Source: an uncultured archaeon (lineage in GTDB: Archaea; Asgardarchaeota; Thorarchaeia; Thorarchaeales; Thorarchaeaceae). Taken from it: 17,768 nt of DNA. Both the position numbers and the translations under genes were made by a program. How positions within the stretch are numbered: the first letter of the stretch is position 1; each line of letters begins with the position of its first letter. The notes under the pieces were generated by a model. It saw nothing but the letters and a program-made list of their open reading frames with translations. It was not told the origin of the DNA and searched no databases. Below, piece after piece: positions 1 through 17,768 of this stretch. The stretch is taken from positions 1 through 17,768 of the forward strand of contig CAZPWM010000064.1 in assembly GCA_964590575.1 (NCBI GenBank), read 5' to 3'.

Positions 1-471
1 TTACGAAAAAGACTGACCCGTGGTCGTACCATTCTCGGGATGATTGCCGCCTCGTTGTATTTAGCCTGTCGTGTTCATCAGGTTCCACGTCCTCTTGAGG
101 AGATTGTTGAACAGATACACATCACACGTAAGGAACTCAGCCTCTGTGTTCGACTTATACTTAGGTATCTTAATCTTAAGATACCCCATAGCAACCCTGT
201 GGAGTTCGTTCATCGCTTCGGCACTGAACTAGACCTTCCAGGTGAGGCGAAGAAGAAGGCCATTGATATCCTACAGTTGGCGAGAGAGCAACGACTCACC
301 ATTGGCAAAGATCCCAAAGGAATGGCGGCTGCTGCAATCTATGTTGCTAGCATTCTCACAGGTGCTAGACGGACCCAACTTGAGATTGCACGAACTGCAC
401 GTGTGACTGAGGTCACCGTGAGGAACCGCTACAAGGAAATGGTGGAGAAATTAGGTATCTCGACCACTTGA
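1..471 (+). CDS. tfb: Transcription initiation factor IIB (TFB), 5'-truncated by the window edge
   Basis: The frame is open from base 1 (LRKRLTRGRTILGMIAASLY...). Two cyclin repeats with GR(T) and GKDPKGMAAAAIY motifs and the C-terminal HTH TQLEIARTARVTEVTVRNRYKE. Confidence 0.96.
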   Translation, partial: LRKRLTRGRTILGMIAASLYLACRVHQVPRPLEEIVEQIHITRKELSLCVRLILRYLNLKIPHSNPVEFVHRFGTELDLPGEAKKKAIDILQLAREQRLTIGKDPKGMAAAAIYVASILTGARRTQLEIARTARVTEVTVRNRYKEMVEKLGISTT

Positions 472-476
472 GCTAC

Positions 477-509
477 AGAGGGGGTTTTCCCCCTCTATCT
501 TCCCTTTTT
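477..509 (+). terminator. Probable tfb terminator (hairpin plus pyrimidine/T tract)
   Basis: Perfect 8-bp stem AGAGGGGG-TTTT-CCCCCTCT (477-496), followed by ATCTTCCCTTTTT, just after the stop codon. Confidence 0.7.
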
Positions 510-566
510 CTAATTCCTAAGGTTTATTGTCCTTCAGACATATTCCATTAGTGAGGAATCAAATTC

Positions 567-764
567 ATGATTTGGTTGGTCTTTGTGGGGCTATTCGTAA
601 TTGGCCTATATTGGTTGAACTCAAGGCCAGGTGATGGAACCCATCATGACCAACGGGCACGTGCAGCACACCTCCGTTTAATAGAACAAAAAAGAATCGA
701 AGCTGAAATCGCTTTCAGGCAAGCCGACCAACAACGTCACTATAGAGGATGGCGTAGGCGATAA
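567..764 (+). CDS. Small hypothetical protein with an N-terminal membrane anchor and Arg-rich C-terminus (65 aa)
   Basis: ATG start preceded by GTGAGG (551-556) and a TTTATT element (~523-528). Hydrophobic first 17 aa, then a basic helical tail. Confidence 0.55.
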   Translation: MIWLVFVGLFVIGLYWLNSRPGDGTHHDQRARAAHLRLIEQKRIEAEIAFRQADQQRHYRGWRRR

Positions 765-868
765 ATCTCAAGTCTACAAACATATTTCGCCCGTCGTATA
801 TAGTATAAGCTCTTTCAAGAAAGTTGTTTATTTACTCAATAGTGTTGAAAGTTTCCATTGTTTTCAGA

Positions 869-3800
869 TTACTTCAAATCGTTTCTCAGTTTCAAGCCTC
901 GCTCATAATACTCTCTTCTCGTTCCCACGCCTAACTTCCACAACTCAACATCATCAGGTATGACCCCAAATGCCTTTTCTACTTCATTCCTCGAGTCTTC
1001 GGGATTGTTATTACCCATTAGTATCTCAGCCTTCAAAACTCTAGCTATAAACAGGTACCACTTTACTTCCTCATCTTCTAAATTCATAGTCACGAGATGT
1101 GAGATATTTTCATCAACTCGTTCTAGTGCCACATCAAATCGCTCTTGTCTGAGATAATACTCCACTAACTGGTTTGCATGGGAGCCCATAGCCTTGAGCT
1201 TACCCTCCTCTCGATATTCCTCAATAAACATAATCAATTCAGCCTCTTTGCGGTCGATACCATCTGCTTCCAGTTCATCGTCATCAAGAATTCCTCTCAA
1301 CATCATACGAAACTCCTCCTTGTTCTCAAGAGTATAATCAGACAATGCTCCCTCATCTAGGACATCAATAACTGAGTCTGTATCATCATCTTCACCTAGT
1401 GTGAACTCCTCTTCATAGATCACAACCTCATTCTCTTCCCAGATACTCAGAGTTATTCTCATCCCTTTTCCAGTTTGTGCAACATCAACTCGACACAGAG
1501 GCTTTTCATCTCCCCATCCATAGGCCTTGAGTTGTTCTCTAATACCATCAAGCTCCTCATCATAGTTGTAGATGTTGTCTCTTGATGCACCAATCATCTT
1601 CAACTCCCCGACCAGTTCTTCTATCATGCCCTCGAGATTTAAGGTTCCATTCAGTTTCATAGTAAATGTCTTTCCCATCCAAGACTGTTTAGTCAGTGTT
1701 GAATTTAGAGTCCAATGAATCATCCCCTTCTTGAACACACTCGATAATATCCACTCTCCCTCTGGGAGTGAGAACTCCTGGTCCTCATGTTCCTCGTCAT
1801 CATAGCTGAGAGCATGAACAAGCCGTGACTCCTCAGCTAATCCTGATGGCAGTCGCACACGTGTTAGTTGACTTACATCGATTTCAAGGGTGAAGTCTTT
1901 TCCAATACTAGCATCAACAAGTTCCTCACATTCAACAAGAAGTTCCAACTCATAGGGGTTCATCCATTCATCCTCAAGTGTCTTCAACTGCGACTTCTTT
2001 GGCAGCCCTTTGAGCTTGACCGTGATGAAGTTGAACTCACCCTTGTTTCGACGAACTTCATCTACCTCTGCCACAAGGGTGATTGTCCCTCCATCCCTTG
2101 TTTGGAGAAGCTCTGCACAAGTCTTGGGAAACAGATTCCCCAGTGAGAAGAGATCAACACGATGAACGAGAGGTGTGAAAAATGAGAGATATATGACATG
2201 CGCCTTTTCTCCACGTCGGTCGACGACAGCAGAATACTCTATGTCTTTCTTATGGTCCCAGAACAGCAGTCCACCATCATCTGTTCTTAGAGGTGTACCC
2301 TTCAAGTATGGGTGCTTCAACAAACCAATGAGCTCATACGTGTTTCTCAGCTCGTAGGAATGTCCTGAGCTGAACTCTACACGATAGCGCTCTGTTTCAA
2401 GGTTAATACTCACTTGGGTTTTCACATCCTCAATCTCTTCCGAACCTTTGAAGGCTCCAAAGAGCAACGAGTCCACATTTGCATCAACCTTGAGAATCTG
2501 CTCAGGTCTGCTTTTCTCCAGTTCCAAGAACAGACTCTCCGGAATTGGTGAGAGTTTAAGCCAACGTAACAGTCGTCCATCATCTCTGCTTGTGGCAAAC
2601 TCAAGAACCACAGGTGCAGTCCATTTGTCCTCTCCCTCAATCTCATCAATGAACCAGAGGATACAGGTTTCACCGATATTCGTAAGAGCTATCTGACTTC
2701 TCGCTGAGGATTCAGTCATAGTCCTAACAGAGGTCCTCAACGTTGATGGGTCAGTTATACATTGATTCCAGCCGAGCTTCAGTCCGTGACCTTCTAGATC
2801 TGATACAAGACCAATGAGTGGTTGGTCTGCATCTGGAAGCACAACCCATGCATTTGGTACTCCTTCCCTCTCCATCCAGATAAGCTGTCCATAAACTACA
2901 TCCTCGGTGGAAATTTGAGGTTGTATGGTATCCCTCAGACACGTTGCGCGGAACATCAGCCTCGAATAGATGAATTGGAAGTCATACTGTGATTGTGCCG
3001 TCTCTTCCGCGTGATCCATTGGCTGAAAACCCATCTGATACAGTTGCCATTCAACCATCGACTCCCATAGGGTTATGACAAGACCTTCAGAGGGTTTGAG
3101 AGAGTGTGTCTTGATGACTGTGAGAAGAGCAAGGAACAGGTTGTTCCCATAGAGTGAGATGATATCAGGACACAGCTCCTTCGCCATCTGCAGTACAGCC
3201 CTGTTGTCAGTTGTAAGGATGTCACCAAGTGTTTCTCTGGAGCCTTCAACCTCACTCCAGATTTGAGCTCTCCATGGATCACGAAGTATGATGTCCCGTA
3301 CTTCTTGAAGGGCAGTGACTAGAGTCTCTTCATCATGAGTGTCTAAGCGTACATCTACACACAGTCTGACTATATCCCGACAACATGAGTAAAGGTTACT
3401 GTTCTTGTGAAGTTGTTTCATGAGGAACTTTGCCGCACTCCTGAGTCGCCTAATCTCTCTCTTACTAGCTGATAAGGTGTTCACCTCATCCAGTCCCGTC
3501 CTTTGATACATTGGGGGCCTTCGAGAAACCCCCACCTCATACTCTTGGTCATTAGAATCAATGGGTATCTTGTCATAATACCATCCTCTCTTGATCTTTG
3601 AGAACTCAATATATTGTTTCTTTGACCTGGGAGGTCGTGGAGGAGGTCTATCGGGAACAAAGTTCATCCTATCAGTGAGCAAGGGAGAGTCATTGGATGT
3701 GACAGCTAGCGAGACGCTCTGCCATTTTTCTTCCGTGGTTTGTTCTTCATGCGTGGATGACATCTCACGCCTTAGAAGACTCGGAACGAGAGTCATTCCA

Positions 3801-6517
3801 ATGTTCTGTAATTGGTTCACAGTCTCCGATGTGAGAGATGTAAGTGATGAGTGAACTTTCTTGAGTGTCACAGAACGACCGTACATTGGCTCGCCCTCGA
3901 AGTCACCCCCATAGACCTCTGCTCCAGGAACTACTCCTTCTCTTCTGGAGAGCCCTCTGTATTTTCGCGCCCACCCCTTCAAGTGTGGTACCCTTATGGG
4001 TTGTATCCATGGAGGTGCTTTTGTTGGAGTGTCTTGAATGATTAGTCTTGTGTCCTCGTTTCTTGGAGTTCGCCAGCCAAAGACCCGAGGAGCAATTGGG
4101 ACATTGTAGATGATCTCATCAATGTGAAACCGTCTGGGGGAGTCGTGACGAAGAGGTCGTACACAAGCTCTCTGATAGTGCTTGTTCATCCTAGTGTGAG
4201 AGACTCCATTGTCGATCCAAATCACATTCACGTTTTGAGAGGGCAGAGTGTCCAGAAGTCGGTCCTCCAAATTTCTTAGAATGTTCATTTTTCTTGGTGA
4301 GGTCATTTCTTTCAGTTGTGCCCACCCATCAACTATGATGATCCTCTCAGAGTCGGTTGTTTCCTTGCTATGAAGTGGCTCTAAGACACTTACGAGTTCA
4401 ACGTCTGTACCAGAGAGAACCGAGTCAATAGTAGCTCGCAAGTTGAGGAAGGTGACATTATCCAAGAGTGCTGTCAGTGTCTTGTGCATCCCTCTCGTAA
4501 TCTGTCTCTTTTTCAGCAAGATGTCAAGACCGAATCTTCTCTTCATGAGATGGTCAGTGGGATAGTCTCCCAAAAAATCTAGCCAATAGACCTGTAGCTT
4601 CTTGTTCGATGGTTGAGAGACCTCCTCGATATGATTCAATAAGTGCCAGTTCCGAGAAACCCATGCTGCAGCATTCCCGAAAGAAGTAGATGAGGGAATC
4701 GAAACATAGTGGGTCAATATTCGATCATCTGACACTCTCTCCTTGAATGGGTCCTCAACGGAGAGTGACAAAACAGGAGATTGCTCCTTGAAGAGTTCAT
4801 CCAAGTTCTCGCCCTCAAGGAGCAGAAGTGCAACTCGTAGAGTGGCACCCTCCTCATCCTTTGAGTCGAAGGTGAGTGTTCTGGATTCGTTCTTACTAAG
4901 CTCGCCAGTGAGAATCCCATTGGTCAGTTCATCCAGAAGAGTGTGGAATGCATCAAAGACCTCTGAGTAATCTTGGTCAGTGTCAAGTACAATGACTCCT
5001 TTCCAGAGGTTCTTTGGAATAGTGACACCAGCAGGGTTTATTCTCTTACTCTCTTCGAGCAATGCTTTCTCATAAGCCTCGAGCTGTGTCAGGACCCGAT
5101 CATCCGGGTCTGATTCTATCGTTCTTCCCCACTCGTCTTCTGATAAAACCCGTTTCCATGCATAGAGTGCTGGGGGCATTTCTTTTTTCTTTCCGGTGTG
5201 GATGGCATAGAGATTGAAGTCAAAAGAGGTCTTCGACTTGACCTCAATGATCATCACTGGTGTCCACAACACAAGCCCCTTGATGTTCCGTCTGATGAAA
5301 AACGTAAGATCTATCCTCCCCTTCTCTCCAAGCCCTGTAACTGGAAGCTCACCAACAATCAGAATTGATGAAGGTTGGTCAAGCATCTTATCTCCTGCAA
5401 AGATGACTGACCTTAACGACTTGGGGTGGTGAAGGTCTGAGAGTAGAATTCTGTGCCAGTCGTTTCCCTCTTTCTGAGAGAGTGCGAGGACTTGGTCAAA
5501 GAGCTTTTCAACATCCCTATCGACAATTCTTCCTTGGTCGATATGGTCTAGTATCTCGGAGTATCTCTCTCTTGTCTTTGCATCATGAGTTTCAGCGATC
5601 AGCTCGCTTACTTTGGCCCATAGGATGTCTACAGTGGGTTCTGGGATGTCTATATCCAGCTCTCTTGTGATGGATTGCCTCTTTCCCACATGGCTGCTAT
5701 ATAGACTACGAATCTCTAGAACTAGCGTTCTCAGCTCTTTGTCAGCATCAGGCTCGAAGTAGTTTCTACCACTCTTTCCCTCAGAATAGACATAGTCCAA
5801 GAACGGAGTGAGTCGATGGATCAACAACCTGATGTATCTATGAGCATCAGAACGTGGAACATTGTGGATGAAACACTGACGGACCAGCTCCACGCTATGG
5901 GCACGAATCATATCAACAAAGTCAAGTCCTGGGAGAGTGGGATGAGTTAGCAACACTGTCGGGAATTTTCTATTTCCTTTGTATCCTGCTTTCCAGTGCG
6001 TTTCATTGGCATCATCATGGGCATACTTGGATACATGCTTCTTCTGGATTGTTGCCTTCGTTCCATCTGAATATTTCCTTATCTGGAATTTCTCTGGCTC
6101 TGGAAAGGGGTATCTCGTCGTAGCAAGGTCTCTCAAACGTGCTCCAAGATAGTTGAGTAAAGCATTTAGTGGTCCAACTGTGCCTTCCTCCCAGCTATAT
6201 ACTCGTTTGAACTCATTGTTTCCAAAACGTCGTGTGCTGTGCCAGAGGATCTTGAGAAAGAATCTTCTCAGGTTTGCCTCTGCGTTCTTAATTGGTGTGA
6301 AATCAAGTCGCGATTTTCCCACGCTTTCTCTTCTTCTCTTTTGTTCTGCTCTAGCCTCGCTCCAGTGTGTCAGAATACTCTCTAGGTACTTGCAAGTCTT
6401 CTTGTCAACCCGTTTCCTTGCAAGTCTGACCAAAGCAGTTAGCCCAGTGTAGATTGATGCTGTTAGGATGGCATTGGGGTTCATCTCTCTAGGCTTGCGG
6501 CCCATTGCAATCAGCAT
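869..6517 (-). CDS. Giant (1882 aa) multidomain protein: basic N-terminal region, RecB/Cas4-type PD-(D/E)XK nuclease, degenerate RecA/KaiC-like P-loop fold, acidic TPR-like C-terminus
   Basis: Uninterrupted 5.6-kb ORF. Motifs E390...GRID403...IIE425VK427S...Q478LEAY482. RecA-like order of elements YVSIPSSTSFGN (no GKT), VYWLD, IIIVD730GW, VIWID. The true start may be ATG 6505 (MGRKPR), given the TATA box at 6534-6541. Confidence 0.85.
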   Translation of the reverse strand: MLIAMGRKPREMNPNAILTASIYTGLTALVRLARKRVDKKTCKYLESILTHWSEARAEQKRRRESVGKSRLDFTPIKNAEANLRRFFLKILWHSTRRFGNNEFKRVYSWEEGTVGPLNALLNYLGARLRDLATTRYPFPEPEKFQIRKYSDGTKATIQKKHVSKYAHDDANETHWKAGYKGNRKFPTVLLTHPTLPGLDFVDMIRAHSVELVRQCFIHNVPRSDAHRYIRLLIHRLTPFLDYVYSEGKSGRNYFEPDADKELRTLVLEIRSLYSSHVGKRQSITRELDIDIPEPTVDILWAKVSELIAETHDAKTRERYSEILDHIDQGRIVDRDVEKLFDQVLALSQKEGNDWHRILLSDLHHPKSLRSVIFAGDKMLDQPSSILIVGELPVTGLGEKGRIDLTFFIRRNIKGLVLWTPVMIIEVKSKTSFDFNLYAIHTGKKKEMPPALYAWKRVLSEDEWGRTIESDPDDRVLTQLEAYEKALLEESKRINPAGVTIPKNLWKGVIVLDTDQDYSEVFDAFHTLLDELTNGILTGELSKNESRTLTFDSKDEEGATLRVALLLLEGENLDELFKEQSPVLSLSVEDPFKERVSDDRILTHYVSIPSSTSFGNAAAWVSRNWHLLNHIEEVSQPSNKKLQVYWLDFLGDYPTDHLMKRRFGLDILLKKRQITRGMHKTLTALLDNVTFLNLRATIDSVLSGTDVELVSVLEPLHSKETTDSERIIIVDGWAQLKEMTSPRKMNILRNLEDRLLDTLPSQNVNVIWIDNGVSHTRMNKHYQRACVRPLRHDSPRRFHIDEIIYNVPIAPRVFGWRTPRNEDTRLIIQDTPTKAPPWIQPIRVPHLKGWARKYRGLSRREGVVPGAEVYGGDFEGEPMYGRSVTLKKVHSSLTSLTSETVNQLQNIGMTLVPSLLRREMSSTHEEQTTEEKWQSVSLAVTSNDSPLLTDRMNFVPDRPPPRPPRSKKQYIEFSKIKRGWYYDKIPIDSNDQEYEVGVSRRPPMYQRTGLDEVNTLSASKREIRRLRSAAKFLMKQLHKNSNLYSCCRDIVRLCVDVRLDTHDEETLVTALQEVRDIILRDPWRAQIWSEVEGSRETLGDILTTDNRAVLQMAKELCPDIISLYGNNLFLALLTVIKTHSLKPSEGLVITLWESMVEWQLYQMGFQPMDHAEETAQSQYDFQFIYSRLMFRATCLRDTIQPQISTEDVVYGQLIWMEREGVPNAWVVLPDADQPLIGLVSDLEGHGLKLGWNQCITDPSTLRTSVRTMTESSARSQIALTNIGETCILWFIDEIEGEDKWTAPVVLEFATSRDDGRLLRWLKLSPIPESLFLELEKSRPEQILKVDANVDSLLFGAFKGSEEIEDVKTQVSINLETERYRVEFSSGHSYELRNTYELIGLLKHPYLKGTPLRTDDGGLLFWDHKKDIEYSAVVDRRGEKAHVIYLSFFTPLVHRVDLFSLGNLFPKTCAELLQTRDGGTITLVAEVDEVRRNKGEFNFITVKLKGLPKKSQLKTLEDEWMNPYELELLVECEELVDASIGKDFTLEIDVSQLTRVRLPSGLAEESRLVHALSYDDEEHEDQEFSLPEGEWILSSVFKKGMIHWTLNSTLTKQSWMGKTFTMKLNGTLNLEGMIEELVGELKMIGASRDNIYNYDEELDGIREQLKAYGWGDEKPLCRVDVAQTGKGMRITLSIWEENEVVIYEEEFTLGEDDDTDSVIDVLDEGALSDYTLENKEEFRMMLRGILDDDELEADGIDRKEAELIMFIEEYREEGKLKAMGSHANQLVEYYLRQERFDVALERVDENISHLVTMNLEDEEVKWYLFIARVLKAEILMGNNNPEDSRNEVEKAFGVIPDDVELWKLGVGTRREYYERGLKLRNDLK

Positions 6518-6533
6518 ACTTTCTTAATATTAA

Positions 6534-6541
6534 TTTATAAA
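6534..6541 (-). promoter_or_regulatory. TATA box of the giant gene
   Basis: TTTATAAA about 30 bp upstream of ATG 6505, the usual spacing for a short-leader archaeal transcript. Confidence 0.55.
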
Positions 6542-6542
6542 G

Positions 6543-6589
6543 AATACGTTTCTAATGGTGAATTGAATAAGGCATATTAGAACCCTATT
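6543..6589. repeat. Imperfect inverted repeat (12/14) in the divergent promoter region, possible operator
   Basis: AATACGTTTCTAAT (6543-6556) and ATTAGAACCCTATT (6576-6589), 19-bp spacer. Confidence 0.5.
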
Positions 6590-6630
6590 TTTAAAATAAA
6601 ATGCTCATAATCCTTTATTATAAGAACGGC

Positions 6631-6645
6631 CTAATAAGTTTATAA
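6631..6645 (+). promoter_or_regulatory. BRE/TATA promoter for the tnpB leader transcript
   Basis: CTAATAAG-TTTATAA, predicting a start site near 6665-6670. Confidence 0.55.
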
Positions 6646-6741
6646 CCTCCGAAATAATAGAAAAGGTAGGAGTTCAAAACCTTCCTGATTGATATGAAAG
6701 GGAGTGAACTCGAAAGAGACAGGTCAGAAGTTTATAACCTC
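6636..6741 (+). repeat. Exact 14-bp direct repeat AAGTTTATAACCTC (6636-6649 and 6728-6741)
   Basis: Read directly from the sequence; 78 bp lie between the copies. Confidence 0.95.
6665..6741 (+). ncRNA. Putative crRNA-like guide unit in the tnpB leader (repeat-like 6702-6727, guide from 6728)
   Basis: 6702-6720 is complementary to 8462-8479. The segment ends in AGGTCAG, resembling archaeal IS200/IS605-type right ends, and is followed immediately by the 14-nt promoter match. Function is inferred. Confidence 0.45.
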
Positions 6742-6752
6742 AGGTGAAACAG

Positions 6753-8504
6753 ATGGGTCGCTCCAAAGGCACAATAATCAGCGTGAAAGTCCCAATACGA
6801 AGGGACTCTATGACTGATAGACAGAAGACTCGACTCTCGCAGATAACTGGAAGGGATACGCGAGTCATCAGGGCGTATCTTGGAGTGATTGAACGTCATG
6901 AAGATGAGTTGTTGACAGGTCACAAAAGAACGAGAATTGATGCTTCGAAACTGGATGAACTCACCCTGACTGCATCCAAAGGTAAGGCAAATAGAAATCA
7001 GGTCCCTCACGATTTCAAGGTTCGATTTCCAAATATATCCGCGAATGAGTTTCAGGAGTGTCGAGACACTGCCATTGCTATGTGGCAGAGTTATCTTGAG
7101 CTGGGCGGTTCCAAACCTTTCCGGATAAAGGGACACTCCACTCGAAAGATTCCACGATTTGCATTTACTCAACGTTTTGAGCTTGTATATAGTCCTGAGC
7201 TCGTAATTCGACACTGGTTGAAACTCAGGGACTCACTTGATTCAGTCAGTGAAGGGCGAGTACGACATGACAAGCTCATGATTCCCCTCTCTATCTCTTC
7301 TTTTCATCTAAATCGGTTGCAAGAGGGAGAGGTTAAGACAGTCCGTATCAACAAGGACTCCAGTCGTAAGTGGTGGGCTATCTTCACGGTGACTCTTTCT
7401 GTTGATAGAATCGATACTGTTGGCAAACCCCCTGCTGTACTGTCCATTGACCTTGGGATAAACAAGGCGGTTTGTTCAGTCCTGCTCACAAGAAAGGGCC
7501 ACAAACAGATTCGCTACTGGAAACAGGAGGACAAGCTTCAGCGGATGAAGGTACTGGATGAGAGGGTTGCGTCACTCCAGCGAGAAAAGGAACATCTCAT
7601 CGCAAAGGGTGGGAATCCCGACAGAGTAACTTTCCAGCTCAGGCGTCTACGTGGAAAACGAGAACGTGTTAGTACGGAATATGACAGGAAGCTTGTGCGA
7701 GATATTTCCGATCACATCATAGAGATGACCGATGTCTATGACCTTTATGTTTCAATAGGTAGGGTGAAAGGAATCAGAAATGCTGCCAGAAAGGGTAATT
7801 GTAGAGGGAGAAGATTCAGAGGGATGATCCATCGCTGGGCTTTTGCAAGGATTCGCGACATGTTGGAACACAGACTCACTTCCCTTGGGTTTGATCCCAA
7901 GAAGTACAACACAGTCCCGGAGCAATGGACCTCTATCATGTGTCACAAGTGTGGACACAAGGGAATACGCCCAAAACAGAACCTCTTCATCTGTACCACC
8001 TGTGGACTGAAGACAAACGCCGACCTGAATGGCGCTTCCAATATTGGGAAGCGCTTTATTATGCTCATCCCTTCACTGAGAGATGAGAACGGACTAGGGA
8101 TGTGGCTCACTCCCAGAGATAGAGCTATACTGAAAGCCCGGAGGAAGACTCGTGCTTCTGATGGGAAGTCCGCACTCCCCCAGGGAACACCAGACCCGAA
8201 GGGGGAGTCCGTGGCCGACTCCTATGACCAGACTTCAATAGTGGAGTTTGCGAGGTGTGAAGACCCTGTCATGGTAAGTGCTGTGGAAACACCGTCTGCT
8301 ATCGCACCAGCTGGTGAGTGTGAGGGAATGCAGCGGACAGAAACCGGGTCCCATCAGAGGAACGATGTTCCAGTGAAGAGGGGCAAAGCTCACGACACTC
8401 TGAAAGATTCCGATCTTTTGGAAGTTGGTGACAGCAGTCGTGAGAAGGGTGGAACGCAGAAGTCTCTTATAGTTCACTCACACTATAAGAAATGGGTTCT
8501 ATAG
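6753..8504 (+). CDS. tnpB: TnpB/Cas12f-like RNA-guided endonuclease with a rearranged (Fanzor-type) RuvC active site and a long C-terminal tail
   Basis: Numbered from the 586-aa ORF: RuvC-I SID236LG, RuvC-II position VSIG339RVKGIR, relocated E393 (VPEQWTSIMC), zinc finger C400/C403/C417/C420, RuvC-III NAD427LNGASNI. ATG 6753 is preferred because AGGTGA (6742-6747) is a canonical archaeal RBS. Confidence 0.92.
   Translation: MGRSKGTIISVKVPIRRDSMTDRQKTRLSQITGRDTRVIRAYLGVIERHEDELLTGHKRTRIDASKLDELTLTASKGKANRNQVPHDFKVRFPNISANEFQECRDTAIAMWQSYLELGGSKPFRIKGHSTRKIPRFAFTQRFELVYSPELVIRHWLKLRDSLDSVSEGRVRHDKLMIPLSISSFHLNRLQEGEVKTVRINKDSSRKWWAIFTVTLSVDRIDTVGKPPAVLSIDLGINKAVCSVLLTRKGHKQIRYWKQEDKLQRMKVLDERVASLQREKEHLIAKGGNPDRVTFQLRRLRGKRERVSTEYDRKLVRDISDHIIEMTDVYDLYVSIGRVKGIRNAARKGNCRGRRFRGMIHRWAFARIRDMLEHRLTSLGFDPKKYNTVPEQWTSIMCHKCGHKGIRPKQNLFICTTCGLKTNADLNGASNIGKRFIMLIPSLRDENGLGMWLTPRDRAILKARRKTRASDGKSALPQGTPDPKGESVADSYDQTSIVEFARCEDPVMVSAVETPSAIAPAGECEGMQRTETGSHQRNDVPVKRGKAHDTLKDSDLLEVGDSSREKGGTQKSLIVHSHYKKWVL
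8155..8500 (+). ncRNA. Putative omega/reRNA (tracr-like) scaffold overlapping the tnpB 3' end
   Basis: Nested stems: 8157-8166/8349-8358 (10 bp), 8168-8173/8333-8338, 8174-8181/8201-8208, 8222-8228/8268-8274, 8229-8250 hairpin, 8359-8371, 8389-8396/8437-8444, 8403-8418, 8465-8473/8482-8490. TnpB RNAs are known to overlap the gene 3' end. Confidence 0.75.
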
Positions 8505-8547
8505 GCTTATCATAGTAGAATCAACATTAGAGGCAGTGAGAGATACG

Positions 8548-9384
8548 ATGTCCACAAAGGTGTCCATACTGGGTGTCTGGCTTATCGAGCGAGGCAGCGG
8601 TAGGAATCTTGTGTCTAGGGCGTACTCTGACGCAGTCAAGCTAGATATGGATTTGATTGCACCATTCCTCTCTGCTACTCACACCTTCATCGATAAAGCT
8701 TCAAATGAAACTCTCAAGACTGTAGACACTGAAACCAACAGATATGTCTGGGAAGCCAACGACCATCTCCTCTTTGTCATGGTCGTTTCCAAAGCGGCAC
8801 GGCTTGGACACATGCGTTTCATTCTCGAATATGCTCTCAATGAATTCATGAACAAAGAGGTTCCTTCTGACTCTGATATTGATACTCTTTTGAAGAACTG
8901 GCATGGAGCTCCTAACACATTCACAAAATTTGGTAAGTTTGTGGATGAGCTAGTAACTCAGTATGAGGCGACTGATGAGAGTCTTGTGGCTGGGAAGTCG
9001 ATGGATTGTCTTGAGGTCTATAGCCATCTTTTCAGAGGAATTATGCGCGTAAAAGGCGGAAAGCAGAAAAAGGAAGCAATTGTCAAACGAATGAAAGGAC
9101 TCACTGAACCACTTATTGATAGATATCCCTATCTTTCTCAGGTTCCAATAGATGCAGCTGGTATCGAGGTTCTTGACATTGACATAGGCAATGTTGCATA
9201 CCAGCATCTTAGAGATTCATTAGAGGAGCTACTGCGACTTCTTGGTAAAGTCGTTCGTGAGGTAGTAACCCCAAAGGCATACCGCGATATGTTGTTCGAT
9301 CATGTAATGCCATATGTGAAACATGATATACAGAGGCTTCAGACATATGCGATTCTTGACGACGTTATTAGATATCTATTCTAA
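8548..9384 (+). CDS. Longin-like domain protein (Asgard eukaryotic-signature type) with a helical C-terminal domain
   Basis: N-terminal pattern ILGVWLIERGSGRNLVSRAY...LIAPFLSATHTF...LKTVDT...RYVW...LLFVMVVS...ILEYALNEF fits the longin beta-beta-alpha-beta-beta-beta-alpha fold. Alternative start GTG 8536. Confidence 0.65.
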   Translation: MSTKVSILGVWLIERGSGRNLVSRAYSDAVKLDMDLIAPFLSATHTFIDKASNETLKTVDTETNRYVWEANDHLLFVMVVSKAARLGHMRFILEYALNEFMNKEVPSDSDIDTLLKNWHGAPNTFTKFGKFVDELVTQYEATDESLVAGKSMDCLEVYSHLFRGIMRVKGGKQKKEAIVKRMKGLTEPLIDRYPYLSQVPIDAAGIEVLDIDIGNVAYQHLRDSLEELLRLLGKVVREVVTPKAYRDMLFDHVMPYVKHDIQRLQTYAILDDVIRYLF

Positions 9385-10725
9385 TTACTTTTCGAGGACA
9401 ATCAGAGATCTTTGAACTACTTGCCCTCTTTTTCTCTCAGGTATCAATTCTCGATCTGGTCTGATTCTAAGACGCGGATGAATATCCCTCTTGTTCAATA
9501 TAGACCTCCCCGGCAACATCCTATACAGTGCCAATCCCGTACCTCTTGTTAAATCTTTGAATTTAATCGATATTGCTTCTCCCTCGGTGTTAATCACAGG
9601 AATTGTCATGGCGACACGACCATCAGGTCTAAGTATGCTCGCAATCTCTGTAAGCACTTGTTGATAGAGGGTAGTAAGCTCTTTGATTGTCTTATCTGCT
9701 TCAGATCGTGAAGGTTTTTTCTTGAATATTGGTCCCAAGATTGGTTCAAAGGCAACAGCATCAACTTGCTTTTTAATAAGTGATGATAACTCTCTTGAGT
9801 CCCCTTTGAAAACATCATAATCGAGTTTCATGCCCAAATCATTTGCAAGCCATTTTAGGTTTGATCTGGTGCCTTGAACCTGATCTCCATCTATGTCCAC
9901 ACCAATGCACTTCATCCCTAAGATGGCTGCTTCCATGAGAAGAGTTCCAGTACCACAGAAAGGATCAAGTATAGTATCCCCCGGTCTTGCTCCGGCGAGG
10001 TTGAGCAACGTTCTACAAATCTTCGGGCTCGTACTAATTTCGGCTGAAACAAAAGGTCTTGACTCATCTCTATATTGCTGTAACATAGAGTCGTAGACAA
10101 TCCGCGTCCTCGCAATGTACAGCTTCCTTTCAGAGAATATTGCTAGAACTTCTGCATTGGGTGTAGCTAACAACGCATTTTGAGCAATGGTCTTGGGCCA
10201 GAGTGCAATATTCAATCGTTCCTCCACTCGTCTATCTGGCTCGTCATAGGCGAAATAATCTGCCCGTTTGGCACCATTTTCTAGTAGGAGTTTCTTAACT
10301 TGGTCGTCCATGCCTCGAGTGAATCTTCTGAAATTAACTGGAGAGCTGCCATCGAAAACTGGATATGTACTGATACCAAACTTGATTTTTTTCCCGTTTG
10401 CTCTTGGCCACACAATCTTAAGCCAAGGACACTTTCGGATTTCTTCAAGAGCCTCTTTGTTTGCAACGCCTTTTGTTGGAAAAGATTTCATTGGTAGGTC
10501 AATGTCGTACTCCCAGATGACTTTGCCAATTTTATAGCAGCCTCCCAGAGCTGATTGCATATCCACAATCTGATCACTATCAAGGCGTTGTTTGATATCG
10601 ACAATTGCAGCATTTCTTGAATGGTCCACAAGGGTTCCATCAAAACCTCGGTCCTGTACGTATGCTAAGAGTTCAGCTATACTGAGTAACCAGTTCGAAC
10701 CGAGCACAAATGCAAGTTTTGTCAT
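9385..10725 (-). CDS. trm11: Trm11/TrmG10-family tRNA guanine-N2 methyltransferase
   Basis: SPKICRTLLNLA, SAM motif ILDPFCGTGTLLMEA, IGVDID, and an N-terminal THUMP-like region. Confidence 0.8.
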   Translation of the reverse strand: MTKLAFVLGSNWLLSIAELLAYVQDRGFDGTLVDHSRNAAIVDIKQRLDSDQIVDMQSALGGCYKIGKVIWEYDIDLPMKSFPTKGVANKEALEEIRKCPWLKIVWPRANGKKIKFGISTYPVFDGSSPVNFRRFTRGMDDQVKKLLLENGAKRADYFAYDEPDRRVEERLNIALWPKTIAQNALLATPNAEVLAIFSERKLYIARTRIVYDSMLQQYRDESRPFVSAEISTSPKICRTLLNLAGARPGDTILDPFCGTGTLLMEAAILGMKCIGVDIDGDQVQGTRSNLKWLANDLGMKLDYDVFKGDSRELSSLIKKQVDAVAFEPILGPIFKKKPSRSEADKTIKELTTLYQQVLTEIASILRPDGRVAMTIPVINTEGEAISIKFKDLTRGTGLALYRMLPGRSILNKRDIHPRLRIRPDRELIPERKRGQVVQRSLIVLEK

Positions 10726-11597
10726 TTACTTTCTTTCTCCAACTCTTCGAAGAGGAACTTGACGTAGAGTGCCCCCTGAAGCGGGTTTGTAGATTCACTT
10801 ATGAACGTAGGCTTGTATCCACATTCACGAACGATTTCTACAAGAGGTAGAATATCTGGGCCCCATTCTTGACCTAGAGGTCGATGGGCGGCTTCTCCTT
10901 TTTCAGTAAATGTAATTCCACTGACATGGAAATGCATGTTATTAACAAATAATTCACCCAACTCATTCTCGAAACGAGTCAATATTTCAAGATATTTCTG
11001 TTTATCATTCACCTCTCCGTGGCTTCTTGCATAGAGATGAGCCCAATCAATGGTTGGTATGCAATCCTCTACATCCTGACACAACTTAATGATTTGATCT
11101 ACAGAACCATATGCGGACAACTTCCCTGCGATCTCGGGAGCCAAAAATACGCCTTTCCTATTGTTTGGAGCTTTTTCCCAGACGCTTCTTAATGCATCTC
11201 TGATGACTGCATGAGCTGCGTCCTTGCTCAATCCCCCTAGATATCCCGGATGAAACACGATGCGTTTCACATTCATCAATGGGGCGAACCTGAGTGCCTT
11301 GACCAACCTATCTTTTGATGATTCTCGTATTCGTGGGGTCTTTGATGCAAGGCTTATGTAATACGCCGCATGTAGACTCATCGTGATTCCTGTTTCTTTT
11401 GCCAGCTCACCAATTTCATGCGCCTTATCCTCTTTGGTCCTCAATCCATGTACAGCTGCATATTCTAGAGCGTTGACTCCCACCTTCGTTAGAATCTGAA
11501 AAACACGTTTCACATTTCCACGTGCCTCGCTTGGATACCCCGCTGGACCAAAGAGAACTTTACTCAGGACTATCGCTCCTCTAACTTGAATTCCCAT
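10722..11597 (-). CDS. nfo: Endonuclease IV / AP-endonuclease family 2 TIM barrel (archaeal type)
   Basis: FGPAG, SLHAAYYISL, IVFHPG, APEIAGK, TIDWAHLYAR, HFHVSGI, ISES. The start is either ATG 11597 (overlapping the upstream gene) or CTG 11567 after AGGAG. Confidence 0.88.
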   Translation of the reverse strand: MGIQVRGAIVLSKVLFGPAGYPSEARGNVKRVFQILTKVGVNALEYAAVHGLRTKEDKAHEIGELAKETGITMSLHAAYYISLASKTPRIRESSKDRLVKALRFAPLMNVKRIVFHPGYLGGLSKDAAHAVIRDALRSVWEKAPNNRKGVFLAPEIAGKLSAYGSVDQIIKLCQDVEDCIPTIDWAHLYARSHGEVNDKQKYLEILTRFENELGELFVNNMHFHVSGITFTEKGEAAHRPLGQEWGPDILPLVEIVRECGYKPTFISESTNPLQGALYVKFLFEELEKESK

Positions 11598-12082
11598 CTA
11601 CAATATGCGTCTTCAGGGTGTTCTCCTGGTGGACAGAAAATACATCGGGTCTGGATACGAGGATCGATGGTTTCTGCAAAGTATCTGTATTCAATCTCTC
11701 CGACCTGTCTACAAGGAAAGTCTGGTAAGCTCTTCCTGTTGCGTGCCACTTGAACACGGCACTCGTTCATTGTGAAGTGCAAAGTATTATCATCCACCCA
11801 CTTGAAAGATTGTTTATTCAATCGTGCATATACGCGATATCCAAGAGCTTGTTCAAGTGATTTAAGGCCGCCATTTGATGGAATATCGAATTCCTTCATG
11901 ATCCGACGTGCTTCTATGGGTGAGAAAATCTTCCATGCTTCCTTGTCCATCTCAATGGCCACATCAATACCATACTTTTTCTCCAGAGCGAGAAAGTATG
12001 CTCCATCCATAGCCTGCCAAGCTTTAGCATATGTATCAATTATCTTCAATAGTTGTTCTCTTGGTAGATCATCAATCATCAC
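11570..12082 (-). CDS. DUF6125-like (V4R-related) Cys-containing protein
   Basis: WQAMDGAYFLALEKKYG, CRVQVAR...FPC, CIFCPP, CRWEF. GGAGG RBS lies just upstream of GTG 12082 / ATG 12079. Confidence 0.7.
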   Translation of the reverse strand: MMIDDLPREQLLKIIDTYAKAWQAMDGAYFLALEKKYGIDVAIEMDKEAWKIFSPIEARRIMKEFDIPSNGGLKSLEQALGYRVYARLNKQSFKWVDDNTLHFTMNECRVQVARNRKSLPDFPCRQVGEIEYRYFAETIDPRIQTRCIFCPPGEHPEDAYCRWEFKLEER

Positions 12083-12193
12083 TCTTCCTCCATAAATCTC
12101 ACAAGAATGACCCAATAAGAGTGATTAGGTCAAACGACTGTTGTCCACAAGTCTTTAATTCAAGATGTTTCTCGAGAGCTTGGTTGGACGGAG

Positions 12194-13135
12194 ATGACTG
12201 AAACCTCGTCTGAAATAAATAATCCTACGCGTTTCCACCCAAAGGCTTTCCTATCAATAATCCGACCGCAGAACTGTGTCATTGGTGGTCTAACTGTTAT
12301 TGCAGGTGTAGCCATGGCCTATCGTATGGCTCAAGTTGGCAGCGGTATCTCTGATTTCCTGCCTCTTTTCATCTACGGCTACGTCACGTACTTCTTCGTA
12401 GCTGCTGGTGGTAATGTTGTAAATGATATTTTTGATGTTGAGGTTGACAAGATTAATCGTCCACATCGTGCTCTACCCAGTGGAAGAATGACAATAAAAC
12501 AAGCATGGGGATATGTGGCATTTCTAAGCATTGTCGGTCTTCTGTTTGCCATTCTTACTGGTCCCTATAGTGCATTGATTGTGTTATGTTTCCAAATCAT
12601 TGGCTACGCTTACGCAGCGAAGGTGAAGACACTTGGGCTTGCAGGTAATTTCATGGTGGCATTCTCATTTGCTTTTGGTGTTCTCTATGGTGCATTTGCC
12701 TATGGCGAAACCATTGGATTACCACTGACAAATGCTATTCCATTACCCCATTGGCTCTTCTTTTTCACAGCCTTCCTTATTCTCCAAGCCCGTGAAACCA
12801 TCAAGGGTGCTGAAGATGTTGAGGGTGATGAAGCTAGAGATGTACGCACCATTGCTAGAATCTACGGTTACAATGTAGCTGCCGCGGTAGCTGCAGCACT
12901 CAACTTCATCGGAGTCCTAAGCTATGTGCTAATTTGGATCTGGGGTTTTGCAAGCTGGAATTTGTGGCCATTGCTCCTGTTGGGTTCAGGTATAGTCACA
13001 GGAGCTGGAATTGCTCCACTCACCAGACCAGACAATAAACGAGCTCTTCTGATTGGAAGTACCCTGGACAAAATTGGTGCACTAGTAGGTTTGATTGCCT
13101 TTGTTATAATTCCATTATATGGACTCCTGATCTAA
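12194..13135 (+). CDS. Digeranylgeranylglyceryl phosphate synthase (UbiA prenyltransferase)
   Basis: IIRPQN, GNVVNDIFDVEVDKINRPHRALPSG, RETIKGAEDVEGD and multiple TM helices. Confidence 0.9.
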   Translation: MTETSSEINNPTRFHPKAFLSIIRPQNCVIGGLTVIAGVAMAYRMAQVGSGISDFLPLFIYGYVTYFFVAAGGNVVNDIFDVEVDKINRPHRALPSGRMTIKQAWGYVAFLSIVGLLFAILTGPYSALIVLCFQIIGYAYAAKVKTLGLAGNFMVAFSFAFGVLYGAFAYGETIGLPLTNAIPLPHWLFFFTAFLILQARETIKGAEDVEGDEARDVRTIARIYGYNVAAAVAAALNFIGVLSYVLIWIWGFASWNLWPLLLLGSGIVTGAGIAPLTRPDNKRALLIGSTLDKIGALVGLIAFVIIPLYGLLI

Positions 13136-13968
13136 TGTACTTGCCAAAACGTCCATACTAGTACAATCACGCAAGCCACAGCAACTAATGCAGCCCATAA
13201 TGTTGAAGTATCGTGTGCCTCCCTGATTCCAAAGATTAACAGATAACCCGTCCACAAGAACGCACCTGTCGTCATGATATCTATTGCAAACCAAATTCCA
13301 GAAGTATATGCCCAGCTTATCACTGCTGGAGTAATCAACGCTAGCGCACCACTATCGGAGAAGTCGACTATGTCTGGATATGCTGGCAATCCTATGAGAA
13401 CCACAAGTATCGCAACCAATCGCACGAGGATGACTGGCATCATGCTATAACCCACTACCGAGAGCGTCTTCATCCTACTTCCTGTACCGCCAGTTATTTT
13501 GAAGGCGAAATGTGCAAACATTGTCCCAACCACGAGATAGATGAGACCTATCATGATATTTGGCATTATTCCCACAAGCGCAACTATCCAGACTATACCT
13601 CCTTGAGGACTGGTCAACAAATTGGTCTGACCAATCTCGAAAGTTGTTGCATTCACAATGACATTAGTAGTGATTTTTGATGACATTGATAGAAACAAAC
13701 CCGCAAAAATCAAAGCATTGATCAGAATTATCATAAATGGACCTGCGGCGTCGGGTCTTTGTCCAATATCTCGATATGTTGCTGATGGCTTTCTGATCAC
13801 TCCCCACATTCTTTCACGAGTTCCCATGTACTTTACTTCAGGGGATTCAGGTCTCTTTAGGATAGGTAAAATTCGTTCTAGAGTTTCTTCTGCAATAGTT
13901 TCCTTGCAGACTGGACAAGTGGTTGCGTCAGCCGGAACAGGGCTGTCACAGAATTCACAGCGCCGCAC
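13132..13968 (-). CDS. Yip1-domain membrane protein with an N-terminal zinc ribbon
   Basis: CEFC...CPVC at the N-terminus, GVIRKPSATY, five TM helices with LSVVGYSMMP and GIREAH. Confidence 0.8.
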   Translation of the reverse strand: MRRCEFCDSPVPADATTCPVCKETIAEETLERILPILKRPESPEVKYMGTRERMWGVIRKPSATYRDIGQRPDAAGPFMIILINALIFAGLFLSMSSKITTNVIVNATTFEIGQTNLLTSPQGGIVWIVALVGIMPNIMIGLIYLVVGTMFAHFAFKITGGTGSRMKTLSVVGYSMMPVILVRLVAILVVLIGLPAYPDIVDFSDSGALALITPAVISWAYTSGIWFAIDIMTTGAFLWTGYLLIFGIREAHDTSTLWAALVAVACVIVLVWTFWQVH

Positions 13969-14049
13969 GATTCATCATCTCATGGGGAGTGGCGTATAGG
14001 ATAGAATGTCGTGTCTGTCTATTTAAGCGAATTCCGGTTGGGTTCTTAT

Positions 14050-14631
14050 TCACCACATGCCAAAACTCTTGAAAACACCCGTCCTATGCACAATTATGAA
14101 CGGAATCAATGCGTCCCACAAACTCTGGAATGCATTCAAGATAAGTGCATAACCCAAGATGAATTCCACGGTGAGGAAGGGCAATGCAAGGGCTCCATAT
14201 ATGAGATTCACAGGAACCATTATAGAAATTCGTAGAATGAAGGCTGATATCATCAATGTAGCATAGAACCTAGGTCTTGAGAGGGACTCCCCCTCCTTCC
14301 CACTTCCTAATCTGCGCACACCAAACCATGGGACAACAATCATTGGTAAAGTAGCCAATATTTTGAATATAGGTCCAATGGCAGTCGGATCGTACATGAA
14401 TAGACCAAAAGTGCCTGCAAACGCACTCAGAATTCCCACCCAGTATCCACCTAACAGGAATGCAATCACCCAGAAGATTGAAACCGGATCAAAGAGTGCA
14501 ATTCCCCATCCAGGAATCCTTGGAACAACTGATGCAATCGGGGCAACTGCAATTGAGAGTGCAGCCAACACGCTTGCTGTTACGATCTTTTTCACTCTAT
14601 CCGCGCTCTCGGAAGCCAATGAGAGGTCCAT
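14050..14631 (-). CDS. ECF transporter S component, RibU-like
   Basis: KKIVTASVLAALS, FDPVSIFWVIAFLLGG..G, about 6 TM helices. ATG 14631 is preferred to the ORF-track start at 14727. Confidence 0.7.
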   Translation of the reverse strand: MDLSLASESADRVKKIVTASVLAALSIAVAPIASVVPRIPGWGIALFDPVSIFWVIAFLLGGYWVGILSAFAGTFGLFMYDPTAIGPIFKILATLPMIVVPWFGVRRLGSGKEGESLSRPRFYATLMISAFILRISIMVPVNLIYGALALPFLTVEFILGYALILNAFQSLWDALIPFIIVHRTGVFKSFGMW

Positions 14632-14754
14632 GTTATCAAGTTCATCATCACCAGAATATTGATCCTCCAATTTTCGGACCCCGTGAGCGGAGATGTCGAC
14701 CATACATCTACAGCCGAGAAGGTCCACTTATTAATGTACCCATAAAACATTAGC

Positions 14755-14770
14755 TACTCAATAATGAGTA
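14755..14770. promoter_or_regulatory. Palindromic operator TACTCA-N4-TGAGTA upstream of the ECF S gene
   Basis: Perfect 6-bp inverted repeat just upstream (minus strand) of a TTTTAT element at ~14742-14747. Confidence 0.5.
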
Positions 14771-14777
14771 AAAAGAA

Positions 14778-15245
14778 TCATGTTGAATCTTCTAGAAGTC
14801 TTTCATTTCTACCAGGAAATTCGTCTGATGTTGCAGGTCTGAACTTAGGACGTCTCATCATATGGAGTAGTTTTCGCGTAGGCTCTAACCAATCTGGATT
14901 GATTCGCCATTCTGCCCAATCAATCCCCGAAGTCAATGATGTTCTACTCAAGATTAACCGTGAAGATACAAGTTCGTTCATTCCATTCAACATTGTACCG
15001 ATTGTTACAGCCCCCACAATTGGTCGTTCTTGACGAGCTGCTCTCAAAAGGTCTGCAGTTGTGACCCAACTGCCATCCTCAATGAGGACTTTCAGAACCC
15101 TTGATCTAACCTGGTCAGATTCAAGTGCTCCCTTTAATGGAGCGAGATTGATTGGTTGAAGCCGACGAGTAGTGACCTCAGGCCTTGACCAAGCATCCTG
15201 GTCATGATCATCGTGGAATGAACTAAAGTCCATACTATGCACCAA
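14778..15245 (-). CDS. Hypothetical protein, possible winged-helix domain
   Basis: VRSRVLKVLIEDGSWVTTADLL...VGAVTIGTMLNGM...EWRINPDW resembles a wHTH. A TTCTTTTT tract follows the stop. Start uncertain (ATG 15239 or 15233). Confidence 0.55.
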   Translation of the reverse strand: MVHSMDFSSFHDDHDQDAWSRPEVTTRRLQPINLAPLKGALESDQVRSRVLKVLIEDGSWVTTADLLRAARQERPIVGAVTIGTMLNGMNELVSSRLILSRTSLTSGIDWAEWRINPDWLEPTRKLLHMMRRPKFRPATSDEFPGRNERLLEDST

Positions 15246-15302
15246 TCCAAACTCGTAACCAATCCTTTTGAACCGAAGTATTATCGCGAGTATTTGGATT
15301 TC

Positions 15303-15335
15303 GGTTGTGCGTGTTCATTACACAACCTTAAAAAC
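15303..15335 (+). promoter_or_regulatory. Inverted repeat GGTTGTG-N11-CACAACC abutting a TATA box (TTAAAAA)
   Basis: Perfect 7-bp arms at 15303-15309 and 15321-15327, directly upstream of the HTH gene promoter. Confidence 0.55.
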
Positions 15336-15354
15336 ACTCCACATTCATGTCTTT

Positions 15355-15741
15355 ATGATTGCGATGAGCGTAAGAGAACCACTAGTTGGTCTTTTCAGCA
15401 AGAGCTTTGAAAAACCATCTGACTTGTTATGTTGTGCATTTGGTCTTCGAAACAGTGAGATTGACACATACTTTTCATTGATTGATGGCCCAAAGACAGT
15501 TGAGCAGATAAGCGAGTTCATCGGAAAAGATAGAAGCACTGTCCAGCGTGTTTTGAACAAACTTCACAAGAAGAACCTAGTTGATCGCACGACTCATTTC
15601 ATCGAGAGGGGTGGGTACTACTATCAATATAGTGCCAAATCAACTGAAAAAATACGGAAAGAGATTCTAAATCAATTAGATGAATGGTATGAAGCAACCA
15701 AAAGCTTCTTGTTGCAGAGCTGGCCGCGAACGCCTCAATGA
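15355..15741 (+). CDS. TrmB-like HTH transcriptional regulator
   Basis: DLLCCAFGLRNSEIDTY, TVEQISEFIGKDRSTVQRVLNKL, GGYYYQY. Start ATG 15355 or 15364. Confidence 0.8.
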   Translation: MIAMSVREPLVGLFSKSFEKPSDLLCCAFGLRNSEIDTYFSLIDGPKTVEQISEFIGKDRSTVQRVLNKLHKKNLVDRTTHFIERGGYYYQYSAKSTEKIRKEILNQLDEWYEATKSFLLQSWPRTPQ

Positions 15742-15765
15742 TTTCGTGAATTGAGGGACGTCCTG

Positions 15766-16338
15766 ATGGAACTTATACCTCTTCGGAAAAATACTGTTGC
15801 TCTAACGACACTCGCGACGATTGCTGCCCTTGGAATTGTTGTGCGGGTCTTTATCCACATTCCTGTAATTCCTGGTGTTGTTGATTTAACTCCCGGTTTT
15901 CTTTTCTCGCTCCTTGGAGGTGTGGTTGGAGGTCTACCTGGGGGTATTCTTGTAGGTGCAATAACTGGCTTGGGCGGTGCGATGGTATTAACTGAGCCCC
16001 CTTTGTTACCAATGATTGGAAATATCTGCTTAGGCATTGGTGCTGGATATGCTCTGCATCTTGTTAATAACCGCGATAGTTACAGGTATTACTTGATGCT
16101 CATGATTGGAGCACCAATAATTGGAGGTTTTATCCCGACCTTCGTCATTTCACTTCTTTATTTTGACCCTCTTGGAATAGTAGTAGCAGCTGCAATTGCT
16201 GATACAATCCAGACGCTCATCTGGGTTCTTCCTGCATTACTAATTGAGAAGTATATCATTCGTCCCCTTATAGGACATTATATCTATCCTGAAACTCAAC
16301 AGCTTGAACTCACAGAAACAGAAGGTGGCTTATCATAA
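15766..16338 (+). CDS. ECF transporter S component (substrate unknown)
   Basis: ALTTLATIAALG, IPVIPG..DLTPG, LGG..GG..GG..VGAI and about 6 TM helices. GAGGG RBS precedes ATG 15766. Confidence 0.7.
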   Translation: MELIPLRKNTVALTTLATIAALGIVVRVFIHIPVIPGVVDLTPGFLFSLLGGVVGGLPGGILVGAITGLGGAMVLTEPPLLPMIGNICLGIGAGYALHLVNNRDSYRYYLMLMIGAPIIGGFIPTFVISLLYFDPLGIVVAAAIADTIQTLIWVLPALLIEKYIIRPLIGHYIYPETQQLELTETEGGLS

Positions 16339-17000
16339 ACGGTTCTGAAAAAGGAAAAAAGACCATTGAAATCGATATCCGCAAGGACCTTTTCGGTGCC
16401 AATGAAAATGCAGCAGCTCTCAATGCTGCCACTTTCAAAAAATATGGTATTGTTTCAGTTGATATCATGGGGTCTGTTGGAACCGGAAAAACCCAATTAA
16501 TTGAATCCCTTTGTGAGCAGCTTCGGGAGAAGTATCGTATCCTCATGTTTGCTGGAGACTTAGCCACGACCATTGATGCAGACCGCGTGGCCTCACATGG
16601 CGTTGATACCGTCCAAATCAATACCGGAACTGCGTGCCATCTGGATGCACGGATGATCAAAGTAGCGCTTCAGAAGGTCGACTTGAAAGATTATCAGGTG
16701 GTCTTCATAGAAAATGTTGGGAATCTGATCTGTCCAGCTGGATATTCGCTGGGTGTAGACAAGAAGATTGTTGTTGTGAGCGTAACCGAAGGTCCTTACA
16801 TGATTCGAAAACACCCGCTTACGATAAAACACGCAGATATGATCATCATTAACAAAATTGATCTCGCAAAAACTCTAGAGTTCGACATTGATGCTTTGGA
16901 ATCTGACATTCGCGAAGTCGATGCAAAAATGCCCGTATTTCGAGTAAGCTCAAAGACTGGAGAGGGTATCAGCAAATTGATTGAGGCTTTGGGTCTCTGA
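16335..17000 (+). CDS. hypB: Hydrogenase nickel incorporation GTPase HypB
   Basis: GSVGTGKT, CHLDA, ENVGNLICPA, NKID. HypB-like N-terminal sequence (DIRKDLFGANENAAALN...F) lies in frame upstream of ATG 16467, so the start is inferred at ATA 16335. Confidence 0.9.
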   Translation: MNGSEKGKKTIEIDIRKDLFGANENAAALNAATFKKYGIVSVDIMGSVGTGKTQLIESLCEQLREKYRILMFAGDLATTIDADRVASHGVDTVQINTGTACHLDARMIKVALQKVDLKDYQVVFIENVGNLICPAGYSLGVDKKIVVVSVTEGPYMIRKHPLTIKHADMIIINKIDLAKTLEFDIDALESDIREVDAKMPVFRVSSKTGEGISKLIEALGL

Positions 17001-17005
17001 TATAA

Positions 17006-17674
17006 CTAATGTAGCATCAGTTCTAAAGCTGTTTTGACACCTTGTATATGACCTGCCCCCAAGACTGCGACTATCTTTCCCTCAACATCATTCAAGATGT
17101 GATGCAATGCTTTTGCGACATAATGGTCTCTTTGCTCGATGAGGACATTCGCCAAACTTGGGAACTCCTCTCTGAATTGTTTCATCAGGTCGTCAACAGC
17201 TCCGTCCTCTTTGAGCATTGCAAGCAAGTCACTTGCATCACCATTTTCAATATCCTTTGTTGCATCTGGCAACATGCTGGTTAATCTGTACATCTCATCC
17301 ACAGGCACTTGCATCATAGCCTGCACAGTTGCGGTCATAGGACGGTCTACTAGAGCAATCTTTGCTCCGATGGCTCTACCCTCTTCTATTGCTGCAAGCA
17401 TCTCATCTCCCACGTCAGACCCGGTGATGTTTCCTAAGCTCCTTTCTAATATCGCAAGTTGCTGCATCAAATCTTGTGCCATATCCCCTGCGCCTAGAGT
17501 CACAACCTCACCATCTTCGGGAGGATTCATCAGTTGGTGGTATCTATCGCGGTCCAATTCCACGGCTACAACATCAGGCTTGGTTTCTCTAACTACGCGT
17601 CTTGCTTCTTCTACACTCTCAACGTCTGTATGTATCACAGCTACGAATACTATCCGGTCTGATTCACCAGCCAC
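17006..17674 (-). CDS. TraB/PrgY (TIKI-like) family protein, soluble short form
   Basis: VIHT, PDVVAVELD..R, EMLAAIE, LVDR, EQRDHY, VAVLGAGHIQG. Confidence 0.85.
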   Translation of the reverse strand: MAGESDRIVFVAVIHTDVESVEEARRVVRETKPDVVAVELDRDRYHQLMNPPEDGEVVTLGAGDMAQDLMQQLAILERSLGNITGSDVGDEMLAAIEEGRAIGAKIALVDRPMTATVQAMMQVPVDEMYRLTSMLPDATKDIENGDASDLLAMLKEDGAVDDLMKQFREEFPSLANVLIEQRDHYVAKALHHILNDVEGKIVAVLGAGHIQGVKTALELMLH

Positions 17675-17768
17675 TCAAAGACACGCTCAAAACATAGATG
17701 ACACACCAAGATATCTTCTTTTTGTAGCGCTCAATTTTGATAGTAAACGTTTATTGGTTGATGATGTT

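Follow-up and report, generated by a model that had tools for sequence, protein, structure and literature searches.

A probable copy of the Thorarchaeota two-gene aCas1-TnpB transposon with a candidate Cas1-type integrase

Introduction

In Asgard archaea, TnpB has been described next to diverged homologues of Cas1, called aCas1 (Altae-Tran et al. 2023, PNAS; PMC10691335, section 9). In that section, aCas1 was proposed as the transposase of the Asgard aCas1-TnpB loci, and the motif GTTCACTCA, preceded by a variable stretch, was reported for "aCas1-associated TnpBs". The aCas1-TnpB groups were named Cas1H-Asgard-1 and -2, and the loci are flanked by repeats whose kind is unspecified in the text (PMC10691335). 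On the aCas1 loci, the authors refer to Makarova et al. (2020, CRISPR J).

Here, we analyzed a 17,768-nucleotide stretch of DNA from an uncultured archaeon (GCA_964590575.1 CAZPWM010000064.1:1-17768), referred to as the window. An initial annotation had offered a giant gene and a neighboring TnpB-like gene in it as a candidate new system. Since the pairing is already in print together with GTTCACTCA (PMC10691335, section 9), the locus is interesting but is not a new system. We propose that window positions 804-8499 are probably a copy of the Thorarchaeota two-gene "aCas1-TnpB" transposon, in which the giant protein would act as the integrase and TnpB-omegaRNA as an accessory nuclease.

Results

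The locus contains a minus-strand ORF (869-6517) encoding the giant protein of 1882 aa and a plus-strand ORF (6744-8504) encoding a TnpB of 586 aa, confirming the divergent gene pair of the initial annotation. The ATG at 6753 is the likely TnpB start, because the paralogues start with MGRSKG. The genes are separated by 226 bp (6518-6743) rather than the ~240 bp first given. Within this spacer, TATA-like boxes lie beside both starts, and the 14-nt sequence AAGTTTATAACCTC occurs as a direct repeat at 6636-6649 and 6728-6741; the spacer sequence suggests a putative divergent promoter region. The flanks are as annotated, with tfb adjoining on the left (TFIIB repeat, E 1.5e-34) and, on the right, host genes that are syntenic across most genomes of the genus. 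The features of the locus are as follows.

799-803, unstranded: left flanking repeat TATAG, an exact 5-bp target-site duplication, from the empty-site comparison
804-868, unstranded: left terminal segment of the element, bounded by the junction and the giant stop codon; not conserved among copies
869-6517, minus strand: giant gene, 1882 aa, aCas1-type multidomain protein, candidate integrase/transposase (ORF call)
872-3811, minus strand: residues 903-1882, predicted disordered linker, helical and beta-rich domains and TPR-like tail (model)
3812-4732, minus strand: residues 596-902, RecA/RadA/KaiC-like P-loop fold (model, Foldseek, VIA-align)
4805-5689, minus strand: residues 277-571, PD-(D/E)xK nuclease of the Cas4/RecB/MGME1 type (VIA-align, conserved residues)
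5738-6502, minus strand: residues 6-260, Cas1-like alpha-helical catalytic domain (AF2 model and fold search)
6518-6743, unstranded: divergent intergenic region, 226 bp (sequence)
6744-8504, plus strand: TnpB-family gene, 586-aa ORF (Pfam, NCBIfam, residues)
8087-8499, plus strand: omegaRNA-like structured scaffold and right end of the element (RNAalifold, 14 copies)
8472-8480, plus strand: GTTCACTCA motif, the loop of a terminal hairpin with arms TCTTATAG and CTATAAGA (exact match)
8500-8504, unstranded: right flanking repeat TATAG (empty-site comparison)

The boundaries of the insert were defined by comparison with related genomes in which window position 803 is contiguous with 8500 and both genes are missing. 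The insert thereby spans 804-8499 (7.7 kb), with TATAG at each flank. An exact empty site, in G022:C212, reads GTCGTATATAG joined directly to GCTTATCAT. Either position ~510 or position 803 is joined straight to 8500 in many genomes of the genus, and at least 20 related genomes show host sequence again from 8500 onward. Contig C2 carries a second copy, whose 74.7% identity extends over window 883-8501 and whose homology ends at both gene ends. The giant gene and tnpB are a single insertion and were gained together.

Direct repeats of 5, 9 or 10 bp were observed at five of the seven junction pairs. The window duplication is the 5-bp TATAG, and a 10-bp reading of it agrees at just 7 of 10 positions. 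Duplications of 10 bp were found at the C2 copy (AACTCTAGGT), at the G012:C270 copy compared with the empty G000:C116 (TATATCCTTC) and at the short derivative G015:C121 compared with the empty G000:C71 (AGGAGGCCAC). The long-type element on C6, compared with three empty sites, has a 9-bp duplication (TTCATAATC), and the remaining two junction pairs, those of the solo TnpB C111 and the short derivative G015:C8, show at most 3 bp and 2 bp, respectively. The left tips differ between copies (TATAAGCTC in the window, TGTCTAAC in C2 and GGAAAGGAT in G012), the stop codon lies 65 nt, 17 nt and ~300 nt from the junction in these three, respectively, and no conserved left-end sequence was found across the copies compared. 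No terminal inverted repeat pair joins the two ends of the element. A search on the 5' side of four target sites found no common TAM-like motif, so a homing role of TnpB is unsupported by sequence.

The initial annotation had suggested surveying homologues of the giant protein for an adjacent TnpB. All 23 giant homologues with an upstream flank (6 from the own genome, 13 from the same genus, 2 from other genera and 2 from another Asgard family) carry a TnpB in the same divergent layout, 120-320 bp away, for both types of TnpB and in both families of Asgard archaea. This pairing is far above chance. The divergences of giant and TnpB are correlated (Mantel r 0.54, with 0 of 2000 permutations reaching r). 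With the constant adjacency and the joint insertion seen from the empty sites, these results uphold the earlier suggestion that the two genes form one unit. Within Thorarchaeota, the giant family has proteins of 1500-1900 aa, occurs in multiple copies and is patchily distributed, and the homologues carry the label Candidatus Thorarchaeota. Of the 24 other genomes in the genus, 17 gave matches, numbering at most 17 segments in any one genome; a profile search over 76 genomes of the taxonomic family found the giant family in 51. The initial annotation had named recent multi-copy insertion of this TnpB in random contexts as evidence against its proposal, and this is partly what we observed: solo copies of the window-type TnpB without the giant gene lie on C111, C11 and C8. 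Their homology begins at about 6634-6702, and they look like non-autonomous derivatives of the giant-TnpB element. In addition, the giant-gene clades have exchanged TnpB types at L035, L107 and C141.

The giant protein matches no Pfam or NCBIfam family, and its N-terminal part was analyzed by structural comparison of an AF2 model (m5dfeeb3cd15d, pLDDT 83.4). In a wide VIA-align search with residues 6-260, the best 12 of 48,161 chains were all Cas1 or casposase, including casposase 6opm_A (Z 10.8). These matches have Z 9.1-12.6 and rmsd 3.5-4.2 A over 149-195 aligned residues; since chance matches of helical domains can score as high as Z about 13 with this tool, the Cas1 call depends on the uniform top-12 list and on the motifs. 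The best Foldseek match was Cas1 4n06_B (E 0.03), and the Cas1 entries had probabilities of 0.84-0.92 with E values of 0.03 or worse. The match begins at residue 6 and aligns to the C-terminal domain of Cas1 alone (for example, 3nke 94-273); the N-terminal beta-sandwich of Cas1 is absent from the model. Across 82 sequences with identities as low as 25%, conservation is 90% or higher at E80, H192, D199 and D202, and N118 is also conserved. An hhalign comparison with 16 Asgard Cas1s placed E80 on the Glu of the Cas1 iEG motif and N118 on the NalL motif, and this alignment is weak (E 0.035, probability 1.5%). By eye, we paired the His/Asp pair of the giant protein with H208/D218/D221 of E. coli Cas1, to which it presumably corresponds. 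Pfam Cas_Cas1 (PF01867) did not match residues 61-260 at E values up to 10, nor the whole giant protein or the whole genome, and the giant profile had no match among PDB sequences. As modeled, the giant protein would start with a highly divergent Cas1-type integrase, to which a Cas4-like nuclease is fused.

The nuclease part (residues 277-571) aligned in VIA-align to DinG-N, MGME1, Cas4 and AddA with Z 6.8-8.1, and Pfam HSDR_N matched this region weakly (E 0.17). The residues D403, E425 and K427, together with Q478 and Y482 (QxxxY), are invariant or nearly so. The giant family has no invariant Cys, and none points to a Cas4-type Fe-S cluster, so the nuclease is RecB-like rather than Cas4 proper. 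Because a Cas1 fold and then a Cas4/RecB-like nuclease form the N-terminus, the initial statement that the locus has no cas genes was wrong.

For the following part, a second model (m7a3ab277f891, pLDDT 81.9) was used. Residues 596-902 matched RAD51 paralogues in Foldseek (E 1.8e-5) and RecA-like folds in VIA-align (Z about 11). This domain has a Walker-B-like D730-G731, and its Walker A loop reads SSTSFGNAA, a degenerate form (G614-N615) with N615 in the place of Lys that is conserved across the giant family and departs from the GxxxxGK[ST] pattern of RecA/RadA/KaiC-type proteins. The RecA-like domain is probably not an ATPase. The PD-(D/E)xK motif D403/E425/K427 and this degenerate P-loop bear out the earlier label of a nuclease/pseudo-ATPase. 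Residues 903-1882 consist of low-pLDDT segments, taken as a linker, followed by helical and beta-rich secondary structure. The fold-search lists for the C-terminal part were taken up by RecA-domain matches, and an Atlas search for this part gave sub-threshold leads alone, to Mrr/NucS/TPR (score 0.81).

TnpB passes the cut-off of Pfam Cas12f1-like_TNB (E 1.2e-12) and scores 97.9 bits with NCBIfam guided_TnpB, slightly below the 100-bit cut-off. D236 (RuvC-I), D427 (RuvC-III) and the zinc finger C400/C403/C417/C420 are invariant, whereas the RuvC-II Glu is replaced by G339 and E393 is conserved instead. A TnpB type with such a rearranged RuvC-II has been described and is regarded as active (PMC10691335, section 8), and the window TnpB is predicted to be active. 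Of the two TnpB types paired with giant genes, one is ~580 aa with the rearranged RuvC-II and the other ~700 aa with the canonical RuvC-II.

The last ~140 codons of tnpB overlap the RNA scaffold at 8087-8499, and the stop codon lies inside the flanking repeat. RNAalifold analysis of 14 copies predicted 122 pairs, 39 of which have compensatory double changes, and Rfam had no match for this scaffold. The 3' end of tnpB carries a structured, covarying predicted RNA scaffold. The same region is also retained alone in other genomes as ~0.5-0.8-kb derivatives, the solo copies being 83-89% identical. The GTTCACTCA motif, which ends 19 nt before the right end of the element, is exact in the window, in all five copies of the TnpB clade in the genome and at all eight more distant short-type TnpB 3' ends, and it is absent from 400 nt before to 300 nt after the stop codon of three genes of the ~700-aa type. 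The stretch ahead of the motif varies between distant copies (about 9-14 nt), differs by just 2-3 bases among close copies and pairs with the sequence after the motif as a hairpin arm. The guide position of the predicted omegaRNA is a putative assignment.

Discussion

The initial annotation had found no transposase at the locus. No Y1, serine or DDE family matched among the 17 window ORFs scanned, and no TnpA was found in the element or the window; nevertheless, that reading fails in substance, as the Cas1-fold giant is an obvious integrase candidate. From the modeled domains, the giant protein would catalyze integration, combining a Cas1-type catalytic domain, a Cas4/RecB-like nuclease for end processing and an inactive RecA-like scaffold. 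It would join the 3' ends of the element to the target through attacks offset from each other by roughly one helical turn, a stagger that would yield the 9-10-bp target duplications. The right end, the only conserved one, with its repeat-like hairpin and GTTCACTCA loop, is the probable recognition site of the integrase. The omegaRNA would be encoded within and just beyond the 3' end of tnpB, and TnpB-omegaRNA is most likely an accessory RNA-guided nuclease for persistence or homing, as in IS200/IS605/IS607. Among the roles first proposed, maintenance of a selfish element fits best, and nothing was found in support of TnpB guiding or controlling the giant protein as an effector.

Alternatively, the giant protein may be cargo or an effector, in which case TnpB breaks followed by host repair, or an enzyme from another locus, would move the element. 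The variable direct repeats, 2 to 10 bp long, would then represent microhomologies or the filling-in of staggered TnpB cuts, and the conservation of the TnpB-side end alone, the arbitrary left ends, the dead Walker A and the precise insertion of solo TnpB and omegaRNA-only units are consistent with this. However, the predominance of 5-, 9- or 10-bp repeats suits a fixed-stagger integrase, the near-invariance of the Cas1 catalytic residues down to 25% identity argues for an active enzyme, and derivatives without the giant gene are expected under mobilization in trans. Moreover, TnpB by itself has no known DNA-insertion activity. We consider the giant protein unlikely to be cargo or an effector.

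Less probable still is that the pair is a proto-CRISPR or defense module carried on a mobile element that its Cas1-Cas4 part does not move, where short DNA acquired beside GTTCACTCA reprograms the TnpB omegaRNA or the pair serves nuclease-based defense. Cas1 and Cas4-like domains are indeed the CRISPR adaptation pair, and the stretch ahead of GTTCACTCA varies between distant copies; yet this stretch is a short hairpin arm, nearly constant among close copies, an array is absent, and the element shows the behavior of a transposon in its empty sites and duplications, its numerous copies within a genome and its non-autonomous derivatives. It would be most improbable for an ordinary TnpB-only IS to have landed repeatedly, by chance or through insertion preference, upstream of an unrelated giant host gene. 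The solo TnpB copies in other contexts and the swapped TnpB types would accord with it, but the insert boundaries enclose both genes, the divergent layout is identical in every pair, and the giant gene, being multi-copy and patchy, is not a host gene. As we read them, the empty sites, where neither gene is present, already refute chance landing of TnpB beside the giant gene.

An aCas1-TnpB transposon with the giant protein as its integrase shares with casposons a Cas1-family enzyme as the predicted integrase of a self-contained element, and target-site duplications. Casposon target duplications are 14-15 bp, whereas those described here are 9-10 bp. Casposons have terminal inverted repeats, which were not found in the window element; this element consists of two genes only and so, unlike casposons, has no family B DNA polymerase. 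It also differs in carrying TnpB and in its Cas1 part, which has no N-terminal beta domain and forms a single protein of ~1900 aa with the nuclease and RecA-like parts.

IS200/IS605 and IS607 elements likewise have an omegaRNA that overlaps the tnpB 3' end and extends as far as the right end. Their non-autonomous derivatives also include some with TnpB only and some with the RNA only, and their TnpB, too, probably maintains the element. In contrast, the window element has no Y1 or serine TnpA, and its genes are divergent, the second encoding 1882 aa. IS200/IS605 insertions are not known to make target duplications, whereas window-type elements are found with duplications of 5-10 bp.

In CRISPR adaptation, Cas1 and Cas4 (type I-C 8d3l/8d3p; fused Cas4/Cas1 7mi4) resemble the giant protein in bringing both folds into one protein, and Cas1 and Cas4 chains of such complexes are among its structural matches. 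The giant protein differs in its order, Cas1 then nuclease, in having no invariant Fe-S-type Cys and in a sequence too diverged for Pfam models; moreover, the element has no CRISPR array, and no Cas2 was noticed in it.

The aCas1-TnpB loci are the closest to the window element. Both have an Asgard host, a TnpB adjoining a Cas1 homologue of highly divergent sequence and an exact GTTCACTCA at the tnpB 3' end after a short variable stretch, and TnpB falls into two groups here as it does there; those loci have flanking repeats and the window element has direct repeats. No difference is shown, the likeness being judged from the published text rather than from accessions. The sections of PMC10691335 on aCas1 and TnpB do not describe the Cas1/Cas4-like/RecA-like architecture, nor empty sites, 9-10-bp duplications or omegaRNA-only derivatives. 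The target duplications, the empty sites and the ~0.5-0.8-kb omegaRNA-only derivatives reported here may add detail to this known class.

Organization of the gene pair

The two genes are divergently oriented with 226 bp between them, and they lie among the following features of the window.

869–6517, minus strand: giant gene, encoding a 1882-aa protein
6744–8504, plus strand: TnpB-like gene, encoding a 586-aa protein
8536–9384, plus strand: gene for a 282-aa protein, immediately right of the insertion described below
13132–13968, minus strand: gene for a Yip1-domain membrane protein

The 586-aa ORF is TnpB-like by its match to Pfam Cas12f1-like_TNB (E 1.2e-12), and its NCBIfam guided_TnpB score was 97.9 bits against a cut-off of 100 bits. 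The left neighbour of the pair is tfb, and to its right follow genes for a methyltransferase, an AP-endonuclease-fold protein, DUF6125, UbiA, Yip1 and others. The initial annotation had stated that no transposase was present. This held for known transposase families, which gave no match among the 17 window ORFs scanned, but the giant gene is itself a cas-like transposase candidate.

The 282-aa protein showed a weak, below-cut-off match to the first longin domain of FUZ/MON1/HPS1 (E 0.0074) and may be a eukaryote-like Asgard trafficking protein; synteny of its gene is kept across most genomes of the genus. The Yip1-domain protein (E 1.9e-23) likewise belongs to a eukaryote-like trafficking family. 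In the divergent spacer, a 14-nt exact direct repeat, AAGTTTATAACCTC, was observed at 6636–6649 and 6728–6741, both copies containing the TATA-like TTTATAA and the second lying immediately upstream of the likely TnpB start ATG at 6753.

Conservation of the pairing

In the window's own genome (G000), a divergent TnpB-family neighbour was found beside all six giant paralogues whose 5′ side lies on the contig, a count that omits three further giant fragments at contig ends. The partners were of two types, a short type of ~580 aa (contigs C64, which is the window, C2 and C141) and a long type of ~700–720 aa (C6, C69 and C123). A search of 40 related genomes gave matches to the giant in 17 of 24 within the genus and in none of 16 outside it, and a divergent TnpB was present at 13/13 fetched loci that include the giant 5′ end and its upstream flank, three loci truncated on the 5′ side and one odd locus being omitted from this count. 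A profile built from 16 giants and searched against 301 genomes of the phylum extended the matches to 51 of 76 genomes of the family and to two other Asgard families, f14 (3 of 11) and f5 (1 of 28). The TnpB partner was also found at two loci outside the genus but within the family and at two f14 loci; the third f14 locus (G301) carries a broken gene and lies outside the count. The survey of Asgard giant homologues for an adjacent divergent TnpB, proposed in the initial annotation, returned a partner at all 23 homologues with upstream flank.

At the broken locus (L131, G301:C137), the giant homologue at 940–5979 is interrupted, with one in-frame TGA and two ORFs, and it is followed at 6213–7355 by the gene for a 380-aa protein that includes a MazE-antitoxin-like domain (E 6.8e-5).

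Giant–giant and TnpB–TnpB distances were correlated (Pearson 0.54), and none of 2000 permutations gave a value as high. Partner exchange was nevertheless observed, in that giants resembling the window's are paired with long TnpB at two loci (L035 and L107), and the C141 and L042 giants are paired with short TnpB. Since the partner types were swapped yet the pairing was kept, this argues for function and not for common descent alone. Relatives of the giant numbered 104 among 5.8 billion proteins, all unnamed or "hypothetical", and every organism-labelled one came from Candidatus Thorarchaeota; no giant relative was found on viral contigs.

Element boundaries and target duplications

Comparison of the window DNA with 28 genomes of the genus showed that in many of them positions 1–~510 are joined directly to 8500 onward, including G009:C234, G042:C103, G006:C87, G005:C13 and G016:C201. 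The exact empty site was found in G022:C212, where the left flank continues to 803 and the junction reads ...GTCGTATATAG|GCTTATCAT... In the window, TATAG at 799–803 and 8500–8504 brackets an insert of 7696 bp, and the TnpB ORF terminates within the right repeat. A short stretch between tfb and the insertion (window ~510–803, including 568–765) is present in G022 but missing from most other genomes' empty sites, so that the left flank is itself variable in the genus.

Full copies elsewhere end where the window copy does: G012:C270 matches 862–8503, and G042:C22 matches 867–7072. The full copy on C2 has 74.7% identity to window 883–8501. The gene pair first noticed in the window is confirmed as a real unit.

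Table. Junctions of insertions. Insertions in other genomes were read against G000 as the empty reference (local blastn), and G000 insertions against relatives.
Insertion; empty reference; repeat
G012:C270, full element; G000:C116, reads TATATGCTTC; TATATCCTTC, 10 bp
C2, full element; none found; AACTCTAGGT, 10 bp
G015:C121, short derivative; G000:C71; AGGAGGCCAC, 10 bp
C6, long-type element; G022:C9, G042:C28, G009:C86; TTCATAATC, 9 bp (10 with one mismatch)
Window element; G022:C212; TATAG, 5 bp exact (10-bp reading, 7/10 matched)
C111, solo TnpB, precise 1.9-kb insertion; G020, G016, G022; at most 3 bp
G015:C8, short derivative; G000:C6; TG only

The junction comparison of G015:C205 with G000:C52 was not clean. 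A clean empty site for the C2 copy was not found, its locus being a variable hotspot with nested content. This second full copy occupies ~4000–14540 of locus L023 (G000:C2:52000–71999), and between the same flanks other genomes differ in content. A 324-aa ORF beside it (C2 57220–58194) has 94% DNA identity to a gene adjoining a giant–TnpB element in G001:C17.

Copies share a conserved right end (...GTTCACTCACAATTGTAAGATATGGGTT(C/T)). Their left tips differ, with 65, 17 or about 300 nt separating the left junction from the giant stop codon, and no terminal pair was present among the 25 longest of 69 inverted pairs. Weak points of a transposon mechanism include the repeat length, which is uneven across junctions (2 to 10 bp), the undefined left end, and the lack of a TAM-like consensus in the sequence 5′ of four duplications (GTA, GAA, AAC, AAT/GGG).

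Predicted domains of the giant protein

The giant protein matched no Pfam or NCBIfam family; its domain pieces, searched against Pfam at E up to 10, retrieved only HSDR_N at 0.17, and the 16-giant profile retrieved nothing from PDB sequences at E up to 10. An AlphaFold model of residues 1–620 (82 sequences, pLDDT 83.4) was compared with 48,161 representative PDB chains. The 12 best matches were all Cas1 or casposase, with 149–195 residues aligned at Z 9.1–12.6, although Z about 13 is attainable by chance for helical domains, and the Cas1 call thus leans on residue conservation too. These matches span residues 6–260 and correspond to the Cas1 C-terminal catalytic domain; the giant has no counterpart of the Cas1 N-terminal beta domain. 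Residues 277–571 matched PD-(D/E)xK nucleases of the Cas4/MGME1/RecB/AddA kind (Z 6.8–8.1), and Foldseek on the same model placed the same two kinds on top, at E 0.03 or worse.

Conservation is 90% or higher, down to 25% identity, at seven residues of the Cas1-like part (E80, N118, N122, H192, D199, D202 and R205). The H-x6-D-x2-D spacing resembles that of H208/D218/D221 in E. coli Cas1. Alignment by hhalign with 16 canonical Asgard Cas1s placed E80 and GPLNALLNY on "iEG" and "NalL", weakly (E 0.035, probability 1.5%), and the Pfam Cas1 model had no match in the whole of G000. The N-terminus is accordingly called a predicted Cas1-type domain, a prediction that stops short of sequence-level proof of Cas1 homology.

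The nuclease domain carries D403, E425 and K427 plus the RecB-type Q478/Y482, with no invariant cysteine across the family alignment. In a second AlphaFold model (residues 575–1700, pLDDT 81.9), residues 596–902 adopt a RecA/RAD51-paralogue/KaiC fold (Foldseek E 1.8e-5; Z about 11), in which N615 replaces the Walker A lysine and D730-G731 lies at the Walker B position. The description of the protein as a nuclease/pseudo-ATPase was thus borne out by the PD-(D/E)xK residues and this altered RecA-like fold. Matches to the RecA-like domain took up both fold-search lists of the second model, the remaining ~980 residues being without a fold match; residues 1010–1882 reached at best 0.81 in the ESM Atlas (Mrr_cat, NucS_C and TPR clusters), a score that counts as no more than a lead.

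TnpB, its RNA scaffold and derivatives

Neither TnpB type varies at D236, D427 or the four zinc-finger cysteines. In the short type, G339 occupies the RuvC-II position and E393 is conserved, and the long type has the canonical FFEDL; such a "rearranged" RuvC-II, as in the short type, is predicted to be active in section 8 of PMC10691335.

Over the final ~410 nt of the short-type ORF (window 8087–8499), conservation of the DNA exceeds that of the protein. This stretch folds with 122 predicted pairs, of which 39 show compensatory double changes among 14 copies, and it ends in a terminal hairpin with arms TCTTATAG / CTATAAGA and loop GTTCACTCA (8472–8480). The loop was exact in all five copies of the window TnpB clade in G000 and in 8/8 more distant short-type genes, and it was not found near the three long-type TnpB genes of G000. 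No Rfam family matched window 400–9000 at E up to 1. The right-end motif recurs in inverted, slightly altered form (GGAGTGAAC) at 6701–6709 in the divergent spacer. In L115 (G004:C94), one TnpB gene is followed by two GTTCACTCA right-end motifs, at ~1929 and ~2044 and thus separated by 115 nt, the second of which could be a further, partial right end or a nested remnant.

The 8087–8498 stretch also occurs alone, at 83–89% identity, in elements of ~0.5–0.8 kb in G015 (at least six), G008, G012, G023 and G024 (loci L065–L073), and none of these omegaRNA-only elements was found in G000. They add a shared 5′ part of their own, and one has a clean 10-bp duplication. Together with the solo TnpB copies, they resemble non-autonomous derivatives in which the right end is retained.

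Proposed mechanism

The locus is most likely a two-gene transposon. In such an element, the Cas1-type domain of the giant would join the element to targets with a stagger of about 10 bp, the fused RecB/Cas4-like nuclease would process ends, and the dead RecA-like domain with the large C-terminus may act as a scaffold or bind DNA. Recognition would fall on the repeat-like right-end hairpin, and TnpB–omegaRNA could act as an accessory nuclease for persistence or homing. If so, a possible new integrase chemistry is indicated, with the ~10-bp stagger and only one sequence-defined end.

A mere preference of one gene for inserting beside the other would also place the two side by side; this was excluded because the empty sites lack both genes. 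Two rivals to the two-gene transposon are that the giant protein is cargo, insertion being driven by TnpB breaks, and that the pair serves in defence or as a proto-CRISPR. CRISPR adaptation presumably descends from Cas1 integrases, and Cas12 effectors from TnpB nucleases; one element with Cas1 and TnpB, in the archaeal lineage closest to eukaryotes, bears on how the CRISPR halves were joined. It is improbable, in our estimate, that the element is a living intermediate from TnpB transposon to type V CRISPR, in which a Cas1–Cas4 fusion would integrate the 7.7-kb element at the hairpin GTTCACTCA and write or exchange the guide-proximal omegaRNA segment there. Were it so, adaptation and RNA-guided cleavage would already have been coupled in one mobile unit before the CRISPR array.

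Comparison with published systems

Identity with aloposons (PMC8813620) was rejected; these are described as tandem genes of 3000–6000 aa with tRNA targets and a MinD/ParA gene, and the parts of that report compared here make no mention of TnpB. ORFs of 1323–1363 aa from another Asgard family (L096–L098; G069:C5, G069:C4 and G086:C9) match Pfam Cas1 near their C-terminal part (E 2.9e-10 to 1e-6). They were set aside as what looks like a different type of "Asgard Cas1" (aCas1), with no BLASTP similarity to the giant or TnpB and no TnpB among their neighbours.

TnpBs associated with aCas1s have been reported in two Asgard groups by Altae-Tran et al. 2023 (PMC10691335), which cites Makarova et al. 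2020 as the aCas1 source. Downstream of the aCas1-associated tnpB, a hypervariable stretch is followed by a conserved GTTCACTCA (PMC10691335). Literature on aCas1 and Thorarchaeota Cas1–TnpB gave no further relevant paper, the comparison standing without Makarova et al. 2020 and the supplements of PMC10691335, either of which may already describe the giant architecture, its duplications and the short derivatives. These points of PMC10691335 fit the window locus, which is therefore filed under the aCas1–TnpB class, matched by description, the giants being candidate equivalents of the published aCas1 proteins. The proposal of a new system falls because this association had already been reported. 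Within the class, the window is a clean case, having an intact copy with the predicted catalytic residues of both proteins preserved, an exact empty site, and a defined right end and RNA scaffold, so that an integration assay or an omegaRNA/TAM screen can readily be designed around it.

What the first reader, a model, noticed from the sequence alone, without database searches (positions are those of the whole stretch)
6629..6749. Apparent guide RNA in the tnpB leader that matches tnpB's own TATA box
Seen: AAGTTTATAACCTC occurs at 6636-6649 (covering TTTATAA, preceded by CCTAAT) and again at 6728-6741, immediately after ...GAGACAGGTCAG. Established: TnpB guides begin right after the scaffold end (often ...TCAG/TCAC/TCAA) and need a 5' AT-rich TAM, and short matches often allow binding without cutting. 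Inference: 6728+ is a guide, (C)TAAT is the TAM, and the RNP represses its own promoter. The match stops right at the RBS (AGGTGA), so RNP loading could also block translation.
Basis: partly seen in the sequence, partly recalled or inferred. Interest (0 to 1): 0.9.

Follow-up and report, generated by a model that had tools for sequence, protein, structure and literature searches.

The report
TnpB leader guide matching own promoter
An archaeal TnpB gene carries a small structured RNA in its leader, followed by about 12 bases that copy the TATA-box region of its own promoter, and this pairing is kept in dozens of diverged relatives, so the nuclease probably uses it to switch itself off.

Summary
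AAGTTTATAACCTC occurs at 6636-6649 and at 6728-6741.

I examined 69 homologous loci from one archaeal family; names on near-identical proteins suggest Thorarchaeota.
- In 52 of 69 loci, an exact repeat of 12 nt or more links the promoter zone to the leader. Among cross-locus pairings, 39 of 4692 reach that length.
- The repeat sequence differs between loci. It always starts right after a conserved CTT[A/C]AT motif upstream, and right after a conserved structured leader element ending ...ACAGGTC(AG/GG).
- Within a locus, positions 1-12 are 95-100% identical. Identity falls to background by position 16.
- The same scaffold-end motif marks the usual 3' end of the gene in 14 of 23 loci.
- In its own genome, each guide's only exact target is its own promoter.
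- More distant relatives (36-39% identity) lack the leader element in 0 of 20 loci.

Best reading: a second, 5' mini guide RNA directs TnpB onto its own TATA box, giving negative feedback without cutting. No RNA ends, binding or repression were measured. Six literature searches found no such case for TnpB. A conserved, divergently transcribed 1882-aa orphan gene is a regular partner.

The parts
6630..6635 (+). TAM-like motif CCTAAT directly 5' of the promoter copy. The family consensus is CTT[A/C]AT. It may double as a BRE.
   Evidence: One search gives the sequence. (n=60 loci): C44, T50, T60, A42/C14, A57, T59 at -6..-1. TTAAT in 26, TTCAT in 12, ATAAT in 4 and CTAAT in 1 of 57 loci.
6636..6649 (+). 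Promoter copy (putative DNA target). It holds the TATA box TTTATAA at 6639-6645.
   Evidence: The TATA-like core TTTAWAW at positions 4-10 is kept in the family. The conserved leader starts 28 nt after the first T of the TATA box, the usual archaeal geometry (recalled knowledge, inference).
6650..6666 (+). Unconserved spacer between the target and the predicted transcription start.
   Evidence: alignment; information content near 0-0.5 bit at positions 11-33.
6667..6727 (+). Leader mini-scaffold (61 nt). P1 is GAGUUCA/UGAACUC, P2 is a variable hairpin, and the scaffold ends GACAGGUCAG. Most relatives also have a terminal hairpin P3 (CUGACC..GGUCAG), whose 5' strand is missing here.
   Evidence: DNA similarity to paralogues starts at 6667-6675. 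Folds. Pair counts: (83.8% of cells paired, against 32-47% when slid). Model R1 hits 6667-6727 at E=1.2e-8.
6728..6741 (+). Putative guide, identical to 6636-6649.
   Evidence: It starts exactly at the scaffold end in 60 anchored loci.
6742..6747 (+). Shine-Dalgarno-like AGGTGA, directly after the guide and 5 nt before the ATG.
   Evidence: Purine-rich AGGTGA/AGGCGA follows the guide in the relatives printed.
6753..8504 (+). tnpB-like gene, 583 aa. It has RuvC-I D233, Gly336 at the canonical RuvC-II Glu position, a zinc finger C397/C400/C414/C417, and RuvC-III D424 (NADLN).
   Evidence: Pfam PF07282, 48.2 bits against a cut-off of 26.3. NCBIfam NF040570, 98 bits against a cut-off of 100. PDB relatives Cas12f/TnpB. 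Invariant residues in 24 of 24 aligned homologues.
8094..8500 (+). Probable canonical 3' omegaRNA scaffold overlapping the end of the ORF. It contains GTTCACTCA (8472-8480) and ends ATGGGTTCT (8492-8500), a diverged form of ACAGGTCNN.
   Evidence: Similarity to paralogues stops at 8480-8501. 3' ends of relatives. RNA-library contigs cover 8094/8096-8392 in 4 of 4 runs laid. Fold z-score -2.28.
8501..8516 (+). Sequence after the 3' scaffold (the canonical guide position), ATAGGCTTATCATAGT.
   Evidence: No other match with 2 mismatches or fewer that sits next to a motif was found in the own genome.
869..6517 (-). Divergently transcribed 1882-aa orphan gene, a conserved neighbour of this tnpB clade.
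   Evidence: No Pfam or NCBIfam hit. Homologues lie divergently upstream in 19 of 31 loci. The C64/C2 duplication spans window 883-8501.

Best explanation
The tnpB-like gene is transcribed from the TATA box at 6639-6645. Its mRNA begins, at about 6667-6670, with a 61-nt structured element. This element acts as a second, miniature omegaRNA scaffold and ends ...GACAGGUCAG. The next 12-14 nt (6728-6741) serve as a guide.

TnpB made from the same mRNA loads this leader. It then finds the only site in the genome where the CTT[A/C]AT-type motif is followed by the matching 12-14 nt. That site is its own promoter, where the match covers the TATA box. Binding there keeps TBP/TFB off the promoter and lowers transcription, so the gene limits its own level. 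Complementarity is held at about 12 nt and fades by 16 nt, so the site is probably bound and not cut. Because the guide abuts the Shine-Dalgarno sequence, loading may also hinder translation or lead to processing of the mRNA.

Shown: the repeat, its covariation, its sharp anchoring at both motifs, the conserved fold of the leader, and the uniqueness of the target.

Inferred: the transcription start, RNA loading, DNA binding, repression, and absence of cleavage.
For: (1) Covariation. In 69 homologous loci with at least 170 nt upstream, 52 have an exact repeat of 12 nt or more between leader zone and promoter zone, and 57 have 10 nt or more. Only 39 of 4692 cross-locus pairs reach 12 nt. The set is 31 loci returned, plus 40 that I picked from its list, minus 2 that were too short.

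(2) Anchored profile in 60 loci. Identity within a locus is 95-100% at positions 1-12, then 72%, 52% and 37% at positions 13-15, and background from 16. At the variable positions 3, 11 and 12, within-locus identity is 97-98% against 26-33% between loci. The 57 loci show 28 distinct first-10-mers.

(3) Apparent intermediates. L030, L011, L056, L065, L073 and L079 each have one internal mismatch with matching bases after it.

(4) The syntenic copies C64, C2 and L020 changed TATAAC to TAAATC in both places.

(5) The repeat begins exactly after CTT[A/C]AT upstream and exactly after GGTCAG or GGTCGG in the leader (45 of 57 loci). The leader copy therefore lacks the motif, which would spare the guide-encoding DNA.

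(6) The leader's last 9 nt recur, with 2 mismatches or fewer, at the stop codon, where similarity between paralogues ends. This holds in 14 of 23 loci, against a chance rate of about 0.15 per region.

(7) Leader structure. 83.8% of cells are paired, against 32-47% when slid. Six of 7 P2 pairs show changes on both sides.

(8) Model R1 hits only the 5 tnpB leaders in the own genome.

(9) The guide 12-mers of 4 paralogues hit only their own promoter and their own leader.

(10) Relatives at 36-39% identity in another family lack the element in 0 of 20 loci.

(11) In a different TnpB (ISDge10), a 10-nt guide gives binding without cutting and a 20-nt guide gives cutting (PMC13507860, passages read).
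Against: There is no RNA evidence for the leader. The four RNA libraries laid gave no contig over 6624-6785. They are assembled contigs, so this says little either way.

The leader scaffold is only 61 nt, while the canonical 3' scaffold seems to be up to about 400 nt. The leader alone may not load TnpB.

In this window the leader lacks the 5' strand of hairpin P3, and its own 3' scaffold end (ATGGGTTCT) differs from the leader end (ACAGGTCAG).

The CTT[A/C]AT motif sits where a BRE would sit, so its conservation does not prove that it is a TAM.

Positions 1-10 are partly conserved between loci because they hold a TATA box, so only positions 3, 8 and 10-15 carry covariation signal.

The RuvC site may be active: D233 and D424 are kept, Gly stands at the RuvC-II position, and E390 is invariant. 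Cutting is therefore not excluded.

The loci are relatives of one another, not independent samples.

Nine of 69 loci keep the scaffold but have no promoter copy: L010, L024, L027, L031, L044, L046, L080, L084 and L091.
Confidence: 0.66

Rival explanations
1. The recognition is the same, but the purpose differs. The leader-guided TnpB recognises, and perhaps cuts, the junction between the motif and the left edge of its own unit. This would drive recombination, copying or mobility of the unit, or mark occupied sites. Control of transcription would not be the purpose.
For: The RuvC-I and RuvC-III aspartates and the zinc finger are invariant. The Gly at RuvC-II resembles the 'rearranged but probably active' clades described in PMC10691335. 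The family has up to 15 or more copies per genome. The stretch just past the target, where TnpB enzymes cut (recalled), is unconserved and varies in length; the copy-to-copy spacing is 92-105 nt.
Against: The target always contains the TATA box at promoter distance from the conserved leader start. Complementarity is capped near 12-15 nt, whereas a cutting guide would gain from a longer match. Copies within a genome are old (47-81% identity) with no near-identical pairs. No Y1 transposase or Cas1 was found in the own assembly. The C64/C2 duplication includes the giant gene and has no matching motif at its left edge.
Confidence: 0.13
2. The signal is at DNA level only. The two copies would be two binding sites (operators or two TBP/TFB sites) for a protein, or a duplicated promoter. 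They would be kept alike by concerted evolution, with no guide RNA involved.
For: Both copies hold a TATA-like core. They lie 92-105 nt apart, which would suit looping. No RNA data exist for the leader.
Against: A protein operator would be conserved between loci, not variable between loci and identical within each one (positions 3, 11, 12). Gene conversion over a 12-nt tract with the same sharp edges in 60 loci is implausible. The second copy lies 21 nt or less before the ATG, so it cannot serve as a TATA box for the conserved N-terminus. The left edge of the leader copy coincides with the motif that also ends the 3' scaffold.
Confidence: 0.07
3. Relic of an insertion. Positions 6650-6727 would be a small mobile or duplicated piece that arrived with a 12-16-bp target-site duplication, and the repeat would have no function.
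For: A direct repeat flanking a 78-bp segment has the classic look of an insertion. Outgroup relatives have the TATA box close to the start codon and no scaffold, so the segment was gained once.
Against: The gain is old. Scaffolds have diverged along with the gene, and the adjoining 17-25 nt spacer is randomised, yet the repeat stays 95-100% identical within loci. Syntenic paralogues changed both copies in parallel. There are no terminal inverted repeats. No free-standing copies occur elsewhere in the genome.
Confidence: 0.03
4. RNA-RNA regulation. The leader stretch would pair with an antisense or promoter-associated transcript, or the leader core GAGUGAAC would pair with GUUCACUC at the 3' end of the same mRNA. 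DNA targeting would be incidental.
For: The leader core is the reverse complement of the 3' motif at 8472-8480. An inverted match of 8 nt or more occurs in 22 of 27 loci and reaches 16 nt in L040.
Against: That inverted match is a motif conserved between loci (cross-locus median 8 nt), and it does not involve the 12-nt repeat. The two repeat copies are direct, so they cannot pair with each other. The promoter copy lies upstream of the predicted start, so it is not in the mRNA.
Confidence: 0.05

Closest known systems
Cas9 autoregulation by the long-form tracrRNA (Workman et al.; bioRxiv 10.1101/2020.05.21.102756, abstract read; described in PMC10705468, passage read, as truncated guides that bind but do not cleave the cas9 promoter)
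   Same: A nuclease-competent RNA-guided enzyme is aimed by a natural, locus-encoded RNA with short complementarity at its own promoter, giving negative feedback.
   Different: That is a type II CRISPR system in bacteria, with a separate tracrRNA gene. Here the enzyme is a TnpB-family protein in an Asgard archaeon, the guide lies in the 5' leader of the enzyme's own mRNA, the target is a TATA box, and nothing has been tested.
CreR, Cas-regulating RNAs from degenerate mini-CRISPRs of type I-B, I-E and V-A (bioRxiv 10.1101/2023.03.10.532045; only the search listing and the start of the abstract were seen)
   Same: A repeat-like scaffold plus a partially matching guide represses the effector's own promoter. 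Type V-A effectors descend from TnpB.
   Different: CreR is a stand-alone mini-array beside cas genes. There is no CRISPR array or repeat here (none seen), and the element is part of the mRNA leader.
TldR, TnpB-like nuclease-dead repressors (PMC10705468, passages read)
   Same: A TnpB-derived protein uses a guide and a TAM to sit on a promoter. Some use guides of only 9-11 nt. There is no transposase nearby, and there is a conserved non-transposon neighbour gene.
   Different: TldRs have two or more catalytic residues lost or a truncated C-terminus. Their guide is at the 3' end, and they repress other genes (fliC, oppA). Here D233, D424 and the zinc finger are invariant, the guide in question is 5', and the target is the gene's own promoter.
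Canonical IS200/IS605 TnpB-omegaRNA (PMC8612924 seen in listing only; architecture as summarised in PMC10705468, and PMC10691335)
   Same: The protein family is the same. The scaffold overlaps the 3' end of the ORF and conservation stops at a sharp scaffold/guide boundary. The motif 5' of the target resembles known TAMs such as TTGAT (recalled).
   Different: Canonical elements have one guide, at the right end, derived from flanking DNA and used against empty sites. PMC10691335 states that omegaRNA lies downstream of tnpB, in contrast to IscB. Here a second scaffold and guide sit upstream of the ORF and target the element's own promoter.
Arc repressor of IS605 promoters (bioRxiv 10.64898/2026.09.24.754181, abstract read) and TnpB processing of its own mRNA (PMC10278001, listing only)
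   Same: Both are ways in which TnpB-bearing elements hold their own expression down.
   Different: Arc is a protein repressor. The mRNA-processing route acts after transcription, at the 3' omegaRNA. Neither uses a guide against the promoter.

Membership tests
TnpB / Cas12f1-like RNA-guided nuclease family | Profile match to the family's TNB/zinc-ribbon and RuvC region | tested here: met
   PF07282 scores 48.2 bits against a cut-off of 26.3. PF01385 scores 21.2, below its cut-off of 30.5. NF040570 scores 98 bits, just under its cut-off of 100. PDB sequence hits to Cas12f and TnpB chains have E values from 1e-7 to 1e-5.
TnpB / Cas12f1-like RNA-guided nuclease family | RuvC D-E-D catalytic triad | tested here: inconclusive
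   D233 (IDLG) and D424 (NADLN) are invariant in 24 of 24 homologues. The canonical Glu position holds an invariant Gly336. An invariant E390 (PExWTS) might substitute, as proposed for the RIIr clades in PMC10691335. No structure was computed and no distances were measured.
TnpB / Cas12f1-like RNA-guided nuclease family | CxxC...CxxC zinc finger between RuvC-II and RuvC-III | tested here: met
   C397, C400, C414 and C417 are invariant.
TnpB / Cas12f1-like RNA-guided nuclease family | omegaRNA scaffold overlapping the 3' end of the ORF, with a sharp boundary to variable sequence | tested here: met
   Similarity between paralogues ends at 8480-8501. A conserved GGTGGAAC...GTTCACTCA...ACAGGTCNN block lies at the stop codon in relatives. 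RNA-library contigs cover 8094-8392.
IS200/IS605 or IS607 transposon (mobile element) | Associated TnpA (Y1 or serine) transposase, or recent identical copies | tested here: not met
   No PF01797 hit in the own assembly, which is 91% complete. Paralogues are 47-81% identical with none near-identical. A serine recombinase was not searched for.
TldR (nuclease-dead TnpB-like repressors) | Two or more catalytic residues lost, or the C-terminal RuvC/ZnF truncated | tested here: not met
   Only the RuvC-II position differs. The zinc finger and RuvC-III are intact. The definition is taken from PMC10705468.
TldR (nuclease-dead TnpB-like repressors) | Guide matches a TAM-flanked site that overlaps a promoter | tested here: met
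   A match of 12 nt or more over the TATA box next to CTT[A/C]AT is found in 52 of 69 loci. However, the promoter is the gene's own and the guide is 5' of the gene.
Natural self-repressing guide (Cas9 tracr-L / CreR type): works-like comparison | Locus-encoded scaffold plus a short guide complementary to the effector's own promoter, conserved through covariation | tested here: met
   Repression itself is not testable with these tools.
MITE-like insertion with target-site duplication | Terminal inverted repeats, many dispersed copies, and repeats that decay neutrally | tested here: not met
   No inverted repeats at 6650/6727. Model R1 finds only the five tnpB leaders. The repeats covary while the neighbouring spacer has decayed.
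Rfam RNA families | Match at gathering score | tested here: not met
   0 matches in the whole window.

The most novel reading that the evidence does not exclude
This clade of Asgard (probably Thorarchaeota) TnpB proteins would be natural two-guide enzymes. A canonical 3' omegaRNA handles outside targets. A 61-nt mini-scaffold in the 5' UTR, with a guide held at about 12 nt, parks the same, possibly still active, nuclease on its own TATA box. That would be the first RNA-guided transcriptional feedback loop described for TnpB and for archaeal TBP/TFB promoters. It would also be a naturally minimised guide scaffold. The whole sits in a conserved two-gene module with a 1882-aa protein of unknown function, which may be an undescribed RNA-guided system.
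Probability: 0.55. Interest if true: 0.9.

Novelty: new variant of a known kind. Interest (0 to 1): 0.82.

Why it matters
If true, three things follow.

First, TnpB-family enzymes can carry a second guide RNA upstream of the gene. Surveys that look only downstream of tnpB would miss it.

Second, self-repression through a short guide would have arisen independently in a transposon-type nuclease of Asgard archaea. That would put it alongside Cas9 tracr-L and CreR as a general solution for keeping RNA-guided nucleases in check. It would also give a natural example of RNA-guided blocking of an archaeal TATA box.

Third, there are practical points. A 61-nt scaffold and a sharply defined 12-nt match are candidate design rules for compact repressors. 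The 28 or more natural guide/target pairs form a ready-made set of compensatory variants for testing.

The conserved link with a giant orphan protein points to a larger unknown module.

Tried and rejected
RNAalifold on a mixed MAFFT alignment of 29 leaders gave no structure. Two scaffold subtypes were misaligned, so I used single folds and a hand-written structure on 45 type-A leaders.

RNA evidence for the leader was not obtained. Eighteen metatranscriptome runs hold only 5-17% of the sampled words. Laying four of them gave no contig over 6624-6785. They are contigs, so this is neither support nor refutation.

The window's 3' guide region has no other anchored match in the window or the genome.

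The left edge of the C64/C2 duplication (around window 870-885) shows no TT[A/C]AT motif, so I could not define a canonical transposon left end.

The giant protein gave nothing in Pfam at E up to 5, in NCBIfam, or in the ESM Atlas.

The sigma-70 promoter and terminator scan found nothing and does not apply to archaea.

The idea that the in-frame TGA seen in many homologues means recoding was dropped. In those copies the ORF simply stops earlier and the scaffold continues past the stop.

Locus-specific pairing between the leader core and the 3' GTTCACTC motif was not supported beyond a motif conserved between loci.

No structure prediction or complex prediction was run.

Supplementary files of PMC10691335 may list RNA boundaries for Asgard TnpB clades, and I could not see them. 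The claim that this is not in print rests on the six searches.
Full report
**Observation**

The 14-mer AAGTTTATAACCTC is at 6636-6649 and again at 6728-6741. The first copy follows CCTAAT and contains TTTATAA (6639-6645). The second follows ...GAGACAGGTCAG and is followed by AGGTGA (6742-6747) and ATG (6753). It is the only exact direct repeat of 12 nt or more in 6000-9500 (family D6). In the own assembly the 12-mer core occurs exactly only at these two places. The 18-mer with its TAAT flank has a single exact hit.

**The gene**

ORF 6753-8504 (583 aa) is a TnpB/Cas12f-like protein.
- PF07282 scores 48.2 bits against a cut-off of 26.3.
- NF040570 scores 98 bits against a cut-off of 100.
- PDB sequence hits go to Cas12f and TnpB chains.
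- In an alignment of 24 homologues (54-100% identical), D233 (IDLG), the four zinc-finger cysteines and D424 (NADLN) are invariant. The canonical RuvC-II Glu position is an invariant Gly336, and E390 is invariant.
- This pattern, Gly at RuvC-II with a NADXN motif, is what PMC10691335 describes for catalytically 'rearranged', probably active clades (passages read). I did not test whether E390 completes the site.
- Names on 80-82% identical proteins point to Candidatus Thorarchaeota.

**Own-genome paralogues**

The assembly (194 contigs; the window is C64) holds further copies on C2 (79% DNA identity), C111 (82%, one in-frame TAA), C11 (67%), C141 (cut by the contig end), and fragments.
- DNA similarity to C111, C11 and C141 starts at window 6667-6675. 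It ends at 8480-8501, which is at the stop codon.
- Aligning the five upstream regions gave the key result. A conserved leader (TAGGAGTTCA...GGGAGTGAACTC...ACAGGTCAG) is followed by 12-15 nt that differ between paralogues. In four of five paralogues these bases equal a stretch about 92-96 nt upstream in the same locus, right after TAAT or TGAT.
- The pairs are: C64 AAGTTTATAACCTC; C2 AAGTTTAAATCC; C11 AACCTTAAATTCAA; C141 AAATTTATTAGG.
- C111, the copy with the stop codon, has the leader but no promoter copy.

**Family-wide test**

The protein has matches at E<=1e-30 in 55 of 86 genomes of the same family (14 of 16 genera), often in many copies. I read the upstream DNA of the 31 loci returned. 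I also read 40 further loci that I chose from that list: matches starting at residue 1-4, lower in the ranking, on different contigs. These 40 are not a random sample.
- Two loci had too little upstream DNA, leaving 69 (the window itself is one of them).
- The longest exact repeat between the leader zone (-48..-1) and the promoter zone (-175..-85) is 12 nt or more in 52 of 69 loci and 10 nt or more in 57 of 69, with a median of 13.
- Pairing the leader of one locus with the promoter of another gives 12 nt or more in 39 of 4692 pairs, with a median of 6.
- The nine loci without a match (L010, L024, L027, L031, L044, L046, L080, L084, L091) have upstream DNA that does not look like a promoter. 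In L084 it is the end of a tRNA gene.
- Sixty loci could be anchored at the scaffold end. Identity between the two copies is 95-100% at positions 1-12, then 72%, 52% and 37% at positions 13, 14 and 15, and background (13-38%) from position 16.
- Positions 4-10 are a TATA-like core shared by all loci. At the variable positions 3, 11 and 12, within-locus identity is 98%, 97% and 98%, against 33%, 26% and 26% between loci.
- The 57 matched loci show 28 distinct first-10-mers, and the spacing between copies is 92-105 nt.
- Several loci look like intermediates of compensatory change: one internal mismatch followed by further matches (L030, L011, L056, L065, L073, L079).
- The syntenic copies C64, C2 and L020 share upstream context and the giant neighbour gene. 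They differ at the same two positions in both copies.

**Flanking motifs**

The promoter copy is preceded by CTT[A/C]AT. Counts at -6 to -1 are C 44, T 50, T 60, A 42/C 14, A 57 and T 59 of 60. The window's CTAAT is a rare variant. The leader copy is preceded by GGTCAG (30) or GGTCGG (15) of 57, so the guide-encoding DNA lacks the motif. The motif resembles known TnpB TAMs (recalled: TTGAT for ISDra2). It also lies where a BRE would lie, and I cannot separate the two readings.

**The leader is a structured, gene-linked element**

- Single folds of 29 leaders show the same plan. P1 is GAGUUCA/UGAACUC. P2 is a hairpin of variable sequence. In most loci a terminal hairpin P3 (CUGACC-loop-GGUCAG) sits directly before the guide.
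- In the window's subtype the 5' strand of P3 is absent.
- On 45 type-A leaders, a hand-written structure has 83.8% of cells paired, against 32-47% when the partners are slid. Six of 7 P2 pairs show changes on both sides. P1 is almost invariant and therefore uninformative.
- A covariance model built from this alignment hits exactly the five tnpB leaders in the own genome and nothing else.

**The scaffold/guide boundary is corroborated at the 3' end**

The 3' ends of the homologues carry a conserved block...GGTGGAACACAGAAGT...GTTCACTCA...(A)ACAGGTC(GG/TT/GT). It lies at or just after the stop codon, after which similarity ends.
- The last 9 nt of the leader scaffold recur there, with 2 mismatches or fewer, in 14 of 23 loci that have complete 3' ends. 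Chance would give about 0.15 hits per region.
- In the window's subgroup the 3' form has diverged (ATGGGTTCT, 8492-8500).
- The gene therefore has the usual 3' omegaRNA arrangement and, in addition, a second, shorter scaffold with its own guide in the leader.
- PMC10691335 states that omegaRNA and CRISPR arrays lie downstream of tnpB/cas12, in contrast to IscB.

**Outgroup**

Relatives at 36-39% identity in another family of the phylum (about 500 aa) have a TATA box close to the start codon. None of 20 loci has the scaffold or the repeat. The leader element is therefore a derived feature of this clade.

**Mechanism proposed**

- The TATA box starts 28 nt before the conserved leader start at 6667. 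This fits an archaeal promoter whose transcript begins with the scaffold (inference; no TSS data).
- The simplest reading of a sharply bounded, covarying 12-nt match is base pairing of the leader RNA with the promoter DNA inside a TnpB complex. The match lies next to a TAM-like motif on one side and next to the family's scaffold end on the other.
- Sitting on the TATA box should block TBP/TFB, so the gene would repress itself.
- The cap at about 12-15 nt fits binding without cutting. For ISDge10 TnpB, a 10-nt guide binds without breaks and 20 nt cuts (PMC13507860). Some TldRs use 9-11-nt guides (PMC10705468).
It is untested.

**Rivals**

- A neutral insertion with a target-site duplication is excluded by the covariation, by the decay of the adjacent spacer, by the lack of inverted repeats and by the lack of dispersed copies.
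- A protein operator or a duplicated promoter does not explain identity within loci combined with variability between loci.
- The live alternative is that the same recognition serves cutting or recombination at the unit's edge, since the nuclease may be active.
- Against mobility: no Y1 transposase or Cas1 was found in the own assembly, the copies are old, and the duplicated unit C64/C2 spans window 883-8501, including the giant gene.

**Context**

- The 1882-aa ORF at 869-6517 (minus strand) has no Pfam, NCBIfam or Atlas match.
- Homologues (27-83% identity over the first 600 aa or less) lie divergently upstream of the tnpB homologue in 19 of 31 loci. Several of the remaining loci are cut by contig ends. 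The two genes form a conserved module.

**RNA data**

Eighteen metatranscriptome runs from 17 studies hold small parts of 6300-8700. In the four runs laid, 100%-identical contigs cover 8094/8096 to 8320-8392, and one run also covers 6981-7212. This is a weak hint of an abundant RNA from the 3' scaffold region. The region 8094-8498 folds with z = -2.28. Nothing covers the leader.

**Literature**

Six full-text searches found no report of a TnpB guide in the 5' leader or of TnpB targeting its own promoter. The nearest cases are:
- Cas9 tracr-L (abstract);
- CreR (listing only);
- TldR (passages);
- the Arc protein repressor of IS605 promoters (abstract);
- TnpB processing of its own mRNA (listing only).

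PMC10691335 mentions, for Asgard aCas1-linked TnpBs, a hypervariable region next to a conserved GTTCACTCA downstream of tnpB. The same 9-mer is at 8472-8480 here. Its supplement could not be read.

**Verdict**

I rate it a new variant of a known kind (self-repression by a short natural guide) in a new enzyme family, domain of life and RNA arrangement.

Noticed in passing
window 869-6517 (-): A 1882-aa ORF with no Pfam, NCBIfam or ESM-Atlas match is transcribed divergently from the tnpB-like gene. Homologues sit in the same position in 19 of 31 related loci (27-83% identity), so it is a conserved two-gene module of unknown function.
   Followed up: partly
window 8094-8392: Contigs from four RNA libraries of four studies, 100% identical, all start at 8094-8096 and end at 8320-8392, inside the 3' part of the ORF. 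This may be an abundant 5' part of the 3' omegaRNA, or it may reflect assembly break points.
   Followed up: partly
window 8472-8480 and 6704-6714: GTTCACTCA near the stop codon is the motif reported beside a hypervariable region in Asgard aCas1-TnpB loci (PMC10691335). It is the reverse complement of the leader core GAGTGAAC. The inverted match reaches 16 nt in L040, but it is mostly a motif conserved between loci. Its meaning is unexplained.
   Followed up: partly
loci L093, L094, L100-L102, L107, L108, L112 (3' flanks) and L095, L097, L103, L104, L106, L109, L111: In one subgroup, the sequence after the 3' scaffold is nearly constant (TGCATGCAGCCGA...). The same 13-17 nt occur inside a conserved gene whose translation, by recalled similarity only and not by any search, resembles an MvhD-like iron-sulfur protein (CxxC region). 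There it is preceded by TGCAT or TGCAC. In four genomes this gene lies 170-260 nt downstream of the tnpB homologue. This may be a fixed guide against a host gene or a preferred insertion site.
   Followed up: partly
window 7758 (Gly336 codon region); alignment A2: The canonical RuvC-II glutamate is an invariant glycine, while both aspartates, the zinc finger and a glutamate at 390 are invariant. It is open whether the nuclease is active.
   Followed up: partly
loci L030, L032-L036: In some subfamilies the ORF stops about 50 nt before the scaffold end. In others, including the window, it reads on to the scaffold end. This explains the single in-frame TGA reported by the genome search. The C-terminal tail of the protein is therefore shaped by the RNA.
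   Followed up: yes
locus L084: One homologue keeps the leader scaffold and a TATA-like guide but lies directly after the 3' end of a tRNA gene, and it has no promoter copy.
   Followed up: no
window 6578-6593 and 8486-8501: A 16-nt inverted repeat (81% complementary) brackets the promoter-to-stop unit (pair I6). I did not check it in the relatives.
   Followed up: no
G000 contig C111 7493-9317: This paralogue has one in-frame TAA, a weak leader match (E=0.013) and no promoter copy anywhere in the assembly. It is probably a decaying copy.
   Followed up: partly
window 9385-13135: Neighbouring genes look ordinary: an RMKL-like/N6_N4 DNA methyltransferase (9385-10725, -), an AP_endonuc_2 TIM-barrel protein (10722-11597, -) and a UbiA prenyltransferase (12194-13135, +).
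   Followed up: no

Follow-up and report, generated by a model that had tools for sequence, protein, structure and literature searches.

Among the described systems, the TnpB-omegaRNA systems (OMEGA, IS200/IS605-type) share with the locus analysed here a TNB domain, a guide scaffold that overlaps the 3' end of the gene and is followed by a flank guide, and, in the explanation proposed below, the logic of a seed of ~12 bp. The TnpB seed has been described as the ~12 TAM-proximal bp (review PMC13639567), a 10-nt guide is reported to bind without cleavage (PMC13507860), and known TAMs include TTAT, GTTAT, TTTAA, and TTTAT (PMC13507860; bioRxiv 10.1101/2023.11.30.569447). In TranC and Cas12f, according to reviews that cite Jin et al. 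(2025, Cell), the TnpB RNA can be split functionally into scaffold and guide pieces, held together by a tracrRNA:crRNA or repeat:anti-repeat-like duplex. Two further systems are relevant with regard to autoregulation: the long-form tracrRNA of Cas9 (Workman et al.), in which the nuclease's RNA, with a truncated guide, binds its own promoter uncut; and the TldR proteins, which are TnpB-like, nuclease-dead repressors with natural guides of 9-16 nt, a pentanucleotide TAM (GTTAT, TTTAA), and targets overlapping promoters. Repression of promoters by the short guides of both TldR and long-form tracrRNA has been reported (bioRxiv 10.1101/2023.11.30.569447). Finally, the aCas1-linked TnpB genes of Asgard archaea (PMC10691335) carry, in their downstream part, the same GTTCACTCA motif as found here, preceded by a hypervariable stretch for which a spacer-like guide was suggested.

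The locus lies in a window of 17,768 nt (the whole stretch of DNA analysed) from an uncultured archaeon of the Thorarchaeaceae. Unlike OMEGA systems, its family has in the leader a further guide-like module that complements the terminal hairpin; at 583 aa, the protein is long, and it has a Gly at the RuvC-II Glu position; and the element forms the end of a 7.7-kb unit that also contains a giant ORF. Moreover, no Y1 TnpA (PF01797), as expected of an IS200/IS605 element, was found in its genome, which is 91.45% complete (0 matches; controls worked). Unlike TranC, the locus lacks a CRISPR array, as well as any repeats or spacers beyond one leader unit per gene, and each unit has one fixed guide-like box rather than the differing spacers of a type V array; the leader guide would be fixed on the element's own promoter, with the scaffold retaining its cis guide. 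Sequence comparison shows a co-varying duplex that may correspond to the repeat:anti-repeat duplex of such systems. The long-form tracrRNA of Cas9 belongs to another protein family and another domain of life, whereas the guide proposed here lies in an mRNA leader and would borrow its scaffold by pairing. TldRs are immobilised regulators of host genes that have lost RuvC residues; the present family, in contrast, keeps the RuvC-I and RuvC-III Asp residues, is multi-copy rather than immobilised beside a host gene, and is proposed to target itself. In its NADxN RuvC-III motif and its Gly-for-Glu RuvC-II, it is similar to the "derived" or rearranged classes of PMC10691335; however, the hypervariable stretch is here a co-varying helix arm with two partners, and no Cas1 adjoins it. 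Among the papers covered by a full-text literature search, none dealt with a second guide encoded in the leader or with a TnpB that targets its own promoter.

Table 1. Features of the TnpB-like locus (positions in the window)
Feature	Position	Strand	Description
7.7-kb insertion relative to related genomes	804..8499		Giant ORF (869-6517, minus strand) and TnpB module; TATAG at 799-803 and 8500-8504
TAM-like CTAAT (family C-T-T-V-A-T)	6631..6635	+	Directly 5' of P1; putative TAM
Upstream box P1, AAGTTTATAACCTC	6636..6649	+	TATA-like; identical to 6728-6741; proposed leader-guide target and leader/tnpB promoter
Start of conserved leader block, GTAGGAGTTCA...	6666..6701	+	Local hairpin: outer arm GAGTTCA (6670-6676), variable inner stem
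Leader anti-hairpin segment	6702..6720	+	GAGTGAACT (6702-6710), cga, AAGAGAC (6714-6720); complements 5' arm and loop of the omegaRNA terminal hairpin
Leader linker AGGTCAG (family RGGTCNN)	6721..6727	+	Counterpart of 8494-8500
Leader guide-like box P2	6728..6741	+	Identical to P1; followed by Shine-Dalgarno-like AGGTGA (6742-6747)
TnpB-like ORF	6753..8504	+	583 aa from ATG 6753; 586 aa from GTG 6744
3' coding region in metatranscriptome contigs	8094..8407	+	Putative omegaRNA scaffold; 4/4 RNA runs
Conserved scaffold motif GGTGACA...GGTGGAAC	8427..8455	+	Upstream of the terminal hairpin
Terminal hairpin, 5' arm and near-invariant loop GTTCACTCA (8472-8480)	8462..8481	+	5' arm is the "hypervariable" stretch of the literature; partner 8482-8493 or leader 6702-6720
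Terminal hairpin, 3' arm ACTATAAGAAAT	8482..8493	+	Competes with the leader segment
RE linker GGGTTCT	8494..8500	+	Element end (ambiguous over 8499-8504); flank guide from ~8501

Results

The TnpB-like gene and its genomic context

The Pfam domain Cas12f1-like_TNB (PF07282) matched the ORF with an E-value of 1.2e-12 (48.2 bits versus a cut-off of 26.3), and the match of OrfB_IS605 (PF01385) was under its cut-off (21.2 versus 30.5). Cas12f and TnpB were the nearest solved relatives in a PDB profile search (4.7e-10 to 6.7e-9). The protein has the RuvC-like nuclease with Zn-ribbon (TNB) domain that characterises TnpB/OMEGA nucleases. The Asp residues of RuvC-I (SIDLG) and RuvC-III (NADLNGA) were invariant in the family protein alignment A1. 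At the RuvC-II Glu position, the family reads S-I-G-R, with Gly in place of Glu; this assignment is based on a manual alignment of SIGRLKGI with the E-D-L-T-G-I of Cas12f, the HMMER alignment being offset and weak at this point. Clades with Gly for Glu in RuvC-II and an alternative Glu are described in PMC10691335.

The tnpB family was represented by at least seven copies or fragments in the same genome. Empty sites for the window insertion were found in eight genomes of the same genus, and none was found for the C2 copy in the 14 same-genus genomes searched. This latter copy was flanked by the 10-bp direct repeat AACTCTAGGT and the C11 copy by a 25-nt tRNA-gene repeat; ARAGORN reported no tRNA in eight loci, although an intron-containing tRNA gene was visible by eye at the C11-type site. 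No match to Cas1 (PF01867) was obtained in the genome itself. Cas1 was present in two of the five related genomes, on contigs other than those of the tnpB loci, and none adjoined the family's tnpB loci.

Complementarity between the leader and the terminal hairpin

The original prediction was of a 9+7 bp complementarity across the tnpB gene, and this was confirmed at exactly the coordinates claimed. The downstream partner of the leader segment consists of GTCTCTT (8462-8468), at, and AGTTCACTC (8471-8479), which gives 9+7 Watson-Crick pairs around a 3/2-nt internal loop. The local hairpin formed by the downstream segment (CTTATAGT/ACTATAAG, 8466-8473/8482-8489) and the two segments of AAGA plus 10 nt, one in the leader and one at the 3' end, were also present as described.

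In the single sequence, this complementarity was only modestly unusual, with a probability of ~1% by chance: with a local complement-alignment score of 25, it was equalled or surpassed in 52 of 5000 dinucleotide shuffles of the 81-nt leader, and 12 of 1296 other 81-nt segments of the window scored as high. A gapless repeat finder did not return the leader/hairpin pair, and listed 22 other inverted pairs of at least 12 nt in 2.6 kb. RNAduplex, when run on the whole segments (81 x 106 nt), produced long, loop-rich structures of unexceptional energy (186 of 500 shuffles were as low), and was replaced by local complement alignment and short-segment duplexes. A 16-nt inverted repeat elsewhere (6578-6593/8486-8501) was treated as chance, as it was not retained in C2 or L010.

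Homology between paralogues begins at 6667. The outer stem of the local leader hairpin was 95% paired, without compensation, and the inner stem, judged by eye from the alignment rows, seemed to vary yet stay paired; RNAalifold did not predict this stem.

Conservation and co-variation across the family

The family comprises Thorarchaeota TnpB-like genes, and pairing was counted in the 31 loci in which both ends could be parsed. This set leaves out L030 (linker pattern unmatched), L036 (leader deleted), L042 and C8 (both 5'-truncated), and every locus with one end missing from its contig. A duplex of 11-25 bp between the leader and the 3' hairpin was found in all 31 loci, with an average of 19.6 bp and energies from -14.5 to -38.8 kcal/mol, and in all 31 it was more stable than the local hairpin. 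The pairing persisted across subfamilies, down to 47% protein identity. The mean energy was -24.43 kcal/mol for cognate versus -20.26 kcal/mol for non-cognate pairs, and the cognate mean was reached in 0 of 20000 permutations, also when permutation was confined within subfamilies. Because it is conserved across the family, the complementarity is more than a chance match.

In the window's subfamily (17 whole-element sequences), 97.0% of 271 cells were standard pairs in register, versus 23-47% when the same sequences were slid by 1-3 columns. One pair was compensatory (AU 8, GC 6, GU 1, other 2), with a covariation score reached by 3 of 500 shuffles. Uncompensated mismatches in the long-range helix were observed in L015 (A.C) and L018 (C.A). 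Across the family, compensated variants included AAGAGAC/GTCTCTT, AAGAAAC/GTTTCTT, and AAAAAAC/GTTTTTT. In L029 and L033, the leader GAGTGAGC was matched by the loop GCTCACTC, and the adjacent internal GGAAC was uncompensated (A.C in two sequences). An additional A in the leader of L064 was matched by an additional T in the loop, L058 had a compensatory change in the leader segment, and subfamily 3 had duplexes of 21-25 bp with sequences of its own. The duplex contained 37 G.U pairs in total and was more stable for the sense than for the antisense strand in 21 of the 31 loci.

The comparison with homologues that had been called for in the original prediction thus found a pairing that is conserved, cognate-specific, and co-varying. 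Judged from the sequences, the complementarity represents a selected pairing on the sense strand, most likely of RNA.

Two mutually exclusive helices and a shared linker

The local terminal hairpin also co-varied, with 94% and 80% of cells paired and two pairs changed on both sides, which makes a three-way co-variation of the leader segment, the hairpin 5' arm, and the hairpin 3' arm. Since the local hairpin co-varies as well as the leader pairing, two mutually exclusive helices are maintained. The loop had no conserved internal partner within 400 nt upstream; 5 of 31 loci had no more than stray matches (7- or 9-mers), whose places were inconsistent.

In both arrangements, the helix is followed by a 7-nt linker, RGGTYNN, and then by the guide position: the partner of G8462 is either C6720 or U8493, and the guide position lies 7 nt further on, at 6728 or 8501, respectively. 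Over 35 loci, the leader linker was nearly invariant at G-6 (34/35), G-5 (35/35), T-4 (34/35), and C-3 (35/35), and its last two letters changed between subfamilies in step with those of the RE linker. Over AAGAAACAGGTC, the leader of C11 matched its hairpin 3' arm letter for letter.

Nucleotide conservation between paralogues stopped at 8495-8501. As in TnpB/OMEGA systems, the scaffold and the 3' end of the ORF overlap and flank sequence follows the scaffold, and the flank probably serves as guide, because the conserved non-coding scaffold ends where inter-copy homology ends. The flank guides of nine RE copies had no second full match in the genome. An Rfam search of the window (E<=1) gave no family match for the scaffold, the only match being a sub-threshold one to freshwater-1 elsewhere in the window.

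The upstream box and the leader box

The 12-14 nt that follow the leader linker (P2) were repeated 92 nt upstream as P1. The two boxes co-varied in 35 of 45 loci, with an identical block of 9-17 nt (median 13) beginning right after the linker and right after T-V-A-T, and the same was seen in 9 of another 15 loci, from metagenomes. Within loci, box identity was 0.91-1.00 from +1 to +12 and fell to background by +16, versus 0.23-0.56 between loci at variable box positions. Upstream of P1, position -4 was T in 35/35 loci, -3 was A, C, or G and never T, -2 was A in 32/35, and -1 was T in 35/35; T-V-A-T, a motif of the sort that TnpB proteins recognise as a TAM, may act as one here. The position of the boxes was the same in all subfamilies, including those with a protein identity as low as 47%.

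The C64, C2, and L010 copies were homologous far upstream of P1, and C64 differed from the other two at two positions, the same ones in P1 and in P2. As this difference arose in a homologous context, a target-derived origin is excluded for it. In C64, C2, C11, and C141, the copy's own P1 was the sole exact 12-nt match with T-V-A-T upstream in 3.4 Mb; one other T-V-A-T-flanked match, of C11's box on contig C15, carried one mismatch. For the window's box, P1 was the only 12-nt genome match with at most one mismatch and with T-V-A-T upstream. In silico, the locus shows the TldR-like arrangement of a guide-like sequence matching a putative promoter element flanked by a TAM-like motif, with a target that is unique in the genome. 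P1 is the likely promoter of the leader/tnpB transcript, given its fixed distance of ~30 nt to the start of conservation.

The upstream box was missing in 10 of the 45 loci, among which at least C111 has an intact ORF; the box is therefore not indispensable. At the flank target, the TAM was mixed: among empty sites of only three types, two showed AAT before the target, and the window's own empty site showed TAT or was ambiguous, which conflicts with the absence of T at -3. Short-tract gene conversion between P1 and P2 may offer another explanation of the box identity.

Transcripts in metatranscriptomes

Contigs from four of four RNA runs (four studies) extended from 8094/8096 to between 8320 and 8407; such contigs cannot prove RNA ends, their breaks may be assembly branch points, and their support for a scaffold RNA is weak. 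No contig covered the leader (6560-6980) in the four runs, which with assembled contigs neither demonstrates its absence nor lends it support.

Discussion

A proposed reading: two guides on one scaffold

The original prediction proposed that one scaffold could use either a cis guide or a separate piece from the leader. The conserved, co-varying pairing, the competing hairpin, the shared linker, and the TAM-like-flanked target are in keeping with this part of it. The accompanying scan for further leader-type units with different guides found none: in the whole genome there were only five units, all attached to tnpB copies.

As we picture it, the 5' arm and loop (8462-8480) would close on their own 3' arm, placing GGGTTCT and then the flank in guide position, which is the usual arrangement of a transposon-flank guide. 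Alternatively, 8462-8480 would pair with the leader at 6702-6720, so that AGGTCAG and the next 12-14 nt (6728-6741) would take the guide position. Such pairing, with both strands taken as RNA, would link the last omegaRNA hairpin to the module in the leader of the tnpB transcript, and the two pieces could act in trans or in cis, on one long transcript. TnpB loaded in the leader arrangement would bind the P1 promoter; a match of seed length only (~12 bp) would allow binding without cutting, and the protein's own expression would be repressed. If the TATA box of a copy's own promoter is bound by its leader guide, every copy would have a private RNA-programmed autorepressor.

That one omegaRNA scaffold serves both the flank guide and a leader guide directed at its own promoter, giving autoregulation, is a reading to which, on the comparative sequence evidence, we would give roughly even chances. 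We put forward more tentatively its fuller form, in which a natural dual-guide TnpB switches guides by exchange of the 3' arm, represses itself by a seed-only match at the TATA box, and represents a living scaffold/guide split that precedes tracrRNA:crRNA. The lack of leader contigs, the loci without an upstream box, the mixed flank TAM, and the uncompensated mismatches in L015 and L018 count against a reading with two guides, and so do two further observations. In the window's subfamily, the long-range helix was mostly held by invariance, with both-side changes at one of 16 pairs, and cognate pairs were ahead of non-cognate pairs by only ~1 kcal/mol. Moreover, the leader segment also belongs to the local leader hairpin (95% paired), which the long-range pairing would have to open. 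In a bolder variant, the leader guide would also pick insertion sites ~30 bp downstream of the TAM and box. By analogy, the leader unit could be regarded as an evolutionary intermediate to the Cas12f tracr:crRNA.

If the proposal is true, this would be the first natural TnpB with two guides on one scaffold, the first transposon nuclease repressing its own promoter by RNA guidance, and the first guide-bearing RNA recruited to an omegaRNA through base pairing without a CRISPR array. The proposed "RNA splitting" route from TnpB to Cas12 could then be tested in an extant Asgard lineage, and the "hypervariable region + GTTCACTCA" left open by the TnpB census would be accounted for. It would also suggest a compact engineering design, with a fixed scaffold RNA and short, exchangeable TnpB guide RNAs.

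Alternative explanations

The pairing and co-variation data are also compatible with RNA-RNA regulation only, in which an abundant omegaRNA hairpin would pair with the tnpB 5' UTR, in trans or within one transcript, and so control translation, the stability of the mRNA, or the maturation of the omegaRNA, with no guide role for the leader. The leader pairs 22-45 nt upstream of the Shine-Dalgarno-like AGGTGA, and RNA from the 3' region in 4/4 runs, versus 0/4 for the leader, also fits this account. We nevertheless consider it unlikely, as it leaves unexplained both the RGGTYNN linker, found in the same register in the leader and in the RE, and the 12-14-nt identity to an upstream TATA region preceded by T-V-A-T.

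Somewhat less probable is that the arms are DNA-level transposition signals read by a transposase, either as subterminal inverted repeats or as a single-strand hairpin at the RE-LE junction, with the boxes arising by duplication at insertion (a target-site duplication or target-derived sequence). The direct repeats that flank the copies, namely TATAG for the window unit in addition to those of C2 and C11, speak for such signals, and single-stranded DNA tolerates G.T pairs as well. The genome, however, has neither Y1 TnpA nor Cas1 among the 91% recovered. The arms are internal rather than terminal, set in by 35-53 nt from the edge of the conserved left block and by 22-39 nt from the right end, with the true left junction of the unit at 804, and so do not match the terminal inverted repeats of a DDE-type transposon. 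C64 came to differ from C2/L010 in its boxes within a homologous context, and repeated insertions would not give boxes at a fixed place in all subfamilies. Degenerate terminal inverted repeats, the alternative named in the original prediction, are thus not a good description of the arms: in addition to their internal position, the G.U pairs favour the sense strand, and the shared linker and matching target argue otherwise.

The variable stretch before GTTCACTCA could instead be a spacer-like guide, with the leader DNA as its target (cf. PMC10691335), and indeed both the sequence and the length of the stretch are hypervariable, and it complements the leader. This seems improbable: compensatory changes with the hairpin's own 3' arm mean that the variable stretch acts like one arm of a helix, the leader complementarity has internal loops and extends over the invariant loop, and homology between the copies continues for another ~20-40 nt downstream, up to the linker, the place expected for the start of a flank guide.

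That the complementarity is due to chance, or is what remains of an ancient, decaying duplication of the RE 3' half, would suit the modest single-sequence statistics and the fact that part of the leader (AAGARAC+AGGTC) directly repeats the hairpin 3' arm, but is very improbable and already disfavoured by the comparative data, given the pairing in every parsed locus, the permutation result, and the compensatory substitutions and indel in the loop-pairing part, a part absent from the hairpin 3' arm.

The tnpB gene and its relatives

The 9 + 7 bp complementarity reported in the original prediction, between 6702-6720 and 8462-8479, was present exactly as described. The leader contains the left arm, 33-51 nt 5' of the ATG of a TnpB-like ORF, and the 3' end of this ORF contains the right arm; no Rfam family was found for either arm. 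The nearest solved relatives of the encoded protein were Cas12f and TnpB, and its match to OrfB_IS605 was below the Pfam cut-off.

Coordinates of the features discussed, in positions of the window
Feature	Position	Description	Evidence
Left half of empty site	784-803		
7.7-kb insertion	804 to 8499-8504	1882-aa ORF, with TnpB module at right end	comparison with 8 same-genus genomes
1882-aa ORF	869-6517	minus strand	
Inverted repeat	6578-6593 / 8486-8501	16 nt	
Upstream box	6636-6649	copy of 6728-6741	
Start of leader conservation	6666	GTAGGAGTTCA	
Leader pairing segment	6702-6720	left arm	
Leader linker	6721-6727	AGGTCAG	
Downstream (guide-like) box	6728-6741	14 nt	
TnpB-like ORF	ATG 6753 to stop 8504	583 aa, between the two arms	Pfam Cas12f1-like_TNB, 1.2e-12
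Terminal hairpin, 5' arm and loop	8462-8481		
Terminal hairpin, 3' arm	8482-8493		
Hairpin linker	8494-8500		
Flank guide (putative)	from ~8501		
Downstream gene	8536-9384		
freshwater-1 RNA match	13884-13950	minus strand	Rfam, sub-threshold

Contig C64, which is the window, belongs to a 3.4-Mb genome (91% complete), in which full paralogues were found on contigs C111 (82% DNA identity), C2 (79%) and C11 (67%), together with a cut copy on C141 and, on C8 and C107, copies that are truncated or more distant. Pieces limited to the 3' end (scaffold and hairpin) were observed on C79 (~10259-10317, minus strand), C3 (~12325-12382, minus strand) and C11 (42452-42536, plus strand), with no tnpB match on the same stretch and with a short insertion, AGTT..GATTCACTCAC, in the loop region; these are possibly remnants, or guide RNA genes that stand alone. 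When one genome was scanned for each species, 41 loci were obtained, 40 of which were close relatives from Thorarchaeota MAGs or archaeal MAGs (45-82% protein identity), the last coming from a Clostridia MAG (21% identity). Seventeen further loci, one identical to the window, were obtained from a metagenome scan.

Large TnpB clades have been described in which Gly replaces the RuvC-II Glu and another Glu is presumed to serve instead (PMC10691335). Since the family studied here has S-I-G-R at the RuvC-II place, according to our own motif alignment, and NADLN at RuvC-III, nuclease activity is possible.

Pairing of the leader with the terminal hairpin

Within the single sequence, the pairing was only modestly unusual: of 5000 dinucleotide shuffles, 52 attained its local complement-alignment score of 25, as did 12 of 1296 other segments of the window (an energy-based test on long segments was uninformative). 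Among relatives, the 3' part of the leader and the terminal hairpin region formed a duplex in all 31 loci with both ends parsed, with 11-25 bp (mean 19.6) and -14.5 to -38.8 kcal/mol, and this duplex was invariably more stable than the local hairpin. Mean duplex energy was -24.43 kcal/mol for cognate versus -20.26 kcal/mol for non-cognate partners, a cognate mean reached by 0 of 20000 permutations, whether free or restricted to within the three subfamilies. The cognate advantage was large in subfamily 3 (-33.2 versus -19.3 with foreign partners) and small in subfamily 1, that of the window (-19.2 versus -18.2 to -18.9), where the helix is mostly invariant.

When 17 whole elements of subfamily 1 were aligned, 97.0% of cells were paired in register versus 23-47% when slid, and one compensatory pair was identified (AU in 8 elements, GC in 6, GU in 1, other in 2). 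In loci L029 and L033, an A-to-G change in the leader core was matched by a T-to-C change in the loop; L064 exhibited an additional A in the leader core and an additional T in the loop, and L058 paired AAAAAAC with GTTTTTT. Mismatches without compensation were observed in L015 (A.C) and L018 (C.A). Covariation across homologues, which the original prediction had named as a check, was found in the form of conserved, cognate-specific pairing with compensatory changes, and the pairing is under selection in this family. The sense-strand duplex was the stabler in 21 of the 31 loci, with 37 G.U pairs, which points to RNA, or the top DNA strand, as the pairing strands.

A nearby internal GGAAC, proposed by RNAalifold as the partner of the loop, did not change along with the loop in L029 and L033. 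A conserved complement of the near-invariant loop GTTCACTCA was sought in the 400 nt upstream and was not found.

Two exclusive helices with a shared geometry

Covariation was also found within the terminal hairpin, between its 3' arm and its 5' arm (changes on both sides in two pairs; 94% and 80% of cells paired), so that the 5' arm keeps two partners, its own 3' arm and the leader. One part of the leader, AAGARAC followed by AGGTC, directly duplicates the hairpin 3' arm and linker, with 12 of 12 letters in common in C11. G8462 closes the helix with either C6720 or U8493, and in either case a 7-nt RGGTYNN linker follows, leading to 6728 or to 8501, where homology between copies ends. The final two linker letters match by subfamily (GG/GG in subfamily 3, TT/TT in the clade of L012, L015 and L018). 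The leader segment also takes part in a local leader hairpin, with an outer stem that is 95% paired, without compensation, and an inner stem that, in aligned rows judged by eye, is apparently variable yet paired.

Overall, the best-supported reading is that of two arrangements of one scaffold, as in the original prediction, with conserved, co-varying pairing and the same linker geometry; the idea of several crRNA-like units was not supported. A functional split of TnpB RNA into tracrRNA and crRNA has been reported ('TranC'; Jin et al. 2025).

A stretch of hypervariable sequence downstream of tnpB, between a conserved T and the conserved GTTCACTCA, has been reported for Asgard aCas1-linked TnpB groups, and a role as a spacer-like guide was suggested but left open (PMC10691335). 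This region corresponds to the 5' arm of the terminal hairpin in the present alignments, and its variability is that of a helix arm co-varying with two partners.

Box repeat and predicted target of a putative leader guide

The 14 nt located 3' of the leader linker are repeated upstream. Among the 45 loci with sufficient upstream sequence, 35 had a repeated block, identical over 9-17 nt (median 13), beginning exactly 3' of the linker, with the upstream copy ~93-99 nt 5' and beginning exactly 3' of C-T-T-V-A-T. Before the upstream box, T was present at -4 and at -1 in all 35 loci and A at -2 in 32, and T never occurred at -3. Within-locus box identity, partly fixed by the selection rule at the first 9 positions, was 0.91-1.00 at +1 to +12, then 0.74, 0.60 and 0.40, and was at background by +16; between-locus agreement at variable positions was only 0.23-0.56. 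The repeat was also found in 9 of 15 further metagenome loci (three had no box and three identical loci were unparsed). The 10 box-less loci included truncated copies, but also C111, with an intact ORF.

Because the upstream box has a TATA-like core at a constant distance of ~30 nt 5' of the start of leader conservation, and a Shine-Dalgarno-like AGGTGA is conserved 3' of the downstream box, we infer that a leadered tnpB mRNA has the upstream box as its promoter and that the downstream box is RNA. Over the two strands of the window's own genome, the 10-mer with which the leader block starts, TAGGAGTTCA, was counted 22 times, versus ~6 for a random 10-mer if all bases were equally frequent; only four of these occurrences belong to known copies.

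Between C64 and C2 or L010 (a locus from another MAG), the same two positions differ in both boxes, though upstream homology spans hundreds of bases; since the three are homologous upstream of the box, the C64 difference arose in place and not from the insertion target. All copies within one genome differ in box sequence. For each of four elements, no exact 12-nt match other than its own upstream box followed T-V-A-T in the window's own genome; the guide-like box of C11 had an additional one-mismatch match with T-V-A-T on contig C15. The predicted target of the putative leader guide would be the element's own promoter, which the original prediction did not include.

Binding without cutting has been reported for ISDge10 TnpB with a 10-nt guide (PMC13507860). 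Reported TAMs include TTAT, GTTAT, TTTAA and TTTAT; guides of 9-16 nt allow TldR proteins to repress promoters, and Cas9 acts on its own promoter through a long-form tracrRNA that carries a truncated guide (bioRxiv 10.1101/2023.11.30.569447).

The inverted repeat at 6578-6593 and 8486-8501 (81% complementary, perfect outer 8-mers) is probably due to chance, as it is absent from C2 and L010.

Element borders and insertion sites

Eight same-genus genomes contained an empty site, CGTCGTATATAG directly followed by GCTTATCAT, 5' of the downstream gene. The left half of this site in the window places the left border of the inserted unit. TATAG was present at both junctions, and the 1882-aa ORF had no Pfam match. 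A second copy of the whole unit, with a 10-bp direct repeat on either side, was found at C2:58780-66470 (75% identity); L010 showed the same synteny.

C11-type copies were located inside an intron-containing tRNA gene. At C11:27396-27560 and 29647-29671 (L004; also L083, L085, L088 and L089), a 25-nt 5' tRNA part was duplicated at the right junction, and the upstream tRNA copy had an additional 32-nt insert in the D-arm region. Among the filled loci, L004, L012, L016 and L018 were tested with ARAGORN and gave no tRNA call. AAT precedes the target in empty sites of the C11-type and of a third site, but TAT or an ambiguous sequence does so for the window; TAM support from flank targets was therefore mixed. 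In other genomes of the genus, G067 and G072 (L086 and L087) and G069, ~1.8 kb of additional DNA separated two parts of the C11-type flank. In G071 (L090), a subfamily-2 element lay ~95 nt into this flank, with AAT before the target in empty sites there.

Expression and other features of the window

Parts of the stretch were detected in 21 metatranscriptome runs. In four out of the four runs examined (four studies), contigs extended from 8094/8096 to between 8320 and 8407, with one run also having a contig over 6981-7212. This fits an abundant 3' RNA, although RNA ends cannot be read from contigs, whose breaks coincide with paralogue-shared segments; the starts at 8094-8096 reflect either a true 5' end of the RNA or a break in the assembly at such a segment.

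The freshwater-1 match (23.6 bits versus a gathering score of 72; E 0.2) is likely due to chance. The downstream gene matched Fuz_longin_1 weakly and below the cut-off (E 0.0074), and was conserved in 51 of the 60 family genomes searched.

Follow-up and report, generated by a model that had tools for sequence, protein, structure and literature searches.

A thorarchaeal tnpB leader that pairs with the omegaRNA-like end of its own gene and may carry a second, promoter-matching guide

Why should the 5′ leader of a tnpB gene carry a segment complementary to the 3′ end of that same gene? A first-pass annotation of the window (the whole 17.8-kb stretch of DNA analysed) had suggested that one scaffold could use either a cis guide or a separate, crRNA-like piece from the leader, and had named degenerate terminal inverted repeats as the alternative. 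Here we examine the pairing in this sequence and its relatives, the sequence that follows each arm, and the explanations that compete to account for them.

The tnpB locus and its neighbour

The main features of the locus are as follows.

869..6517, minus strand: giant open reading frame of 1,882 amino acids (~1,900), function unassigned
6742..6747, plus strand: Shine–Dalgarno-like AGGTGA, 5 nt 5′ of the ATG
6753..8504, plus strand: tnpB, 583 amino acids, with ATG at 6753, stop codon at 8502–8504 and glycine instead of the RuvC-II glutamate
8095..8500, plus strand: omegaRNA-like scaffold region overlapping the 3′ end of the reading frame, with an approximate 5′ limit

The encoded protein scores above the cut-off of Pfam PF07282 (48.2 bits; cut-off, 26.3), narrowly misses that of NCBIfam guided_TnpB (NF040570; 98 bits; cut-off, 100) and falls below that of PF01385 (21.2 bits; cut-off, 30.5); it also matches TnpB/Cas12f entries among PDB sequences. 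In a 25-row alignment, the Thorarchaeota rows keep the RuvC-I aspartate (IDLG), the RuvC-III aspartate (NADLN) and the zinc finger (CHKC...CTTC), and the canonical RuvC-II glutamate is absent, the site reading SIG or VVG, with glycine, in all 25. The glycine fits the 'RuvC-II rearranged' clades, in which, in the account given in the cited section, another glutamate is thought to stand in (PMC10691335). The conserved glutamate of PE(Q)WTS is a candidate for that replacement here. A C-terminal extension of 150 amino acids overlaps the RNA scaffold region. Upstream of the ATG, the AGGTGA motif is kept as (C)AGGTGAAA in nearly all loci; going by archaeal 16S 3′ ends, we take it to be the ribosome-binding site.

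The giant gene is divergent from tnpB and is inherited together with it. C64:883-8501 and C2:66398-58780, at 75% identity, span both genes, and at least 16 loci have a homologue of the giant gene on the upstream side of tnpB; the leader and right end described below are linked to a conserved protein of ~1,900 amino acids, for which PDB sequences, Pfam (E up to 10), NCBIfam and the ESM Atlas yielded no family match. As for the C64/C2 duplication, its left border was set aside, as it falls at the stop codon of the giant gene. The same genome holds several paralogous tnpB copies, and neither Y1 TnpA (PF01797) nor Cas1 was found in it (completeness, 91.45%). Of the hallmarks of IS200/IS605, hairpins are present near both ends of the element and TnpA was not found; the left end is placed only to about −125 to −140 from the ATG.

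Complementarity between leader and 3′ end

The segments that can pair, and the alternative fold of the downstream segment, are listed here.

6668..6727, plus strand: leader block, putatively 5′ UTR and crRNA-like scaffold piece; conservation among paralogs begins at 6668
6670–6711, plus strand: leader hairpin, folding at −16.2 kcal/mol and also found as an inverted repeat
6702–6710, plus strand: leader arm of helix 1, GAGTGAACT, followed by cga
6714–6720, plus strand: leader arm of helix 2, AAGAGAC
6721–6727, plus strand: leader tail AGGTCAG, homologous to the right-end tail
8462..8479, plus strand: 3′ strand that pairs with the leader, made up of GTCTCTT (helix 2, 8462–8468), at, and AGTTCACTC (helix 1, 8471–8479)
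8465..8490, plus strand: alternative local (cis) terminal hairpin, its loop holding AGTTCACTCA

The 9+7-bp complementarity between 6702–6720 and 8462–8479 lies exactly where the first-pass annotation had placed it, with the 3′ arm inside the tnpB reading frame. Two further observations made there also hold: the downstream segment can form a local hairpin (TCTTATAG, 8465–8472, with CTATAAGA, 8483–8490), and AAGA followed by ten nucleotides containing GGT occurs at both places, at 6717–6727 and 8487–8500. On this one sequence the complementarity is borderline and could be due to chance. The duplex energy of −23.5 kcal/mol is equalled in 3 of 1,000 mononucleotide shuffles, the duplex ranks only about seventh among 3,523 windows of the 17.8-kb stretch, and an ungapped repeat search, which recovered the 14-nt direct repeat described below and 22 inverted pairs of comparable size within 2.6 kb, does not list the gapped arm pair among them. 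An RNAcofold run of the kind proposed did not favour the duplex for naked RNA: for 6668–6745 with 8280–8520, the minimum-energy cofold retains both local hairpins and not the long-range pairing, so that, if the duplex forms, remodelling by a protein must be assumed.

In the genome, nhmmer detects five leader blocks, each of them single and each preceding a tnpB copy; the search gave no tandem units, and there is one unit per gene. The expectation that further GAGTGAACT..AAGARAC..GGTCNN units would turn up genome-wide was therefore borne out by five leader units, each with a different downstream segment.

Covariation of the two arms among relatives

It is the relatives that make the pairing solid. 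In about 30 Thorarchaeota relatives the pairing is kept and compensated, the leader and 3′ arms co-varying. Helix 2, counted over 28 loci (L027, L067 and L029 left out), is paired in 182 of 196 cells, and its one variable pair reads A:T in 15 loci, G:C in 9 and G:T in 1, with 3 mismatched (Fisher p 1e-4, without phylogenetic correction); the G:T locus, L072, is an intermediate. On a TnpB tree of 28 of the 31 rows (L027 and L067 left out, together with L066, the translation of which is shorter than 400 amino acids), the G:C state requires five changes, at least four of them forced by well-supported branches. Moreover, among the 11 loci in which the right end has C at this position, 9 carry the matching G in the leader, whereas the base in the cis 3′ strand matches in only 1 of 9, which argues for selection on pairing with the leader.

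Helix 1 changes in the same concerted manner. Three of its pairs are altered together in L029 (GAGGAAACC/GGTTTCCTC), leaving 9 of 9 paired, and in the divergent lineages L021, L029 and L031 both arms have been rewritten jointly, the own partner being best by 2–12 kcal/mol. In these three loci, and also in L001 and L017, no combination of leader and right end is more stable than the cognate one. For 8 of 11 loci, no other part of the element forms a better duplex with the 3′ strand than the leader does, and for 2 the leader comes second. Pairing between leader and right end, with its covariation, is established here by comparison of the aligned sequences.

The putative 3′ scaffold and the tail shared with the leader

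The right end of the element can be read on the TnpB plan.

8491..8500, plus strand: cis tail AATGGGTTCT, with the right end of the element at ~8500/8501
8501..8520, plus strand: canonical cis guide position in the right flank, assigned from the known TnpB/omegaRNA layout

Nucleotide-level conservation of the last ~110 nt persists even between loci whose proteins are only 60% identical; Rfam, at gathering thresholds, has no match in the window. Contigs from four metatranscriptome runs cover only 6981–7212 and about 8094–8480 of the locus, and contigs at 100% identity span 8094/8096 to 8320–8392; because these data are contigs, the coverage is a weak hint of a scaffold RNA. In these runs no contig lies over the leader or over 6560–6980, a gap in coverage that carries no weight against a leader RNA. 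The terminal hairpin folds in 14 of 14 loci despite differing stem sequences, and T:A, C:G and G:U variants of the stem are visible in the alignment. RNAalifold, run on 15 right ends (eight loci with missing or divergent ends were left out, as was L014, which has no tail), did not recover this hairpin because of indels. It offered another 5-bp partner for part of the loop, a GUGAG/UUCAC helix that shows no covariation and whose GUGAG partner is lost in L029.

Homology to the paralogs ends at 8495–8501. The 12–16-mers that start at 8501 have no second occurrence in the genome, and no right-flank guide of the copies in this genome has a second genomic site at 14 nt, with the exception of C11, whose right flank has 16 nt in common with C65; ARAGORN found no tRNA adjoining the C11-type right flank.

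Both arrangements, the leader duplex and the cis hairpin, end in the tail AAGARAC-AGGTCNN followed by variable sequence. The earlier remark on two similar tails extends to the whole family, in which AAGA with a GGT-core tail directly precedes variable sequence at both places. For the form AAGAAAC-AGGTCNN, the tails of leader and right end agree exactly in 5 of 31 loci and closely in the others.

A promoter-like target for a putative leader guide

What follows the leader tail is a short variable segment that recurs upstream.

6631..6635, plus strand: TAM-like CTAAT directly 5′ of the target; a putative TAM
6636..6649, plus strand: leader-guide target AAGTTTATAACCTC, an exact 14-nt direct repeat of 6728–6741, TATA-box-like
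6728..6741, plus strand: leader guide, identical to 6636–6649 and differing between loci

The target lies 92 nt upstream of the leader guide, and the 12-mer of the guide occurs at these two sites only in the 3.4-Mb genome; the corresponding 12-mers are likewise confined to guide and target in all four intact copies of this genome. Across loci from genomes, 19 of 26 have a guide–target match of 12–17 nt that begins immediately behind the 7-nt tail, and mismatches first appear at nucleotides 10–18; the match with its register was replicated in 19 of 22 metagenome loci. Exact matches of at least 12 nt are found within the locus in 17 of 26 cases, across loci in 14 of 650 pairs and in shuffles in 1 of 5,200. 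The identity of guide and target, and its register, can be read directly from the loci.

The motif 5′ of the target is equally regular. All 19 loci that have a target carry T at −4 and A at −2, and 18 of them carry T at −1; any base occurs at −3. The guide corresponds to the top strand 3′ of TNAT, as TnpB/Cas12 targeting demands, and GGTCAG, not TNAT, stands before the DNA of the guide itself. A cognate target beside TNAT in the promoter region of its own gene is what a genuine guide would need. The A/T-rich, TATA-like core and a spacing of ~26 nt from where leader conservation sets in suggest that the target is a promoter element of tnpB; as the repeat contains a conserved TATA-like core, the identity could partly reflect promoter-like constraint on both copies.

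Seven of the 26 genome loci lack the target, and their left ends have been replaced or truncated; in at least one of these, C111, the reading frame is still intact. No upstream direct repeat of 10 nt or more was found at the three further giant-gene/TnpB-like pairs of the genome (C69, C6 and C123), and the Heimdallarchaeum relatives (17 loci, 33–36% identity) show no comparable leader or repeat. As a separate observation, TNAT overlaps a possible BRE.

A model of one scaffold with two guides

On balance we favour, by our own estimate, a reading in which one TnpB scaffold serves two guides and the short leader guide parks TnpB on its own promoter, repressing it. The conserved pairing, the further units and the shared tail lend support to the original proposal that one scaffold may take either its cis guide or a separate crRNA-like piece of the leader. 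The usual omegaRNA would overlap the 3′ end of tnpB and consist of the hairpin, the tail AAGAAAY-RGGTYNN and, from 8501, a guide from flanking DNA. The leader would be a second copy of the guide-proximal piece (GAGTGAACT..AAGAGAC-AGGTCAG) with a guide of 12–17 nt. This piece is predicted to pair over 16–19 bp with the 5′ strand and loop of the terminal hairpin of the omegaRNA, displacing the 3′ strand, much as a crRNA repeat pairs with tracrRNA.

The leader guide would then correspond to the TATA-box-like element of its own promoter, with TNAT 5′ of that element, and a loaded TnpB ribonucleoprotein would therefore occupy that promoter. Guides of 10 nt are reported to allow TnpB binding without cleavage (PMC13507860); a match of just 12–17 nt may likewise lead to binding without cutting, and transcription would be repressed. 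Every paralog would have a private pair of guide and operator. We infer from this arrangement that the leader is transcribed from the promoter in question, that TnpB makes use of the leader and that repression is the outcome.

A broader form of the model is more tentative, and we lean slightly against it. The locus might be a natural two-RNA TnpB in which the omegaRNA acts as tracrRNA for the separate crRNA-like leader and the nuclease switches between homing and a short promoter guide, the pairs of the paralogs being orthogonal and co-evolving. It might then represent a living 'RNA splitting' step from omegaRNA to CRISPR that arose for self-regulation and not defence, within a conserved two-gene module with the 1,900-amino-acid protein.

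Other explanations

The leader might instead be a cis-regulatory mimic, pairing with the omegaRNA part of the same transcript or serving as a decoy TnpB site beside the ribosome-binding site, and thereby govern translation, the processing of mRNA into omegaRNA or the supply of omegaRNA; the direct repeat would then need a separate origin, for example short-tract gene conversion between two TATA-like elements. The pairing itself, which is well supported, would suit such a mimic, as would the closed hairpin that the leader has of its own, the position of the guide next to the Shine–Dalgarno-like AGGTGA and the report that TnpB processes its own mRNA into omegaRNA (PMC10278001). We consider this unlikely, however, as it leaves unexplained both the exact, in-register and locus-specific promoter copy next to TNAT (19 of 26 and 19 of 22 loci) and the presence in the leader of the same guide-proximal tail as at the right end. 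The second TATA-like copy, lying ~18 nt from the ATG and upstream of the Shine–Dalgarno-like motif, is for that reason unlikely to be a promoter itself. A leader guide could also serve mobility, with TnpB cutting or nicking its own left border to bring about copying, gene conversion or excision without TnpA. The genome (91% complete) does hold several paralogous copies although no Y1 TnpA or Cas1 was found, the target sits ~10–20 nt inside the left limit of homology, and the catalytic aspartates are kept. Yet the match is only 12–17 nt long, being ended by the Shine–Dalgarno motif and ATG, and binding without cutting is reported for short guides; cutting its own occupied site would be costly; and many copies occupy orthologous sites in different MAGs beside the same giant gene, which points to vertical inheritance rather than active movement. 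We regard this role as improbable.

Two explanations dispense with RNA function altogether. The arms could be degenerate inverted repeats recognized as DNA by a transposase, the alternative raised at the outset. By eye, a motif of the ACGTAAAAAA type can be made out, inverted, close to either end in the Heimdallarchaeum relatives (33–36% identity), and repeats around Asgard Cas1–TnpB loci are reported in the cited section of Altae-Tran et al. 2023 (PMC10691335). This fits the arms poorly and strikes us as very improbable: they are subterminal, lying ~70–85 nt and 22–39 nt inside the ends; substitutions that leave a G:U pair in place while destroying identity at the DNA level are tolerated; on the right, the arm makes up loop and stem of an RNA hairpin that is conserved and lies in the expressed 3′ region; and no transposase gene was found. 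Functionless chance complementarity in an A/T-rich region, which the rank of about 7 among 3,523 windows and the 22 further inverted pairs, comparable in size, within 2.6 kb would allow, is contradicted by conservation, repeated compensatory change and lineage-specific cognate pairing, and we give it almost no credence.

Comparison with known systems

A reading in which the leader supplies TnpB with a second guide sets the locus beside several known systems; a literature search, with most subscription papers outside its scope, returned no description of a TnpB leader guide or of TnpB self-repression by a guide RNA. With IS200/IS605 TnpB and its omegaRNA the locus has in common a TnpB-family RuvC/zinc-finger protein, a conserved RNA-like scaffold over the 3′ end of the reading frame, and a sharp stop of homology at the right end with unique flank at the guide position. 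Unlike those elements, it has a second guide-proximal module with its own guide in the 5′ leader, no TnpA found in the genome, glycine for the RuvC-II glutamate, a 150-amino-acid C-terminal extension over the scaffold and a constant linkage to the giant gene.

Split guides of tracrRNA and crRNA are known from TranC and Cas12f-type systems (Jin et al., Cell 2025, as relayed in the review PMC13565253). As outlined in that review, these share with our locus a separately encoded short piece, comprising repeat-like arm, tail and guide, that is complementary to the stem-closing strand of the scaffold; complementarity of the repeat:anti-repeat kind between two separately encoded segments is found here with compensatory changes, and a duplex of two RNAs may form from it. 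The present locus differs in having a single unit and no array, placed upstream in the leader of the gene itself, in retaining its cis guide, in a target that would be its own promoter and not foreign DNA, and in that its split form is putative. No CRISPR array of two or more repeat–spacer units was found beside tnpB, the leader units being single.

If correct, the reading would mean a split guide, with scaffold and separate guide-bearing piece, in a plain TnpB locus without a CRISPR array, and the transition from omegaRNA to tracrRNA and crRNA would become directly testable in a natural system. It would also provide ready orthogonal pairs of guide and operator and a candidate TnpB that takes a short trans guide, of use for compact editors or regulators.

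As for regulation, CreR, other crRNA-like RNAs and tracr-L are partly complementary guides through which Cas effectors shut down their own promoters (bioRxiv 2023.03.10.532045, 2023.03.03.530964 and 2020.05.21.102756). In the outline that these preprints give, the likeness lies in a degenerate repeat with a short guide to the effector's own promoter by a PAM-like motif, and in the predicted binding without cleavage, leading to autorepression; the present locus has a match of 12–17 nt beside TNAT to what is probably its own promoter. Here, by contrast, the effector is a TnpB of the transposon type, neither a CRISPR array nor cas genes were found, and the module lies within the mRNA leader, with a private guide/operator pair for each paralog. 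RNA-guided autorepression would, on the same reading, extend from Cas effectors to a transposon nuclease, in a compact form with the guide in the mRNA leader. TldR proteins, nuclease-dead TnpB-like repressors (PMC10705468), are similar, as far as the cited account goes, in that a TnpB relative is proposed to bind a promoter by an RNA guide beside a TAM. They differ from the protein described here, which keeps the RuvC-I and RuvC-III aspartates and is longer (583 amino acids) and not truncated; its regulatory guide would be an extra 5′ module and not the 3′ guide, and its target its own promoter.

In Cas1-linked TnpB loci of Asgard archaea, tnpB is followed by a 'hypervariable region' and by GTTCACTCA, a conserved motif; in the section cited, Altae-Tran et al. 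2023 suggested that the hypervariable stretch might be the guide, and left the matter open (PMC10691335). No Cas1 was found in the present genome, unlike at those loci as described there, but here, too, the 3′ end of tnpB has a conserved T, a short variable stretch and then GTTCACTCA. If the reading holds, the comparison would offer an explanation for both features of Asgard TnpB loci, since here the variable stretch is a hairpin stem that co-varies with its 3′ strand, and GTTCACTCA is the hairpin loop, complementary to the leader.

Pairing between the leader and the right end

The first-pass annotation asked whether a 9+7-bp complementarity across tnpB makes up a split, tracr/crRNA-like omegaRNA. 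The features concerned are:

6636–6649: target of the leader guide
6668–6727: leader, the 5′ block upstream of tnpB
6728–6741: putative leader guide
AGGTGA 3′ of the guide, then ATG (+): likely ribosome-binding site
ATG 6753, stop 8502–8504 (+): tnpB, 583 aa, the single gene spanned by the pairing
~8095–8500: scaffold, an omegaRNA-like region
869–6517 (−): giant ORF, 1882 aa, divergent from tnpB

The leader strand (GAGTGAACT-cga-AAGAGAC, 6702–6720) and the 3′ strand (GTCTCTT-at-AGTTCACTC, 8462–8479), which pair as helices 1 and 2, have the bases reported there, and the analysis confirms the local hairpin (8465–8472/8483–8490) together with both 'AAGA + 10 nt' tails. Judged from the window sequence alone, the duplex is unimpressive: its energy of −23.5 kcal/mol was equalled or beaten in 3 of 1,000 shuffles and ranked about seventh among 3,523 windows (17.8 kb), and an ungapped repeat finder gave 22 further inverted pairs of comparable size within 2.6 kb. 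The minimum-energy cofold retained a leader hairpin (6670–6711, −16.2 kcal/mol) and the right-end hairpin, not the long-range duplex, and the thermodynamics of naked RNA are unfavourable to a split guide.

We collected homologous loci from public genomes (43) and metagenomes (38). The source genome (3.4 Mb, 91% complete, the window being its contig C64) carries further full copies on contigs C111, C2 and C11 (82%, 79% and 67% DNA identity), a 5′ fragment on C141 and other pieces of the element. Within the element, the leader ranked first among 30-nt partners of the right-end strand in 8 of 11 loci, took second place in two and a lower place in one; its pairing window lies at −53 to −62 from the ATG. 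Helix 1 (GAGTGAACT/AGTTCACTC) is almost invariant across loci and several single changes yield G:U; at locus L029 (GAGGAAACC/GGTTTCCTC), three pairs are altered on both sides and 9 of 9 are paired. In helix 2 (AAGARAC/GTYTCTT), 182 of 196 cells are paired across 28 loci (L029 and two mis-anchored rows left out), and the variable pair is A:T in 15, G:C in 9, G:T in 1, A:C in 2 and A:A in 1 (Fisher p = 1e-4, uncorrected for relatedness). The G:C state needs five changes on the TnpB protein tree (28 rows), at least four of them forced by well-supported branches and one being the doubtful L029 row; L072 is a G:T intermediate. A C in the right-end strand is matched by G in the leader in 9 of 11 loci, and in the local 3′ strand in only 1 of 9, which locates the compensation in the leader. 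In a 6 × 6 matrix of leaders against right-end strands, the cognate pair was the most stable for L001, L017, L021 (−30.4 versus −18.3 or weaker for non-cognate), L029 (−28.3 versus −22.2) and L031, and L004 tied with L017. Helix 2 covariation, the L029 double changes and cognate-pair stability show that the pairing is conserved and compensated in homologues, and that it is real in an evolutionary sense.

A terminal hairpin formed in 14 of 14 right ends folded singly, with (A)GUUCACUCA within or beside its loop; the stem sequence varies by locus, and the same stem pair occurs in T:A, C:G and G:U versions in the right-end alignment. Altae-Tran et al. 2023 (PMC10691335) described, without explaining it, a pattern of 'conserved T, variable stretch, GTTCACTCA' downstream of Asgard tnpB; it can be understood here as a co-varying stem and a loop complementary to the leader. 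Homology between copies ends at 8495–8501, directly after AAGAAAT-GGGTTCT. The family-wide right end is AAGAAAC-AGGTCNN, then unrelated flank, and the leader terminus is AAGARAC-AGGTCAG; in 5 of 31 loci the two places share one 7-nt tail (AGGTCTT or AGGTCGT, for example), and elsewhere their tails are very much alike. With the same tail at both places, the leader duplicates the guide-proximal scaffold end. The covarying pairing and the common tail support a split guide to the extent that sequence comparison can.

A putative leader guide with a cognate target

The 14 nt 3′ of the leader tail (6728–6741, AAGTTTATAACCTC) are exactly repeated at 6636–6649. This candidate self-target is a new point beyond the first-pass annotation and sharpens its split-guide idea. 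The repeated sequence is locus-specific, yet kept within each locus (AAGTTTAAATCC on C2, AACCTTAAATTCAA on C11, AAATTTATTAGG on C141 and many others): 17 of 26 genome loci contain an exact internal match of at least 12 nt, compared with 14 of 650 pairs drawn across loci (close relatives) and 1 of 5,200 shuffles. With the guide start set to the first base 3′ of the leader tail, the match runs from guide nt 1 in 19 of the 26 genome loci, the target lies 92–101 nt upstream and the first mismatch falls at nt 10–18. The bases 5′ of the target are T at −4 (19/19), A at −2 (19/19) and T at −1 (18/19). In the other seven genome loci the left end has been replaced or truncated and no target is present; the pattern recurs in 19 of 22 evaluable metagenome loci, one of which is identical to the window. 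In the source genome, each 12-mer occurs twice only, as guide and own target (4/4 intact copies); the C111 copy is truncated and has an orphan guide. Paralog homology extends 10–20 nt left of the target, so the inherited unit contains both guide and target, which must coevolve. At L020, the last 9 nt of the target (ATAACCTCA) are all that is left, then unrelated G+C-rich sequence, a left-end truncation inside the target.

TnpB and possible self-repression

TnpB matches Pfam Cas12f1-like_TNB (48.2 bits, cut-off 26.3), OrfB_IS605 weakly, NCBIfam guided_TnpB slightly below cut-off (98 bits, cut-off 100), and TnpB and Cas12f chains in the PDB. A 25-row alignment shows conservation of the RuvC-I aspartate (IDLG), of NADLN in RuvC-III and of the zinc finger, and glycine replaces the canonical RuvC-II glutamate in 25/25 rows. 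Altae-Tran et al. 2023 (PMC10691335) report such a replacement for 'RuvC-II rearranged' clades, which in their view are active. Neither Y1 TnpA nor Cas1 was found in the 91%-complete genome. The C-terminal 150 aa, missing from Heimdallarchaeum relatives, share their DNA with the RNA scaffold (~8060–8501), and over the last ~110 nt of tnpB DNA conservation exceeds overall protein conservation.

The target has a TATA-box-like core, and the conserved leader block begins ~26 nt 3′ of the target centre, as expected for the distance from an archaeal promoter to the start site. We infer that the target is probably a promoter element of tnpB; the second (guide) copy lies too near the ATG for that role. 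A TNAT motif, the putative TAM, precedes top-strand sequence equal to the guide, a geometry as in TnpB and Cas12; in the DNA encoding the guide, GGTCAG stands where TNAT precedes the target. In one TnpB study (PMC13507860), the protein is reported to bind but not cut with a 10-nt guide, and to cut with a 20-nt guide. Given the TATA-like target, this geometry and such binding, we propose that TnpB would hold the scaffold, that the leader piece would take the place of the local 3′ strand, and that the leader-guided TnpB would bind its own promoter and shut it off. CreR, crRNA-like RNAs and tracr-L of CRISPR systems are known parallels to such self-repression, and TranC split guides to the leader and scaffold arrangement. 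Against self-repression, the TATA-like core could be constrained for other reasons.

Contigs from four metatranscriptome runs are 100% identical to the window from 8094/8096 to 8320–8392, and those of one run match 6981–7212 as well. None of the contigs reaches the leader, a gap that counts neither for nor against its expression. An abundant 3′ RNA fits this coverage, which is weak evidence because the contigs lack ends and the assemblies are broken by paralogs. The contigs of all four runs start at 8094–8096, a position that could mark the omegaRNA 5′ end or a stretch shared by paralogs at which assembly broke off.

Related elements and the giant gene

Another eight right-end/omegaRNA-like modules, belonging to a second subfamily (…GGTGACACTGGCAAGAG…GATTCACTCAC…AGGTCA), lie in the source genome at:

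C11:42431–42537
C3:12431–12327
C79:10370–10261
C8:47097–47183
C174:2786–2693
C112:67–154
C6:25649–25733
C107:9282–9199

Most have no long open frame upstream; they represent decayed copies of tnpB or else stand-alone genes for guide RNA. Heimdallarchaeum chromosomes (L034–L050) carry many near-identical copies of a TnpB element (33–36% identical), in which inspection by eye showed a leader rich in purines and, near each end, an inverted ACGTAAAAAA-type motif; these represent another element type, apparently active, that lacks the leader guide. One flank, CATAGCCAAGCTAGGCC…, adjoins four copies (L004 (C11:29643...), L012, L017 and L028); its first 16 nt, tail included, also occur at C65:3445 in a tRNA-like context, where ARAGORN called no tRNA.

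C64:883–8501, in the window, and C2:66398–58780 are 75% identical, so the giant gene and tnpB were duplicated together, in a segment bounded on the right by the tnpB right end. At least 16 loci encode a homologue of the giant protein upstream of tnpB, divergent ones (26–27% identity) included. Beside tnpB, the giant ORF is also present at:

C2:60779–66406
L003, L005, L009, L010, L014, L021, L023, L025, L029–L031, L057, L067, L071, L072

The protein (1882 aa) had no match in Pfam, NCBIfam, PDB or Atlas, and none of its 172 family members (E ≤ 1e-5) has a Pfam domain; those with a source name are mostly 'hypothetical' and mostly from Thorarchaeota. The giant gene and tnpB look like a conserved two-gene module. 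Other giant-ORF paralogs of the genome (C69, C6, C123 and C141) also adjoin TnpB-like genes. Just past the 3′ end of the giant gene lies a TFIIB-repeat ORF (40–471, +; C-terminal part, 8e-32).

Follow-up and report, generated by a model that had tools for sequence, protein, structure and literature searches.

Work on the guide RNAs of TnpB proteins has leaned on compact bacterial examples, for which a scaffold of about 116 nt is enough. The omega RNA of ISDra2, according to the passages of PMC10097598 that describe it, is 247 nt long. Of its 231-nt scaffold, 116 nt were modelled and suffice for cleavage, and the 5' 115 nt (-231 to -117) can be deleted without effect on this activity. The RNA overlaps tnpB residues 335-408; residues 376-408 of the protein, which are disordered and poorly conserved, are not needed for cleavage. 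In archaea, the 3' ends of IS1341-type tnpB genes have been found to give rise to sense-overlapping transcripts (sotRNAs) with a terminal UUCA-loop hairpin, and non-autonomous derivatives of these elements (PATEs) express sotRNA too, as the relevant part of that report states (Gomes-Filho 2015, PMC4615843). Some TnpB clades carry a rearranged RuvC-II site and are predicted to stay active (Altae-Tran 2023, PNAS, PMC10691335, main text).

The locus considered here lies in a window of 17,768 nt, the whole stretch of DNA analysed (contig CAZPWM010000064.1, assembly GCA_964590575.1), from an uncultured archaeon of the Thorarchaeaceae. It most likely represents the known omega RNA/reRNA kind in an unusually large form. 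The segment from 8090 to 8500 on the plus strand is taken, with a probability of roughly 0.8, to be the guide-RNA scaffold of the TnpB gene that it overlaps, a reading derived from sequence comparison. The features of the locus are listed below.

Table. Coordinates of the features in the window, with the evidence for each.
Feature	Position	Strand	Evidence
TATAG, left junction of the 7.7-kb insertion	799..803		Comparison with 11 loci without the insertion
1882-aa protein of no named family, divergent from TnpB (head-to-head)	869..6517	-	Profile searches, relatives, AlphaFold2
R, upstream copy of R', with a TATA-like box; CTAAT (6632-6636) before it	6637..6650	+	Putative promoter and TAM roles
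Conserved 5' block with hairpin GAGTTCA/TGAACTC	6668..6728	+	Four-copy alignment
R', variable segment of 13-17 nt that separates the 5' block from the Shine-Dalgarno-like GGTGA	6729..6742	+	Exact repeat of 6637-6650
TnpB open reading frame, 583 aa from ATG 6753	6753..8504	+	PF07282, NF040570, structure homology
Conserved structured RNA module, putative omega RNA/reRNA scaffold	8090..8500	+	Alignment A2, TnpB-less copies, RNA-library contigs
Domain D1, three-way junction closed by CGGACU/AGUCCG	8090..8172	+	9/25 pairs compensatory
Domain D2, hairpin ACTCCCCC/GGGGGAGT and inner stem	8174..8208	+	8/11 pairs compensatory
Domain D3, CCGUGGC/GCCAUGG stem and inner hairpin	8209..8274	+	11/23 pairs compensatory
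Domain D4, multi-branch, closed by CUGUG/CGCAG	8281..8459	+	39/55 pairs compensatory
Domain D5, terminal hairpin with conserved AGTTCACTCAC	8462..8493	+	5/11 pairs compensatory
3'-terminal GGUUCU, candidate pseudoknot strand for AAGACC 8260-8265	8495..8500	+	Paired cells, 3/6 compensatory
Predicted guide segment, flank directly 3' of the scaffold	8501..8520	+	Conservation stop at about 8500; putative guide function

Alignment A2, used to delimit the RNA, comprises 46 homologous copies; they come from 43 of the 86 related genomes, and 14 are mini-elements that lack TnpB. A conserved structure of about 410 nt, with 24 helices in five domains, extends through this alignment from about 8090 to 8500. 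Its consensus of 125 base pairs is paired in 93.5% of cells, compared with 40-44% in slid controls, and 72 of the 125 pairs show compensatory change, with contributions from all five domains. Compensatory cells number 500, against 155.7 +/- 10.1 in shuffles (none of 500 as high) and 71-127 in slid controls. Because G.U cells outnumber A.C cells by 594 to 126, the structure belongs to a sense-strand RNA. The structured RNA is real, larger than first noted and in part differently folded. No Rfam family reached the gathering threshold across the whole window, and the sole match at E <= 1 within 6560-8600 was to P11 (E 0.83), a chance match, so neither a group I intron nor any other curated RNA family is indicated.

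The sequence-only reading had placed a long structured RNA, hidden in the C-terminal tail of TnpB, at 8155-8500. The sequence quoted there matches the window, and the covariation bears out both the RNA and its end near 8500; the start, at about 8090, lies about 65 nt earlier than proposed. Folded alone, 8155-8500 reaches -130 kcal/mol (z = -3.1), which none of 100 dinucleotide shuffles equals. The single-sequence fold that holds the helices named in that reading was tested on 21 homologues. Three of the helices named there covary, among them ACTCCCCC/GGGGGAGT with compensatory change at 4/7 pairs and CTCACGAC/GTCGTGAG at 3/8. The proposed 10-bp long-range helix TCTGATGGGA/TCCCATCAGA is not conserved, being paired in 73% of cells; among the 16 pairs of this helix, 8 depart only by mismatch and only 1 is compensatory. 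Its halves sit instead in covarying local hairpins, one at 8142-8165 within D1 and the other at 8348-8384. Two tetraloops had also been suggested. TCCG (8409-8412) belongs to a covarying hairpin in which 9/10 pairs are compensatory, but GAAA (8286-8289) is not a hairpin tetraloop, since it lies at a junction beside the covarying helix CUGUG/CGCAG.

That helix joins 8281-8285 to 8455-8459 over a long range and occurs in three sequences in the compensatory form CCAUG/CAUGG. The domain that it closes, D4, holds the 8348-8384 hairpin, the CTCACGAC/GTCGTGAG helix and the TCCG-loop hairpin. D1 is closed by a C-G pair in 20 sequences and by A-U in 19, and D5 reads GUGAG-UUCA-CUCAC in many copies. The internal loop of D3 contains AAGACC, which could pair with the 3'-terminal GGUUCU: 83.9% of cells pair, against 20-60% in slid controls. 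Its compensatory pairs give combinations such as ACGACC/GGUCGU and CCGACC/GGUCGG, a pair count that 18 of 500 shuffles match. A pseudoknot adjoining the guide is therewith a modest candidate.

The part of TnpB that overlaps the RNA comprises 138 aa. The sequence-only reading had described ~120 overlapping aa as looking disordered, and AlphaFold2 predicts disorder for residues 473-583 (111 residues, pLDDT 31-47), with one 4-residue helix. In seven full copies, the diversity at the three codon positions is 0.217/0.149/0.508 in the TnpB core, the typical coding pattern, but flat in the tail (8087-8498) at 0.233/0.242/0.249. Residual periodicity is found at 8087-8154 (0.17/0.21/0.35), and D1 shares its stretch of DNA with the final structured helix of the protein. 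Codon-position diversity and covariation together place conservation at the level of nucleotide and structure, not of amino acids. The amino-acid sequence of the last ~111 residues appears to be unselected, and the tail itself appears to be a side effect of the frame's passage across the scaffold.

The frame itself is open to 8504, as the sequence-only reading stated, and open to the end of the element in all four full copies of the genome. TnpB-linked copies have 0 private stop sites in the tail frame, whereas the other two frames have 20 and 13, and overall tail-frame stops number 1 against 39.0 +/- 4.9 in column shuffles. In the mini-elements alone, the counts are small, with 1 private stop site versus 4 and 3. 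Internal alignment indels are mostly 3 columns long, as judged by eye and uncounted. All 14 mini-elements carry an in-frame ATG at 8085-8087, the frame is open in 13 of them, and stand-alone tail reading frames of 123-154 aa are present in the protein library. The suggestion that mini-elements gain stops in the tail frame was rejected; these stops sit in the ~28 nt before the module. Selection nonetheless keeps the tail frame open by acting against premature stops and frameshifts, which implies that it matters either that the scaffold is translated or simply that a tail exists. The locus thereby offers a clean natural case of an RNA-constrained sequence that is kept translatable, and why ribosomes must read through the scaffold is a testable question.

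The module is represented in RNA libraries. Metatranscriptome contigs lie on 8094/8096 to 8320-8422 in 4/4 runs from four studies, several without mismatch, and three begin at 8096; such contigs are silent on strand, true ends and abundance, and RNA libraries may hold DNA. The TnpB core is represented by one low-depth, error-free contig (6981-7212) and one partial match of 34 nt, both from a single run, and the last ~80 nt of the module (8423-8500), expected to be the most TnpB-proximal, are hardly covered, gaps that prove nothing.

The right end of the element, at 8499/8500, is set by 11 orthologous empty sites that read ...CGTCGTA/TATAGGCTTATCAT, the slash marking the junction. Beyond about 8500 the 46 copies are no longer similar, and their flanks differ. 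The first ~20 nt of the flank are common to five copies; ARAGORN found no tRNA gene there, and this explanation of the common flank was dropped. The predicted guide segment overlaps the TATA/promoter region of the downstream gene. The TATAG of the left junction recurs at 8500-8504, giving a 5-nt repeat around the 7.7-kb insertion; the left-flank motif was located directly at 780-798, where the window has one extra T. The C2 copy is flanked by a 10-nt repeat, AACTCTAGGT, present twice. At these two readable junctions the motifs disagree, being CGTA/T at the 7.7-kb insertion and TTGAAC in the C2 copy. Classical transposition of the IS200/IS605 type is not known to produce target duplication, and flanking repeats are not expected from it. 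The element is not classed as a classical IS200/IS605 insertion sequence: flanking repeats are present, and a search of the 91%-complete genome for a Y1 TnpA gave 0 PF01797 matches.

The genome contains four full copies of the element as well as partial ones. The mini-elements, 14 of the 46 copies, join a left end of ~45 nt directly to the module at 8087. Like PATEs or MITE-like elements, they keep the ends and the RNA and lack tnpB; the entire module, D1-D3 included, is retained in all 14. Such mini-elements are many in the related genomes.

The protein matches Pfam PF07282 with 48.2 bits (cut-off 26.3); against the NCBIfam profile NF040570, guided_TnpB, it scores 98 bits, just under the cut-off of 100. 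The latter profile stops at aa 434, near which the catalytic core ends (nt ~8054) and homology to solved TnpB/Cas12f chains stops as well (residue ~437-439 of the 586-aa GTG-start translation); a basic helix then extends to aa ~471. The RuvC-I and RuvC-III aspartates and the CxxC...CxxC zinc finger are all present, and Gly replaces the RuvC-II Glu. In the alignment, the relatives that reach at least 380 aa and extend over the RuvC-II site almost all carry Gly, with Glu in one. E390 is nearly invariant among the relatives and is a candidate substitute. The Gly at RuvC-II and the NADXN motif of RuvC-III resemble the rearranged clades of PMC10691335, and by this analogy the RuvC site probably belongs to the rearranged class, described as still active; the passages of its main text on these clades describe them without a 1,900-aa partner or a 400-nt scaffold. 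A nuclease-dead protein like TldR was considered and dropped, because the Gly is clade-wide and matches this published, probably active class. TldR, a repressor with an inactivated RuvC site, is single-copy and immobile and has a fixed host target, in contrast to the rearranged site found here in a multi-copy element whose site is insertion-polymorphic.

With ISDra2 the locus shares a sense RNA that runs over the tnpB 3' end to the right end of the element, and an overlapped C-terminal peptide that is poorly conserved and, here by prediction, disordered; the flank-derived guide and the pseudoknot with guide-adjacent nucleotides described for ISDra2 are putative here (PMC10097598, passages on the omega RNA). 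Covarying structure and a 3' flank that varies between copies were found in addition to the 3' overlap, as for omega RNAs. The source of the RNA would be the tnpB transcript, in its 3' part, or else a separate start near 8087-8096, and the RNA would fold into the five covarying domains, its 3' end GGUUCU being tied back to the internal loop AAGACC by the pseudoknot. Transcription would continue into the flank from ~8501, which could serve as guide; once bound to the scaffold, TnpB with its rearranged RuvC would be led to DNA that matches this flank. The differences from ISDra2 concern the scaffold (~410 nt against 231), the tail (138 aa, 111 of them disordered, against 33), the Gly at RuvC-II, and the lack of any sequence or Rfam similarity. 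The early remark that the RNA is longer than characterised TnpB RNAs holds against the 247 nt of the ISDra2 omega RNA. The resemblance to the sotRNAs and PATEs of PMC4615843, in the part that describes them, lies in the GUGAG-UUCA-CUCAC hairpin and the TnpB-less mini-elements; those sotRNAs are haloarchaeal, whereas the present lineage is Thorarchaeota-like. Structural selection maintains ~410 nt and 24 helices in a family present in 43 of 86 related archaeal genomes, which suggests that the RNA does more than hold the guide; it may, for example, aid folding, processing or stability, or contact other factors.

The giant gene that diverges from tnpB encodes a protein without a Pfam or NCBIfam match. 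It has at least 172 relatives, all unnamed or 'hypothetical' apart from one labelled 'TPR repeat protein'. Its motif D403...E425-x-K427 is almost invariant (D403 in 71/71, E425 in 69/71 with D in the other two, K427 in 71/71), a RecA-like domain occupies aa ~595-847, and the AlphaFold2 pLDDT is 84.2. The best structural match is 2ekd (Z 12.6, rmsd 3.6 over 175 residues), alongside RadA/Rad51/KaiC. In a test for a PD-(D/E)xK nuclease, the D...ExK motif was present, and the fold searches were dominated by the RecA-like domain. The motif and the RecA-like domain make a nucleic-acid role plausible. Giant homologues stand head-to-head with TnpB at 22 of 29 left-end loci elsewhere and in 3 of 5 copies in the source genome, and the two genes moved or were duplicated as one 7.7-kb unit. 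The aloposons, giant-gene transposons of Heimdallarchaeia with twin genes for 3,000-6,000 aa and tRNA-site insertion, were set apart; the passages of PMC8813620 that describe them make no mention of TnpB.

The size of the RNA leaves room for other assignments of its parts. Since ISDra2 needs only ~116 nt, D1-D3 may serve a purpose other than guiding, and the scaffold proper might be confined to the 3' part (~D4-D5, ~220 nt), with D1-D3 (8090-8274) forming a separate cis element of the mRNA. This is a rather unlikely alternative. The neutral effect of the -231 to -117 deletion in ISDra2 (PMC10097598, as reported there for cleavage) speaks for it, as does the overlap of D1 with still-structured protein. 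Many short genomic matches span only the last ~55-90 nt (query 333-412, 358-412), which suggests that no other part is as widely shared as the 3' module. Yet D1-D3 covary as strongly as the rest, with 28/59 pairs compensatory, are the region best covered by RNA contigs, remain in every mini-element, and are linked to the 3' end by the candidate pseudoknot. As a cis element, D1-D3 might act, for example, in processing, stability, translation control or folding. That the tail is instead a functional polypeptide, free-standing with ~133 aa in the mini-elements, and the RNA structure secondary, is improbable. The shortage of stops in TnpB-linked copies and overall, the three-column indels, the conserved ATG with its open frame and the stand-alone reading frames would all fit a polypeptide. 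The tail, however, shows no codon periodicity and receives no fold from AlphaFold2, the stop counts of the mini-elements alone give no clear signal, and the ATG may simply come with the left-end hairpin arm TATGAAC.

Docking of the giant protein by the extra RNA domains, which would yield a three-part RNA-guided machine as the sequence-only reading had supposed, is distinctly unlikely and, on genome comparison, weakly disfavoured. The head-to-head arrangement, the joint movement of the two genes and the motif and domain of the giant protein are in keeping with such a partnership, but the full RNA also occurs beside TnpB without an adjacent giant gene (C11, G031:C56, G056:C78) and in the 14 mini-elements, and giant paralogues without TnpB occur on C6, C69 and C123. 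The retention of the RNA without an adjacent giant gene is weak evidence, because giant paralogues elsewhere could act in trans. The ends of IS200/IS605-type elements bear subterminal hairpins, and the folds could on that model act mainly as single-stranded DNA that a transposase recognises through hairpins at the transposon ends. Complementary motifs, GAGTGAACT/AGTTCACTC, are indeed shared between the left block and the terminal hairpin, and DNA hairpins tolerate G.T pairs. Nevertheless, 24 helices across 410 nt far exceed the needs of end recognition, the RNA-library contigs are selective for the module, and a Y1 transposase was not found in the genome; a role mainly as DNA is highly improbable. 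The guide-RNA scaffold of TnpB, extending over all five domains, remains the preferred reading.

A giant gene, a short-repeat-flanked insertion in a genome that yielded no Y1 TnpA, and the R/R' repeat may together signal an RNA-guided mobile system not yet described, from the archaeal lineage that stands closest to eukaryotes. For TldR and for the tracr-L of Cas9, a short guide-like segment matches a promoter beside a TAM- or PAM-like motif. By functional analogy, and in this respect only, the tnpB 5' leader could carry a further guide of crRNA-like build, composed of the 60-nt 5' block and then R', and TnpB, the ~410-nt RNA and the 1,900-aa protein would then form one RNA-guided mobile unit of a new kind, which is unlikely. 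R' would match the TATA-containing R, ~80 nt upstream and beside a TTAAT-like motif, and TnpB could sit on its own promoter as an autoregulator, or serve to mark the left end of its element. The R/R' repeat (10-17 nt) co-varies in 15 of 18 elements, and the 3' end of the 5' block, AAAGAGACAGGTCAG, resembles the 3' end of the scaffold.

The tail of the tnpB gene carries a structured sense-strand RNA that is real and conserved. This module is most likely a guide scaffold of TnpB, in an unusually large form. The open reading frame is listed with the other features in the table below, and its neighbours, which include Yip1, longin-like and TFIIB genes, show the window to be archaeal. The NCBIfam guided_TnpB profile reaches 98 bits, under its cut-off of 100, and covers the protein no further than residue 434 of 583. 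Solved TnpB/Cas12f chains likewise cease to match at about residue 434, so the sequence past about nt 8055 is extra.

Features of the window, with covariation (A2, 46 aligned tails) and mean pairwise codon-position diversity (7 full copies)
Feature	Positions	Strand	Details
Giant protein, 1882 aa	869-6517	-	D403...E425-x-K427 motif; RecA-like domain
TnpB ORF	6753-8504	+	Pfam PF07282, 48.2 bits (cut-off 26.3)
tnpB core	6753-8086		codon position 1/2/3 diversity 0.217 / 0.149 / 0.508
tnpB segment	8087-8154		codon position 1/2/3 diversity 0.17 / 0.21 / 0.35
tnpB tail	8087-8498		codon position 1/2/3 diversity 0.233 / 0.242 / 0.249
RNA domain D1	8090-8172	+	compensatory pairs 9/25
RNA domain D2	8174-8208	+	compensatory pairs 8/11
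RNA domain D3	8209-8274	+	compensatory pairs 11/23
RNA domain D4	8281-8459	+	compensatory pairs 39/55
RNA domain D5	8462-8493	+	compensatory pairs 5/11
Downstream gene, 282 aa	8536-9384	+	weak longin match PF19036, E 0.0074, below cut-off

The sequence-only reading had placed a structured RNA at 8155-8500. This stretch folds at -130 kcal/mol (z = -3.1), and none of 100 shuffles was as good. The source genome holds three full copies besides that in the window (identity 82, 79 and 67%); tail DNA (8060-8510) was matched in 43 of 86 family genomes, and a class-level search of 87 genomes returned the identical 43. RNAalifold on 21 aligned tails (A1) gave 113 pairs, with compensatory change in 56. 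The larger alignment, A2, takes in every fetched match spanning query positions ≤35 to ≥400, shorter matches being excluded. Its RIBOSUM alifold consensus comprises 125 pairs in 24 helices, which were then counted against shuffled and slid controls. Pairing is observed in 93.5% of cells (85.1% shuffled, 40-44% slid), and compensatory change in 72 pairs (46.1 ± 3.2 shuffled) and 500 cells (155.7 ± 10.1 shuffled, 71-127 slid). The observed values were matched by 0 of 500 shuffles, counts that do not equal probabilities because the copies are related; the slid controls preserve this relatedness, and their values lie far below those observed. In the closing pair of D1, for example, 20 sequences have C-G and 19 have A-U. 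Of 5736 cells, 594 are G·U versus 126 A·C, an excess that indicates the + strand. Rfam gave no family match to the window RNA. AAGACC (8260-8265), which forms an unpaired loop in D3, may pair as a pseudoknot with the 3'-terminal GGUUCU (8495-8500), with 83.9% of cells paired against 20-60% in slid controls and compensatory change in three of six pairs; support for this candidate is modest, as its pair count was equalled in 18 of 500 shuffles.

Projection of the single-sequence fold onto A1 upheld three of the helices proposed earlier, namely ACTCCCCC/GGGGGAGT (compensatory in 4 of 7 pairs), CTCACGAC/GTCGTGAG (3 of 8) and the TCCG-loop hairpin (9 of 10). The 10-bp long-range helix of the same fold was not supported: 73% of its cells are paired, and of its 16 pairs 8 show nothing but breaks and one is compensatory; each arm sits in a covarying local hairpin of its own. 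Nor does GAAA (8286-8289) cap a stem as the supposed tetraloop; it adjoins a long-range helix, CUGUG/CGCAG, which is replaced by the compensatory CCAUG/CAUGG in three sequences.

Codon-position diversity is flat across the tail, and AlphaFold2 (51-sequence alignment) is confident up to about residue 472, a stretch that takes in a basic helix at 454-471. Residues 473-583 have a pLDDT of 31-47 and near-absent secondary structure (one 4-residue helix), in agreement with the disorder suspected from the sequence. Selection therefore does not act on the amino-acid sequence of the final ~111 residues, and conservation lies in the covarying RNA. The open frame itself, judged by its stop codons, is under selection. 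It is open to the element end in all four source-genome copies, and A2 has one stop at 8091-8450 in the TnpB frame versus 271 and 424 in frames 1 and 2; column shuffles gave 39.0 ± 4.9 TnpB-frame stops (minimum 25). Stop sites private to TnpB-linked copies, a comparison in which the same sequences serve as their own control, number 0 in the TnpB frame and 20 and 13 in the others. Internal indels, viewed by eye in A1 and A2 and uncounted, are mostly 3 columns long. Stop scarcity and these indels thus imply selection for read-through of the scaffold, or for having some tail.

TnpB-less mini-elements, in which a ~45-nt left end is fused to the module at 8087, make up 14 of the 46 copies, so the module persists as a unit even where the TnpB core is missing. 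Each of the 14 (L010, L011, L017, L021, L055-L064) carries an in-frame ATG at the module start (8085-8087 equivalent), with the frame open in 13; their private stops (1 versus 4 and 3) are too few to show coding constraint. Stand-alone tail ORFs of 123-154 aa are present in the protein library. The mini-element ATG is preceded, at a distance of ~24 nt, by a TATA-like CATATAC. In the window copy a TATA-like TTTATTAT (8054-8063) precedes the module start by ~28 nt; the other three source-genome copies do not conserve it.

Cover in RNA libraries backs an expressed module, in a supportive rather than decisive way. Of 21 metatranscriptome runs with 5-20% of the element's sampled words, the four with the highest share, from four studies, were examined in detail. 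All four yielded contigs from 8094/8096 to 8320-8422, several mismatch-free and three beginning at 8096; such contigs show neither strand nor ends nor level of the RNA. Cover of the final ~80 nt is scant. The TnpB core is represented in a single run, by one low-depth error-free contig (6981-7212) and one partial 34-nt match.

In ISDra2 (PMC10097598), the omega RNA overlaps tnpB residues 335-408; the C-terminal residues 376-408 are disordered, show poor conservation and can be dispensed with, and a scaffold of 116 nt is enough. The locus studied here shows the same arrangement with a conserved scaffold ~3.5-fold and a tail 3-4-fold larger, which bears out the earlier remark on unusual length as far as that source goes. 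For archaeal IS1341-type tnpB genes, PMC4615843 describes sense RNAs that overlap the 3' end of the gene and finish in a UUCA hairpin, as well as PATE derivatives; here, too, the arrangement is the same. In the window TnpB, the RuvC-II Glu is replaced by Gly, as in nearly all aligned relatives (≥380 aa, site covered; Glu in one), and the nearly invariant E390 is a candidate substitute. This change fits the 'rearranged' clades, which PMC10691335 predicts to stay active.

Eleven same-genus genomes with the downstream gene have an empty site (...CGTCGTA|TATAGGCTTATCAT), and the same left flank stops at 798 in the window; 799-8499 is therefore a 7.7-kb insertion, carrying the giant-protein gene (- strand) plus TnpB. 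TATAG occurs at both junctions (799-803 and 8500-8504). The unit went into the region of the TATA box of the longin-like gene downstream, a gene conserved in 24 of 28 genus genomes (source genome included). A second such unit on another contig, C2 (G000:C2:58780-66500), matches window 883-8501 with 74.7% identity, and a 10-nt direct repeat, AACTCTAGGT, stands on either side of it. To the left of window ~883 the ends of the two units do not align. Of 29 left-end loci, 22 have a homologue of the giant protein head-to-head with TnpB. The relatives of this protein number at least 172, among which the source label 'Candidatus Thorarchaeota archaeon' occurs. The earlier suggestion that the extra RNA domains dock it is speculative. 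The protein has no family match in Pfam or NCBIfam. Its D403...E425-x-K427 motif is invariant. The RecA/RadA/KaiC-like domain, which spans aa ~595-847 (best structural match Z 12.6, rmsd 3.6, 175 residues aligned), lacks the Walker A GxxxxGK[ST]. No Y1 TnpA was found in the source genome.

Directly ahead of the tnpB Shine-Dalgarno lies a segment of 13-17 nt (6729-6742), of which an exact repeat stands ~80 nt upstream (6637-6650). The repeat matches over ≥10 nt in 15 and ≥12 nt in 14 of 18 elements, not all independent; 13 of 306 cross-locus controls reached 12 nt. This 10-17-nt direct repeat co-varies between elements (window, L066-L089, C2, C11, C141), and its upstream copy has a TATA-like box inside and a TTAAT-like motif before it. 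The boldest reading would give it a putative role as a crRNA-like self-guide. A conserved block preceding the downstream repeat copy (6668-6728) ends like the scaffold's 3' end (8462-8500); in the C11 copy both carry AAGAAACAGGTC. The window block ends in AAAGAGACAGGTCAG, and the scaffold 3' end in other copies is AAGAAACAGGTCTT. GAGTGAACT of the block is complementary to AGTTCACTC of the terminal hairpin. Five 3' flanks from five genomes (L004, L015, L045, L046, L048), in which ARAGORN found no tRNA, share their first ~20 nt, CATAGCCAAGCTAGGCCA..., and two of them diverge directly thereafter.
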